A stretch of 53,648 bases of DNA, from contig CAMWQN010000004.1 of the NCBI GenBank assembly GCA_947176385.1, positions 1 through 53,648 of the forward strand, given 5' to 3'. Made by a program: the position numbers and the translations under genes. This document shows positions 1-53,648 of this stretch, in pieces. A model generated the notes under the pieces. The model ran no database searches, was not told the origin of the DNA, and saw only the letters and a program-made list of their open reading frames with translations. This DNA is from an uncultured Rickettsiales bacterium (GTDB taxonomy: Bacteria; Pseudomonadota; Alphaproteobacteria; Rs-D84). Each line of letters opens with the position of its first letter. The stretch's first letter is position 1.

Positions 1-74
1 GCCCTAATAGTCTAGTGGTAAAACACGTCCTTGGTAAGGACGAGTCGCAAGTCCGATTCTTGCTTAGGGCACCA
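1..74 (+). tRNA. tRNA-Thr (anticodon GGU), CCA encoded
   Basis: Hand-folded cloverleaf. Acceptor GCCCTAA/TTAGGGC; anticodon stem CGTCC/GGACG with loop TTGGTAA (GGT); T stem GCAAG/CTTGC; discriminator A plus CCA. The T loop reads TCCGATT (C where U55 is expected) and the D stem has one C-A mismatch. Confidence 0.8.
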
Positions 75-82
75 GGTATACA

Positions 83-108
83 AAATCGCCACATTGTGGC
101 GATTTTTT
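83..108 (+). terminator. Intrinsic terminator after tRNA-Thr
   Basis: 8-bp stem ATCGCCAC/GTGGCGAT with a 3-nt loop, followed by a T run (103-108). Confidence 0.7.
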
Positions 109-113
109 GTTTT

Positions 114-141
114 CAGAGTTCAGAGTACAGAGTTCAGATTG
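114..141. repeat. Four tandem heptads CAGAGTT-CAGAGTA-CAGAGTT-CAGATTG
   Basis: Read directly from the sequence; lies between two terminator-like hairpins. Confidence 0.6.
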
Positions 142-163
142 TGTGTATCACGAGTAGGAATAC

Positions 164-187
164 AAAGCACTGATCGGTGCTTTTTTG
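164..187 (+). terminator. Second terminator-like hairpin upstream of the aspS promoter
   Basis: Stem GCACT/GGTGC (one G-U pair), 4-nt loop, then TTTTTT (181-186). Confidence 0.55.
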
Positions 188-215
188 TTGCGTATAGTAA
201 TTTTTTCGTTATAAT
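188..215 (+). promoter_or_regulatory. Sigma70-like promoter for aspS
   Basis: TTGCGT (188-193), 16-nt spacer, TATAAT (210-215). The tRNA-Gly/Tyr promoter has the same -35/-10 pair. Confidence 0.5.
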
Positions 216-360
216 TTTGTCCAAATGCGTGGCTTTGTGATGACGTGACTGACACCCACCGAGCAACGGACGCATGTTAACGAAAGTTATAAGCCGGGGT
301 GGCACCGCGCAGGTAGAAAAATTCCAGCGCCCCCGATTACGAAATAACAAAGGGTCCAAA

Positions 361-2130
361 ATGTTATCATTAAAATCAAAATACAGAACACATACTTGTG
401 GCGAATTGACGGCAAGCAATGTTGGTGAAACTGTTGTGTTATCCGGATGGGTACATCGTAAACGTGACCATGGGTCATTGTTGTTTATTGACCTGCGTGA
501 TAATTATGGTATTACACAATGCGTGTTTGACGGTGGTGATGAAGCGCTGGAAAAAGTACGCCCAGAATCTGTTATTAAAATTACAGGTACAGTTGTTGCA
601 CGTGATGCGGCAGCCGTAAATGATAAAATTCCAACAGGCGCAATTGAAATCAAGGCGGACAAATGGGAAGTATTAACAAACAGTGATGTATTGCCATTCC
701 AGGTGTTTGGTGACGATGACACTGTTGCCGAAGATTTACGTTTGAAATATCGCTATATCGATTTGCGTCGCGAAAGTCTGCACAACAATATTTTAATGCG
801 TAATCGCGTTATTAAATTTATGCGTGATAAAATGTGGGAAATGGGATTTTCAGAATTCCAAACACCAATTCTGACTGCATCCAGCCCAGAAGGGGCACGT
901 GACTTTATCGTACCATCCCGCAATCATCATGGTATGTTCTATGCGTTGCCACAGGCGCCACAGCAGTTTAAACAGTTGTTACAGATTTCTGGTTTCGACC
1001 GTTATTTCCAGATTGCACCATGCTTCCGCGATGAAGATTTGCGTGCCGACAGATTGCTGGAATTTTATCAGTTGGATATGGAAATGTCCTTTGTTGATTT
1101 GCCAGATATCCAGGCGGTTGGAAATACGTTGCTGCCGGCAATGATACGTGAATTTGTAAAGGATGCAAAAATATGCCCGGATATTCCACACATTCCATTT
1201 GATGAAGCGATGTTGAAATATGGTTCAGACAAACCGGATTTACGTAACCCAATTATTATCCATGATGTAACGGATGTGTTCCGTGGATCTGATTTTGGAA
1301 TCTTTGCGAACGCAATCGAAAATGGTGCAGTTGTACGTGCAATCCCGGCACCAAATTCTGCGGACAAGCCACGTTCTTGGTTCGATAAACTGGGCGATTA
1401 TGCGGTCAAAGAATTGGGACTGGGTGGACTGGGATACATTGTATTTGCAGATACGCCAAAGGGACCGGTTGCTAAGAAATTAGATGATGCCCGCATTGCA
1501 AAACTGCATGAAATATCGGGTGACAATTCATCATTGTTCTTTGTTTGTGACGCGCCAGATGCCGCTGCCAAGGCAGCAGGTAAACTGCGCATAAAATTGG
1601 GCGAAGATTTGGGCTTGATTGATGAAAAAGAATTCCGTCTGTGCTGGATTGAATCATTCCCATTCTTTGAAGCAGACGAAGAATCACCAACAGGCATTGC
1701 GTTTACGCATAACCCATTCTCTTACCCGATGGCAACATTGGAAGAATTGAATACAAAAAATCCATTGGATATCAAGGCGGCACAGTTCGACATGGTATTA
1801 AATGGCGCGGAAATTTGCAGTGGTGGTCTGCGTAACTTTAATCCTGAAATCATGGTTAAATGTTTCGAAATCACAGGTTATCCAGAAGAAACCGTCCGTG
1901 AAAAATTTGGCGGTATGTACACTGCATTCCAATATGGCGCACCACCGCACGGTGGATGTGCATTCGGTATCGACCGCTTGGTTCAAATCATGTTGTCAGA
2001 ACCAAACTTGCGTTCGGTTGTCGCATTCCCGACAAATCAACGCGGGCAAGATTTGATGATGGGTGCACCAACAAATGTTACCGAAAAGCAATTGCGCGAA
2101 GTACATATCCAAGTACGCAAAAAAGGATAA
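361..2130 (+). CDS. aspS: Aspartate--tRNA ligase (bacterial type)
   Basis: MLSLKSKYRTHTCGEL N-terminus; class II motifs (FQIAPCFRDEDLRADR, GGLRNFN, GAPPHGGCAFGIDRL). I chose the start at ATG 361 (AAGGG RBS) rather than the ORF-track start at 274. Confidence 0.95.
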   Translation: MLSLKSKYRTHTCGELTASNVGETVVLSGWVHRKRDHGSLLFIDLRDNYGITQCVFDGGDEALEKVRPESVIKITGTVVARDAAAVNDKIPTGAIEIKADKWEVLTNSDVLPFQVFGDDDTVAEDLRLKYRYIDLRRESLHNNILMRNRVIKFMRDKMWEMGFSEFQTPILTASSPEGARDFIVPSRNHHGMFYALPQAPQQFKQLLQISGFDRYFQIAPCFRDEDLRADRLLEFYQLDMEMSFVDLPDIQAVGNTLLPAMIREFVKDAKICPDIPHIPFDEAMLKYGSDKPDLRNPIIIHDVTDVFRGSDFGIFANAIENGAVVRAIPAPNSADKPRSWFDKLGDYAVKELGLGGLGYIVFADTPKGPVAKKLDDARIAKLHEISGDNSSLFFVCDAPDAAAKAAGKLRIKLGEDLGLIDEKEFRLCWIESFPFFEADEESPTGIAFTHNPFSYPMATLEELNTKNPLDIKAAQFDMVLNGAEICSGGLRNFNPEIMVKCFEITGYPEETVREKFGGMYTAFQYGAPPHGGCAFGIDRLVQIMLSEPNLRSVVAFPTNQRGQDLMMGAPTNVTEKQLREVHIQVRKKG

Positions 2131-2135
2131 AATAT

Positions 2136-2162
2136 AAATGCCCCAAACGGGGCATTTTTTTA
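2136..2162 (+). terminator. Intrinsic terminator after aspS
   Basis: AAATGCCCC-AAAC-GGGGCATTT hairpin followed by a T run. Confidence 0.8.
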
Positions 2163-2238
2163 TTGATGAAAATTAAGAAATCAAACCTATTAAAATTTGT
2201 ATTCCTATCCGTATAATTCTGAAAAAACGGATGGGAAT

Positions 2239-2586
2239 ATGATTACACAGACGGATATAGAAAAACTGATTTATACATTAAATTTATCACCATTTCAGGC
2301 ACGCCAGATTTATATGCATCGCGAAGAATATGATATCGGACGCTTGCAAATGCGGGGTAATGTTTTGTTTGCGCCACGGCGGGTGGGGGTGATTGAACGC
2401 GTATTCCGTGGTGCATCGGGCGATATAATCGGACCTGCGCGGATGTTTTTGGCTGGGGCGCGGCGCGTAAAAATGCGTGCCGGTGGATATCACATGGGGT
2501 GCGTTGGTCGGTCAACATACTATGGCGATCCGACAGGTCGGGCAATAATGCGTGACGCGTTTGAGACCAGTGGGCGTGGGAAGTAA
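2239..2586 (+). CDS. Hypothetical Arg/Gly-rich protein (coding status uncertain)
   Basis: Open frame with ATG at 2239; the ORF-track TTG at 2197 overlaps a TATAAT box. The stretch is locally much more GC-rich than its surroundings and open on both strands. No recognisable motifs. Confidence 0.35.
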   Translation: MITQTDIEKLIYTLNLSPFQARQIYMHREEYDIGRLQMRGNVLFAPRRVGVIERVFRGASGDIIGPARMFLAGARRVKMRAGGYHMGCVGRSTYYGDPTGRAIMRDAFETSGRGK

Positions 2587-2662
2587 ATGTCGGCTCTGGG
2601 ATGCTTTTGTTGTTAAAGCTCTCTCAGAGTTTTGAGATGATGAATTATTAAGTGTTAATATA

Positions 2663-3223
2663 TTATAAACTGTTTCCTGGATTTAGAGGATTATTAGCTA
2701 TAGCGTCCCCTAAATCATAATTTGAAAAATCATAAGACGCTTTATCTTTCATGAGTTTATTGATCGTCTTTTCTAAATTCTCGTATTCACTTTGTGTTAT
2801 TAAATTTTCCTCGTACATTTTCTTGGATACTACATTCCAAATTTTTATTAAATTTGTTTCATCTGAAGCATCGAAAAAAGAAAAACTTGGATTACTGGCA
2901 TATATTTTAGCCGCCAAATTGCCAATCATATTATAAAGTTTAACTTTAGGCGGTCTTTTGTCGTTCAGGTAATATTGAGAATTATTCAAAACAGTTTGTA
3001 AAACTTTTTTGCGGATTTTTTTATATACCAAACAATTTGTTAACTCTGTTTCGTTATCGAGACTAGATAATACGGATTCTAATTCGTTTTCTAGAGAATT
3101 ATTCTTTATTGTTTCAGTCGCTTTCTTTACACCTGATAGCATCAACGCTGCTAGAAATTGAATAATACTTGATATAAAGAAAATGGCGAAAATTGAAATA
3201 AATATTATAACAATGGTTTTCAT
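2663..3223 (-). CDS. Hypothetical N-terminally membrane-anchored protein
   Basis: Hydrophobic N-terminus MKTIVIIFISIFAIFFISSIIQFLAALML, then a polar Asn/Lys/Glu-rich body. Lies in an AT-rich islet. Confidence 0.55.
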   Translation of the reverse strand: MKTIVIIFISIFAIFFISSIIQFLAALMLSGVKKATETIKNNSLENELESVLSSLDNETELTNCLVYKKIRKKVLQTVLNNSQYYLNDKRPPKVKLYNMIGNLAAKIYASNPSFSFFDASDETNLIKIWNVVSKKMYEENLITQSEYENLEKTINKLMKDKASYDFSNYDLGDAIANNPLNPGNSL

Positions 3224-3359
3224 CTTTTGTGACCTTTATATGATGTTACTTGGTTTTACTATATAATAAATATCTATATGATTCAACTTAAGTAAATTAA
3301 ATAAACTTATATCTTCCTTTTAACATATTTCATATGTAAATTATTATTTTAGAAAATAC

Positions 3360-3388
3360 TTGACTTTTTGTATCCAGTAGGATACAAT
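3360..3388 (+). promoter_or_regulatory. Promoter with an embedded palindromic operator upstream of the toxin-antitoxin pair
   Basis: TTGACT (3360-3365), 17-nt spacer, TACAAT (3383-3388). A perfect inverted repeat TGTATCC-AGTA-GGATACA (3369-3386) spans the spacer and the -10 box. Confidence 0.55.
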
Positions 3389-3477
3389 GTACAACATAAG
3401 GACATAAACAAAAAGGCTAAAACAGATGAAACTTGGGCACGTAATGGTCGGACGACATTGACCGTTTGGAGACAGAA

Positions 3478-3771
3478 ATGTACATAAAACAGACAAGCGA
3501 GTATGCTAAATGGTTTGATAAACTGAAAGACGAACGTGCGCGGGCCAAAATAGCAATTCGGTTAAGGCGGATAGAAAAAACAGATAACCTGGGTGATTGG
3601 AAATCGCTTAAAGATGGAATCGGAGAGCTGCGGGTAGATTGTGGTCCTGGGTATAGAATCTATTTTGCCAAACGTGGAATGGATATTATCTTGCTGTTGG
3701 CTGGCGGGGACAAATCCAGTCAAGAAGCAGATATAGCGAAAGCTAAAAAAATAAATGAATCTAATCCATAG
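3478..3771 (+). CDS. Type II toxin, RelE/ParE superfamily (HigB-like 'addiction module killer protein')
   Basis: KWFDKLKDERARAKIAIRLRRIE...GDWKSLKDGIGELRVDCGPGYRIYFAKRG..IILLLAGGDKSSQ matches the killer-protein family pattern. It lies directly upstream of its antidote gene. Start moved to ATG 3478 (GGAGA RBS). Confidence 0.8.
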   Translation: MYIKQTSEYAKWFDKLKDERARAKIAIRLRRIEKTDNLGDWKSLKDGIGELRVDCGPGYRIYFAKRGMDIILLLAGGDKSSQEADIAKAKKINESNP

Positions 3772-3813
3772 CAGGATTATTGACAATGAATTCCCCAACA
3801 AAAGGTGGGTGAG

Positions 3814-4140
3814 ATGAAAAAAAATAAAACTCAGATAACAGAATGGAATGTTCTGGATTATCTTCGAACAGAAAAAGATATTGCTAATTATTTACAAGCA
3901 GCGTTGGAAGAAAACGATATTGAATTCTTTTTAGTTGCTCTTGGTGATGTCGCAAAAGCAAGAAGTATAAATAAAATAGCAAAAGAAATTGGCGTTGGTC
4001 GAGAATCTTTATATAAAAGTTTATCTGGGACCCGTCGTCCTAATGTGGAAACTGTATTCAAAGCAATAGATGCATTAGGCTTAAAAGTTAATTTTGTACC
4101 AAAGAATTCAAATCAACAATTAAAAGCAGCAGTTGCATAA
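3814..4140 (+). CDS. Type II antitoxin, HigA-family HTH 'addiction module antidote protein'
   Basis: WNVLDYLRTEKDIANYLQAALEEND...LGDVAKARSINKIAKEIGVGRESLYKSLSG...P..ETVFKAIDALGLKV is typical of the antidote family. Start at ATG 3814 after AAGGTGG. Confidence 0.8.
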   Translation: MKKNKTQITEWNVLDYLRTEKDIANYLQAALEENDIEFFLVALGDVAKARSINKIAKEIGVGRESLYKSLSGTRRPNVETVFKAIDALGLKVNFVPKNSNQQLKAAVA

Positions 4141-4142
4141 AA

Positions 4143-4166
4143 AACGCCTTTTCAAGGCGTTTTTTT
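4143..4166. terminator. Bidirectional terminator between the antitoxin and asmA-like genes
   Basis: AACGCCTT-TTC-AAGGCGTT with an A run upstream and a T run downstream. Confidence 0.75.
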
Positions 4167-4186
4167 ATAGTTCAGAAAAGAACATA

Positions 4187-6667
4187 TTAAAACTTGTTAT
4201 GTGTTTTTACAAATGCACGCATGAATGATGCGTCAAAGTTCTGCATGATTTCAGACAGCGAATATCCACGCGAATTGTCGGGCGCAATATCTAGTTGAAT
4301 TGTGACCGGTGTTGGTGCAGTTCCACGCATTGTTATATCAAATGTTGCAGTCATCATTGATGATGTTATACCCAATCCACCAACCGCATCAGCATGACGC
4401 ATTTGCAATGTAATTGGTTTTGTTGTTATGAAATCACCGTTTTTATATTCGCCGGCGACAAATGCGTTTTTGATGCGTGTTTTGCCACCATCCAATGCGT
4501 CTGCCAGGACATATTCTGCATTCAGGCGGGTTATGTTTTCCGCCGATGCATAGAACCCATCCAGCCCCAGCCCCATAATATATCCGCCATCAAATATCAT
4601 TTCTATATTGCCGGATAAATTATATTCCAGGTCATGTGCAATATATCCAGATGTTGTTAATTCAATGTCTGCGGTGATTGTGCTGTCTGTAATATTCAAT
4701 GGCATTTTTGATGACAGTAATGCGCCATTGGTTACAAATTTATTTAACTGTAATGATATGTCGTATTCTGTTTTTTTCTTTTCAATTATCGCCAGCATGT
4801 TTCCGCGTGCATTGTCAGTGATTGAAAATGCCTGGACGCCGGGCTTTAATGAATATGTAAAGTTTTGATATTCTGCGCCGTTATATATAATCCGGTCGGC
4901 GGATATGAACACATTTGTGTTTAAATCAAATGGTATCATAATCGGGGCATTGGCTAAGAATTGTAATTCGTCATAGTTATCAATAAAGCCTTGATTTATA
5001 AATGTATCCAGATTTAACAGTGTGGTGTTCAGGCGGATTGCGTCACCTGTATATGTGCCGGTAAATGTATGACCGCCGATTTCGATTTTTAAATCAGATA
5101 TATTCTTGTTACTGTATGTGCCGGAAATCGTATATCCCATATCATCTATAGATTGCAGGTCCAGGTGTGGAAACAAATCTTTGATATTTGTACCGGTCAT
5201 ATAAAAACGGTTGCCGGACAATGACAAAAACCAACGACCTGAATGTGGTGTGAAATCCATTGTGTCATTATCACGCCATGAAAAATCGCCAATGTCATCA
5301 GTCATAAAATTTGGTAAAAATTTAAAGTTGGGATTTAACCAAGACATAGTTTTGTCTTTGGCAAATGTGTATTTGGGGGTGGTCGATTTTGTATCGATAT
5401 TGATTGTGCCGCCCATGTCGGCGAATTTAAATGTAATTGTGCCACGTGGTGCTAAACGTGATGTGTGCCGTGCGATAACATCATTTGTAGGCATTTGATT
5501 TGGGGATGCGACAACCAGGTTAAATGTATTGTTTTTTACAGAAATCTGACCGCGGATGTCACCCCATGTAAATTGTTCGCATGTCCAATTTTCGGGTGTG
5601 CCTGAAAATACGCATGTGGCGCGGATGCCTTCGTATGGCATTTGTATAATCATGTTGTGGGCGCCATTTTTATCAATTGTGCCGCCAGTAATTGATATGT
5701 CATCGGCAATGATTTTTTTGATAAAAACCGCTTCATCCGTACCATTTGCCACAATCTGTAAATGATTAAAGTTATATTTGCCGAATGATAAATTGCCATA
5801 AAAATCCAAATCGAACGATGTGCGTTGCAGCAACGTAGACGGATTTGCCAGGAATGAAAAATCAAAGTCTAAATCCTGGGCAGACATTTTTATATTGCGT
5901 GCCCCATCCGGCATCAGTTCAATGTCGCCATGGACGGTATCATTTGCATAGATGTCTGAAAATTTAAATCCGTATTCGCCGTCCCAATCAAAGTTTGTTG
6001 TCATGCGAACGCGCATGTTGATTTTGGGTTCTGAAAATTGAAACCAGCGGTTTATGTCATTTGTATCAATTGCCATGCGACCACGTGCGGTGCCGTCTGA
6101 GTACAACTGACCAAAGATTTCCAGATTATCATTTTGGTTATGGATATAGAATTCATTATCTGCAAAATGAATTTCATATTTATGTTGGTCTGTGCGAATA
6201 TTGCCTGTCAATTCCCCGGCAGACAGGCGTCCGCGGACGATAGTATATTGCTTGCCCAGGAATTCGACAGATGTATTATATATTTCAATATCATGCTTTA
6301 ACGGCATTGTTTCCAATGTATCAATGCGCATTTGACCGCCGTGTATTGCGATATTGCCGGTCAGACTGGCAGATGCCAAATCAAATGCAGCAGACAATGG
6401 CACAGAAAATGCAACATTACGTATTTGCCCCAGCGGCGTTTCAACATCGTGTGCGACAATTGTTGCGCGCCCTAACATACTGAAATTTATATCCCCACGG
6501 ATTATGGCATTGACGCCGGTTTGCTGAATAATTGCCGATTGCAGTTTTGGCTTTAACGCGTTCAAGTTTATCATTGGGGGGATAATAACCACACCAACCG
6601 CAGTCATGCCCAGAATGCTTGTCAGGGTCCACAGTATGCGACGTTTGTATCTAGGTTTTAATGCCAT
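4187..6667 (-). CDS. AsmA-family outer-membrane biogenesis protein
   Basis: 826 aa. A basic N-terminus and a single TM helix (RRILWTLTSILGMTAVGVVIIPP) are followed by LKPKLQSAIIQQTGVNAIIRGDINFSML, which is typical of AsmA N-domains. The remainder is long and predicted beta-rich. Confidence 0.6.
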   Translation of the reverse strand: MALKPRYKRRILWTLTSILGMTAVGVVIIPPMINLNALKPKLQSAIIQQTGVNAIIRGDINFSMLGRATIVAHDVETPLGQIRNVAFSVPLSAAFDLASASLTGNIAIHGGQMRIDTLETMPLKHDIEIYNTSVEFLGKQYTIVRGRLSAGELTGNIRTDQHKYEIHFADNEFYIHNQNDNLEIFGQLYSDGTARGRMAIDTNDINRWFQFSEPKINMRVRMTTNFDWDGEYGFKFSDIYANDTVHGDIELMPDGARNIKMSAQDLDFDFSFLANPSTLLQRTSFDLDFYGNLSFGKYNFNHLQIVANGTDEAVFIKKIIADDISITGGTIDKNGAHNMIIQMPYEGIRATCVFSGTPENWTCEQFTWGDIRGQISVKNNTFNLVVASPNQMPTNDVIARHTSRLAPRGTITFKFADMGGTINIDTKSTTPKYTFAKDKTMSWLNPNFKFLPNFMTDDIGDFSWRDNDTMDFTPHSGRWFLSLSGNRFYMTGTNIKDLFPHLDLQSIDDMGYTISGTYSNKNISDLKIEIGGHTFTGTYTGDAIRLNTTLLNLDTFINQGFIDNYDELQFLANAPIMIPFDLNTNVFISADRIIYNGAEYQNFTYSLKPGVQAFSITDNARGNMLAIIEKKKTEYDISLQLNKFVTNGALLSSKMPLNITDSTITADIELTTSGYIAHDLEYNLSGNIEMIFDGGYIMGLGLDGFYASAENITRLNAEYVLADALDGGKTRIKNAFVAGEYKNGDFITTKPITLQMRHADAVGGLGITSSMMTATFDITMRGTAPTPVTIQLDIAPDNSRGYSLSEIMQNFDASFMRAFVKTHNKF

Positions 6668-6714
6668 TCTCTTCTGTCCTTGTATTTCGATTATAATGGA
6701 TTATATTTATTGTT

Positions 6715-8706
6715 GTGAATAAAAAAATATTTAATCTTGAAAGTGCCTATCAACCAATGGGCGACCAGCCAACTGCCATATCTGAATTAGTGGCAGGTGT
6801 CAAGGATGGACGTAAAAATCAAGTCTTGTTGGGCGTGACCGGGTCCGGTAAAACATTTACCATGGCGAATGTTATCGCAGAACTGGGGCGTCCAGCGTTA
6901 TTGATGGCGCCAAATAAAATTCTGGCTGCACAGTTATATACGGAAATGAAATCGTTCTTTCCGCATAATCATGTTGAATATTTTGTGTCTTATTATGATT
7001 ACTATCAGCCAGAGGCGTATATGCCAACAACCGATACATATATCGACAAAGATGCGTCTATTAACGAGCAGTTGGACCGTATGCGTCACAGTGCGACACG
7101 CGCCATGCTGGAAGAACGCGATGTTATTGTTGTATCCAGTGTGTCGTCTATTTACGGTATGGGGTCGCCAGAACAATATTCTGGAATGAAACTGGTGTTG
7201 AATGCCGGTGATCATATCGGAATCAGTGATGTAATGCGTGAATTGGTCAACATTCAATATAAGCGCAATGATGTTGCATATAATCGTGGGGAATTTCGTG
7301 TGCGTGGTGATACGCTGGATGTGTTCCCATCCCATTCCCAGGACCGGGGATGGAAGATTTCATTCTGGGGTGATGAAATCGAAGAAATATGGGAATTTGA
7401 TACATTGACCGGGGCAAAGTTACAACAACTGGACAGAATTGCGATTTACCCCAATACGCACTATGCAACCCCAATGCCCAGCATATTACAGGCAATCGGT
7501 CAAATGCGTACCGATTTAGAAGAAAGATTAGAATACTTTCATGAAAATATGAAGTATATCGAAGAGCAACGTTTGCGTGAACGTGTGAACTTTGATATCG
7601 AAATGATGGAAAGCACTGGGACATGTCGTGGGATTGAAAACTATTCACGGTATTTATCGGGACGATTGCCTGGGCAGCCACCACCGACGCTGTTTGAATA
7701 CCTGCCCAAAGACGCAATTTTATTTATTGATGAAAGCCATGTGACCGTTCCACAGATTGGCGCGATGTCACGTGGTGACCGTGCGCGTAAGGAAACGTTA
7801 TCGCAATATGGATTCCGATTGCCGGCGTGTGTTGATAACAGACCGTTGACATTTGATGAATGGGATGCGTTGCGTCCCCAGACTATATTTGTATCGGCAA
7901 CACCGGGACCGTGGGAAATGGAACAATCGGGTGGCATTGTATCCGAACAGGTTATTCGTCCGACGGGGTTGCTGGACCCAATCTGCGAAGTGCGCCCAAC
8001 AACGCATCAGGTTGATGACCTGTTACATCAGGTAAAACAAACATCGGGACGCGTTTTGGTTACGACACTGACCAAGAAAATGGCAGAACAATTAACCGAT
8101 TATTTTGTTGAAAACGGGGTGCGTGCGCGGTATTTGCACAGTGATATTGAAACGTTGGAACGTATCGAATTGTTGCGTGATTTGCGGCTTGGAAAATATG
8201 ATGTGCTGGTTGGTATTAACCTGTTGCGCGAAGGCTTGGATGTACCGGAATGTGAACTGGTTGCGATTATGGACGCTGATAAAGAAGGCTTCTTGCGTTC
8301 GACGCGTTCGCTTATCCAGACAATCGGGCGCGCGGCACGAAATGCAAATGGGCTTGTGATTTTATATGCTGATAAAATGACGGATTCTATGACGGCAGCA
8401 TTGGATGAAACCGCACGTCGTCGCGAAAAGCAGATGGCATATAATACCGCACACAACATTACACCCAAAACTGTATCCAAGGCAGTCTTTGCTGAGGTTG
8501 GAGACAAGGAAGAAAAAACGGATAAAAAACGTAAATTCGTATATGATAAATCCGGTGGTGTTATGGATGCAGATACGCTGCGTAAACAGATACGTGACTT
8601 GACACGCAAAATGCATCAGGCGGCAAGTGATTTGGAATTTGAAACGGCAGCAGACCTGCGTGATGCCATCCGTAAAATGGAAGACGATTTGTTATTGTTG
8701 GAGTAG
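6715..8706 (+). CDS. uvrB: Excinuclease ABC subunit B
   Basis: GDQPTAI, Walker [25 protein letters not shown], and a C-terminal UVR motif ([12 protein letters not shown]). GTG start. Confidence 0.95.
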
Positions 8707-8964
8707 GTGATGAATAAGAAAAACAAGAACCATGAAAATATTATCAGTGGATACAGTATTTATATATCAATGTTATATGCAAACTGGTTTGCGGTGGAAT
8801 ATTTAACGCAACGTGGGGGGCGTGTGTTTCGTGTTCGTCTGCCATATAATACGCTGGCACGTGCCAAGCAGATGCGCAATCATCTGACAACGGGTGTTGG
8901 TACCGCGTTAACACCAGACTATCAACCACATATTCATATTGTGAAAAATGGGATTGTTCGATGA
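8707..8964 (+). CDS. Hypothetical small protein
   Basis: The start follows GGAG directly after the uvrB stop. Its stop overlaps the tsaE start (ATGA), suggesting translational coupling. No recognisable motif. Confidence 0.45.
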   Translation: MMNKKNKNHENIISGYSIYISMLYANWFAVEYLTQRGGRVFRVRLPYNTLARAKQMRNHLTTGVGTALTPDYQPHIHIVKNGIVR

Positions 8965-9359
8965 CAGAATTTATATCAAATAATGTTTCTGAATTGCGCG
9001 CATGGGCAGCAGGGTTTGCACGTACATTAAATGCGCCAATATGCGTTGCGTTGCATGGTGATTTGGGAATGGGAAAATCTGAAATTGCACGAACGATAAT
9101 TCAAACATTGCGTGGGGCGGATACCATTGTCCCCAGTCCGACATTTACAATCGTGCAATCTTATGATGGGATTTCACATTTTGATTTGTATCGTGTAAGT
9201 GACCCGTCTGAATTGACTGAAATTGGACTGGCGCATGCAATTGCAAATGATATAACATTGATTGAATGGCCGGATGTTGCGACAGAAATGCTGCCGAAAA
9301 ATGCGATACATGTTTACATCAGTGAATATAATGATGGACGTAAAATCGTTATAGAATAA
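8961..9359 (+). CDS. tsaE: tRNA t6A37 threonylcarbamoyl-transfer ATPase TsaE
   Basis: LHGDLGMGKSEIAR P-loop, SPTFTIVQSY, HFDLYRV, LIEWPD. Confidence 0.85.
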   Translation: MTEFISNNVSELRAWAAGFARTLNAPICVALHGDLGMGKSEIARTIIQTLRGADTIVPSPTFTIVQSYDGISHFDLYRVSDPSELTEIGLAHAIANDITLIEWPDVATEMLPKNAIHVYISEYNDGRKIVIE

Positions 9360-9547
9360 TCCTAGGAAAAGGTGCCTGTTGAACAACGGGGGCTTTTGAT
9401 GCATATTTATTGCGACATGTGAAAACATGTCAGTCAGGATAAAACACTGACGCGCAAGCACCGCGTACAAGGGCTTTTCAAACAGTCCCGAACCCACATC
9501 CCTATGGATTTGACGCAATGCGCCTGATTCATAAAAGCGTTGTTTGT

Positions 9548-9583
9548 AAAAAAATTTCCGTGATTTTTTCACGGGGATTTTTT
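9548..9583. terminator. Bidirectional terminator
   Basis: A run, TCCGTGA-TTTTT-TCACGGG, T run. It abuts the stop codon of the minus-strand ftsA-rpe gene. Confidence 0.7.
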
Positions 9584-11363
9584 AATTGTTTGGACCGGGT
9601 AACAGTGATTGTACCGCCAATGGAAAATCATTACTGCGTGCCAGGTATGAACCACTGACCAGATAATCTGCACCGGCTGCCCAGCATAGTTTTGCGGTTG
9701 CATCATTTATTCCACCATCGACAGATATTTTGAACTTTAAATCCAATTGTTTGCGCGCGGCATTTAATATTGCAATTTTTTTAACACAGGCTGTATCAAA
9801 TTCTTGACCGGCGGCACCAGGTTTTACAGTCATTACCATGATTTCATCAACCTCGTGCAATATTGGTTTTAATATTGCGGGCGACGATTCTGGATTTAAT
9901 GCGATTCCGGCGCGACGTCCGGCAGCGCGTATTTTGCGCACAGCGGCATATACCCCGGATGTGTTTGTTGATACGATTATTGTATTTGCACCGGCGTCAA
10001 TTGCGTCCGCTGCCCAGACATTTGGACTTTCTGTCATTAAATGGACGTGCAGGTGTGCATCAGTATGGGCGCGTATGTATTTTAATTCTGATATGCTGCC
10101 AGCCATTTTATCAATATAAAATCCGTCCATGATATCAACATGAATCATTGAAATGCCGCCGGCGCGAAATGTTGAATATGTTGATTGGGCACGCATGTCA
10201 AAGCATAATGTGCTGGGCAATATTGGTATAAAACGCATACGACGACGTGGCTTCCTGCGTTGGAACATTGTGCTGATGTGCTTTTGCAGTTTTTGCCAGC
10301 GTGCACGTCGTGCCAGATATGCATCCCGGTGTGCGGATTCCATGCCCCATATGTATTCTGATAATGATTGGACGGATGTATCTGTTCGCAATGCATCAGT
10401 CGGCAGACTGAATGCATTTTCAAAGAATTCGGACATGTATTCTGTTTCTGCACCGCCACCGGTCAGAATTATTTTAGTTGGCTTATATTTTGTAATTGCT
10501 GCTGTGGACTGAATCTTTATTTTTTCGATAATATCCAATATGCATGGGATTACAATATCGTTTACATCTGCACGTGAAAAATCGTATGCCGTATCCGCGG
10601 GGGTAAATCTGTCCATTTCGCGTGGTATCATTGATGCGACAGTGCGTTTTATTCTGTCGGCATCTGCAACTGATGTATTTAGTTCATGGGCAATTTGGCT
10701 GTTTATATCATTGCCACCCGATGGGACTGACATTTGCCAGACGGGACCACGGTCTGTCCAAATTGATGCGATTGTTTGGGCGGCCCCCAGGTCGATAAAC
10801 ATCATTGATTGTCCGGCTGGACGTTTGACAGCATTGTGTAAAAAATGGGGGGCAAAGAAAGCCTCAGCCTGGATGTGTGCGCGGCGCAATATCGATTGGA
10901 TTTCGTCGAGTCGCGCCCGCGGATAGAAAATTGCCCCGAATATAGATTTTAATTTATGGTCAATATGTCCCACGGGTGATGACAGGTCGCGTGCCCCAGA
11001 TATGTCATATCGCAATGGTATAATATGCATTGGATAGTATTCATCTGGTGGGGTGATTTGACTGATTTGTTCACGAACATCAGCGGCTGTTATTTTGTGT
11101 TCCGTATTCCAAGCCGTGTCACGTACGCACATTTCAAATTTTGGTGCACCAAAGTTTCCGGTAATATATGCACTGTCAAAATGGCGTCCGATTTTATTTT
11201 CCAGTTCATCAACGACCGCCTTTAATGCGAACACCGTATCCGTATTATCAATGGAATATGCCGCAGAATTATCAATATGACCGGAACGGACGCGGTGGGC
11301 AACACCACGTACACCGTTCGTGCCAATGTCCAGACATAAAAAAGAAGAATCAAACAGGTTCAT
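9582..11363 (-). CDS. ftsA: FtsA (actin-like cell-division ATPase) fused to a ribulose-phosphate 3-epimerase-like domain
   Basis: N-terminal half carries LDIGTNGVRGV, FIDLGAAQT, VPSGGNDINSQIA and ILTGGGAE. C-terminal half carries ILPSTLCFDM, IHVDIMDG, HVHLM, VKPGAAGQ and SVDGGIN. It is a single uninterrupted 593-codon ORF, 7 nt downstream of ftsQ. Confidence 0.8.
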   Translation of the reverse strand: MNLFDSSFLCLDIGTNGVRGVAHRVRSGHIDNSAAYSIDNTDTVFALKAVVDELENKIGRHFDSAYITGNFGAPKFEMCVRDTAWNTEHKITAADVREQISQITPPDEYYPMHIIPLRYDISGARDLSSPVGHIDHKLKSIFGAIFYPRARLDEIQSILRRAHIQAEAFFAPHFLHNAVKRPAGQSMMFIDLGAAQTIASIWTDRGPVWQMSVPSGGNDINSQIAHELNTSVADADRIKRTVASMIPREMDRFTPADTAYDFSRADVNDIVIPCILDIIEKIKIQSTAAITKYKPTKIILTGGGAETEYMSEFFENAFSLPTDALRTDTSVQSLSEYIWGMESAHRDAYLARRARWQKLQKHISTMFQRRKPRRRMRFIPILPSTLCFDMRAQSTYSTFRAGGISMIHVDIMDGFYIDKMAGSISELKYIRAHTDAHLHVHLMTESPNVWAADAIDAGANTIIVSTNTSGVYAAVRKIRAAGRRAGIALNPESSPAILKPILHEVDEIMVMTVKPGAAGQEFDTACVKKIAILNAARKQLDLKFKISVDGGINDATAKLCWAAGADYLVSGSYLARSNDFPLAVQSLLPGPNN

Positions 11364-11370
11364 AACTTTC

Positions 11371-12060
11371 TTACTTTACCAAAATTCTGGCGCTGTCGCG
11401 CATGTCCAGTGTGCGAATATCTTTGGATAATATTTGATGATTCTTGTTCAGAACAACCAATGTGCCGATTGCGCTTATTGGGTCGTGTTCCGGTAACATT
11501 ACTTTTATGCCGCCGGTTGTATGCAGATTCCAGCGTCTGTTTTCAATCCATTCCAGATAATCAACATCGCCCGCCAGATTTTGTGCGGCACGTGTTATTT
11601 TATCAATGTCATTGGGTAATTTGCCCTGGAATAAAATTGTGCCAGGTGCACGTACATCCGTTGGTTTGTTTACAATTGTGCCATCTGCGGATAATGGATA
11701 AAAACTGTCACCGTCGGTCCATAATGCAACCGCCTGGTACAGTTCTGCACGAATTGTCAGATTCCCATCTGGACGACGGCGAACCGCACTGTGACGAACG
11801 CCAGGAACCGCTGCAACGCGGGCGTTCAGGTTGTCTAAATCAATCGCATATACGTGTGTGCCGGGGGCAATGCCAGCAGCAGCAGCAATTGATGCCCGAT
11901 CTTTGTTATTGGTATCGGTTGATATTGATACACGATGAACCTGGGCGATGTATCCGTATCCCATTGTCGTCATGATAATGCGGGACGAAAAATAAATCGC
12001 CAACAAAATTGATAAAACAAAAAATAACCAAAACCAAATATTGCGCTTCATGGCGGACAT
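11371..12060 (-). CDS. ftsQ: Cell division protein FtsQ
   Basis: N-terminal TM helix (IWFWLFFVLSILLAIYF), a POTRA-like segment (VYAIDLDNLNARVAAVPGVRHSAVRRRPDGNLTI), and a position directly upstream of ftsA. Confidence 0.75.
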   Translation of the reverse strand: MSAMKRNIWFWLFFVLSILLAIYFSSRIIMTTMGYGYIAQVHRVSISTDTNNKDRASIAAAAGIAPGTHVYAIDLDNLNARVAAVPGVRHSAVRRRPDGNLTIRAELYQAVALWTDGDSFYPLSADGTIVNKPTDVRAPGTILFQGKLPNDIDKITRAAQNLAGDVDYLEWIENRRWNLHTTGGIKVMLPEHDPISAIGTLVVLNKNHQILSKDIRTLDMRDSARILVK

Positions 12061-12103
12061 TATATCACATTTTTATCAAATAGAAAAGGCGCAGCGAAAA
12101 TTT

Positions 12104-12484
12104 TTAAGATGCACGCAATAAATACCCGCGACGGAACATGCATTTACGATATGCACCGACAGATTTGGATGTTGTGTTGCGTGGAACACTCATCAGGCTG
12201 CGTTGACCGACGTCTTTGTATTCATTTGATTGGAATGTTACCCATAATCCTTCCCAGTCGGGCATAATGCCACTTTGGTTTGGGGCAATCAGTTTTGCCA
12301 GACGGGATCGTGGCATGTATGATGGACGATTTATCCCCAGGCATGCCTTGTGGTCGCGGACGAATTGTTCGGTGGTTACAGCCTCGTTCTCCCAGTTCAA
12401 GATAGTCGCATTGTCAATGCTGCCACGATTAGGCGTAGAGCATGCACCGAGTAATATCAATAATGGGATGTATTTAATTCTCAT
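12104..12484 (-). CDS. Hypothetical lipoprotein
   Basis: Signal peptide with lipobox LLILLGAC-S; 126 aa. Confidence 0.6.
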   Translation of the reverse strand: MRIKYIPLLILLGACSTPNRGSIDNATILNWENEAVTTEQFVRDHKACLGINRPSYMPRSRLAKLIAPNQSGIMPDWEGLWVTFQSNEYKDVGQRSLMSVPRNTTSKSVGAYRKCMFRRGYLLRAS

Positions 12485-12621
12485 GTCTTATATTATAATT
12501 TAATTGCGTTATGGTGGCAATAGTTTTTATAATATAGTAAAATCATTTGTGTGTACGTCTGCTTGTAATCATTAGTCACACATAAATCATTTTATACTAA
12601 GTGAGAGAAAGGAAGTATTTT

Positions 12622-12948
12622 ATGGCTATAACCGTTCAGAACTTTATCAAATTGGCAAATTTTTATAACCAGATGACAATGATGATGTCTGCGATATGCG
12701 TTCAAAAGGGCGGAATTGCAATGGAAAATTATGTGGGACGTTTCTTTGCGGCAGATGCGTTGGAATTTATTTCAGAATATGGACGCCGCCTGCGTGAGGA
12801 TAAACGTAACCAGATAACGCCACAAATTGCGACACTGATTGACCGGTTTGAAGAGCAATATAATCGCGTACGGGATTTAACCACCCCAACGCAAAAGCCG
12901 ATTTATGAAATGACGCTGGAAGAATTTGAAAAAATTATGAATATTTAG
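12622..12948 (+). CDS. Hypothetical protein
   Basis: ATG 12622 preceded by GAGAAAGGAAG. First gene of a tightly packed co-directional unit. Confidence 0.5.
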   Translation: MAITVQNFIKLANFYNQMTMMMSAICVQKGGIAMENYVGRFFAADALEFISEYGRRLREDKRNQITPQIATLIDRFEEQYNRVRDLTTPTQKPIYEMTLEEFEKIMNI

Positions 12949-12979
12949 CATAATGGGAAAAAGACCTAAGGGGAAATAG

Positions 12980-14326
12980 ATGATTTTTGTTAAACAGATT
13001 TTTCAGAAAATTTGTGCTGTGACTGTTTTGGCGTTGTGTTGTGCATGTCAACCACAGCAACAAGAAATGGATGTGCCCCAGTATGATACGATAAATGTCG
13101 TTGAAAATCTGGTAATTGATGAAAATTCTGTTCCAATCTTTCCGAAAAAGGCGGCGTTGACAACTGATACTGCGCGCAGGTTTTCAATCGAACTGCCAAA
13201 GCGTTGTACGGTTGACTGGAACAATCAATCGGTTGTGTCTGTTGTGCCGGCGGAAAAGATTGAAATTGTTCGCCTGAATGTTGGTGACGCGTTGCCACAA
13301 CTTGCGGTATCTGACTATGAATTTAAGCAATTAACGGTAAAGCAAGCGCTGGATAAGTTATTGGTTGGCACAGACGTTGATGTTGTTGAAGATGGTGATT
13401 TAATCGAAAAAATTACAGGTACGATTACCGCGGGTAATCTGTCAGATGCGGTTGAACTGATGTCCAGAATGGGACGCGTATATTATTCATATGATGCTGT
13501 AACAGGCGAAATTCATTTAAATCCGCGTGCAAAATGGATGATAAAGATGCCGAAAGACGAAAGTATCATTATGGCATTATTGGATGCAATGCATGGGGCG
13601 GATTTACGTAATCTGTTGGTTGATTGGCAGGACAAGACCGTCGTATTCGAAGGTAATTATCAGACAGAACGCGAGGTTGCACGTATCATTGCGGATGTTT
13701 CGTCTAAAAAGTATATGATTGCATGGGATATGGATGTATATCGTGTATATCCACGTACAGACAATCCGATAATCTGGATGAATATGCTGCCGGCATTTGG
13801 TACCAATAATATCAAGATGTCAATTCCTGGTGTTGTTGGTCGTGCGCTGGTTGTGGGACCGGAAATTAACACAAAAACACTGCAAGAATTTATGGCACAG
13901 CAGGCAAATGTTGTTTTGATATCCCAGGGACGCTTTGTGATTCCAAACGGGTGGCAGTCGCGATTTGATATTGGTGAATGTGGCAAAGAAGAACGGTTAG
14001 AGACCGACTTGGTTGTTGGTGCAACCGGTAAATATGGGGACTTTGGCGGATTCAAAAAAATTGATGCTAAAATAGTGCTGCGTACAAGTCAGGGTGAATT
14101 GTCATCGTTTAATATCCCATCCAGCGTAGGGGATAATTATGTAATTGTTGGTATTCCGACACATTCATTTGTTACAACGCCGGAAACACTGGTCAGTCCG
14201 TTTGCAGAATTGGTTGTATTTATGTCGCCACGTATCATTTCGATTGTTGATCCGGCGGATATTCCAAATGATCAATATACACCACTGGCAGGTGATGCAT
14301 TGCGTGCATTCTTAGGGGAAGAATAA
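12980..14326 (+). CDS. Hypothetical exported (probable lipo)protein with a secretin-like C-terminus
   Basis: The signal sequence ends in LALCCAC-Q. The C-terminal region VGDNYVIVGIPT...TTPETLVSPFAELVVFMSPRII resembles the end of secretin domains. The stop lies 1 nt before lolC/E. Confidence 0.55.
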   Translation: MIFVKQIFQKICAVTVLALCCACQPQQQEMDVPQYDTINVVENLVIDENSVPIFPKKAALTTDTARRFSIELPKRCTVDWNNQSVVSVVPAEKIEIVRLNVGDALPQLAVSDYEFKQLTVKQALDKLLVGTDVDVVEDGDLIEKITGTITAGNLSDAVELMSRMGRVYYSYDAVTGEIHLNPRAKWMIKMPKDESIIMALLDAMHGADLRNLLVDWQDKTVVFEGNYQTEREVARIIADVSSKKYMIAWDMDVYRVYPRTDNPIIWMNMLPAFGTNNIKMSIPGVVGRALVVGPEINTKTLQEFMAQQANVVLISQGRFVIPNGWQSRFDIGECGKEERLETDLVVGATGKYGDFGGFKKIDAKIVLRTSQGELSSFNIPSSVGDNYVIVGIPTHSFVTTPETLVSPFAELVVFMSPRIISIVDPADIPNDQYTPLAGDALRAFLGEE

Positions 14327-14327
14327 A

Positions 14328-15581
14328 ATGTTTTCAAAACTGGAACGTAAAATTGCATTTCGATATTTAGCCGCAAAAAAACGCGGATTTGGTTCTGTGA
14401 TTTCATGGGTGTCATTGATTGGGATAACGCTGGGGGTTGCAACGCTGATTGTTGTTATGTCGGTCATGGGCGGGTTTCATGATACGCTGCTGTCACGTAT
14501 TGTCGGTATGAATGGTCATGTTGTTGTATATCACCAGGATGGCGCAATAAATGACTATGATTTCTTGATTGATAAAATGAAACAAAATCGTGTTGTGGCA
14601 TCAAATGCGACAGCAATTGTACCAATCGCCGAAGGACAGGTTATGGCGACCGCAAATGGTAACAGCACAGGCGCAATGATACGCGGTATTCGTATGTCAG
14701 ATTTGGCAGCAAAAGCCACAACCGGTACGCGTATTTATGGTAAACCATTGGAAGCAATTCATGACGGCGAATTGGTTGGTGGTGCAACATTAACCCGCAA
14801 TTTGCGTGTCACAATGGGGGATAATATTTCATTGGTATCAGCAAATGGGGCAACCCCCACGCCGTTCGGCACAATGCCACGAATAATGGCATATCCGGTT
14901 ATGTCATCGTTCTTTATGGGAATGTATGAATATGATTCTGGGTATATATTTATGCCGCTGGAAACCGCCCAGAAATATTTGAATATACCGGGTGGGGTTA
15001 CGCATATTGATCTGTTCTTGAAAAATCCCGATGATGCAAATCGTGTTGCAGATGCGTTGGCGACACTGTTGCCGGATGGATTTGTTATTCGTGATTGGCG
15101 CGATTTAAATCGTGGCTTTGTTGGTGCATTGCAGGTTGAATCAAATGTTATGTTTTTAATCTTGATGCTGATTGTAATTGTTGCAGCGTTTAATATTGTG
15201 TCAAGTTTAGTTATGCTGGTCAAAGACAAATCCAAAGACATTGCTGTACTGCGCACATTCGGTGTATCACGTCGCGCTATGATGAAGATATTTATTTTAT
15301 CCGGTACCAGTATTGGCGTAATTGGTGCGTTCTTTGGTACGATACTGGGTGTACTGATTGCAACATATATTGAACCGATACGTAAATTCTTTCAGTGGAT
15401 TACCGGGCGTGATTTATTCCCGGCAGAATTATATTATTTGTCGGAATTACCATCTAAATTGGTTGTGGGGCAGGTTGTGGCAATCGCATTAATTGCGGTG
15501 ACGCTGGCATTCTTGGCAACACTGTATCCTGCATGGAAGGCAGCATCCACAGACCCGGTTGATGTATTAAGGAACGAATAA
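14328..15581 (+). CDS. lolC: Lipoprotein-releasing ABC transporter permease, LolC/E family
   Basis: 417 aa. N-terminus FRYLAAKKRGFGSVISWVSLIGITLGVATLIVVMSVMGGF, a large periplasmic loop, and a C-terminal FtsX-type TM bundle ending YPAWKAASTDPVDVLRNE. Confidence 0.85.
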   Translation: MFSKLERKIAFRYLAAKKRGFGSVISWVSLIGITLGVATLIVVMSVMGGFHDTLLSRIVGMNGHVVVYHQDGAINDYDFLIDKMKQNRVVASNATAIVPIAEGQVMATANGNSTGAMIRGIRMSDLAAKATTGTRIYGKPLEAIHDGELVGGATLTRNLRVTMGDNISLVSANGATPTPFGTMPRIMAYPVMSSFFMGMYEYDSGYIFMPLETAQKYLNIPGGVTHIDLFLKNPDDANRVADALATLLPDGFVIRDWRDLNRGFVGALQVESNVMFLILMLIVIVAAFNIVSSLVMLVKDKSKDIAVLRTFGVSRRAMMKIFILSGTSIGVIGAFFGTILGVLIATYIEPIRKFFQWITGRDLFPAELYYLSELPSKLVVGQVVAIALIAVTLAFLATLYPAWKAASTDPVDVLRNE

Positions 15582-16292
15582 ATGTCGAATATATTGAATT
15601 CTTTGTCAAAGGTTAAACGCGGTGACGTCGTGTTGTCTGTGCGTGATATCAAGAAGACCTTTATGGAGGGCGGACAGCCATTGCCAATCTTGCGCGGGGG
15701 TGGGTTTGATTTGCACCGTGGCGAAATAATTGCACTGGTTGGGCAATCGGGTTCCGGTAAATCGACACTGTTGCAATGTGTTGGATTGTTGGACAAGCCA
15801 ACAGCGGGCAGTATTTTATTGTGCAATACACCAGCACAAAAAATGGATGATGAAATGCGCACTGCATATCGTCGTGATAAAATCGGTTTTGTGTATCAGC
15901 GGCATAATTTATTGTCGGATTTTACAGCACTGGAAAATGTTGTCTTGCCGATGTTGGCGGCTGGCGTGGATATAGATACTGCAAATGCACGTGCAATGAA
16001 ATTACTGCGGGCTGCATCGGTCGCGCATCGTGCATCGCACCTGCCAGGCGAAATGTCTGGTGGTGAACAGCAACGTACCGCCGTCGCACGTGCATTGGCA
16101 AATAATCCAGCAATACTGTTGGCTGATGAACCAACCGGCAGTTTGGATCCGGCGCATGCGGTTGCAGTATTTGATTTGTTAATGGATTTGGTGCGTAAAA
16201 ATAAAATGGCAATGTTGTTTGTGACGCATGATATGAATTTGGCAGCACGTGCAGACCGCACAATTACAATACGTGACGGCATTGTCGGATAA
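15582..16292 (+). CDS. lolD: Lipoprotein-releasing system ATP-binding protein LolD
   Basis: Walker A GQSGSGKST, GFVYQRHNLLSDFTALENV, signature MSGGEQQR, Walker B LLADEPTGSLD. It starts the base after the lolC/E stop. Confidence 0.85.
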   Translation: MSNILNSLSKVKRGDVVLSVRDIKKTFMEGGQPLPILRGGGFDLHRGEIIALVGQSGSGKSTLLQCVGLLDKPTAGSILLCNTPAQKMDDEMRTAYRRDKIGFVYQRHNLLSDFTALENVVLPMLAAGVDIDTANARAMKLLRAASVAHRASHLPGEMSGGEQQRTAVARALANNPAILLADEPTGSLDPAHAVAVFDLLMDLVRKNKMAMLFVTHDMNLAARADRTITIRDGIVG

Positions 16293-16316
16293 AGATAAAT
16301 AAAAGGAGAGAGAAAA

Positions 16317-17216
16317 ATGAAACAATCAACAAATACCAAGGCTTCGTATGTATATGTACCTGCGACGCGTGCGCAAAAAATATGGGGCATTGTTGCATTG
16401 GCAGGGTTGTTTGCGTGTGGATTGATGGTTGGGTTATCTGTTCGTGCTAACCGTCATCAATCAGGTGCAGATGGAAACGTGCAATTAACAGAATCCCAGT
16501 GTGATATAATCGCAGGTAATATTCAAAGTGCTGTCAAATTCAGTAAGTTGGATGACTTGGAAAAATGGAAAAAGATATATGCAGAATCATGCGGTAATCA
16601 CATTGTGACCAAGGCACAGGTCGTATCAGAACCAAAGTCAGAACAGAAATTAAGCACATGTGAAAAAATTGAAAAATTGTTGCTGCGTGATTTGAATTCG
16701 TCAGACAGTCGATCATATTGGGACCATATCCAAAATGCAGAAGTTTATAATAAATTAAGCCAGTATGGTTGCGCAGAAAACGCAGACACTTATAAACAAT
16801 TGTCTGTGCAAGAAACTGCAATAGCAAATGCGTTGAACGACCAACCACAAAGTATGTCGAAAGATATGCGTACCTGTGAAGAAATCGAAGAAGCATTGAA
16901 AGTACATTTGATATACAATTATGATCCTGACAATACACGTGCACGTATGCAGAATGCAGAAGTGTACAGCACAATGGCAGAACGTGGGTGCCCGGAAAAT
17001 GCTGAAAAGTACAAGGAATTAGCCCTGCGTCAGATTGATGTTGTGTCCGCCGTCAGCAGTGATAATGAATTGATGCAGAACAAAGATGCCATTGTTGATA
17101 CATACAGAAAATTGGAAATGCAGGAAGCGGCACGTAACTTCTTGAATAAAATGGATAGACTGATAAATCCTGCAACTGATTTTATATTCGAACTGGAAAG
17201 GGTTATAAATGAATAA
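16317..17216 (+). CDS. Hypothetical membrane-anchored protein with internal Cys-pair repeats
   Basis: TM helix IWGIVALAGLFACGLMVGLSV. Two clear ~55-aa repeats have the form (S/R)TCE.IE...QNAEVY....GC.ENA..YK.L, preceded by a degenerate third copy. Confidence 0.6.
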   Translation: MKQSTNTKASYVYVPATRAQKIWGIVALAGLFACGLMVGLSVRANRHQSGADGNVQLTESQCDIIAGNIQSAVKFSKLDDLEKWKKIYAESCGNHIVTKAQVVSEPKSEQKLSTCEKIEKLLLRDLNSSDSRSYWDHIQNAEVYNKLSQYGCAENADTYKQLSVQETAIANALNDQPQSMSKDMRTCEEIEEALKVHLIYNYDPDNTRARMQNAEVYSTMAERGCPENAEKYKELALRQIDVVSAVSSDNELMQNKDAIVDTYRKLEMQEAARNFLNKMDRLINPATDFIFELERVINE

Positions 17217-17994
17217 TATTTTTAAACTGTTTGTTGGTGGCTTTATTGCCATCAGTTCTGTTACTGTATGCATGGCAGATGATATCGATACTTCATCAAC
17301 AAAGACACCAGCTGTTACAGCGCGTATGGATTGCAAAACACTGAAAGCAAAAATTGATGAATTGAGTGCGAATGGCAAATCTGATGAATTGTCACGATTC
17401 CAATTGCAGTATCGCAAAGACTGTGTTGTGCGTGCCAGTGGTCTGCGTACGTCATATCGTGGCGGTGCGTTGCCGATTGCCAGCGCCAGTGCGGATACAG
17501 CGGCTGTTGTTGCTGCTGCAACACCTGCGCCAGTGGTTGCAGAAGAATCAGAACCTGTATCAGAACAGGCAGCCGCAACAACAGAACCGGTTGTCGCAGA
17601 AAATACAACAGATGCGTCACAGGCGACAGAAACCGTAACTGTTGAAATCAGTGCAGCACAACAGGAAATGTGTGAACGTCTGCCGGATGCAATTGGGATG
17701 GCGTCGGATGATGCGCGTGATACTTTACAATCAACATTTGATGAATACTGTAATGCGAACGTTGCGGCACCTGATGCAGTCATAAAAACAACAATGATGG
17801 TATTGGGACCAGTTGAAACAGACGAAGAAAAATATGCACGTATGGCGGAAAATCTGGATGCTGGATTATGCCCAGATGGAACAACGCCCAATAAATACGG
17901 ATGCTGTGGGGACGAAGTTTTTACGGATTTGGGAAATCTGGAATTTGCATGTTGTCCAAAAGATGGCGGCAATTGTTTCCCACCAGTAAAATAA
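17209..17994 (+). CDS. Hypothetical exported protein with a C-terminal six-Cys module
   Basis: Signal peptide MNNIFKLFVGGFIAISSVTVCMA, an Ala/Thr/Val/Glu-rich linker, and the C-terminus LCPDGTTPNKYGCCGDEVFTDLGNLEFACCPKDGGNCFPPVK. Overlaps the upstream gene by 8 nt. Confidence 0.65.
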   Translation: MNNIFKLFVGGFIAISSVTVCMADDIDTSSTKTPAVTARMDCKTLKAKIDELSANGKSDELSRFQLQYRKDCVVRASGLRTSYRGGALPIASASADTAAVVAAATPAPVVAEESEPVSEQAAATTEPVVAENTTDASQATETVTVEISAAQQEMCERLPDAIGMASDDARDTLQSTFDEYCNANVAAPDAVIKTTMMVLGPVETDEEKYARMAENLDAGLCPDGTTPNKYGCCGDEVFTDLGNLEFACCPKDGGNCFPPVK

Positions 17995-18013
17995 GGCTAA
18001 AGGGGGGGATGGT

Positions 18014-18307
18014 ATGAAAAATAAAATTTTATTGTCTGTGGCATTTATTGCGTGCTTTGGAATTGGCTTTGTGTGCGGTATGTATGCACAATCGCAAATC
18101 ATTGCAGGTCAATCTGCCCAACGTCGTGCGGAAATGTTGGCGTTCTTTGCCGAAAAGGGTGATGCGGCATCTGTTGTAAAATGCTTGGATGGAACGACAC
18201 CAGATAAATATGGATGTTGCACAGATGAAGTATATACTGATTTAGGTGATGCTGGTTTTGCGTGTTGTCCGACATCGGGCGGTGATTGTTTCCCGCCAAT
18301 ATACTAA
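18014..18307 (+). CDS. Hypothetical small exported or anchored protein with the same six-Cys module
   Basis: Hydrophobic N-terminus and the C-terminus KCLDGTTPDKYGCCTDEVYTDLGDAGFACCPTSGGDCFPPIY. GGGGGA RBS. Confidence 0.65.
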   Translation: MKNKILLSVAFIACFGIGFVCGMYAQSQIIAGQSAQRRAEMLAFFAEKGDAASVVKCLDGTTPDKYGCCTDEVYTDLGDAGFACCPTSGGDCFPPIY

Positions 18308-18322
18308 TACTATAAAACAAAT

Positions 18323-18349
18323 AAAAAACGGGCGTTTGCCCGTTCTTTT
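18323..18349. terminator. Bidirectional terminator
   Basis: AAAAAACGGGC-GTTT-GCCCGTT-CTTTT between convergent genes. Confidence 0.8.
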
Positions 18350-19187
18350 ATTTTGTGATTTGCAACTGGTGCAATATATATGGCAGACCTGTACTGTGGA
18401 ATTTTTGCTTTTCAAATGCACGCATAGCAGCATTGGTGTCCGCACCATTATATTTACGGGTAAAGCGGTCAACAATGGATTCGTTTATTTCAGCACGTTC
18501 TGATTCCATTGTATCAATGGATAATGATTTACGGTGTGGATATGCTGGTTCTATATCTGAAAACAGATAAAAATCATCTTCTTCATTATTTTCGGCGTGG
18601 GTATTTATGCCGCTATTTAATTCATAATCATCAAAATTACCGAAATATAAATCATCGTTTGGATCAATATCGTATTCGTCATATATTCCGTATTCTTGTG
18701 TTTGTTTCAGCCACATAAGATATTCCATATAATAGTTATATTCCTGTGTGTTATGGATGGATTCAACAAATTGACGTAATTCTTGGCGGGCAATATCAGC
18801 TTTTTGTGCGGCGATTTTATCGGCTGCCTCTAATTCTGCGACAACAGCATTTTGCCATTGTTGAACGGCTGCGGCACGTGACATTTTTACATCGTTATCA
18901 AAGTATGCAGCCAATGCAGGTTTGTTAATGTTTTTGCGGAATTTGCTGCGTTGCTTTTTTGCTTTTGGTGTTGCAACAGGTGTTGGTACAGGTTTTGCAA
19001 CCGCCAATGGACGCGCCTTTTTAGATGTTTTACGCTGCGCAGCCGGCTTGGGCGCAAATCCCTTTTGTGTTTTTGGTGTGATATCCTTGGTTGGATAAAC
19101 TGTCAGTGTGTAATGTGTTGATGCATGCTTTGGGATACGTTTCAAAGAGAATGGTAAAACTAGATGTATTGAGTATATGTGTGCCAT
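18348..19187 (-). CDS. Hypothetical protein with a basic Pro/Lys/Ala N-terminal region and an acidic Tyr/Asp/Glu-rich C-terminal region
   Basis: I chose the start at MAHIY (ATG at 19187) rather than the ORF-track start at 19280. No signal peptide and no recognisable domain. Confidence 0.5.
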   Translation of the reverse strand: MAHIYSIHLVLPFSLKRIPKHASTHYTLTVYPTKDITPKTQKGFAPKPAAQRKTSKKARPLAVAKPVPTPVATPKAKKQRSKFRKNINKPALAAYFDNDVKMSRAAAVQQWQNAVVAELEAADKIAAQKADIARQELRQFVESIHNTQEYNYYMEYLMWLKQTQEYGIYDEYDIDPNDDLYFGNFDDYELNSGINTHAENNEEDDFYLFSDIEPAYPHRKSLSIDTMESERAEINESIVDRFTRKYNGADTNAAMRAFEKQKFHSTGLPYILHQLQITK

Positions 19188-19280
19188 AAAAAATCCTTTT
19201 CTTGTATATAGTTTATAGCAGGGTTGTGACGCGTAATTCAAGTACAAAATTGTGTATCTGACAAGACTGTGAATAAACAC

Positions 19281-19308
19281 TTGCGTTTGTGAAAATATTG
19301 TATATAAT
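19281..19308 (+). promoter_or_regulatory. Sigma70-like promoter for the tRNA-Gly/tRNA-Tyr pair
   Basis: TTGCGT (19281-19286), 16-nt spacer, TATAAT (19303-19308), about 20 nt upstream of tRNA-Gly. Confidence 0.55.
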
Positions 19309-19328
19309 CAGAGGGCTTACAATTTGTT

Positions 19329-19403
19329 GCGGGCATAGTACAAAGGCTAGTATGCAAGCCTTCCAAGCTTGAAATGCGGGTTCGATTCCCGCTGCCCGCA
19401 CCA
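19329..19403 (+). tRNA. tRNA-Gly (anticodon UCC), CCA encoded
   Basis: Acceptor GCGGGCA/TGCCCGC; anticodon stem CAAGC/GCTTG with loop CTTCCAA; T arm GCGGG-TTCGATT-CCCGC. Confidence 0.9.
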
Positions 19404-19408
19404 AGATT

Positions 19409-19495
19409 GGGCGTGCGCCGGAGTTGGAGAGCCGGGGCAGACTGTAAATCTGTTGGCTTAAGCCTGAGCTGGTTCGAATCCAGCCACTCCCACCA
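19409..19495 (+). tRNA. tRNA-Tyr (anticodon GUA), class II long variable arm, CCA encoded
   Basis: Anticodon arm GCAGA-CTGTAAA-TCTGT, long variable arm, T arm GCTGG-TTCGAAT-CCAGC. The acceptor GGGCGTG/CACTCCC has one C:U mismatch, and position 8 reads C in my fold. Confidence 0.8.
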
Positions 19496-19498
19496 GAA

Positions 19499-19529
19499 TA
19501 AAAAATGCCGGTTTTACCGGTGTTTTTTT
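19499..19529 (+). terminator. Intrinsic terminator after tRNA-Tyr
   Basis: GCCGG-TTTTA-CCGGT hairpin followed by a T run. Confidence 0.7.
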
Positions 19530-19652
19530 ATGTCGGTTGTGTCTTTTGGATTTGAATTATGCGATGTATGTTTTGGTGGTAATATAGAATTTTATTTCTA
19601 AATAGGATTGTTTGTTGTTATAATTTACAATATATGAAAATAGGGTAAATAA

Positions 19653-20219
19653 ATGTTGGCAGTTGTTCGTAAGTTAATATTATGTAGTGTTGTTTTCTGT
19701 ATGCCTTGTTTGTCGGTGATGGCGGATACCATGGTTGTCAAGGTGCCTGTATTGAACGTCAGACAATGCCCCAGCACAGATTGCAAGATTGTTAAAAAGT
19801 TATCAAAAGGCGACAGGGTAAATGTTGAAAGTATTGATAAAGGCTGGGCTGAAATAGAGATAGATAAATATAAGACAGGTTATACAATAAGTCGTTCTTT
19901 GCGAGATAGTTATTTTTATCTGTGGTATTATGTGATTGGTGGTGTGGCAATATATCTGTTGTTGGTGTATTTGTTCTATCAGGTAAAAAATAAGTGTCCA
20001 AGTTGTAAAAAATTTGGTGCATTAAAGGAAGTTAATCGTGAATGTATAGAAAAATTAAAGTCTAATATAAAAAAAACGGCAACGACACGTTATAAGAATC
20101 ATACCAGAACGCGCGAATATATCGTGCCGGCGACCGTATATAAGTATGAGGTGACCAAGAAGTGTACAACCTGCGGGCATATTGTTAAATCAATAGAAAG
20201 TGAAAAACTGGAAAATTGA
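19653..20219 (+). CDS. Hypothetical protein with signal peptide, bacterial SH3-like domain, TM helix and a CxxC...CxxC zinc-ribbon-like tail
   Basis: VLNVRQCPSTDCKIVKKLSKGDRVNVESIDKGWAEIE (SH3b pattern); TM helix LWYYVIGGVAIYLLLVYLFY; KCPSCKKFG ... CTTCGH. Confidence 0.55.
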   Translation: MLAVVRKLILCSVVFCMPCLSVMADTMVVKVPVLNVRQCPSTDCKIVKKLSKGDRVNVESIDKGWAEIEIDKYKTGYTISRSLRDSYFYLWYYVIGGVAIYLLLVYLFYQVKNKCPSCKKFGALKEVNRECIEKLKSNIKKTATTRYKNHTRTREYIVPATVYKYEVTKKCTTCGHIVKSIESEKLEN

Positions 20220-20238
20220 TATCTAATGAATAAAAAAC

Positions 20239-20262
20239 AACACCCGGTTATCGGGTGTTTTA
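20239..20262. terminator. Bidirectional terminator
   Basis: AACACCCG-GTTA-TCGGGTGTT flanked by an A run and a T run, between convergent genes. Confidence 0.75.
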
Positions 20263-20266
20263 TTTA

Positions 20267-20578
20267 TTACTTTGCGTCTGGGGTGATGCCCAGTTCGTTC
20301 ATGACCTTTTGTTCGCCGCGGTTGTATTGGGATGCCATTTCTGGCGACAATATGTTAATCAATTTTAACAGTGCGCCTGCATGGTGCATTTCATCATTTG
20401 CCAAATCTGTCAAAACTGTTTTTACTGCGTCGTTGTCTGTGCTGTCGATAATTTGCTGATATATCTGTATCGTTTCGTATTCTGATGCAATGCCAAATTG
20501 CAGGGCACGCAGAACCTCGGCTTTATTCAATTTGCGGGTTGGATTATAGACTGTATTTATATCACCAAATGATGGCAT
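20267..20578 (-). CDS. Ferritin-like protein of the encapsulated-ferritin (EncFtn) type
   Basis: 103 aa. ASEYETIQIYQQ and LANDEMHHAGALLKLI reproduce the E-x6-Y and E-x2-H spacing of EncFtn ferroxidase residues. Strong AAGGAG RBS. Confidence 0.55.
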   Translation of the reverse strand: MPSFGDINTVYNPTRKLNKAEVLRALQFGIASEYETIQIYQQIIDSTDNDAVKTVLTDLANDEMHHAGALLKLINILSPEMASQYNRGEQKVMNELGITPDAK

Positions 20579-20735
20579 TTGTTTGGACTCCTTCTTGTAT
20601 GTTTATGATAGTGCATATATTGGTCATGTGGTACAGGAGTGTTTTCTTGATTGGTGCCGGATAAGATTCCGATTTGTCTTGTTTTTTCTGCATGACTAAT
20701 TTATCATTCAAAGTGAAATACACAAGGGGACAAGA

Positions 20736-22145
20736 ATGAAAAAAGTTACTTTGTTTGCTGGTTTGTTAATGTTGGCTGCCTGTGGTGGCGGTGGTGGTTC
20801 TGGTGGTGGTGCTGGGATAATTGCCACAAGTGGTACGCGATTCCCAAATCATGATGTGAAAGTGTCAGATGATGTCAAAAACAGCAATGCAAAGTTGTTA
20901 ACTATGCCGTCCAGTATTGCGGATGAATCTGTTCGAACTGCATATTTGAAAAAGGCTTTGGGGGCAGATGGATATGACTATTATGTTAAGGATTTGCGCA
21001 ATGCGTCCCAGACAGCGTCTGTGAATAATTTAAATGCAAAGAAGGTTCCACGCGCGTCATCAGGGTGCAATACAGACGCAGAATGCAATCAGTTGATTTT
21101 TGATAATATGAAAGACATTCTGGAGAAGTTGGCTGCCGGTAACTATGATTTGGATAATGCGTCTGTTGAGGATATTAGAAATGTTCGTCGTGCGTTACAG
21201 ATTGCAGGATATAAAATTCCTAAGGCAACAGAAGATGGAAATACACTGAAAGAATGGATTGCAAAAAACAAAGATACGTTTGAAGCCACTGCAAAAGAAG
21301 TCTATGAAAGACCGGACTTGAATGCAACAAAACATTTCTGGTTGGACAGTGCCAGTTTCCGTGCATTGGTGACGAATGGCGCCAGCGATAAAATGGTGCT
21401 GGATATAAATGATGATGGCGAAATAACAGGTGTTAAATTTGTAGATAATGGTTCTGGGTCGTCAAAGTTTTCCCCGGCTGTATTTTACAGTTCTATGAAA
21501 CGTATCGATGACACAAATGAATTTGATGCGAAATCTGCTTTTACTGACGGTAAATTGGTTATGGAATCATATGCCAAAGATTTGGGGTTAAAGTATGCAG
21601 ACTTTGGTGTTCTGACATATAATGGTACGATTGGTGTTGCAGATAAAACAGGATATAACATTCCATTTATGGGTGGGTTTGATGCAAAAAGGATAAATAA
21701 ATCTGAATTGGAATCAGATGTCACTTTCAAGGGAACTGCCAAGGGTACGGTTAATCCATCAAATAATGCAGCAAAAGATGGTGTAAAAAATCTGACCATT
21801 GAAGACAAGAATGCGACATTGACATTTAACAAAGAAAATGTCACTGAAACATTCAATGCTAAATTTGATAATTGGTATGATGTGACTGCAACCAAGAAAG
21901 CCGGTGGGACGATTGATATAGAATTTTCAGATGGTGGAAAAAATATAAATGAAAATTATCAGTTTAGCGAAACGAAGGGAAATAAAGCTGTCTTGGAAAC
22001 CGCATATTATGGTGACTATAAACAACCGGATGAGGCAACAGCACTGATTCAATATCAGGGACAAGCCAAAAATCCAGGCGATGGTAATATCCAAGACGAT
22101 GGTAACATCAATATGTTCTTGGGCTTTGGCGGTACAGCGAAATAA
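20736..22145 (+). CDS. Surface-lipoprotein candidate with a TbpB/fHbp-like C-terminal beta-barrel (putative Slam substrate)
   Basis: Lipobox LLMLAAC followed by a Gly/Ser linker (GGGGGSGGGAG). The C-terminus VTFKGTAKGT...LTFNKENV...AYYGDYKQPDEATA...FLGFGG resembles lipoprotein handle/barrel domains. A DUF560 gene lies immediately downstream. Confidence 0.6.
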   Translation: MKKVTLFAGLLMLAACGGGGGSGGGAGIIATSGTRFPNHDVKVSDDVKNSNAKLLTMPSSIADESVRTAYLKKALGADGYDYYVKDLRNASQTASVNNLNAKKVPRASSGCNTDAECNQLIFDNMKDILEKLAAGNYDLDNASVEDIRNVRRALQIAGYKIPKATEDGNTLKEWIAKNKDTFEATAKEVYERPDLNATKHFWLDSASFRALVTNGASDKMVLDINDDGEITGVKFVDNGSGSSKFSPAVFYSSMKRIDDTNEFDAKSAFTDGKLVMESYAKDLGLKYADFGVLTYNGTIGVADKTGYNIPFMGGFDAKRINKSELESDVTFKGTAKGTVNPSNNAAKDGVKNLTIEDKNATLTFNKENVTETFNAKFDNWYDVTATKKAGGTIDIEFSDGGKNINENYQFSETKGNKAVLETAYYGDYKQPDEATALIQYQGQAKNPGDGNIQDDGNINMFLGFGGTAK

Positions 22146-22160
22146 TATTTAAGTGTAAAA

Positions 22161-22200
22161 AACAGATTGATTCCAGCAGTGTGCGCTGGAATCAATTGTT
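22161..22200 (+). other. Strong intercistronic hairpin between the lipoprotein and Slam genes
   Basis: Perfect 12-bp stem ATTGATTCCAGC/GCTGGAATCAAT, extendable outward, with a 7-nt loop and a weak T tract (TGTTTAATT). Confidence 0.6.
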
Positions 22201-22263
22201 TAATTCAGATATGTCATAGGAATTAAATCAAATAATGTTTACAGATTCTGTGCGGGCTGGGTA

Positions 22264-23595
22264 ATGTTAAAAAAACTGTTATTAATTTTTATATTGGTGT
22301 TGCCTTTTTCTGTTGTTGCAGAATCACAGGAAGTTACCATGACCCCAGTTCAGGCGGTACAATTGGCGGGGCAATTGGTTGATTCTGGTAAACTGGATTT
22401 GGCGCAACAGATTTTAACACAAATGCCGCCGATGAACAGTGTGCCACTGGAAATAGAACGGTGGTTTTTACTGGCGCAAATTTCGCAGCGCCAGGGTGAC
22501 ATTGACACCGCAATCAAGATTTATCGTAAAATTTTGGATGATCAGCCAAATTTGGCACGTGTTCGTTTTGAATTGGCGGTATGCTATATGCATCAGAAAA
22601 AATGGCGCAGGGCGGATTATCATTTACGCCTGGCGATGGCAGGGGGGGATTTGCCAGATAATGCAAAGCAGATGATGAATTATTATCGATATGTCATTCG
22701 TCAAAACAAGAACTGGAATGTGTGGTTTAATTTTGGTGCGGCGCCCGACAATAATGTTAATAACAGTGTCGGTGGCAGCGAATGTGTTATGACTATGTTT
22801 GGGTTGATGTGTCGTGATTTGGCGCAGCCTGAATCCGCAATCGGCAGTAATTTTTCCCTGGGTGGAAATTATGAATTTAAGTTGTCTGATAATTGGCGAT
22901 GGAAATCGGACGCAAACATTTACACAAATATTTATGACAAGCATGATTATGATGACCTGTATTTGTCATTATCAACTGGTCCCAGATATGTGTGGCGTAA
23001 CGGGGATATGTGGTTGGCTGGGGTTGGGTCACGCCGTTGGTATGGTTGGGATGCATATAATTGGTCGGCAGGGGTAAAGTTGGATACAAATTATGACTTT
23101 ACACGTAAATTGTCCGGTGGGCTGTATTTGCGTTTTATGGAAAATACGTATGATGAATATGGTGATATATTGGATGGTCAGACGTATTCCGCAAATACCA
23201 GATTAACATATTCGTTTAATGCCAGTGTTTATGCCACATTGCGTACTGGAATTGCACGCGAGGTTGCAAAAAATTCAATCTATTCATATTGGGCGCCCAG
23301 CCTGGGGATTGGTGTTGGTGCAGAATTACCATGGGGATTTCATGTGTATGCGGAACCATCTGTTTACTGGTCGCTGTATGATGACCCAAAGTGGGTTGTC
23401 AAAGATAGTCGGTTTAAACAAGTTACAGAACGTGATTTTACACATCGTTATTCTGTGTCCCTGTCAAACAATAAACTGGATATATGGGGATTTGTACCGA
23501 CAATAACTGTCAGTTATACAAAACGTGAATCAAATATCTGGCAACGTGAATACGATAAAACCGCGCTGGAATTTTCAATGCAGCAACGGTTTTAA
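22264..23595 (+). CDS. Surface lipoprotein assembly modifier (Slam, DUF560 outer-membrane protein)
   Basis: Signal peptide, then TPR-like repeats (GDIDTAIKIYRKILDDQPNLARVRFELAVCYMHQKKWRRADYHLRLA), then NWNVWFNFGAAPDNNVNNS opening a beta-barrel. Terminal Phe (SMQQRF). Confidence 0.7.
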   Translation: MLKKLLLIFILVLPFSVVAESQEVTMTPVQAVQLAGQLVDSGKLDLAQQILTQMPPMNSVPLEIERWFLLAQISQRQGDIDTAIKIYRKILDDQPNLARVRFELAVCYMHQKKWRRADYHLRLAMAGGDLPDNAKQMMNYYRYVIRQNKNWNVWFNFGAAPDNNVNNSVGGSECVMTMFGLMCRDLAQPESAIGSNFSLGGNYEFKLSDNWRWKSDANIYTNIYDKHDYDDLYLSLSTGPRYVWRNGDMWLAGVGSRRWYGWDAYNWSAGVKLDTNYDFTRKLSGGLYLRFMENTYDEYGDILDGQTYSANTRLTYSFNASVYATLRTGIAREVAKNSIYSYWAPSLGIGVGAELPWGFHVYAEPSVYWSLYDDPKWVVKDSRFKQVTERDFTHRYSVSLSNNKLDIWGFVPTITVSYTKRESNIWQREYDKTALEFSMQQRF

Positions 23596-23634
23596 TTGTG
23601 ATATATTATAACTGTGTATAGAAAAGGGGATGTT

Positions 23635-23775
23635 ATGGCAAAATTGACATACAGAATAGCTTATGAATCAGGGGCATATATCGCACGTATATATATGGGC
23701 GCAAATGTTATAAATGAAAAGGGTGGTTTCATGAACATGTTGCGTGCGCAACAATGGGCTGAAAGCCAGATATAA
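23635..23775 (+). CDS. Possible 46-aa small protein
   Basis: AAAAGGGGA RBS 4 nt before the ATG; a terminator directly follows the stop. Translation MAKLTYRIAYESGAYIARIYMGANVINEKGGFMNMLRAQQWAESQI. Below the ORF-track length cutoff. Confidence 0.35.
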   Translation: MAKLTYRIAYESGAYIARIYMGANVINEKGGFMNMLRAQQWAESQI

Positions 23776-23806
23776 AAACATCGGCAAGAAATGCCGATGT
23801 TTTTTA
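23776..23806. terminator. Bidirectional terminator
   Basis: ACATCGGCA-AGAAA-TGCCGATGT followed by a T run. Confidence 0.75.
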
Positions 23807-23807
23807 T

Positions 23808-24299
23808 TTATTTGATGCCTAAAACTGCTTTTGCGGCAGATATTATTTCCGACTGTGATTTTGTTTCGTGTGCGTGTTTAAACTGTTCCATATCGGATGG
23901 TAATGGTTTTTGATAATAGCCGGCTCTGCTGTTGTTATTATGACCATCAAATGCATCCCGATAGTTTTTTAAAGTAGTTTTCTTGATATTTAATTTTTTT
24001 GCGGCAACATCGAATGCTTTGTCCTGGGTGTATTGTGGGTACAGACTGCTGTGTTCATAATAACTGAAGCAGTATGCGATTAAATATGCCTGGCGTTTTG
24101 TTTCTTCGTCCAGTTTTTCATATGTTCTGTCTGTGCCAGATGGGGTGATTGTGTGGACGGGTGGTGTTGACTTTAATGCGATTTCTATCTTTAATAAAAT
24201 GTTAAAAAAGATGTCTTTGCTTTTTTCTTCGTTTGCAAGAATCGCGGTTTCGTAACCTGTTTTTGTTAATTGTTTTATTTCATTTAATAAATCTTTCAT
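23808..24299 (-). CDS. Hypothetical protein
   Basis: 163-aa ORF in an AT-rich pocket. No signal peptide and no domain I can name with confidence. Confidence 0.5.
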   Translation of the reverse strand: MKDLLNEIKQLTKTGYETAILANEEKSKDIFFNILLKIEIALKSTPPVHTITPSGTDRTYEKLDEETKRQAYLIAYCFSYYEHSSLYPQYTQDKAFDVAAKKLNIKKTTLKNYRDAFDGHNNNSRAGYYQKPLPSDMEQFKHAHETKSQSEIISAAKAVLGIK

Positions 24300-24460
24300 G
24301 TTTATGACCTTTTTTTGATTTATGATTTTATTATGTGTTTTATTTTTAAAATGTCAAGAATAAAAACAAAATACATTTATTATTATTTTTAGAATGCAAA
24401 AAACAATACAAAATAAACGCGAGCATAAAATGCCCGCGTTCGTTTTTATATGGTTTGTAT

Positions 24461-26074
24461 TTATTCTTCGATTTCGATTTCGTCGATGTATGTTCGGTTG
24501 ACGCGTTCCAGTGATACAGGTTTGTAATCTGGGTTTTCAATTACCGTATTATCATCAGATGACATGATTACAATATTTTCTTGGCGTGGTGTGGACACAG
24601 ATTTTGTCATGTTTGCGCCAAATGTTTTTGATTTATATTGGCTGCGCAGGCGGTCGGGGACCTGGATATAGTTCATTGGATTTATGCCTGGGGTTTCCAA
24701 TGACATCGCGCGTGCTGGGGTTATATGACGTTGTTCGATATTATAAATTGGGCTCATAAAGTTTGTTGGTGCATTCTTTATTACCCGTGGTGTACCGGAA
24801 CCATCCAGTTCAACAATACGCAATGCGCGTTCGCTTTCACCGGTTGGTTTTAATCGGAACAGACCATCCAGACCCATATATCCGCTGGGATCCAGCAGAT
24901 ATGCAGCGTTCGATTTATTTGAATAAATCATGCCCATTGCCATGTTTGCCGCATCATATCCAAATGTGGCAAGTCTGGTTGGCGCTGCGCCGTCTGTTTG
25001 TTCGTATAGGTTTGCAAAGTTTTCTGATACCGGGGGCAGGGCAGCAAATTTTGCCCCGGACATTGTCAGGTCAGATGCAATGTCTGCGCCGTCCCACATT
25101 GCGGTGCCATAAAAACGTGCATCACGTGCGCCAACACCATAATAGCGTAAAAATGATGCCAGTGATTTTGTATCATCGCCAGAGCCTAAGAATAACACCG
25201 CATCATATGGTAAATCGCCCAGGGTGTCTGTCTTGGCTAATTTATCCAGTTGATGGTTTAATGATGATTTTTCAATCGCGGTCAGTCTTTCTTTGGTCAA
25301 TATATCAGACAGTATTTCCCGTGCGCGATTGTTGGCTGCAACACGGGCAGTGTTCATTGATGCGGCAGCCATTGTGTTTTTGATTGATTCTGCGTCTTTT
25401 TCTGTATAGTAAAATACGCCTGATACCGGTATGTCATAAATTGATGCTGCGTTACGTGCAGTGCCTGCCATTAATTGCCCAGATGGTGTGTCGGGTGCGA
25501 CGACAATAAAACTGCGTGTGCCATCAGATTGCATTTCGCGAACAATAGCCTCTACACTGTTTGTTGGCATCAGGGACATTGACATAACACCACGACCAAC
25601 TGCGGTTGCATCGGATGTAAATGATAATACTGGGGTTGATTCCGGTTTGGCTTCCCTGATAATTCGTGCGTCGCCGGCAAATAATGGTCCGATTATTATT
25701 TCTGGGTTTATTGATAATGCCTGGTTTATTGCACTGGATGCATTTGGTGCCGTATCATAGAAAGATATTGCCAAATTCTGTGGTCCGCGTTGCAATGTCG
25801 CCAGTTCAATTGATGTACGTATCATATTTCCTGCGGCGGCATTGTCGCCTGACAATGGCAGCAATACAGCCACGCGGTGTGTGTCGGCAGAATTTAAGTT
25901 ATCAGGCGTAACGCCAGATGCATCAAATGTTCCATATTGCATCTGGGCAGGGGTACCTGTCTGTAACGTGCCGTAATCATCAAACCAGTCGCCATTATTG
26001 TTGGTGCAGCCTGATAATATTGCTATCAATCCGAAAAAGCCAAAAATTCTGTTTATATGCATTGAAAAATCCAT
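24461..26074 (-). CDS. Penicillin-binding protein activator LpoA-like lipoprotein (periplasmic-binding-protein fold)
   Basis: Lipobox IAILSGC-T. RVAVLLPLSGDNAAAGNMIRTSIELA resembles LivK/LpoA family starts. It is divergent from rsmI, as lpoA is in E. coli. Confidence 0.55.
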   Translation of the reverse strand: MDFSMHINRIFGFFGLIAILSGCTNNNGDWFDDYGTLQTGTPAQMQYGTFDASGVTPDNLNSADTHRVAVLLPLSGDNAAAGNMIRTSIELATLQRGPQNLAISFYDTAPNASSAINQALSINPEIIIGPLFAGDARIIREAKPESTPVLSFTSDATAVGRGVMSMSLMPTNSVEAIVREMQSDGTRSFIVVAPDTPSGQLMAGTARNAASIYDIPVSGVFYYTEKDAESIKNTMAAASMNTARVAANNRAREILSDILTKERLTAIEKSSLNHQLDKLAKTDTLGDLPYDAVLFLGSGDDTKSLASFLRYYGVGARDARFYGTAMWDGADIASDLTMSGAKFAALPPVSENFANLYEQTDGAAPTRLATFGYDAANMAMGMIYSNKSNAAYLLDPSGYMGLDGLFRLKPTGESERALRIVELDGSGTPRVIKNAPTNFMSPIYNIEQRHITPARAMSLETPGINPMNYIQVPDRLRSQYKSKTFGANMTKSVSTPRQENIVIMSSDDNTVIENPDYKPVSLERVNRTYIDEIEIEE

Positions 26075-26110
26075 TTATTTTTGTATCATTTTACTATAAA
26101 AGGAAATTGA

Positions 26111-26914
26111 ATGCAATCAGGGCTTTATATTGTTGGTACACCAATTGGAAATTTATCCGATATGTCGCCACGTGCGATTGATGTATTGCAGAATGTGGAT
26201 TTAATTGCTGCCGAAGATACACGGGTGTTTGGAAAGTTGGCAGCACACTTTGATATTAAAACGCCACGCGTGTCGTGCCATGAACATAATGAACGCGATG
26301 TTGTGCCAGAATTGATTGAAAAGTTGCAATCGGGGCAATCAATTGCAGCGGTGTCTGACGCCGGTATGCCGGGGGTCAGTGATCCTGGATTTCGTCTGGT
26401 GCGGGCGGCGCGGGATGCAAGCGTGCCTGTCTATGTTGTCCCAGGTCCAACCGCTGTAATATCTGCGTTGGTATTATCCGGTTTTCCGACCGACAGATTT
26501 ACGTTCTGTGGTTTCTTTGATGAAAAGAAACTGCGTGATGATAATAAAATTCGTCATACAATTGTTTACTATGAAAGCCCAAATCGTATTATGGCAACGA
26601 TTGCGGCACTTGCCCGTGTTATGCCGGAACGTCAGATTGCAATCGTGCGTGAAATTACAAAAATGTACGAAGAAACTATTATTGGATATCCGGCGGATTT
26701 ATTAAATATTGATGCACCCCGTGGTGAAATTGTGATTGTTGTGGCGCCAGCCCCCGAACATAAGATGACGGAAAATGAAATATCCGAAATTGTAAATGAT
26801 GTGGTGGGTGCGTCAACAAAATCTGCTGCGTCAGAATTGGCAGCGCGTGCTGGAATTTCCAAGAAAGAAGCATATCGACGTCTGTTAGAGAAGGGGGATA
26901 AAAATGGCGATTAA
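26111..26914 (+). CDS. rsmI: 16S rRNA (cytidine1402-2'-O)-methyltransferase
   Basis: GLYIVGTPIGNLSDMSPRAIDVL..VDLIAAEDTR, DAGMPGVSDPG, YESPNR. Confidence 0.9.
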   Translation: MQSGLYIVGTPIGNLSDMSPRAIDVLQNVDLIAAEDTRVFGKLAAHFDIKTPRVSCHEHNERDVVPELIEKLQSGQSIAAVSDAGMPGVSDPGFRLVRAARDASVPVYVVPGPTAVISALVLSGFPTDRFTFCGFFDEKKLRDDNKIRHTIVYYESPNRIMATIAALARVMPERQIAIVREITKMYEETIIGYPADLLNIDAPRGEIVIVVAPAPEHKMTENEISEIVNDVVGASTKSAASELAARAGISKKEAYRRLLEKGDKNGD

Positions 26915-27461
26915 ATTTGTCGGCAGTTTTGAAACTGTTGCATCACTGCCCCAGACTCAGTTCCCAGAATACGCATTTGTTGGACGCAGTAATGTTGGTA
27001 AATCATCGTTAATAAATGCGATTGTTGGCGCGCCAATTGCACGTACATCAAATACACCTGGACGCACGCAAAGTCTGAATTTGTTCAATATTGATGACCG
27101 CGTAATGATTGTTGATTTGCCAGGGTATGGTTATGCACGTGTGTCACGCGAACGTTGCGATGAATGGTTGGTGCGTTTGTCACAGTATCTGTTGACGCGT
27201 CGTCAATTGACACGGTTGTTCGTTTTGATTGATTCACGCATTGGTGCGCGTCCGTCTGATTTAGAACTGATGGATTTTTGCGATGCAAACGGCATATCGT
27301 ATCAGGTGGTTTATACTAAAAAAGATAAACGCATTCGCGAAGAAAAACAGGTCGCGTTGTCGCATGAGGCGCATGGTGCGATGTGTGCGGATATATTGGA
27401 AACATCTGCGGAAAAGAAAATGGGACTGGAATCATTAAGGGCAATAATTGGCATCAAATAA
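26904..27461 (+). CDS. engB: Ribosome biogenesis GTP-binding protein YihA/EngB
   Basis: PEYAFVGRSNVGKSSLINAI (G1), DLPGYGYA (G3), TKKDK (G4). Overlaps rsmI by 11 nt. Confidence 0.85.
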   Translation: MAIKFVGSFETVASLPQTQFPEYAFVGRSNVGKSSLINAIVGAPIARTSNTPGRTQSLNLFNIDDRVMIVDLPGYGYARVSRERCDEWLVRLSQYLLTRRQLTRLFVLIDSRIGARPSDLELMDFCDANGISYQVVYTKKDKRIREEKQVALSHEAHGAMCADILETSAEKKMGLESLRAIIGIK

Positions 27462-30036
27462 TAATATCTTTTCTGTGACAAACCCGGCACGTATGGCGGA
27501 TGCCTTGTGGCGCGTAGTATCTGAATCCGGTGTTTCATTGTCAGATATGTTGATTTTTTTGCCCAGTCGTCGCGCTGTGCGCAGTGTGGAACGTATGCTG
27601 GTTGATAAGGCTGGACATGCCATAATTCTGCCACATTTGGTTGCGCTGGGGGAAGCGGCCCCAGATGAATTTGATTCTGATGATGAACAGTTTGACCGTG
27701 GTGCGATCGTTTCAAATATGGAATGTGTGGTTGCGGTCGCGCGGTTGTTGATGGAAACCGGCGTTGCAGGAAATGCTATGTCATCATGTTTGCCGGTGGC
27801 GCATGATTTGGTGCGTATGGCGAACTATCTGGAAAATGAAGGTGTTGATATTGCCACAATTGATTGGGATGCGCTGGTTGATGATAAGTTTGCTGCGCAC
27901 TTTCAGCGCAAGGCAGAAATATTAAAAATCATATCTGAATTTTTACCGGCGTATATTGGTAATCGACAAACGGTAACTGTCGCACGCAATTGTGGAATAC
28001 GTGCGTGGAAAAATACACTGGATAAATATAAATTGGTTGTTGTTTGTGCATCAACCGCCAGTGTTCCAGCCACAGCTGATTTAATGTTGGCGGTCGCAAA
28101 AAAATCGCATGGGCGCATAATTTTGCCAGGCAAGATTTCAGGGCGTATATCTGATTTGGAACTAGATACCAATCCATATAATTCGGAATATAAATTTTTA
28201 TGCAGGGCAGGTGTTGCCCCTGATGATGTTATACCGATTGATGTTGGGGCGTCTGCAATTGATTTTCTGAACCGCGCGTTTGGTAATGATGCTGCGTCCC
28301 GTGGTGGTGGGGATGCAGTGCGTCATTGTCATTTGGTTGAATGTGACCGCGAAGCGGTCGAGGCATCGGTTATCGCAGAAATTGCCAAACGCAGCATTGC
28401 AGATAAAAAATCAGTTTTGGTTATAACACCTGATGCAGCAGGTAATCAACGATTGACAACCGCATTTGCGGAATATGGAATAAATGCCGATTTTTCTGGG
28501 GGCATATCTGGGACTATGGTGCCGGCAGGACGTGCGATTTTAAATTTATTTGATCGTTGGATTGATGAGCATGACAATGCTTTTGACCGTATTTATGCTG
28601 AAAATAATTATGATTTGATGGATACAATTGTTCAGATTGTTGATTCTGGCGATTGGGATTTAGCACCTGTGTTTGATGTGACAGATGTTGCGTCTGCACC
28701 TGTATGGGATGCGATTACAGCACTGTCTGGATACATGAAAAATTTGCAGTTACGTTTAGGTTTGCGCGACATTCGCGCATTGATTGCAGATTGTCTGGAT
28801 TCCGTTGCGGTGCGTGGTACCCCAAACCCGAATGCAGATGTTGTGGTGTTGGGGACAATTGAATCCAGAATGCAAACTGCAGATGTTGTTATTTTGTCTG
28901 GCTTGAATGATGGTATGTTTCCAGCGCGTGGGTATGATAATAATTGGTTGCCACGGCGTGTGGCGCGTGAAATTGGATTGCCGTCACCCGACAGAAAAGT
29001 ATCACTGATGGCATTGGATTTTATGAACTTGTCATGTGGTCCTGATGTTTACTGGGTTCGTTGTGCCAGCAGTGGTGGTGCGGTAACCCCGGAATCACGA
29101 TTTTTATCGCGTGTTGCGGTTGCTGGTGGTGCCTATGATATCGCGAAAAAATGTGAAGTTGTTCCGTATGATAAAGCAGTGGGCATTGATTTATTAAATG
29201 CTGTGCGGTCGCGTGATGTGGTCGCAGCGCGCCCCTTGGATTATGCGCCGCCAATGCCACCGCCGGATTGGTCAGATGTGCATGTTACAAAACTGGAATT
29301 GTTAATACATAATCCATATGCATTCTATGCCCAGCATATATTAAAACTGGAACCGGTTGATGATTATTGGAATGTGCCATTGGCGATGGAATTTGGTACT
29401 ATGGTGCATACAGTAATTGAAAGATGTGCCAAGATTAAAAATCTGACGGCGGATATTTTGGTGCGTGAACTGGATGCGGCAGCAAAGCAAAAATTGGGTG
29501 ATGATAATATCATATTTGATTTCTGGCATCGGCGTTTCATCGGGTTTGCCCAGACGGTTGTTGATGAACTGGCATTGCATCCGGATATGAAATTTGAACG
29601 TCCTGGCAAAATTGATGTATATCTGGATGATGCGAAATCGGTCAAGCGTACTGTGCGTGCATATGCTGATGGGGTTTGGGCGGATGGTGTTATGGATATC
29701 AAGACAGGTGAAATCCCATCAAACAAACAATTAAAAAACGGTATGATGCCACAGTTGCCATTGGAAGCGTTAATGCATACCCATGGTGGATTTGGCACAG
29801 ATGTTGCATCGTGTGACGACCCACAAATGCGTTTCTTGCAATTGCAAAAAAGAAATGTTCGTGTGGTTGATGTTCCACGTGTCATAGACAATATTGATAT
29901 TGTCCAAGCAGCATATGACAAAGCGGTCGAGGTATTTCGCGTATATTCCGTAGCAGGGGCACCATACGAATATCGTCAAACGAATAGTTCAATGAAATAT
30001 AAAGCCTGGGATGATTTGGCGCGTGTTGATGATTAA
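27448..30036 (+). CDS. addB: Double-strand break repair protein AddB (alphaproteobacterial, helicase-inactive type)
   Basis: N-terminus IFLPSRRAVRSVERML without a Walker A motif. C-terminal PD-(D/E)XK-like region FGTMVHTVIE ... GVMDIKTGEIPS...MPQLPLEAL. TTG start overlaps engB by 14 nt. Confidence 0.65.
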   Translation: MASNNNIFSVTNPARMADALWRVVSESGVSLSDMLIFLPSRRAVRSVERMLVDKAGHAIILPHLVALGEAAPDEFDSDDEQFDRGAIVSNMECVVAVARLLMETGVAGNAMSSCLPVAHDLVRMANYLENEGVDIATIDWDALVDDKFAAHFQRKAEILKIISEFLPAYIGNRQTVTVARNCGIRAWKNTLDKYKLVVVCASTASVPATADLMLAVAKKSHGRIILPGKISGRISDLELDTNPYNSEYKFLCRAGVAPDDVIPIDVGASAIDFLNRAFGNDAASRGGGDAVRHCHLVECDREAVEASVIAEIAKRSIADKKSVLVITPDAAGNQRLTTAFAEYGINADFSGGISGTMVPAGRAILNLFDRWIDEHDNAFDRIYAENNYDLMDTIVQIVDSGDWDLAPVFDVTDVASAPVWDAITALSGYMKNLQLRLGLRDIRALIADCLDSVAVRGTPNPNADVVVLGTIESRMQTADVVILSGLNDGMFPARGYDNNWLPRRVAREIGLPSPDRKVSLMALDFMNLSCGPDVYWVRCASSGGAVTPESRFLSRVAVAGGAYDIAKKCEVVPYDKAVGIDLLNAVRSRDVVAARPLDYAPPMPPPDWSDVHVTKLELLIHNPYAFYAQHILKLEPVDDYWNVPLAMEFGTMVHTVIERCAKIKNLTADILVRELDAAAKQKLGDDNIIFDFWHRRFIGFAQTVVDELALHPDMKFERPGKIDVYLDDAKSVKRTVRAYADGVWADGVMDIKTGEIPSNKQLKNGMMPQLPLEALMHTHGGFGTDVASCDDPQMRFLQLQKRNVRVVDVPRVIDNIDIVQAAYDKAVEVFRVYSVAGAPYEYRQTNSSMKYKAWDDLARVDD

Positions 30037-30037
30037 A

Positions 30038-30064
30038 AAATCACGCAATCGCGTGATTTTTTTA
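30038..30064. terminator. Bidirectional terminator
   Basis: AAAAAATCACGC-AATC-GCGTGATTTTTT. Confidence 0.8.
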
Positions 30065-30089
30065 TTTTTATTTATTATTATTGTGTGTT

Positions 30090-30860
30090 TTATTTCAGAC
30101 TTATCATTAATCCACAATGGTCTGTCGGTTTTTCCGCCAAGCGTGGTGTCATATCAATTTCGCAATTTTTAACCAATTCCATTGCCGCTGGATTTGCCAG
30201 GAAATAATCCAAACGCAGTCCTTGCTTTTTGCCAATTGTATCGCCACCACGATATCCATACCATGTGTAGTCAATGTCGTCTGGGTGCTTGTCGCGCCAT
30301 ACATCAACCCATCCCATGTCCAGCCAGTTTTGCATTGCTGCGCGTGCCGCCGGTGCTGCAATGGCAATGCCGACATAATTCGCAGGTTTCCATACATCGC
30401 GGTCAGTTAATGCAACATTGAAATCACCACCGATAATAACAGGTTCTGGGCTGGATATATATTGTTCAATGTATTTTGTAAATGCAGCCATCCATTCCAT
30501 TTTATATGGGAATTTTGGGGAATCAATTGTGTCGCCATTTGGCATATATACGTTTATCAAGCGCACCCGTCCATCAACAACACATTCAATAAATCGCGCG
30601 TTAACATCAGGATATGTCGGCAGCCCGGTTGTTACATCTTCGATAGAATATTTCGAGAAAGTTGCAACCCCGTTCCAACTTTTTTGACCGAAAACCTTGA
30701 CGTTATATCCATATTCATCAAATAAATTGTGCGGAAATCCGGCAGTTTCGACCTTTAATTCTTGGACCATTATGGTGTCGTATTCGCCCCCGCGCAAAAT
30801 ATCAATAAAACTTTGTGCGTGCGCGCGGATAGAGTTGATGTTCAGTGTCAGTATTTTCAT
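30090..30860 (-). CDS. xth: Exodeoxyribonuclease III
   Basis: MKILTLNINSIRAH, VQELK, GGDFNV, DHCGL. Confidence 0.9.
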   Translation of the reverse strand: MKILTLNINSIRAHAQSFIDILRGGEYDTIMVQELKVETAGFPHNLFDEYGYNVKVFGQKSWNGVATFSKYSIEDVTTGLPTYPDVNARFIECVVDGRVRLINVYMPNGDTIDSPKFPYKMEWMAAFTKYIEQYISSPEPVIIGGDFNVALTDRDVWKPANYVGIAIAAPAARAAMQNWLDMGWVDVWRDKHPDDIDYTWYGYRGGDTIGKKQGLRLDYFLANPAAMELVKNCEIDMTPRLAEKPTDHCGLMISLK

Positions 30861-30929
30861 ATTTGCAATCCATTCCTTTCAGGTTATAATACCCATAGTC
30901 CAATATAAAAACAACAAGGATTTTTGATT

Positions 30930-32510
30930 ATGAATATGTATCAATTGTTGGAAAAGGCGGCGGCAACATGGCCGGATAATTTGTTCCTGGTTCGGGAAAA
31001 GGTTACTTTTTCACAATTTATTGAACAGGTAAAAGCACGCGCTGCATCCCTGAGTGCAGAGGGTGTAAAGAAAGGTGATATTGTCGGTATATTGTCACAC
31101 AATATTCCACAGTTTCCATTAACTTTGTTTGCAATATGGTATCTGGGTGGTACGGTGTTATTACTGGATACGAATCTGACGCCATTTGAATACGATAATA
31201 TGATGGCAACAACAGATTGTCATATTGTATGCGCTGAAAAGTCATTCTTTTTCAAGACCGATAATTTCAAATTTTATGACATAACCAAAAAAGATGGCAA
31301 GGTAAACCCAGAATTGTCAGCGGCACCACTGGAATCATTGGATGTTGCAACACTGTCGTTTACGTCTGGTTCAACCGGTACGCCAAAGGTTGTGCCATTA
31401 ACACACTTTAATTTGATTGAATGTGCAAATTCATTGCATGATATGCGTGAATACATCAAGGCAGGGGATATTATGTATGGTTTCTTGCCGATGTATCATA
31501 TTTTTGGGTTTGCGGTCGAAATACTGGCGTGCTTGCACTATGGCGCGGGTGTTTTGTTGCAACCAACAGTTAATCCCAAGGAAATTATGGCGGATTTCAA
31601 AGAATATCGTCCCCAGATTATCCCAGCGGTTCCACGTTTGTTCGAAGTGATACGAAATCGTATCATTGATACATTGAAAAATAAACATATGTGGTGGTTG
31701 GCATCCTTGGTGCTGAAATATGGCAAGATACTGAATAAAATCGGTTTGGGATTTTTGGTACGCAAAGTGCAAAATCCTGTGCGTGAAATATTTGGTGGTC
31801 GTGTATCAGTATTGATTGCAGGTGGCGCTGCCACTAAGCCGGAAGTCGAAACATTCTATGAACGCCTGGGCATGCGCTTTATACAGGGATATGGTTTGAC
31901 CGAGACGGTTGGACCGATTTGCATATCCAGACCTGTTAAAAAGCGTATCCCATTTGCGTTCGGTGCACCAACATCTAATAACGAATGTGAAATTCGCGAT
32001 ATGAACGAAGATGGTGTCGGTGTTCTGTGGTTGCGTGGTCACCAGGTGTTTGGTGGATACTTGAATAACCCAGGGGTAAATGAAACTGTATTTGATGAAC
32101 GTGGTTTCTTTAATACCGGGGATATGGTATCGATGGATAAAAATGGTGAATTGCATTTTGCAGGACGTAAAAAGCAAGTTATCGTTTTGGATTCTGGTAA
32201 AAATGTTTATCCAGATGAATTGGAAGCATTGTTTATGGAAATCCCAGGCGTTAAAAACGTTGCTGTCTTTGAGCACAAGGTCAAAGATAAAACTGTTACA
32301 TATGGTGTGTTCAGTGTTGATGCCGACATGACGCTGGATAAATTGTCGCTTGCCGTTTCTAATGCAAACAAAAAGGTTGCCAGTTATAAATGGGTAACGC
32401 ACTTTGCAATGACAACGGATGATTTACCAATGACCAGTACGCAAAAGGTTAAACACCACGTCGTACGTCAAAACTTGATGGAAGGAAAATATCCAATTCG
32501 CAAGGAATAA
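30930..32510 (+). CDS. AMP-dependent acyl-CoA synthetase/ligase (long-chain fatty-acid-CoA ligase-like)
   Basis: LSFTSGSTGTPKVVPLTH AMP-binding motif, GYGLTET, TGDM..DKNGELHFAGRKK. I chose ATG 30930 after AAGGA. Confidence 0.8.
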   Translation: MNMYQLLEKAAATWPDNLFLVREKVTFSQFIEQVKARAASLSAEGVKKGDIVGILSHNIPQFPLTLFAIWYLGGTVLLLDTNLTPFEYDNMMATTDCHIVCAEKSFFFKTDNFKFYDITKKDGKVNPELSAAPLESLDVATLSFTSGSTGTPKVVPLTHFNLIECANSLHDMREYIKAGDIMYGFLPMYHIFGFAVEILACLHYGAGVLLQPTVNPKEIMADFKEYRPQIIPAVPRLFEVIRNRIIDTLKNKHMWWLASLVLKYGKILNKIGLGFLVRKVQNPVREIFGGRVSVLIAGGAATKPEVETFYERLGMRFIQGYGLTETVGPICISRPVKKRIPFAFGAPTSNNECEIRDMNEDGVGVLWLRGHQVFGGYLNNPGVNETVFDERGFFNTGDMVSMDKNGELHFAGRKKQVIVLDSGKNVYPDELEALFMEIPGVKNVAVFEHKVKDKTVTYGVFSVDADMTLDKLSLAVSNANKKVASYKWVTHFAMTTDDLPMTSTQKVKHHVVRQNLMEGKYPIRKE

Positions 32511-32522
32511 AAGAAATCATCA

Positions 32523-32548
32523 GCCCGCCGTATGGCGGGCATATCTTT
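32523..32548 (+). terminator. Terminator-like hairpin after the acyl-CoA synthetase gene
   Basis: GCCCGCC-GTAT-GGCGGGC with a weak T tract. Confidence 0.55.
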
Positions 32549-32627
32549 ATGATGTTGCATGGGATGAGATTCTTTGATATAATCACAACAGTATTGTATT
32601 CAGGTGGAGAGTTTAAGGATAGGGCAA

Positions 32628-33020
32628 ATGAAACAAATTCTGGTTTTTGCGTTGTTTGTAATTATGTTCATGCCGCATGCATCGTTTGCGGAAATTCCAT
32701 CTGTTGATTTTGTTGATGACAAGGTTTCAACATTGTCCGATGTTGTCGATACCAAGGCAGACAATGCCGCTGTTGTTCATCTGACAGGGGACGAAATGAT
32801 TGCTGGTACCAAGACATTTGCAGGTAATGTCCACATGAATAATTTAAATGCGAATACTGATGGTGCGGTAACGTTAACAAATGCCGTTGTATCCACATCA
32901 AATGATAATCAGGTTGCAACCACCGCATGGACAAATAGTCGTGTTACAGCGGCAAAGGGTGAAATTCCTGTCGGTGGCAAGGATTCAACTGTGTTTACGA
33001 AAATCTGGATAGAAGAATAA
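32628..33020 (+). CDS. Small secreted protein with phage-tail-fibre-like motifs
   Basis: Signal peptide MKQILVFALFVIMFMPHASFA; TKADNAAVVHLTGDEMIAGTKTF and NDNQVATTAWTNSRV. Paralogous to 33301-33813. Confidence 0.6.
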   Translation: MKQILVFALFVIMFMPHASFAEIPSVDFVDDKVSTLSDVVDTKADNAAVVHLTGDEMIAGTKTFAGNVHMNNLNANTDGAVTLTNAVVSTSNDNQVATTAWTNSRVTAAKGEIPVGGKDSTVFTKIWIEE

Positions 33021-33022
33021 TG

Positions 33023-33047
33023 AAAAACGCCCATCGGGCGTTTTTTT
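33023..33047 (+). terminator. Intrinsic terminator
   Basis: CGCCC-ATC-GGGCG followed by TTTTTTT. Confidence 0.8.
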
Positions 33048-33155
33048 ACAGCCAACAATATACATACAGTTATTGCTTTTTGTTGGCTAGGGTGCTATTA
33101 TTGACAGGAAGACATACAGATTGTCTTTGGGGTGTGATTACCCTTTAATTGTTGT

Positions 33156-33283
33156 GTCCGTGGGGACAAAAAATACCTCCAACATTGGTTGGAGGGCTGT
33201 GATATATTTGAATAAGCAGCACTATTCCAACAATTATAGTAATCAACCTCCAACCACTTAGATATTTCTGGTGGTTTTGTTTT
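33156..33283 (+). promoter_or_regulatory. Attenuator-like 5' leader, copy A
   Basis: Ordered elements: GTCC-GTGG-GGAC hairpin, CCTCCAAC (33176-33183), GGTTGGAGG (33187-33195), GCTG..CAGC hairpin, AACCTCCAACCAC (33245-33257), 12-nt loop, GGTGGTT plus a T tract ending 17 nt before the ATG. The same architecture recurs at 39640-39776. Confidence 0.5.
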
Positions 33284-33300
33284 ACCGCATGGGGGGACGA

Positions 33301-33813
33301 ATGAAGGCAGTTTTGATTGGTTTTTGTTTTGCTTGGATTATGATGGGTAATGCGTTGGCGGCATTGACGTCAAAGTATTATGTCGATGCGATTGTTGACG
33401 CATTACAATCAGATGTTGCGACCAAGGCGAATGATGCCGATGTCGTGCATTTGGATGGTGATGAAACAATATCAGGGGTAAAGACATTTGTAGCGCCTGT
33501 TTTGATAAACAGCAAAATTTCGGATAAACCGATTATGACCCTGACAGGAACAGGCAGTACGATTTATTTTAGTTTATTGCGTAGCGGTGGCAGTGAGGCG
33601 GTATTGGAAGCCGGACAAAATGTTTCGTTATTTGGTACGCGGACAAATCATCCAATAGAAATTCGTACAAATTATAAAACGCGCATGACAATTGGCACTG
33701 ATGGCAGTGTTGTTTTGTATGCGTCGCCATCAGCGGACAGCGACAGTAACCAGGTTGCAACCACCGCATGGGTAAACGAAAGAATTAAAGCCGTATGCGG
33801 CACAACGCAATAG
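33301..33813 (+). CDS. Small secreted protein with phage-tail-fibre-like motifs (paralog)
   Basis: Signal peptide MKAVLIGFCFAWIMMGNALA; TKANDADVVHLDGDETISGVKTF and SDSNQVATTAWVNERI. ATG 33301 after GGGGGGA. Confidence 0.6.
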   Translation: MKAVLIGFCFAWIMMGNALAALTSKYYVDAIVDALQSDVATKANDADVVHLDGDETISGVKTFVAPVLINSKISDKPIMTLTGTGSTIYFSLLRSGGSEAVLEAGQNVSLFGTRTNHPIEIRTNYKTRMTIGTDGSVVLYASPSADSDSNQVATTAWVNERIKAVCGTTQ

Positions 33814-33820
33814 TGGGGGC

Positions 33821-35122
33821 TTATTTGCCCAAACACAATTGACCGAATGTTGCATCCAATACTTCTGATGCGGTAATTGTTCCCAATATTTTTCCAATAC
33901 TGTCGGCGGCGATGCGTACATGTTCGGTAAATATGTCATAATTATTACTTGACAAATCAAGTGCGTTTTTCAGTGCGTCGCATGCGTCGGTAAGTAACAT
34001 GCGTGTGCGATTGTTGATTGCAACCTGGGTTTCGGCGCCGCTCAGGTCGTGATGGATTTTGTCGCGGATGGCATCCATCAGTTTATCCATGCCATCGCCT
34101 GTCTTGGCAGAAACATAAATAATATTTTTGTTTGTCTTTTCAGATAGTAAATCGGATTTGTTGATAACGATTATTTGGTTCGGTTGATAATTTACTTTAA
34201 CTTTGTTTGTGAATACACGAATGATTAAATCCGCGTTTTGCATTTCCATATTTGTGCGTTCAATACCGATTTTTTCAATTTCGTCGGATGCGTCATCACG
34301 CAGTCCTGCTGTATCGGACAGGTTGACAAAATACCCGTCGATATCCAGGCTGGCGGATACTACGTCGCGTGTTGTACCAGCAATGTCAGATACGATTGCG
34401 CGATTGCTGCCGACGATGCGATTGAATATTGATGATTTGCCGACATTTGGATCGCCCACCAAAACAATATTATATCCACCGCGGATTGCGCGTGCACGAC
34501 GTGTGCTTGCCAGGGCGGATGATATTTCATCATATAATTTTTGTGTGCGCGCCCGCAAAGTGTCACCAATATTTTTTGGCAGGTCATCCGGTTCATAATC
34601 CAGCATTGCAGCAGCGTATGCAGATATTTCAATCATCTGACCCCGCCAGTCGTTGTAAATCTGGCTGTCATAACCTGTCATGGATTGTAATGCGGCGCGA
34701 CGTTGGCGGTCGGTTGTTGCATCCAGCAGTGCAGCCAAGCCGTCAATATCCGCCAAATCCATTTTATTATTATAGAATGCGCGGCGGGAAAATTCGCCCG
34801 GTGTTGCCATGCGTGCGCCAAATGTTTCAGACAGGTATGTAAATATCCGTTCGATTACAGCGGGTGCGCCGTGTGAATGAATTTCAATAATATCGGTACC
34901 TGTAAATGAATTTGGCGCAGCAAAGTATATTACCAGGCATTGGTCAATCAGGTCGCCCGCGGTGTCGCGCATATTTATCAGGTATGTTTTGCGCGCATCA
35001 AATGATTTTTTACCAGATATGCGTGCAAACATATCGCGTAGGTTGTTGCCAGACACGCGAATTACTGCGACGCCAGATTTTCCGTGACCGGATGATAATG
35101 CAAAGATGATGTCGTTATTCAT
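33821..35122 (-). CDS. mnmE: tRNA uridine-5-carboxymethylaminomethyl modification GTPase MnmE
   Basis: IFALSSGHGKSGVAVIRVSG, GDPNVGKSSIFN, SDIAGTTRD, C-terminal LCLGK. Confidence 0.9.
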   Translation of the reverse strand: MNNDIIFALSSGHGKSGVAVIRVSGNNLRDMFARISGKKSFDARKTYLINMRDTAGDLIDQCLVIYFAAPNSFTGTDIIEIHSHGAPAVIERIFTYLSETFGARMATPGEFSRRAFYNNKMDLADIDGLAALLDATTDRQRRAALQSMTGYDSQIYNDWRGQMIEISAYAAAMLDYEPDDLPKNIGDTLRARTQKLYDEISSALASTRRARAIRGGYNIVLVGDPNVGKSSIFNRIVGSNRAIVSDIAGTTRDVVSASLDIDGYFVNLSDTAGLRDDASDEIEKIGIERTNMEMQNADLIIRVFTNKVKVNYQPNQIIVINKSDLLSEKTNKNIIYVSAKTGDGMDKLMDAIRDKIHHDLSGAETQVAINNRTRMLLTDACDALKNALDLSSNNYDIFTEHVRIAADSIGKILGTITASEVLDATFGQLCLGK

Positions 35123-35697
35123 TATTTCTTTCCGCTGATTTCTTTTAATGCCAGGGGGACCAGTTTAGAGACATCTGCGCCTGGATTGTTTGATACCAAC
35201 TTTTGCGCCATGTCAACAATATCCAGTCGGCGATATCCGAGTGTTTCCAGTGCCGCCAGCAAATCGGGCAGGGCACCAGATGCGCTAGACGCTTCAAATT
35301 CAAATGTGGCGCCACCGATTTTATTCTTTAATTCAACGATGATTTTTTCGGCGACCTTTTTCCCAACGCCGGGGGCAGTTGCAATTGTTTTGGCGTCACC
35401 CGTCGCAATCGCAGACATCAATGTATCGGTCTTTATCGTGGACAGGATTGCAAGTGCAACCTTGGGTCCAACGCCGGATACGCCAGTTAACTGGTTGAAC
35501 AGGTTTTGTGTCGCAATGGTCGAAAAGCCGAAGAGTCGGATTGAATCCTCCCTTACCACCGTTTCAATCCACAGGGACACCGTCGATTTTGGTGTGTGGT
35601 ATTCCGGGGTAAAGACTTTGTATCCCACGGGTCCCGCCATTAAAATTACGAATCCATCCCCAATATAATCAATTGTGCCTTGCAATTTGCCAATCAT
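35122..35697 (-). CDS. ruvA: Holliday junction DNA helicase subunit RuvA
   Basis: MIGKLQGTI....GFVILMAGPVGYKVF, and HhH motifs LTGVSGVGPKVALAIL and APGVGKKVAEKII. Its stop overlaps the mnmE start (TAATG). Confidence 0.9.
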   Translation of the reverse strand: MIGKLQGTIDYIGDGFVILMAGPVGYKVFTPEYHTPKSTVSLWIETVVREDSIRLFGFSTIATQNLFNQLTGVSGVGPKVALAILSTIKTDTLMSAIATGDAKTIATAPGVGKKVAEKIIVELKNKIGGATFEFEASSASGALPDLLAALETLGYRRLDIVDMAQKLVSNNPGADVSKLVPLALKEISGKK

Positions 35698-35747
35698 TTG
35701 TTATCCTTTTGTTGTAATTTTAATTCAAATAAATCAAAAGGTCAAAT

Positions 35748-36464
35748 ATGAGTGGACACAGTAAATGGCACAATATTCAGCATAAAAAGGGTGCCGTGGA
35801 CGCCGCACGTAGTGGTTTGTTCACAAAACTGGCGCGTGAAATAACAATGGCTGCGAAACTGGGGGATAAAAATCCAGATAACAACCCACGGTTACGTTTG
35901 GCGATTTTGCAGGCACGCAAGGCATCAATGCCAAACGATAATATCAAACGCGCAATTGATAAAGCATCGGGCAGCAACACCGAAAACTATGTAGCAGTAC
36001 GCTATGAAGGTTATGGTCCAGGCGCAGTTCCTGTTATTGTAGAGGCTTTGACCGATAATCCACGTCGTACAGTACCGGAAGTTCGCAATATCTTTGCCAA
36101 AAATGGTGGTAATATGGGTGAAGAAGGCAGTGTTGTATTTATGTTCACACGCGCCGGTCAAATTATGTATCCAGCATCAATCGGCAAAACCGAAGATGAA
36201 ATGATGGAAATCATCATGGATGCAAATGCAGATAACCTGGAAACATCCGAAGAAGGATTTATTATCACAACCAAGCCGGATGATTTCATCAATGTTCAGA
36301 AGGCACTGGCAGATAAATTGGGTGAACCAGAAAGCGCGGAATTGACATGGATTCCAAACATGCCAATGGACTTGGACGATGAAGCATATGCAAAAATCGA
36401 AAAGTTGGTAGATGCGCTGGACGCAAACGATGATGTTCAGAAAGTATTTACCGCCGCTGCGTAA
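35748..36464 (+). CDS. yebC: YebC/PmpR-family DNA-binding transcriptional regulator
   Basis: MSGHSKWHNIQHKKGAVDAARSGLFTKLAREI; full length 238 aa. Confidence 0.9.
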   Translation: MSGHSKWHNIQHKKGAVDAARSGLFTKLAREITMAAKLGDKNPDNNPRLRLAILQARKASMPNDNIKRAIDKASGSNTENYVAVRYEGYGPGAVPVIVEALTDNPRRTVPEVRNIFAKNGGNMGEEGSVVFMFTRAGQIMYPASIGKTEDEMMEIIMDANADNLETSEEGFIITTKPDDFINVQKALADKLGEPESAELTWIPNMPMDLDDEAYAKIEKLVDALDANDDVQKVFTAAA

Positions 36465-36492
36465 AAAACGATTATAATAACATATCTGTGCC

Positions 36493-36540
36493 CAGGGGCG
36501 GTATCTTATGTAACGTCTGTACACTGCGATACCGCCCCTG
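36493..36540. other. 13-bp perfect inverted repeat between yebC and ruvC
   Basis: CAGGGGCGGTATC (36493-36505) and GATACCGCCCCTG (36528-36540) with a 22-nt loop and no T tract. Confidence 0.5.
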
Positions 36541-36586
36541 AACACATCTATATCATTCTAATTGTTTTTTTATGAAGAGGTGAAAA

Positions 36587-37063
36587 ATGACGCGTATTTT
36601 GGGAATTGATCCGGGACTGTTGCATACTGGCTGGGCGGTGATTGAAAGCCAGGGTGCGTTGCGCAGATATATTGCCAGTGGCGTTGTTTTGCCACCGACA
36701 AAAGCCCCATTGGCAGAACGATTGGTATATATTTTTCGCGGGGTGCATGAAATATGCGAAAAATTCCAGCCTGATGAATGCAGCATAGAAATCACATTCG
36801 TAAATAAAAATCCAACAACAACATTGGTGTTGGGACATGCACGTGCGGCAGCGATTGTTGCGGTTGCGGACATGAATGTACCGTTGTTTGAATATGAGCC
36901 GAACAAGATTAAAAAGGCATTAACATCGGCTGGACACGCGGATAAAGAACAGGTCTATAAAATGGTGCGCATGCTGTTGCCAATGGCGAATCCAAAAACA
37001 GCAGACGAAAGTGATGCGATTGCAATCGCATTGGCGCATGCAAATACCCGACGATTTGTTTAG
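36587..37063 (+). CDS. ruvC: Crossover junction endodeoxyribonuclease RuvC
   Basis: MTRILGIDPGLLHTGWAVIE, ECSIEITFVNKNP, DESDAIAIALAH. Confidence 0.9.
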   Translation: MTRILGIDPGLLHTGWAVIESQGALRRYIASGVVLPPTKAPLAERLVYIFRGVHEICEKFQPDECSIEITFVNKNPTTTLVLGHARAAAIVAVADMNVPLFEYEPNKIKKALTSAGHADKEQVYKMVRMLLPMANPKTADESDAIAIALAHANTRRFV

Positions 37064-37131
37064 GAATACCGTCGTTTTTTAATATCTTTCCCTTTTTGAT
37101 ATAATTTATGTGTTTTAAAAAAGGGGATATT

Positions 37132-37410
37132 ATGAAAGTTGATTTTACAGAAAACTATGTATGGAAAATGCGCGTACGCCGTCGGCAGTTGCTGCGGGCA
37201 TTTGTTATAAATCTGGTGCTGATTGCGTTGATATGGTTGCTGACATTTGTGCCTGGGGTTTTGTTCCTGGGGGTAATAATGACAGGACTGTCTGCGACAA
37301 TGATGCACTTTGCAATAATCGGTGCGCTGGGGTTGTGGGGGATGCTGAATTTCGCGTTCTTTCTGGTGCCGGCAATTGCCATCGGTGGCAGCGTGGAAAA
37401 TGAACAATAG
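37132..37410 (+). CDS. Hypothetical small membrane protein
   Basis: Two or three predicted TM helices (VINLVLIALIWLLTFVPGVLFLGVIM; FAIIGALGLWGMLNFAFFLVPAIAI). ATG 37132 after AAGGGGA. Confidence 0.55.
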   Translation: MKVDFTENYVWKMRVRRRQLLRAFVINLVLIALIWLLTFVPGVLFLGVIMTGLSATMMHFAIIGALGLWGMLNFAFFLVPAIAIGGSVENEQ

Positions 37411-37418
37411 TCTGTTGA

Positions 37419-37517
37419 CTATTGTTCGCCGCGCCGGCGCATTATGCGTACGATTACGACAGCGGCGATTAAAAATCCGACAAATATATATAGTGGGTTT
37501 GGGATTGTGTTTAACAT
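37419..37517 (-). CDS. Possible 32-aa membrane micro-protein
   Basis: MLNTIPNPLYIFVGFLIAAVVIVRIMRRRGEQ. The ATG lies 12 nt after the DUF721 stop, with AGGA upstream. Below the ORF-track cutoff. Confidence 0.35.
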   Translation of the reverse strand: MLNTIPNPLYIFVGFLIAAVVIVRIMRRRGEQ

Positions 37518-37529
37518 TTTATAATCCTG

Positions 37530-37874
37530 TTATTTTCGAAATGTAATTTTTCCAACAGCGTCGTAACCAAAGTATTTGTTAATACGTTTGATTATGTCAT
37601 TTGATTGATATGATAATTGCAATGCAAATGCAGGTGCCGTGGGGCGCACAACAATTGTGAATTTGTTATCCCGTGTTTTTCGTATTGCTGCCAATTTTGC
37701 AATGGATGCAATGTCTGGTCCCATGATTTCATCCCATCGCGCTGCCAGGTCTGCGTCGGATGCACGGATGCCAAATATTTTCATCAATCCCCCCATCGCG
37801 CCCGCCAGTGTTTGTGGGCGGGCAGTGCGGGTCAGAATTGATGGTTTTTTATTTGGTTGGTTTGACATATTCAT
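37530..37874 (-). CDS. DUF721-domain protein (DciA family)
   Basis: LAARWDEIMGPDIA...FTIVVRPTAPAFALQLSYQSNDIIKRINKYFG matches the DUF721 pattern. Its start overlaps the mltA 3' end. Confidence 0.6.
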   Translation of the reverse strand: MNMSNQPNKKPSILTRTARPQTLAGAMGGLMKIFGIRASDADLAARWDEIMGPDIASIAKLAAIRKTRDNKFTIVVRPTAPAFALQLSYQSNDIIKRINKYFGYDAVGKITFRK

Positions 37875-38940
37875 AAACCTTTGGCATCAGGATAAACATT
37901 TCACCCTGGGCATGTTGACCGTGCGCGAATTTATATGCTTCGTCACCTTTGCCAAAGAATATGTCGGCGCGTATCCAACCCTTAATCGCGCTGCCGGTAT
38001 CTTGGGCAATCATCAATCGTTGGAATTTACGACCATCAGACAGATTTGTATTGATATAGACCGGCAATCCCAATGTATAAATATCTGTATCCATTGCGAC
38101 CGAACGGATTTTTGACAGTGGTGTCCCCAGTTTTCCAATTACATCCGGTGGTACAGATTCATAGAAATACACATAACGTGGATTTTTATAAATTACGTCC
38201 TTGGCTAAATCCGGGTGCGCTTTTAAATATGTCCATACGGCGTCGGCTGAATATCCGCCATCAGGACGGATGCCACGGCTGCGTAATTCTTCGCCGATTG
38301 ATTTGAATGGCATATCGTTGACAGCGGCAAAGTTCAATTTTACGTCAGTGCCGTCTTCAAGCCGCAGGTTGCCGCTGCCCTGAATCTGCAGGTTTTGTAC
38401 ATCAACAATGTTTGCCCAGTACAGGACACGTCCGATTTTCTTGTCAACAATGTCTTTCTTGGCGACGCCCTTGTAATTGCGTCCGTCGGTTGGGACACCC
38501 ATTAATGGTTCATTGCATTGTGCGGTCTTGGTGCGGCATGCCGGGATTATTGGGGAATAGTATCCTGTATATGTTCCGCGCGATGCGCCGGTATCAGTAT
38601 AGATTTGATATGGTTGGAAATTTGATTCAAACCATGCACGGACGGTTGCGACGTCGGCAGATGCAGATGGCAGTGTGCGGCATTTTTCTTCGAATAATTC
38701 ACGGTCTGGGACAACGCGACCGGTGTATTGGATTTTTGCCTTGCATGAATTACGGAATGCCTGTAATGCATATCGTACATCATCATCGCGCCAGCCGGGC
38801 AGGTCTGAATATGATACGCGCTTTAAATTCGATGGCGTAACAGAATTATCACTGCTGTATCGTGGCGCAGATAAATCGCATGCCGCCAAGAATCCAGCCA
38901 TACATACGGCACATACCTTGATAAATATCTTTGTTCGCAT
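37849..38940 (-). CDS. mltA: Membrane-bound lytic murein transglycosylase A
   Basis: Lipobox FLAAC-D, LQIQGSGNLRLEDGT, and a 3D-domain end AQDTGSAIKGWIRADIFFGKGDEA. I chose the start at MRTKIF (38940). Confidence 0.85.
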   Translation of the reverse strand: MRTKIFIKVCAVCMAGFLAACDLSAPRYSSDNSVTPSNLKRVSYSDLPGWRDDDVRYALQAFRNSCKAKIQYTGRVVPDRELFEEKCRTLPSASADVATVRAWFESNFQPYQIYTDTGASRGTYTGYYSPIIPACRTKTAQCNEPLMGVPTDGRNYKGVAKKDIVDKKIGRVLYWANIVDVQNLQIQGSGNLRLEDGTDVKLNFAAVNDMPFKSIGEELRSRGIRPDGGYSADAVWTYLKAHPDLAKDVIYKNPRYVYFYESVPPDVIGKLGTPLSKIRSVAMDTDIYTLGLPVYINTNLSDGRKFQRLMIAQDTGSAIKGWIRADIFFGKGDEAYKFAHGQHAQGEMFILMPKVYEYVKPTK

Positions 38941-39022
38941 TTTGTTGTGTCCCCCCACTTGTAAAACTGTTATCATGATGCTATATTATCATAAAACGAT
39001 GCGTAAAAAAAGGAGCAATCGC

Positions 39023-39463
39023 ATGGCAAAGTTCAACATTATTTCACAATTCTTGAAAGACATTTCTTTCGAAAGCCCAAATGTACCAGAATTATTCTTT
39101 AAACAGGAAAATGGTCAGGCAAAACTGGAAATCAATATCGATATTCAAATCAAAGGTGCAGAAAACAACTTGTTCATGGTTGATTTGATTACCAAGGTTC
39201 ATTCAAAATTGGAAGCAGGCGATAAATCAATATTCTTGATTGAATCAACATATTCAGGCTTGGTCCAGATGGAAGAAGAAAAAGACGAAGAAACCAAAAA
39301 ACGTACTTTGTTGATTGATGTTCCAACATTGCTGTTCCCAGCGGTACGCGCATTGATTACACGTCTGACATCAGAATCAGGATTCCCAACATTTGCAATG
39401 CAGCCGGTTGATTTTGCCCAACTGTATGAACAGAAGCAGGCACAGACCGCAAACGCAAAATAA
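39023..39463 (+). CDS. secB: Protein-export chaperone SecB
   Basis: MAKFNIISQFLKDISFESPNVPELF...LLIDVPTLLFPAVRALITRLTSESGFPTFAMQPVDFAQLY. AAGGAG RBS. The ORF-track N-terminal extension back to 38675 overlaps mltA and is not used. Confidence 0.9.
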   Translation: MAKFNIISQFLKDISFESPNVPELFFKQENGQAKLEINIDIQIKGAENNLFMVDLITKVHSKLEAGDKSIFLIESTYSGLVQMEEEKDEETKKRTLLIDVPTLLFPAVRALITRLTSESGFPTFAMQPVDFAQLYEQKQAQTANAK

Positions 39464-39464
39464 A

Positions 39465-39491
39465 AATCAAACCGCCGCAAGGCGGTTTTTT
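39465..39491 (+). terminator. Intrinsic terminator after secB
   Basis: AACCGCC-GCAA-GGCGGTT followed by a T run. Confidence 0.8.
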
Positions 39492-39495
39492 CAAA

Positions 39496-39521
39496 GAACA
39501 AATAACAGAGAACAAATAACA
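39496..39521. repeat. Tandem direct repeat AGAACAAATAACA x2
   Basis: AGAACAAATAACA-G-AGAACAAATAACA, read directly from the sequence just downstream of the secB terminator. Confidence 0.6.
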
Positions 39522-39573
39522 AATTACATCGTGGGACCGGTAAAACAAAATACTATGATTTTGGAAATTTGCG

Positions 39574-39582
39574 TGTTATAAT
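39574..39582 (+). promoter_or_regulatory. Extended -10 promoter element
   Basis: TGTTATAAT (TG-N-TATAAT) about 60 nt upstream of leader copy B. No good -35 box. Confidence 0.45.
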
Positions 39583-39639
39583 CGTGGTGCGATGGCGGGT
39601 TGCTGTCGTGAGTCTTAACAAACTCATTGAATTATCAGC

Positions 39640-39776
39640 GTCAAGGAAAGACGTAAAAATCTCCAATCAAAATAGGTTGGAGGACGGTGAATATCCAATA
39701 AACCGTGCTATGTTTTCTGATGATTCAATAGTTGTTAACCTCCAACCACACAGATTTTTCTGGTGGTTTTTGTTTT
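39640..39776 (+). promoter_or_regulatory. Attenuator-like 5' leader, copy B
   Basis: Ordered elements: GTC-AAGGAAA-GAC hairpin, CTCCAA (39661-39666), GGTTGGAGG (39675-39683), ACGGT..ACCGT hairpin, AACCTCCAACCAC (39737-39749), 12-nt loop, GGTGGTT plus a T tract ending 17 nt before the ATG at 39794. Confidence 0.5.
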
Positions 39777-39793
39777 GAAAAAACGGGGTTAGA

Positions 39794-40048
39794 ATGAAAC
39801 AAAAACACGCAACACGAAATGAATTAGCCCAGGCGTTTATTGATATCTGGTTGTTTTTAAATTTTCGGGTCTGTGGGGATACACCTGTGGTTGATAATCC
39901 GATTGTGGTTAATAAACGGGCAACGCGTGCCCAATTGCAGAATGAGATTTTTAATATGAAAATTCAAATATCTGGTTTGTTACATAGATATCAAGAATTA
40001 ATGGATGACGAGGTTGAATTAAACAATCGCCGGTGTATAAAAAAATAA
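39794..40048 (+). CDS. Hypothetical 84-aa protein
   Basis: ORF directly after leader copy B. No signal peptide; the C-terminal half looks like a predicted coiled coil. Confidence 0.5.
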   Translation: MKQKHATRNELAQAFIDIWLFLNFRVCGDTPVVDNPIVVNKRATRAQLQNEIFNMKIQISGLLHRYQELMDDEVELNNRRCIKK

Positions 40049-40116
40049 AGGCGCGGTTTGCAGGTATGCTCTTTTTATGCTATCATAATAAAGTTATATA
40101 GGTAGAGAGAGAATAT

Positions 40117-41319
40117 ATGTCCGCAAAATCAAAATATCTGTCCGTACGCGGGTCTGTCAGTGGTTTTTCATTCGCAAATATGGGGTTGTTTACCGGATTC
40201 GCAGACGGTATATATAATGCGGTTTATTCGCTGGTTATTCTGGAAATATTTCGGTCCAGCGCAATTGTTGGATTCTATGTCGCGCTGTATGCTGCATTTT
40301 GCATGATTGTCGGGCTGTTCGCAAATGAATTGTTCCGCCAGTTTTCAAAGGTAAAGGTCTTTTATTTCTCATTGCTGATGCTGGCGGTGTGCTATGCGAT
40401 GATGGGATTTTCAATCCGCCCAATCAGTTTTATTACACTGGATTATACAACCGGTATTGCGATTACGCTGGTTGGTGTTTTGATACCGCTGTTTATGTCG
40501 GACTTTGCGGGTAATGCCGGCATGGCAAAGTTAAATTCACGCTATCATTTGTGGATAAATGTTGGCGCGTTATTCGCACCGATGATTGCGGTCGCAATTG
40601 CAAATCGATTTGATAATCGGTCGGCATTCTTTGCGTCTGCGTTGATATATTTATTGGGCTGGATGTTCTTTAAGTACTTTAAAATTGTGCAACAAACGCC
40701 ACAGGTAAAGCCTGTTAATCCACGTCGCACGTTGCGGTCGCTGTGGCGCAATACGCTGGCTTTTGTTCGGTGTCCGGGTATGTTGCGCGCGTATGCGATA
40801 AACTTTGGGTATTATTCGTTGCGTGCAATGCGATATCTGTATGTGCCGATTGTTGTTATTGAAAATGGGTTTTCCAAAGATACGCTGGGGTGGGTTTTGA
40901 CCCTGGGGATTATTCCATATTTGTTGCTGTCGGATTTAATGGGGCGCCTGGTTGGGCGGTATGGTAAAAATATCTGGCTGATATTGGGATTTTCGTCGTT
41001 TGCATTGTTTGCAGCTGCCGCGACCGTTGTGACGGGTATTCCGCTGTTGGCGATATTTGTCGCATGGCAGGTGTCGGGCGCGTTAATGGAATCTGTGCAT
41101 GATTTGATGTTCTTTGATACAGCGAAAAAGACTGAACAGACACGATTCTATGGTGTTTTCCGTACAAGCGTAAATTTGCCAAATATTGTCGCGCCAATTC
41201 TGGGGGCAATATGCATTACTATATTTGGAACAACGTCCGCTGTGTGGGCGGTTTCTGCCACAATTGGGGCGCTGTCGGTCGGTATTTTAATTACCCGTCG
41301 TCGTCCATGTGCGGCATGA
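40117..41319 (+). CDS. MFS transporter
   Basis: 400 aa with about 12 hydrophobic helices in a 6+6 arrangement and a basic central loop (QQTPQVKPVNPRRTLRSLWR). Confidence 0.7.
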   Translation: MSAKSKYLSVRGSVSGFSFANMGLFTGFADGIYNAVYSLVILEIFRSSAIVGFYVALYAAFCMIVGLFANELFRQFSKVKVFYFSLLMLAVCYAMMGFSIRPISFITLDYTTGIAITLVGVLIPLFMSDFAGNAGMAKLNSRYHLWINVGALFAPMIAVAIANRFDNRSAFFASALIYLLGWMFFKYFKIVQQTPQVKPVNPRRTLRSLWRNTLAFVRCPGMLRAYAINFGYYSLRAMRYLYVPIVVIENGFSKDTLGWVLTLGIIPYLLLSDLMGRLVGRYGKNIWLILGFSSFALFAAAATVVTGIPLLAIFVAWQVSGALMESVHDLMFFDTAKKTEQTRFYGVFRTSVNLPNIVAPILGAICITIFGTTSAVWAVSATIGALSVGILITRRRPCAA

Positions 41320-41383
41320 TTATTTTCGTTGCGTGGGGGCTTTTTTCTTAGTATCATCTGGGTATTAAGAAAAGGGGATTTTT

Positions 41384-42469
41384 ATGGCAAAGAAAGATAC
41401 AGTAAAAGAAGCAGGGACATCTGCGAAAAATCCAGCATTGGAATCTGCGCTGGCACAAATTCAAAAGCAGTTTGGTAAAGAAGCCATCATGAAAATGGGT
41501 GATGGTTCACAACAAAATATAGAAGCAATTTCATCAGGTTCACTGGGCTTGGATATTGCGCTGGGTATCGGTGGTTATCCACGTGGTCGTATTGTTGAAA
41601 TCTATGGTCCGGAAAGTTCCGGTAAAACAACATTGGCACTGCATGCAGTGGCAGAAGCGCAAAAGAAAGGTGGTACATGCGCATATATCGATGCAGAAAA
41701 TGCATTGGATCCAAGTTATGCAAAAAAATTGGGCGTTGATGTCGCAAATCTGATTATTTCACAGCCTGATTCTGGTGAACAAGCATTGGAAATTACAGAC
41801 ACTTTGGTTAAATCCGGTGCGGTTGATGTTGTTGTTATCGACAGTGTGGCTGCATTGGTACCCAAGGCTGAATTGGAAGGAAATATCGGTGATTCATTTG
41901 TTGGTACAACAGCGCGATTGATGTCGCAATCATTGAAAAAACTGGCGGGTTCTGTTGCACGCAGCAATACATTGTTAATCTTTATTAACCAGATACGTAT
42001 GAAAATCGGTGTGATGTTCGGTAATCCTGAAACAACATCCGGTGGTAATGCGTTAAAGTTCTATGCGTCTGTTCGTCTGGATATCCGTCGCACAGGTCAG
42101 ATAAAGGACAAAGAAAATGTTGTTGGAAATGAAACACGTGTTAAAATTGTAAAGAACAAGGTTGCACCACCATTCCGCACAGTTGATTTCAAAATCATGT
42201 ATGGCGAAGGTATTTCCCGCATATCTGAAATCTTGGATATGGGCGTGAAATATGATTTTATTGAAAAGGCGGGCAGTTTCTATTCTTACAACAATGAACG
42301 CATGGGGCAGGGCGAAGCGAACGCACGTCAATGGTTGCGTGATCATGCGGATGCACAAAAAGAATTGTTGGATAAAATCATGGCACGTGCCGGTGGTATT
42401 GCAGAAGAAATGACCACGGGTCCCGTGGATGATGACGCTGATGATTCTGTTGCAGCAACAGACGAATAA
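41384..42469 (+). CDS. recA: Recombinase RecA
   Basis: [61 protein letters not shown]. Divergent in the L2 region ([19 protein letters not shown]). Confidence 0.95.
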
Positions 42470-42491
42470 TTAAATACACAGGGGGCGACCG

Positions 42492-43388
42492 ATGAATATA
42501 TCGCGAACATGGGCATTGACCAAAATAGTTGTTCAATCACATATTCTGAATTGGTTTTGGCGACCACGTGCAGTGCGCAGCGCAGTGCGGTGTGATGTTC
42601 TGTCACGCGTTGCCCCCCAGTACTTTAAACGCTATCTGCCAGCCGCCGCGGCAGTTGTCGAGACGCCGGTCGTCAAAGATGATGAAAATGAAAAAATTTA
42701 CACCATCTGGCAACAAGGGGAAGAAAACGCACCTGAAATTGTAAAGGCTTGTTTCCGCAGTATCCGTAAACATTGCAAGCAGGAACTGGTTGTCTTGGAT
42801 GACAGCAATCTGTTTGATTATATATCATTGCCCCAGGTTATTATTGATAAATATCGTGCAGGCAAAATTCGTCGGGCGCACTTTGCCGATATTTGCCGTG
42901 TGGAATTGTTATATGAACATGGTGGATATTGGTTCGATTCAACGGACTTTGCGACTGCGCCAATCCCACAATGGGTGACGGATTTAGATTTCTTTGTATT
43001 TATGGTGGGTAATGTCGGACAACGTTATTCGTATATGCAAAACTGCTTTATCCGCGCGCGTCGTGGGGCGTATCTGTTGGCGGCATGGCGTGCGATGATA
43101 CTGGAATACTGGAAAAATGAAAATTCATGCTTTGATTATTTTATGCACCAGTTGTTGTTCAAGACTTTGGTTGAAAATGACCCGCGTGCTAAAAAGTACT
43201 TTGCTGAAATGCCACACATTGACCAGGACCCAACGCATAGTGTCTGGCATGTTTATAAACATCAGAAATTTGATAAAGATTTGTATAAAAAATTAACCAA
43301 GGATGCGTTCTTTCAAAAATGCGCCTATGCCGATAAACCATTGCCTGGCACGTTTGCTGGGGAAATGTCCAAGATGTACAAGGATTGA
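42492..43388 (+). CDS. Capsular-polysaccharide-synthesis-family / GT32-like glycosyltransferase
   Basis: IWQQGEENAPEIVKACFRSIRKHC and RRAHFADICRVELLYEHGGYWFDSTDF resemble Caps_synth/OCH1-type sugar transferases. Confidence 0.5.
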   Translation: MNISRTWALTKIVVQSHILNWFWRPRAVRSAVRCDVLSRVAPQYFKRYLPAAAAVVETPVVKDDENEKIYTIWQQGEENAPEIVKACFRSIRKHCKQELVVLDDSNLFDYISLPQVIIDKYRAGKIRRAHFADICRVELLYEHGGYWFDSTDFATAPIPQWVTDLDFFVFMVGNVGQRYSYMQNCFIRARRGAYLLAAWRAMILEYWKNENSCFDYFMHQLLFKTLVENDPRAKKYFAEMPHIDQDPTHSVWHVYKHQKFDKDLYKKLTKDAFFQKCAYADKPLPGTFAGEMSKMYKD

Positions 43389-43394
43389 TTTAAT

Positions 43395-44423
43395 ATGCCA
43401 GCAATATCGATAATAATACCTGTATATAATGTTGAAAAATATTTGCGCCGCTGTCTGGACAGTGTGTTAAACCAGACATTCACAGACTGGCAGGCGATTT
43501 GTGTAAATGACGGCAGTCCTGATGGGTCTGCCGCGATTTTATCAGAATATGCTGCACGTGACAGCCGCTTTGTTGTGGTTACCAAAGAAAACGGTGGTCT
43601 GTCTGATGCGCGTAATGCTGGGTTCCCATATGCGACAGGCGATTACATTATGTATCTGGACAGTGATGATTTTATTCATCCCCAAACAATGGAAATTGCA
43701 TATTCTTTGGCGCAGCGTGATGGGTCGGATATTGTGTCATTTACATATGACAGAATTTATCGTCCACAATTGATGGTGCGCCATGTATTAAAAATGGATA
43801 CTGATAATGTTATTCCACGTCGTATAAATAAAAAGTATAACGTGGCGCGTATTAAGACATTGGTTACCGATGATGTTTACCAATATGCAACAGAACGCAC
43901 GCATAACGCGCCAAGCAAAAAAAAGAAATGGCTGATTAAGCATTGCCAGGTATGGAAAAACATGTATCGTCGTGAATTGATTGCAGACATTCCGTTTATC
44001 AAGGGAATATTGTTTGAAGACTTCCCATGGTGGAGTGCCGTTATGTTAAAAAATCCACGTGTGACGATTGCACCACTGCCGTTGTATTTTTATATTCCGA
44101 ACTTTGGTGGCATTGTTCTGGGTGCAAAACAGTTGCGTATTATGCAAAGTCTGTGCATAGGCGTACGCACGGCATACACGCTGTATAAAGAAAGTGCCTC
44201 AGAATACCAAATGATGATGTGGTCTAAAAATTTCCGGTGGTATTTTATTAACTGGGCATTTCGTAAAATTAAATATCTGGATAATGATGCGGATTTGGAA
44301 AGCGCACGTGAATGTTTTCGTGATTTAAAGCGTGTTGGGGCATTGGACGGGGCAGATTCAAAATTCGCACATGATTTGCGCTTGAAAATATTGGCATTTA
44401 TTGATGGAACAAAAGCAAAATAA
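43395..44423 (+). CDS. Glycosyltransferase family 2
   Basis: ISIIIPVYNVEKYLRRCLDSVLNQTFTDWQAICVNDGSPDGS...GGLSDARNAG...YLDSDD. Confidence 0.85.
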   Translation: MPAISIIIPVYNVEKYLRRCLDSVLNQTFTDWQAICVNDGSPDGSAAILSEYAARDSRFVVVTKENGGLSDARNAGFPYATGDYIMYLDSDDFIHPQTMEIAYSLAQRDGSDIVSFTYDRIYRPQLMVRHVLKMDTDNVIPRRINKKYNVARIKTLVTDDVYQYATERTHNAPSKKKKWLIKHCQVWKNMYRRELIADIPFIKGILFEDFPWWSAVMLKNPRVTIAPLPLYFYIPNFGGIVLGAKQLRIMQSLCIGVRTAYTLYKESASEYQMMMWSKNFRWYFINWAFRKIKYLDNDADLESARECFRDLKRVGALDGADSKFAHDLRLKILAFIDGTKAK

Positions 44424-45568
44424 TGAAAAAGTTCAAGGTCGCATTTTGTTTGCGTGATATGCAGGTCGGCGGGGTAGAGGCTGTATTTGTTAAAATGATG
44501 GATGCACTTCTAGATCAGGATAAATATGAAATCGTTCTGATTACTTATGTCGATTTGCAAGAACCTGTTTATTTGGATTGGTTGCGTAACCATCCACAGA
44601 TAAAGCGTATTACGTTATACCCATCACGGTGGTTTGGAACGCGTTTGGCACATTTCTTTTTGTTGCGATTGATTCAGCGCCTTGTGCGGGATGTTTATCG
44701 TTGGTGGCGTCGGATGCGAATAAATGACAGCACGTTTGCTGATATTGATTTGTTTGTTGATTTTTATGATTTCGGGTTTGAACGCGAATTTCGTAAATTG
44801 CATAAACCTAAAATTGCGTGGTGGCATTCATCAATCAATAAATTTCATAATGGAAATTATATTGCACGGACAAATGTGTATGACAGGTTGGTTATGCTGA
44901 CCGATGGGGCTGCAAATGAACTGCGTATGCGATATCCTGCGATTGGGGACAAGGTTTTGCGTATTTATAATCCGGTTGATGTTGATGATATCCGTCGTCG
45001 GTCTGTAATGGCGCCAACACCGATTGATGGGGACTATTTCTGTGCGGTGGCAAGATTGTCGTTGGACAAAGATATCGTTACAATTCTGCGTGCTTTTGAT
45101 ATGTTTTGGAATCAGGCAGGGCGACCTGATGTAAAAATGGTTTTTGTTGGGGATGGTGACAGGGCAGATGAATTTAAGTCTGTCGCGGCATCGTTATCTG
45201 CGTGTGGTCAATTTGTATTTGTTGGCATACAATCAAATCCATTTATATACATGCATGGCGCGTTGGCGCATGTATTGTCCAGTCACAGCGAAGGGCTGGG
45301 GATGGTTGTTATAGAGGCTTTAGCCGCAGGATGCACAAATATTGCATCTGATTGTAAAAACGGACCGCGTGAAATATTATTAGATGGCAAGATTGGATTG
45401 TTGTATAAACCGGGCAATGTTTCTGAGTTGGCGTCGTTAATGTCAGATGTTTGGACGCGTCGGGACATGGGATGGAAATCCGCTGATATAAAACGCAGTT
45501 TGGCACGATTTGATGCTGATAATATCGCCTGTGATATTTCGCGTTTGTTTGATGATGTGATGAAATAA
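44423..45568 (+). CDS. Glycosyltransferase family 4 (GT-B)
   Basis: SHSEGLGMVVIEALAAGCTNIASDCKNGPREILLDGKIGLLYKPGN (E-x7-E region). The start overlaps the upstream stop. Confidence 0.8.
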   Translation: MKKFKVAFCLRDMQVGGVEAVFVKMMDALLDQDKYEIVLITYVDLQEPVYLDWLRNHPQIKRITLYPSRWFGTRLAHFFLLRLIQRLVRDVYRWWRRMRINDSTFADIDLFVDFYDFGFEREFRKLHKPKIAWWHSSINKFHNGNYIARTNVYDRLVMLTDGAANELRMRYPAIGDKVLRIYNPVDVDDIRRRSVMAPTPIDGDYFCAVARLSLDKDIVTILRAFDMFWNQAGRPDVKMVFVGDGDRADEFKSVAASLSACGQFVFVGIQSNPFIYMHGALAHVLSSHSEGLGMVVIEALAAGCTNIASDCKNGPREILLDGKIGLLYKPGNVSELASLMSDVWTRRDMGWKSADIKRSLARFDADNIACDISRLFDDVMK

Positions 45569-45570
45569 TA

Positions 45571-45603
45571 AAAGGGCGCTGATGCTAGCGCCCGTTGTTT
45601 TTT
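45571..45603. terminator. Bidirectional terminator between convergent glycosyltransferase genes
   Basis: GGGCGCT-GATGCT-AGCGCCC followed by GTTGTTTTTT. Confidence 0.75.
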
Positions 45604-46432
45604 AAATTCCTGTTTCTTGAAAGCGTTTTGGTATTGTCGTTACCCATTTTAATCCCAGCATTGCAGGTTTGTTCCAATCATATATTGGTCGCAAAATTGT
45701 TTGCATTATGCGGGCAAGGGGGCGCGACATATTTTTATTGCGCGCGCGGGTAATAATTGTAATTGTGCGTGCACGTTTTTGTAAATGCTTTTCCCAGGAT
45801 GCGGTGCGGTCGCCCAATTTGTTTTTTATCATATCCATATCAACTGAACCAAAATGTAGCAGATACAGATTTTTATCAATATGGAAATTGTGTCCTTTGA
45901 CGCTGTGAAAACCGCTGCCCCATGTGGCAGGGCGGAATAATACCACAGGCTTGGTATATCGTGTGGACATCAGTGCATATTTGCGTTGGGATAAAAATGG
46001 TTTATCCATATCCAGGGCGGTTTCAGAATTTAAATCCTGACCTACATCCAGTCCCAGTCCCGACAAGGTTGTTTTAACTTTTTTGCTGGCAAGATATTCG
46101 GCAAGCGTCATATTTAAATCCGGGTCAACAACCAAGAATTCATCACAATCGCAACCGATTACAATATCATATCCATCATCAAATAATTTTTTTGCCAGGT
46201 CTGACAATAACAATATGCGTGTTTTATCGCCACGTTGGCGGGCTTCATCCTTGTGTGGTAATTTTGTTATGTGTGCGCGTCCGGAACCTGACGGTGTTTT
46301 TTGGTCCAGACCATCCAGGTATATATACAAATTTTCATCGCCAATTTGTTCGCCGTAATATTTAATCCAACGATTTAAAAAGAATTCATCGTTTCGCGCC
46401 ATTGTGATTGCGGCGATGCGTTTTGTGGTCAT
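45602..46432 (-). CDS. Glycosyltransferase family 2-like protein
   Basis: RIAAITMARNDEFFLNRWIKYYGEQIG..LYIYLDG and GCDCDEF. I chose the start at MTTKR (46432), which forms an ATGA overlap with the upstream stop. Confidence 0.5.
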   Translation of the reverse strand: MTTKRIAAITMARNDEFFLNRWIKYYGEQIGDENLYIYLDGLDQKTPSGSGRAHITKLPHKDEARQRGDKTRILLLSDLAKKLFDDGYDIVIGCDCDEFLVVDPDLNMTLAEYLASKKVKTTLSGLGLDVGQDLNSETALDMDKPFLSQRKYALMSTRYTKPVVLFRPATWGSGFHSVKGHNFHIDKNLYLLHFGSVDMDMIKNKLGDRTASWEKHLQKRARTITIITRARNKNMSRPLARIMQTILRPIYDWNKPAMLGLKWVTTIPKRFQETGI

Positions 46433-47274
46433 ATTTCCCTCTTTATTATCTTTGGGATTGCGTATGTTATACCGCGCCACATCAGACGCAATGGATTGCG
46501 GGTCATCAATTTTGATATATATTCTGTGCCCCATGTGTCGCAGGCACCATTCATAATCGCGTCGCGGGCTGCTTTGTCACAGTGGCGCATTACATAATGT
46601 AACTGTCCGCCCAGGCAACCATTGTGACGGGTAAATGCAACCTTTTTTATAAATGGTACGCCGATTTTAAACATGTGTTTTACACGATTATAAACACTGC
46701 GTCCTGGCATGTTATACAGGCACCGCCAGTTAAACCCATGTTTTGTAATCAGGTTGCTTAATCCATGTTCATACAGAATTGTGACCGACCCCTTGTCCGG
46801 GACGTGTTTTACGGACAGCATAAATTCATCAAACCAGGGGGCTGTGAATATTTTTTTGCGCAGACCCACAAACCATGACTGAATATGCGGATGCGCGTGG
46901 TGCAGATTACCAACCAAACCAAATGCTGGGGTATCAATTGATTCCATCTGGTCGAATGTAGGCGTCAGGTCCATCAATGGTCCAAACACAGAATCATTTA
47001 CCAGATACATTATGTCGTATTTTTTTATATCCAGATTATCCCGTGCCCAAATATATGCACGCTTGTATGAACCGAAATCATATTCGCGATGTCGAGATGC
47101 GCCGGCGTATAGTGTGTATGGTGCCAGTTTTTTTAATTCGGATTTTGGCGCATCGCAATCCATATACAGCACAACATCGCCCAATTCGGACAGGGCACGC
47201 ACATAATACGTTAACGCTGCGTCAACGCGGTTGGTTGCACTGTATCCAGCAAATATAAACAGTCTTTTAGTCAT
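46429..47274 (-). CDS. Rhamnan-synthesis-protein-F (RgpF)-like polysaccharide biosynthesis protein
   Basis: LFIFAGYS....VDAALTYYVRAL, YDFGSYKRAYIW, YLVNDSVFGPL. Confidence 0.55.
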   Translation of the reverse strand: MTKRLFIFAGYSATNRVDAALTYYVRALSELGDVVLYMDCDAPKSELKKLAPYTLYAGASRHREYDFGSYKRAYIWARDNLDIKKYDIMYLVNDSVFGPLMDLTPTFDQMESIDTPAFGLVGNLHHAHPHIQSWFVGLRKKIFTAPWFDEFMLSVKHVPDKGSVTILYEHGLSNLITKHGFNWRCLYNMPGRSVYNRVKHMFKIGVPFIKKVAFTRHNGCLGGQLHYVMRHCDKAARDAIMNGACDTWGTEYISKLMTRNPLRLMWRGITYAIPKIIKREI

Positions 47275-47338
47275 AGCATTTTTTTCTTTTTATAATTATA
47301 ATACGCATCAGGTATTATTTTCAACAAAGGAATATAAA

Positions 47339-48544
47339 ATGTATGCGCCCCAGGTGTATTCTGATAAATCATATTCGCGTTGGTTTCGCAGACGTGTTGC
47401 GTCCCAGCGTATATTGCCGGAATCATTGGATGTTGTAAGTAACGCTGTTATGGTAAACCAGGGACGGTTTGGGTATGGTGTATATGACGCAGCAGGGCGA
47501 TTGGTTCAAAATTCACGTCAGATTCGTGGTCGTGATAATCAAATTGTGCACGCACACATGGATTTTCCGGCGGACACACCATACATTGATGCGGATGTAA
47601 TGTATTTAGGCAATGTTTATCCACAATTTGGGCACTTTATGTTGGAACATATGAACCGCGCATGGGGGCTTTTGCGCCCGGAATGCGCGGGGCGCAAGGT
47701 TGTATTGATAAATGATAAGCATATAAATCCCGTACCTGAATACATGTATAAATTTATTGAATTGATGGGTGTGCCGCGGTCAGATATTATCATATTAAAT
47801 GAAACAACACGTTTTCGCAGTGTTGCGGTTCCCAGCCAATCATTTGAAATTGACCAGTGGGCGAACGCGGTATTTTCATCGGCATTTGAACATATTGCAG
47901 AAAACGTCAAAGACGGTTCAAAGTACGAAAAAATTTATATGTCGCGTGATGCGCTGGGGGAGCGTCGCACATATGGCGAGGCAGCCGTTCAACGTATCTT
48001 TGAAAAGAATGGGTTTAAAATTATACGTCCTGAAACATTGTCATTAGACAAGCAAATTGCATTGATGAAAAATTGCAAAGTACTGGCAGGGTGTGCAGGT
48101 ACCGCATTGCACATGGCTGTATTTATGCCCCGTTTTGGCACCGTTATTCAAATAAAGCGTAATCGCGTAGATAAAGACAGTGGACCGACCCAAGAACTGA
48201 TTCATCGGTTAAAGGATATTCATGGGATATTTATTTCCGGTTCAATTGAATCAGAAAAAACTGACCATAGCACAGTTGCACCCCAGGTAATCGGTGTGAC
48301 AAAATATATGCGTCAATTTTTCGACGATAACGGATTTTCGTATGACGCGTCGGATTTAATCCCCGACAGCGGCGAATTGGCAGAATACGCCGCCGCGCGC
48401 CGCGCGTACCGCGCGCGGTTCGGCAGTGTGCGTTTTAATAAATTCAAGCATATGATGATAAAACTGTCTGCATGCACGATTCCGGGGCGTGAACGCCGTG
48501 GTCGTTATCGTGCATACATGAACAAATTATTAAAGGTCAGTTAG
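47339..48544 (+). CDS. Glycosyltransferase family 61 / DUF563 protein
   Basis: QFGHFMLEHMNRAW, IYMSRDALGERR, LAGCAGTALHMAVFM. I chose the start at ATG 47339. Confidence 0.6.
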   Translation: MYAPQVYSDKSYSRWFRRRVASQRILPESLDVVSNAVMVNQGRFGYGVYDAAGRLVQNSRQIRGRDNQIVHAHMDFPADTPYIDADVMYLGNVYPQFGHFMLEHMNRAWGLLRPECAGRKVVLINDKHINPVPEYMYKFIELMGVPRSDIIILNETTRFRSVAVPSQSFEIDQWANAVFSSAFEHIAENVKDGSKYEKIYMSRDALGERRTYGEAAVQRIFEKNGFKIIRPETLSLDKQIALMKNCKVLAGCAGTALHMAVFMPRFGTVIQIKRNRVDKDSGPTQELIHRLKDIHGIFISGSIESEKTDHSTVAPQVIGVTKYMRQFFDDNGFSYDASDLIPDSGELAEYAAARRAYRARFGSVRFNKFKHMMIKLSACTIPGRERRGRYRAYMNKLLKVS

Positions 48545-50373
48545 TCGCCTGTGCCACGACGCATTTTCTTGCGCAGGTTGCTGTCCAGTTCCTTTTTGCG
48601 CAGACGGATTGTGGCAGGTGTAACTTCTACCAATTCATCATCCAAGATGTATGACAATGCTTCTTCCAGTGACATACGGCGTGGTGGTGCCAGGAACAAT
48701 TTTTCATCAGCGGTAACAGAACGCATATTGGTTAATTCTTTACCCTTGACCGGATTTACTTCCAAGTCATTTTCTTTGCTGTGTTCGCCAATAATCATAC
48801 CAGAATAAACTTCGGTCTGAGGTCCGACGAACAATGTACCGCGTGGTTGCAGGTTAAAGAGGGCGTATGTTGCGGTGGCGCCTTTCTCCATCGAAACCAA
48901 TACACCTGGGCGATATTGCTGTATCGGACCACGATATACATCATATTTATCAAATACGCGATTCATAATACCAGTACCACGTGTGTCGGTACGGAATTCA
49001 GACAGATATCCAATCAGACCGCGTGATGGGGCTGAAAATACAATACGTGTCTTGCCAGCGCCAGATGCTTTCATTTCTGTAATGGTTGCCTTGCGCTTGG
49101 TCATTTTTTCGATAACCACACCGCTGAATTCGTCATCGACGTCGATAACGACTTCTTCGATTGGTTCCATTCTTTCGCCGTTTTCATTTTCGTGTGTAAC
49201 AACGCGTGGACGGCTGACGCTTAATTCAAAGCCTTCGCGGCGCATCGTTTCAATCAAAATTCCCAATTGCAATTCGCCACGACCGGATACTTCGAATGCT
49301 TCGTTATTTTCGCTTTGCGAAACGCGCAGGGCGATGTTTGTTTCTGCTTCTTTGAACAGACGTTCGCCAATCATACGTGATGTCAATTTTTTACCGGATT
49401 TACCAGCCAATGGCGACGTGTTTACAAAGAATGTCATTGTTAGCGTTGGTGGGTCAATTGGCATTGCAGGAATTGGGTCGGAAACCGATATGTCACACAA
49501 TGTGTCTGCCACGGTTGCCTTGGAAAATCCGGCAATAACCACGATGTCACCGGCAGATGCGCTGTCACGTGAAACTTTTTCAACACCGCGATGTTCAATG
49601 ATTTTTGTAATCTTGGCATTTTCAATAAATTCGCCTTGCATGTTAATCGCCTTGACGGATTGGCCAACGCGTACAGTACCGGATTCAATTTTACCTGTCA
49701 GTATTCGACCGACGTACGGATCTGCTTCCAACGTTGTTGCCAGCATGCGGAATGGTGCATCTAATTGGCAACGTGTGCCATTGCAATCTGGGGCAGGTAC
49801 ATGATCAACAATCAACTGGAACAGTGGCGTTAAATCTTTGTGTTCGTCATTCATATCACGAACAGCCCAACCATCACGACCAACAGCATACAGGTATGGG
49901 AAATCCAATTGTGAATCTGTTGCGCCCAGTTTATCAAACAGGTCAAATGTTTCACTTAATACTTCGTCTGGACGGGCATCGCTGCGGTCAACTTTGTTAA
50001 TACATACGATTGGGCGCAGTCCCAGTTTTAATGCTTTGGATAATACAAATTTTGTTTGTGGCAGTGGACCTTCGGCACTGTCAACCAGCAATACCACACC
50101 ATCAACCATTGATAAAATACGTTCAACTTCGCCACCAAAGTCCGCGTGCCCCGGGGTGTCAACGATGTTGATTTTATAGTCATTCCATAAAATAGATGTT
50201 GGTTTCGCTGAAATTGTAATTCCACGTTCGCGTTCAATGTCACCACTGTCCATGACGCGGTCTTCGACCTTTTCATTGGCGCGGAATGTTCCCGCCTGTT
50301 TCAGCATGTTGTCAACCAGTGTAGTCTTACCATGGTCAACGTGTGCAATGATTGCGATGTTGCGAATTTTCAT
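48541..50373 (-). CDS. typA: Translational GTPase TypA/BipA
   Basis: IRNIAIIAHVDHGKTTLVDNML, DTPGHADFGGEVER, NKVDR; 610 aa. Confidence 0.95.
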   Translation of the reverse strand: MKIRNIAIIAHVDHGKTTLVDNMLKQAGTFRANEKVEDRVMDSGDIERERGITISAKPTSILWNDYKINIVDTPGHADFGGEVERILSMVDGVVLLVDSAEGPLPQTKFVLSKALKLGLRPIVCINKVDRSDARPDEVLSETFDLFDKLGATDSQLDFPYLYAVGRDGWAVRDMNDEHKDLTPLFQLIVDHVPAPDCNGTRCQLDAPFRMLATTLEADPYVGRILTGKIESGTVRVGQSVKAINMQGEFIENAKITKIIEHRGVEKVSRDSASAGDIVVIAGFSKATVADTLCDISVSDPIPAMPIDPPTLTMTFFVNTSPLAGKSGKKLTSRMIGERLFKEAETNIALRVSQSENNEAFEVSGRGELQLGILIETMRREGFELSVSRPRVVTHENENGERMEPIEEVVIDVDDEFSGVVIEKMTKRKATITEMKASGAGKTRIVFSAPSRGLIGYLSEFRTDTRGTGIMNRVFDKYDVYRGPIQQYRPGVLVSMEKGATATYALFNLQPRGTLFVGPQTEVYSGMIIGEHSKENDLEVNPVKGKELTNMRSVTADEKLFLAPPRRMSLEEALSYILDDELVEVTPATIRLRKKELDSNLRKKMRRGTGD

Positions 50374-50501
50374 TTGCGTACCTTATTGCTGTGTTTAGAA
50401 TTTTATTTTTTATAACAGGTACAGATTATACTAAATTTTTCAATTTTCAACAATATTACAATAATTTTATGATACAATGTATCTGAATAAAAGGGGACGA
50501 G

Positions 50502-50912
50502 ATGAAGAAAATATGTTTTTGTTTGATTGCATATGCTGGGATTATGGCATCTGCACATGCGTTGAATACGACTGCGGATATGTTGCGTACATGCGAAGGC
50601 GTATCAATTGGTACCACAAATAATTACATTTTAAAGTGCACACCAACAGACAAGATTAAAAATCTGATGACAGATGAACACAATATGCGTCAATTCTTTG
50701 TCGCGGATAACGGGGGCGATGTTCGTGGGACATTTTTGTCACAAATCCCTGATAATGCAGACTATATTTATGTAAATGTTGCGTCAAATTTGCCGGATCC
50801 GCGCTATGAAAACCAGACTTGCTATCGATTTATCACAGAAATTGACGCGTCACGCGATGGTTTCTATGCGGTCGAAGTCTGTGAATACGAACGTCCAGAT
50901 TATTATTTATAA
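50502..50912 (+). CDS. Hypothetical secreted protein
   Basis: Signal peptide MKKICFCLIAYAGIMASAHA; four further Cys residues; AAGGGGA RBS. Confidence 0.55.
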   Translation: MKKICFCLIAYAGIMASAHALNTTADMLRTCEGVSIGTTNNYILKCTPTDKIKNLMTDEHNMRQFFVADNGGDVRGTFLSQIPDNADYIYVNVASNLPDPRYENQTCYRFITEIDASRDGFYAVEVCEYERPDYYL

Positions 50913-50974
50913 TGTTGACATGTTTAAATTTTTGTCTATAATGTACTGTGTATAGAAATAAAAGGATTACAGTT

Positions 50975-51295
50975 ATGATGGATTATAGCAAAGTGATTAC
51001 ATTATGGCGTGGCAGTGTTGAACAGTATTGCATGGTGCATAACATTCCAAATATGGATTTGAAAAATCTGCGTCAGGGTGATGTATATAACTATGATTTG
51101 TATACTGCATATAAAAATGTTGAAAATGCGATTGCGGCATATACCAAGACACCATCGTCACCATTGTATGCCAAAGAATTGCTGGATTGTATCCAGAAAT
51201 GGTACATTTTGACATCTACCAGTAAAAAGGAAAAGATGTCAATGCGCATCATGCCCAAGATTGCCTTGGCGCGCATGATTGATCGTGTAAAATAA
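50975..51295 (+). CDS. Hypothetical protein
   Basis: ATG 50975 after AAAAGGA. No recognisable motifs. Confidence 0.45.
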   Translation: MMDYSKVITLWRGSVEQYCMVHNIPNMDLKNLRQGDVYNYDLYTAYKNVENAIAAYTKTPSSPLYAKELLDCIQKWYILTSTSKKEKMSMRIMPKIALARMIDRVK

Positions 51296-51311
51296 AATTA
51301 GCGAGGTCAAT

Positions 51312-51761
51312 ATGGTTGATGTCGATTATGTCCAGACAATAGACAAATTTTTTACAGAGGTTGAAACATATTTGACCCAGCGCATGGAACACGCCAAAGA
51401 TAGGGCAGAAGCTGTTAAAATTCAAAAAACCAGATTTGCCTGGGGGATGATAAAGGCAGTGCCACGAAAATATATCAATGAAAAATTTGAAGATATAAAT
51501 ATGTTGCCGTCTGACGGTTTTATGCGTGGTGATGATAATGCATTGTATAGGGCGGTTTGTGATGTTTTGAATGCGATACGTAATTTGTATCGTGACAGTC
51601 AGCATGGCTGGATACATATGACAGAACAACATCATAGTGAATTTTTGAATGCATATAAACGTTGGAAATATCAGTCTTCGACCAGTGTCTTTAAAGATTT
51701 TGTATTTCCATTTCGGGCGCCTGTATCATTTGCGGTTCAATCAAAGAAAAAGACAAAATAA
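51312..51761 (+). CDS. Hypothetical protein
   Basis: Starts 16 nt after the previous stop and is followed by a terminator. No recognisable motifs. Confidence 0.45.
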   Translation: MVDVDYVQTIDKFFTEVETYLTQRMEHAKDRAEAVKIQKTRFAWGMIKAVPRKYINEKFEDINMLPSDGFMRGDDNALYRAVCDVLNAIRNLYRDSQHGWIHMTEQHHSEFLNAYKRWKYQSSTSVFKDFVFPFRAPVSFAVQSKKKTK

Positions 51762-51762
51762 C

Positions 51763-51790
51763 AAAACGGGGCATTTGCCCCGTTTATTTT
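51763..51790. terminator. Bidirectional terminator
   Basis: AAAACGGGGC-ATTT-GCCCCGTTT followed by ATTTT. Confidence 0.8.
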
Positions 51791-51804
51791 ATGTCGTTTT
51801 TTAT

Positions 51805-53082
51805 TTAGTGTTTTCCACCAATTTTTGTGCGACCACCCATGAGTCCTTGCAATTTTTTTGGAATGTTTACAGAACCGTCAGCGTTTTGGTGGTTTTCAAT
51901 TACTGGCACCAATGCGCGTGGCAGGGCGATTCCTGTATTATTTAATGTTGCGCAGAACTGCATTGTGCCATCGTTTGCACGGTAACGTGTGTTTGTGCGG
52001 CGTGCCTGGAATGTGCCAATCGAAGAGCATGAGCCCAATTCACGATATGTATTTTCGCTGGGGAACCATGCTTCGACGTCGTTCATTTTTACCTTGTTAA
52101 ATCCCATGTCGCCGGTCGAATTCGCAATTACGCGATATGGTAATTCCAAATCTTCCATGATTTCGCACAGGTTGTTCAATAAGTGTTCGTGCATTTGGTC
52201 ACTTTGTTCCGGTGTGCAATAAATGTATTGTTCAACCTTGTTAAACTGATGAAAACGTACCAATCCACGTGTGTCGCGACCGGCAGCACCGGCTTCTTTG
52301 CGGAAGCATGGTGAAAATCCTGCATATTTGATTGGCAGGTCACGTTCGTTTAATACTTCATCGCTGTGCAGGGAATTTAAAATAATTTCTGCGGTTCCTG
52401 CCAGGCATCTGTCTGTATCTGTCAGCATGAATACATCGCCGTTCATCACAGATAGGTCAGAACCGATAAAGTGTCCTGCGTTGAAAATTGTTTGTGGTTT
52501 TGTGATTGATGGACATTCAACAAAACGGAAACCTTTTTGAATCAATTTCTGAATTACGTATGTTTCGATAGCCAATTGTAATTCTGCGGCTTCACCCATC
52601 AGGGCATATGTACGCGTGCCACAAATGTTGGCGATTTTTTCAGGTGCCCACCAATTGTTCATATCCAATAAATCCCATTGTGCACGTGGGGTAAAGTCAA
52701 ATTCACGTGGGGTGCCAACGCGGCGTACTTCTATATTATCATTATCATCACGACCAATTGGGGCGTTCGCAGATGGTATTTGTGGTACGCGATGCATTAA
52801 ATCATTTAATAATGCTTCTTTATCTGCCAGTTCTGCCATGTCTGCGGCAATTTCTGCTGTGATTTCTTTGGAACGGGCAATCAAAGGTGCCTTGTCCGAT
52901 GCGGTTGGAATTTCACGTGTGACCTTGTTCTTTTCGGCGGTTTTGGTCTGGGTGATTGTTTTTAATTCACGTACACGTGCATCCAGTGCCAAAATTTCGT
53001 CTGTCGGGTCATTAAAACCTTTGACACGGCATGCGTTTTTTACCAAGTCCGGATTTTCACGAATAAATTTAATATCTAACAT
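51805..53082 (-). CDS. serS: Serine--tRNA ligase
   Basis: MLDIKFIRENPDLV, an N-terminal coiled coil, and class II motifs (FSPCFRKEAG, GLVRFHQFNKVE, NNTGIALPRALVPVIENHQ). Confidence 0.95.
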   Translation of the reverse strand: MLDIKFIRENPDLVKNACRVKGFNDPTDEILALDARVRELKTITQTKTAEKNKVTREIPTASDKAPLIARSKEITAEIAADMAELADKEALLNDLMHRVPQIPSANAPIGRDDNDNIEVRRVGTPREFDFTPRAQWDLLDMNNWWAPEKIANICGTRTYALMGEAAELQLAIETYVIQKLIQKGFRFVECPSITKPQTIFNAGHFIGSDLSVMNGDVFMLTDTDRCLAGTAEIILNSLHSDEVLNERDLPIKYAGFSPCFRKEAGAAGRDTRGLVRFHQFNKVEQYIYCTPEQSDQMHEHLLNNLCEIMEDLELPYRVIANSTGDMGFNKVKMNDVEAWFPSENTYRELGSCSSIGTFQARRTNTRYRANDGTMQFCATLNNTGIALPRALVPVIENHQNADGSVNIPKKLQGLMGGRTKIGGKH

Positions 53083-53228
53083 ACTTGCCCCTTAGGAATT
53101 TATATAATTTATTGATATATGTTAATTCTTATTTGGCGGATATTCAACAGTTTTATACGCTGTCGTTTTTATTTGCGTCATTAAAAAGGCTATGGTATGC
53201 TAAGCCTCAAAAGGAAAAGGATTTTATC

Positions 53229-53648
53229 ATGACAGATATTACAATGTATGATGTTATTATTTTGGGGTCAGGACCTGCTGGGTTGACCGCAGCATTGTAT
53301 TGCGCACGTGCAAATAAAAAGACTATTGTTTTGGGTGGTCCGACGTTGGGTGGTCAAATGGCTGGGATTGCAACACTGGAAAATTATCCTGGTTTCCGTG
53401 GCAGTGGTGTTGAACTGGCTGAATTTATGAAAAGTCAGGCTGAATCATTTGGTGCCGAAGTAGTGTTCGTTTCTGCCAAGAATATTTCTGGCGACGTGGA
53501 AAGTGGGTTTAATGTCTTGTGTGATGACGGTAAAAAATATGTCGGTAAAGTCGTTATTGTCGCGACAGGGGCGTCCCCACGTAAACTGGAAATAGCAGGC
53601 GCACGTGAATTGATGGGCAAGGGCGTATCATATTGCGCTACATGTGAC
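53229..53648 (+). CDS. trxB: Thioredoxin-disulfide reductase (3' end truncated by the window edge)
   Basis: YDVIILGSGPAGLTAALYCARA, ENYPGF, VIVATGASPRKL, and the window ends at the redox-active SYCATCD. Absent from the ORF track because the window contains no stop codon. Confidence 0.85.
   Translation, partial: MTDITMYDVIILGSGPAGLTAALYCARANKKTIVLGGPTLGGQMAGIATLENYPGFRGSGVELAEFMKSQAESFGAEVVFVSAKNISGDVESGFNVLCDDGKKYVGKVVIVATGASPRKLEIAGARELMGKGVSYCATCD

Follow-up and report, generated by a model that had tools for sequence, protein, structure and literature searches.

The window analysed here, a stretch of 53,648 nt, carries on its minus strand a gene for a predicted lipoprotein, then ftsQ, then one long open reading frame whose product joins an FtsA to a ribulose-phosphate 3-epimerase (Rpe). 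The coordinates of these elements are collected in Table 1. A sequence-only reading of the same DNA had proposed a single 593-codon frame encoding both proteins 7 nt downstream of ftsQ. The frame does start with an ATG and encode 593 amino acids without interruption, and the spacer is exact (TAA-GAAAGTT-ATG). The strand is the sole addition to be made to that description. The motifs quoted for the FtsA half, LDIGTNGVRGV (residues 11-21), FIDLGAAQT (189-197) and ILTGGGAE (299-306), lie where they had been placed, and so do those of the Rpe half, ILPSTLCFDM, IHVDIMDG, HVHLM, VKPGAAGQ and SVDGGIN. The basic stretch said to occupy the place of the FtsA membrane-targeting helix was likewise recovered (residues 352-377), together with a resemblance to that helix. 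Base composition is uniform along the fusion gene.

Table 1. Features of the fusion gene and of its operon, with positions in the window
Feature	Position	Strand	Basis
Promoter-like site (TTGCCA, 17 nt, TATAAT; 11/12 matches) upstream of the lipoprotein gene, putative promoter	12492..12520	-	Consensus match only
Predicted lipoprotein, 126 aa, lipobox LLGAC, first operon gene	12104..12484	-	Sequence
ftsQ, 229 aa, POTRA and FtsQ/DivIB C-terminal domain	11371..12060	-	PF03799 E 3.5e-9; POTRA_1 E 1.7e-4
Fusion frame, 593 aa	9582..11363	-	Sequence
FtsA core (residues 1-350), actin/ASKHA fold with 1C (SHS2) subdomain	10314..11363	-	Profile, Foldseek, AF2
Cationic amphipathic helix (residues 352-367, RRARWQKLQKHISTMF)	10263..10310	-	AF2, hydrophobic moment, motif comparison
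Disordered Lys/Arg-rich connector (residues 368-377, QRRKPRRRMR)	10233..10262	-	AF2, alignment
Rpe (beta/alpha)8 barrel (residues 378-588)	9600..10232	-	Pfam, NF004076, PDB profile, Foldseek
Variable 5-residue tail and stop codon	9582..9599	-	Sequence, alignment
Hairpin with T-runs on both strands, likely terminator, located where the fusion gene and tsaE converge	9549..9583	.	Sequence

The site upstream of the lipoprotein gene may be the promoter of a lipoprotein-ftsQ-fusion operon; over the whole region, promoter-like sites are no more numerous than expected from shuffled sequence. At the other end, the minus-strand stem 9574-9558 (CCGTG-AAAAAAT-CACGG) is followed by AAATTTTTTT, and the hairpin is likely to be the operon terminator. 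The lipoprotein matched no Pfam or NCBIfam family. Its gene is found upstream of ftsQ and on the same strand in most loci of the order Rs-D84, divergent ones included. In 80 of 81 loci the fusion comes right after ftsQ, usually with a gap of 0-18 nt, and the divergent loci show the same order. The ftsQ-ftsA adjacency is invariant, and no locus has an ftsZ downstream of the fusion or within 10 kb. Searching with the GGGTG[ST]G signature and with phmmer using E. coli FtsZ as query, we detected no ftsZ, either in the window of 53.6 kb or in the 2.05 Mb that make up 108 Rs-D84 loci.

The two halves were analysed by profile and fold comparison, and each matched its family well beyond chance. For residues 1-350, the fusion protein scores 38.4 bits against the Pfam FtsA model PF14450 (gathering cutoff 31.8). 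The TIGR01174 (ftsA) model aligns to residues 36-337 with an E-value of 7.5e-17, its 61.5 bits lying below the equivalog cutoff of 175.85. As the Pfam cutoff is passed and the equivalog cutoff missed, the protein is a divergent member of the FtsA family, not a standard equivalog. When the family profile was compared with the PDB, FtsA structures came out best (7q6f, E 1.6e-26; 1e4f, E 9e-21), with PilM at 2e-14 and MreB at 4e-11, and the FtsA alignment covered residues 11-323, nearly the full length. The AF2 model of this core has a pLDDT of 92. Its top 19 Foldseek matches are all FtsA, with target-normalised TM-scores of 0.64-0.73 (best E-value 1.6e-22 for 1e4g, best TM 0.73 for 7q6f), against 0.53 for PilM. 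The SHS2_FTSA model is found with 33.2 bits (cutoff 25.4) in the divergent member P0142 and weakly, with 17 bits, in the window protein. The motifs for ATP are intact: phosphate-1 D12-I-G-T, phosphate-2 D191-L-G-x-x-x-T197 and adenosine G302-G-G-A. About 240 of 247 sequences retain them; the P0139/145/146 clade and P0135 have lost them. Identity to solved FtsAs is 16-18%. On its profiles and modelled fold, the N-terminal half is to be taken as a divergent but genuine FtsA. The Pfam models PilM_2, weakly, and MreB also match the C-terminal part of this half. A sugar-kinase identity was considered and rejected, since no such family was matched in Pfam or NCBIfam.

For residues 378-588, the complete Rpe barrel with its metal and catalytic ligands that had been proposed is found by Pfam, by fold and by residue alignment. 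Ribul_P_3_epim (PF00834) matches residues 383-574 over model positions 4-197 of 198 with an E-value of 8e-42. The NCBIfam model NF004076 (rpe) is passed marginally (167.3 bits, cutoff 165), and the equivalog cutoff of TIGR01163 is missed (147.8 against 212.6 bits). Against the PDB, the profile retrieves Streptococcus pyogenes Rpe 2FLI with an E-value of 2.6e-37, and Foldseek superposes the barrel on this structure with a TM-score of 0.92 and an rmsd of 1.4 Å over 211 columns. In a biased sample, the score of the barrel lies nearer to Rpe of the Firmicutes type than to that of alphaproteobacteria. The metal and catalytic tetrad His408, Asp410, His441 and Asp549 is present together with Ser384, all aligned with E. 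coli Rpe, as is a Met cushion at 412, 443 and 510/512, of which M412 and M443 align with the E. coli protein. The tetrad (HDHD) is whole in 243 of 247 sequences, and the phosphate-binding segments P515-G-A-A-G-Q520, D549-G-G551 and G571-S572 are kept in at least 238 of the 247. By its residues, the barrel appears catalytically competent. In the fused family, the beta2-alpha2 loop DG-x-FVPN(I/L)(S/T) is replaced by DGFY(V/I)D(K/R)(M/I)AG; FVPN is present in 33 of the 40 stand-alone Rpe proteins examined. Because of this replacement and of the missed TIGR01163 cutoff, the substrate or activity of the Rpe half could differ.

Two AT-rich lineages have lost the tetrad and still encode a full-length barrel in frame. 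In P0140 the corresponding positions read NxD...NLM...IYDI, and in P0135 YxT...VCGD; three contigs, fully syntenic and drawn from independent ENA and JGI samples, carry the identical P0135 sequence. Retention of a full-length barrel in these two lineages, as judged from their sequences, hints at a role beyond catalysis. The converse is seen in the clade P0139/145/146, where the Rpe residues are kept but the Asp residues of the FtsA phosphate-1 and phosphate-2 motifs are gone.

Between the two domains, the AF2 model is helical over residues 343-367, and residues 369-375 have a pLDDT below 50. Over residues 352-378 the net charge ranges from +6 to +13, with a mean of +9.7 in 187 sequences. The C-terminus of E. 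coli FtsA (GSWIKRLNSWLRKEF) is comparable to the family consensus DRWQRRTN-WIGKIF, its last residue falling opposite F367. At 0.63, the hydrophobic moment of the helix is close to that of the E. coli FtsA helix (0.62) but ordinary within the fusion protein itself (rank 123 of 551). Since this moment is unexceptional, it is the position of the helix and the short-motif resemblance, and these only, that suggest a relic of the FtsA C-terminal membrane-targeting helix. No such helix occurs in the P0141/142/144/148 clade. In the family consensus, beta-1 of Rpe (FIPIxPS) comes after the Lys/Arg-rich connector, which would correspond to the former ftsA-rpe intergenic spacer plus the N-terminus of Rpe. 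We also considered an internal start at Met376 from which a separate barrel could be made. An AGGAAG lies upstream at some distance, but the Met is replaced by Gln, Pro, Thr or Ala in relatives, and this start was rejected because Met376 is not conserved.

A search of NCBI, ENA, JGI and Logan assemblies retrieved hundreds of full-length fusions. More than 120 of the relatives are of about 590 residues, are 60-95% identical and carry both Pfam domains, and a relative is encoded in 291 GTDB species-representative genomes. Clustered at 50% identity, the full-length fusions form about 20 clusters, with identities down to 30%, and all fall within the order Rs-D84, which includes Candidatus Enterousia. 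Among the assemblies with this architecture is a circular long-read genome, OZ007020.1 (958,618 bp). No stop or frameshift separates the halves in the independent assemblies of related loci: the fusion lies in a single, stop-free frame in 111 of 111, and ftsQ is always the gene just before it. The lone gene that seemed split (P0136) is a scaffold gap of 10 Ns. P0132, P0122 and other short matches were considered as true splits; they look like contig-end fragments or frameshifted reads.

The ratio dN/dS is 0.04-0.07 in the FtsA half, 0.08-0.19 in the linker and 0.015-0.04 in the Rpe half. Both halves are under strong purifying selection, which spans the junction. In the alignment, the barrel is the best conserved portion of the protein and the connector the most variable. 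The in-frame fusion of FtsA to Rpe stands, and it is real, old, strongly selected and order-wide in Rs-D84, an order of gut bacteria with small genomes. These genomes are below 1 Mb, and the steps of the non-oxidative pentose-phosphate pathway have been reported in them, transaldolase excepted (PMC12306168). In the 2.05 Mb of Rs-D84 sequence sampled around the fusion loci, neither Rpe nor FtsA turned up a second time; it is on this locus-centred sample, and on one paper's pathway summary, that the terms sole FtsA and sole Rpe are based. The sequence-only reading knew of no described FtsA carrying a pentose-phosphate enzyme domain, and our literature search likewise found no publication describing an FtsA-Rpe fusion.

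We estimate at about three in four the probability that the gene is a genuine, vertically inherited fusion, a hallmark of Rs-D84, made of FtsA, an internal helix, a connector and an Rpe barrel. At its origin, the ftsA stop codon would have been lost, leading to read-through into an rpe gene located immediately downstream, at the usual position of ftsZ. Loss of the stop codon that separated two neighbouring genes, ftsA and rpe, is the most likely origin, read solely from the anatomy of the junction since no ancestral unfused ftsA-rpe pair was found. In present-day cells, the N-terminal half would be the only FtsA, working in division, and the barrel would be the housekeeping Rpe of the non-oxidative pentose-phosphate pathway. 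Attachment of the protein, and with it the enzyme, to the membrane would be the task of the helix and basic patch. A tethering of the epimerase, or of a module repurposed from it, to the divisome may in this way be functionally relevant. The data fit a selectively neutral fusion of neighbouring genes and a real coupling alike. For the origin we slightly favour a frozen accident of genome streamlining, after which the cells would have come to depend to some extent on the barrel.

A stronger version of the link, possible but on the unlikely side, is that the barrel works as an integral component of FtsA and that the fusion has been kept for this reason. The barrel could act as an oligomerisation hub clustering FtsA at the membrane, or as a pentose-phosphate sensor linking division to precursor supply. 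This proposal overlaps with the vertically inherited fusion described above and disputes only the neutrality of the link. It draws on the absence of any fission in the 111 loci through an order-level radiation reaching 30% identity, on the high conservation of the barrel, and on the remodelled beta2-alpha2 loop common to all fused members. The closest Rpe, that of S. pyogenes, is oligomeric, which also speaks for a hub. There is precedent in metabolic enzymes that regulate division elsewhere, namely UgtP in Bacillus subtilis, OpgH in E. coli, and KidO and GdhZ in Caulobacter. However, near-universal conservation of the catalytic site and very low dN/dS are fully explained by ordinary enzyme function. 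Fusions of essential genes can moreover last neutrally because re-splitting them needs several coordinated mutations, and Rpe is elsewhere fused to an unrelated neighbour, RuvX. With a pTM of 0.60 and a disordered connector, the AF2 model predicts no confident packing between the domains. The lineages P0140 and P0135, whose in-frame barrels lack the tetrad, and the P0139/145/146 clade, with the converse loss, would argue for coupling, but the two lineages with degenerate barrels could be mere cases of slow decay. It is doubtful, in our view, that the divisome of Rs-D84 has taken up the barrel as an obligatory structural or regulatory module, an oligomeric hub or pentose-phosphate sensor joined to FtsA through the membrane helix that now lies inside the chain, with division thereby coupled physically to the pentose-phosphate pool. 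Such a module would explain both the retention of the barrel in the absence of its catalytic residues and the absence of a free FtsA C-terminal helix.

It is very improbable that the N-terminal half is, in place of the divisome FtsA, another ASKHA-fold protein, PilM-like or sugar-kinase-like, acting together with the epimerase in metabolism or pilus biology. The score below the TIGR01174 cutoff, the PilM_2 and MreB matches in the C-terminal part and the lack of an adjacent ftsZ could be read in that sense. Against it, FtsA ranks first in both profile and fold searches and over its full length, 1C/SHS2 subdomain included, whereas PilM and MreB match the second half only or at lower TM, and no sugar-kinase family is matched in Pfam or NCBIfam. 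The coupling to ftsQ, with a gap of 0-18 nt, and the resemblance of the linker to the FtsA membrane-targeting helix also point to FtsA. In addition, type IV pili have been reported only in UBA9783, a different lineage (PMC12306168).

Finally, an assembly chimera or a false junction made by an indel in this contig, which has only its prior plausibility for a single contig of a metagenome-assembled genome in its favour, has a negligible chance of accounting for an architecture repeated in hundreds of independent assemblies from varied pipelines and sources, the circular OZ007020.1 among them, with 111 of 111 loci intact, purifying selection across the junction and uniform base composition.

Few bacterial division proteins have been studied as much as FtsA, an actin-like protein that attaches the division machinery to the membrane. 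The anchor is considered to be its C-terminal amphipathic helix, and divisome activation is believed to be gated by the oligomeric state of FtsA. Here, a whole order of gut bacteria buries what looks like this helix and hangs on it a 24-kDa, normally oligomeric enzyme of central metabolism. A functional link would be the first case of the divisome being joined covalently to the pentose-phosphate pathway, and a natural experiment on the cargo that FtsA tolerates. If the link is neutral, it would still offer a clean and datable case of gene fusion by stop loss during genome streamlining. In either case there is a consequence for annotation. Public records name the fusion proteins only "ribulose-phosphate 3-epimerase", so FtsA is silently missing from Rs-D84/Enterousia annotations and from the metabolic or cell-biology reconstructions built on them.

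Compared with canonical FtsAs (E. coli b0094, Thermotoga maritima 1E4F/4A2A, Vibrio maritimus 7Q6F), the fusion shares the actin-like fold, the 1C/SHS2 subdomain, the nucleotide motifs and a gene position directly downstream of ftsQ, and the cationic amphipathic helix after its core resembles that of E. coli. It differs from them by its low identity (the 16-18% given above), by a core about 35 residues shorter, by a putative targeting helix placed inside the chain, not at its C-terminus, and joined to the core without a long flexible linker, by the added enzyme domain, and by the fact that ftsZ does not come next. PilM (2YCH, 5EOX) has an FtsA-like fold with a 1C-like subdomain, and its PilM_2 model matches weakly, but its scores are lower (E 2e-14, TM 0.53) and the fusion sits next to ftsQ, without pilN or pilO.

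UgtP, OpgH, KidO and GdhZ resemble the fusion in that an enzyme of central metabolism, or a homologue of one, is physically tied to the early divisome. They are separate polypeptides experimentally shown to act on FtsZ, whereas the present link is covalent and involves FtsA, and its regulatory effect is hypothetical. With stand-alone Rpe proteins (S. pyogenes 2FLI, E. coli Rpe, PF00834), the barrel shares the tetrad, the Met cushion, the phosphate loops and the fold to within 1.4 Å rmsd. It is distinguished from them by about 377 N-terminal residues, by the DGFY(V/I)D loop and by a score below the TIGR01163 cutoff. Other Rpe fusions exist, in which the enzyme is joined to 6-phosphogluconolactonase (P0235), to RuvX (P0222) or to a CBS domain (Rpe-CBS, P0262), so that the barrel tolerates partners at its N- or C-terminus. 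Unlike FtsA, these partners are not cytoskeletal or divisome proteins.

We searched the fusion protein with profile HMMs, as the sequence-only reading had proposed, and each half was placed in its own family. Pfam Ribul_P_3_epim matched residues 383-574 with an E-value of 8e-42 (model positions 4-197 of 198) and NCBIfam NF004076, an rpe subfamily, scored 167.3 bits for a cutoff of 165. Pfam FtsA scored 38.4 bits, above its gathering score of 31.8, and TIGR01174 (ftsA) matched residues 36-337 with an E-value of 7.5e-17, below its equivalog cutoff. The 593-codon ORF announced 7 nt downstream of ftsQ was recovered with a spacer of exactly that length (TAA GAAAGTT ATG), the minus strand being the sole addition, and every quoted peptide motif is present in the product. 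The best-supported reading, to which we give a probability of about 75%, is that the FtsA::Rpe protein is real and bifunctional.

A search of 5.8 billion proteins retrieved 796 relatives. The top 120, from assemblies in NCBI, ENA, JGI and Logan, each measure about 590 aa, are 60-95% identical and contain both Pfam domains; those with an NCBI name are called "ribulose-phosphate 3-epimerase". When 1.84 billion cluster representatives were scanned exhaustively with HMMER, full-length fusions formed about 20 clusters (50% identity), reaching down to 30% identity, below which only stand-alone Rpe proteins were ranked. The divergent fusion clades come from gut MAGs labelled "Rickettsiales bacterium" (isolate codes Ncb351, Hm464, Gsp477, Pcl387 and others). 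Looking for the same fusion in related genomes, we found a relative encoded in 291 GTDB species representatives; the titles of the best 80 are Candidatus Enterousia, uncultured gut Alphaproteobacteria or "Rickettsiales", and they include the circular 958,618-bp genome OZ007020.1. One stop-free frame spans the whole query in 111 of the 111 Rs-D84-type loci examined, so that the stop or frameshift between the halves named beforehand as refuting is absent; an assembly artefact is poorly supported and has next to no chance of being the explanation. Locus L164 was considered as a split gene and rejected, its 10-N scaffold gap being followed by a frame that reads through the junction. Contigs that bear the Rs-D84 fusion in Rs-D84 synteny also sit in public MAGs labelled 'Muribaculaceae' (L002, L083) and 'Bacteroides fragilis' (L043), probably as a result of mis-binning. 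Enterousia has been placed in the order Rs-D84, whose fermentative members have genomes below 1 Mb, with genes for MreB, RodA and most steps of the non-oxidative pentose-phosphate pathway (PMC12306168); this paper, the only one on the genome biology of the group, mentions neither FtsA, FtsZ nor cell division.

A family alignment of 33 sequences served as input for an AlphaFold2 prediction of the structure (mean pLDDT 92.2, pTM 0.60; domains in the table). An N-terminal profile built from 21 diverse members of the fused family ranked solved FtsA structures at the top, with alignments across almost its full length (7q6f, E-value 1.6e-26; 3wt0; 1e4f, 9e-21), whereas PilM (2e-14) and MreB (4e-11) matched only its second half. 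The Foldseek ranking agrees: the top 19 hits of the N-terminal half are FtsA, with target-normalised TM-scores of 0.64-0.73, ahead of PilM at 0.53. The window protein has the phosphate-1 (D12-I-G-T), phosphate-2 (D191-L-G...T197) and adenosine (G302-G-G-A) motifs, as do about 240 of 247 relatives. A PilM-like or metabolic ASKHA protein is thus a poorly supported and very improbable identity for this half, which is best assigned to FtsA as first read.

The claim of a whole Rpe barrel with its ligand positions was upheld: it superposes on S. pyogenes Rpe (2FLI) with a TM-score of 0.92 and an rmsd of 1.4 Å (E-value 2.6e-37). In an alignment to E. coli Rpe it retains Ser384, His408, Asp410, Met412, His441 and Met443, as well as P515-G-x-x-G-Q, Asp549-G-G and G571-S, and the His-Asp-His-Asp tetrad (His408, Asp410, His441, Asp549) is intact in 243 of 247 sequences. 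Of 40 stand-alone Rpe proteins examined, 33 have a DG-x-FVPN(I/L)(S/T) loop, where the whole fused family has DGFY(V/I)D(K/R)... instead; a few stand-alone Rpe (L115, L117, L118) have an FVD-type loop instead of FVPN. With a profile of the fused barrel (window 9600-10232, minus strand; loci L109-L160), Firmicutes-type and unclassified stand-alone Rpe scored 185-211 bits, Rhodospirillales, Acetobacteraceae or Rickettsiales Rpe 151-179 bits and E. coli Rpe 123 bits; the search pattern biases this sample, but the scores raise the possibility that the barrel came in by horizontal transfer. Public data also hold other Rpe fusions, namely 6-phosphogluconolactonase-Rpe (P0235), RuvX-Rpe (P0222; RuvX is Holliday-junction-resolvase-like) and an Rpe-CBS pair (P0262).

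E. coli FtsA, whose C-terminal helix targets it to the membrane, ends in ...GSWIKRLNSWLRKEF (verified in NC_000913.3). Residues 354-367 of the fusion, with the family consensus DRWQRRTN-WIGKIF and ARWQKLQKHISTMF in the window protein, align to this end with one gap, pairing W356/W408, N361/N413, W362/W415, an I/L position, K365/K418 and F367/F420, the last being the final residue of E. coli FtsA. About 10 poorly conserved, disordered Lys/Arg-rich residues follow, the net charge over residues 352-378 being +6 to +13 (mean +9.7), and F378-I-P-I-x-P-S then opens strand beta-1 of Rpe. The basic stretch proposed at the position of the targeting helix is therefore borne out in its resemblance to the E. 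coli C-terminus, but the motif is short, its hydrophobic moment (0.63; E. coli helix, 0.62) is unexceptional within the fusion (rank 123 of 551), and members of the clade P0141/142/144/148 have nothing here but a short linker, basic and rich in proline. Nor did we find ftsA and rpe as an unfused gene pair. The junction looks as it should if, after loss of the ftsA stop codon, ribosomes had read on across a short intergenic stretch into a neighbouring rpe; short as the motif is, we infer that such a stop-loss fusion in the ancestor of Rs-D84 is the most likely origin.

Against relatives at 95% and 88% amino-acid identity, dN/dS was 0.04-0.07 for the FtsA core, 0.08-0.19 for the linker and 0.015-0.04 for the barrel; in a 187-sequence alignment, conservation is likewise highest in the barrel and lowest in the linker. 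The ftsQ-fusion pair occurs in 80 of 81 loci, mostly with a gap of 0-18 nt, and stays joined where flanking genes are rearranged. A predicted lipoprotein gene, preceded by a promoter-like site, is usually first in the operon, where it immediately precedes ftsQ in the same orientation, including in the most divergent Rs-D84 loci; its product may be an undescribed divisome-associated lipoprotein. Neither ftsZ (signature or FtsZ homologue), nor a second FtsA-like gene, nor a second or stand-alone Rpe was found in the window or in the 2.05 Mb of Rs-D84 loci (L001-L108); of the dcw cluster, these sequences retain just ftsQ-ftsA(::rpe). The closest relative (L165, 95% identity) has an extra 155-aa ORF without Pfam match between the fusion gene and tsaE (5086-5553).

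Features of the fusion protein and of the window
Feature	Position	Strand	Description
Fusion gene	9582-11363	minus	single unbroken ORF, 593 codons
Actin-like domain	residues 1 to ~350		AlphaFold2 model
Long helix	residues 343-367		AlphaFold2 model
Disordered segment	residues 369-375		AlphaFold2 model
(beta/alpha)8 barrel	residues 378-588		AlphaFold2 model
ftsQ	11371-12060	minus	immediately upstream of fusion; POTRA and FtsQ/DivIB C-terminal domain
Predicted lipoprotein	12104-12484	minus	126 aa, lipobox LLGAC; no Pfam or NCBIfam match
Hairpin, candidate bidirectional terminator	9549-9583		T-runs on both strands; between convergent fusion gene and tsaE, directly after fusion stop codon
Divergent conserved cluster	12601-16292	plus	115-aa and 448-aa ORFs without family match, LolC/E (TIGR02212, 414 bits), ABC ATPase
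Slam homologue	22264-23595	plus	PF04575, E 7e-37, with TPR_Slam
138-aa ORF	32604-33020	plus	short BppL_N match, 29.7 bits
Glycosyltransferase/capsule-synthesis genes	42492-48544		beside recA; Caps_synth, GT2, GT1, GT2_4, GT61

The remainder of the window is ordinary housekeeping chromosome. The Pfam 'FtsX' match in the divergent cluster was rejected as division FtsX, being the Lol permease. The ORF matching BppL_N (phage lower baseplate protein N-terminal domain) is isolated amid housekeeping genes. The gene for Slam (surface lipoprotein assembly modifier), here in a reduced gut alphaproteobacterial genome, also occurs in the divergent locus L162. The five glycosyltransferase/capsule genes are notable in a genome below 1 Mb without most biosynthesis.

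Some lineages have degenerate motifs. Protein P0140 keeps the FtsA motifs and has lost the Rpe tetrad and phosphate loop (NxD, NLM, IYDI); its C-terminal half is still barrel-length and its synteny (lolCE...lipoprotein-ftsQ-fusion) is as elsewhere. In P0135 the key residues of both halves are gone, yet its sequence recurs unchanged on three contigs, assembled from independent samples in ENA and JGI, whose gene order fully matches the window. Clade P0139/145/146 retains the Rpe residues but no longer has the Asp of the FtsA phosphate-1 and phosphate-2 motifs. Therefore, either catalytic centre can decay while the fused architecture persists, which is suggestive, though not proof, that each half is somewhat dependent on the physical presence of the other.

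In the bifunctional protein, the N-terminal half would be the FtsA of the divisome, and the barrel would supply housekeeping epimerase activity, kept at the membrane through the relic targeting helix and the basic patch. That the covalent link is moreover functionally exploited, for instance for oligomeric clustering of FtsA or pentose-phosphate sensing, is a tentative and rather doubtful extension: these degenerate lineages and the lack of fission anywhere speak for it, but the AlphaFold2 model has no confident inter-domain packing (pTM 0.60, disordered connector), ordinary enzyme function suffices to explain the conservation, and Rpe is fused to unrelated neighbours elsewhere, such as RuvX. 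We found no description of an FtsA-Rpe architecture in the full-text literature (FtsA/epimerase fusions, Enterousia, Rs-D84), and the statement that no FtsA with a pentose-phosphate enzyme domain had been described still holds there. The fusion sequences themselves are already public, annotated only as Rpe; what would be new is an FtsA whose targeting helix has become internal and to which a central-metabolism enzyme is appended, to be set beside the moonlighting division regulators UgtP, OpgH, KidO and GdhZ.
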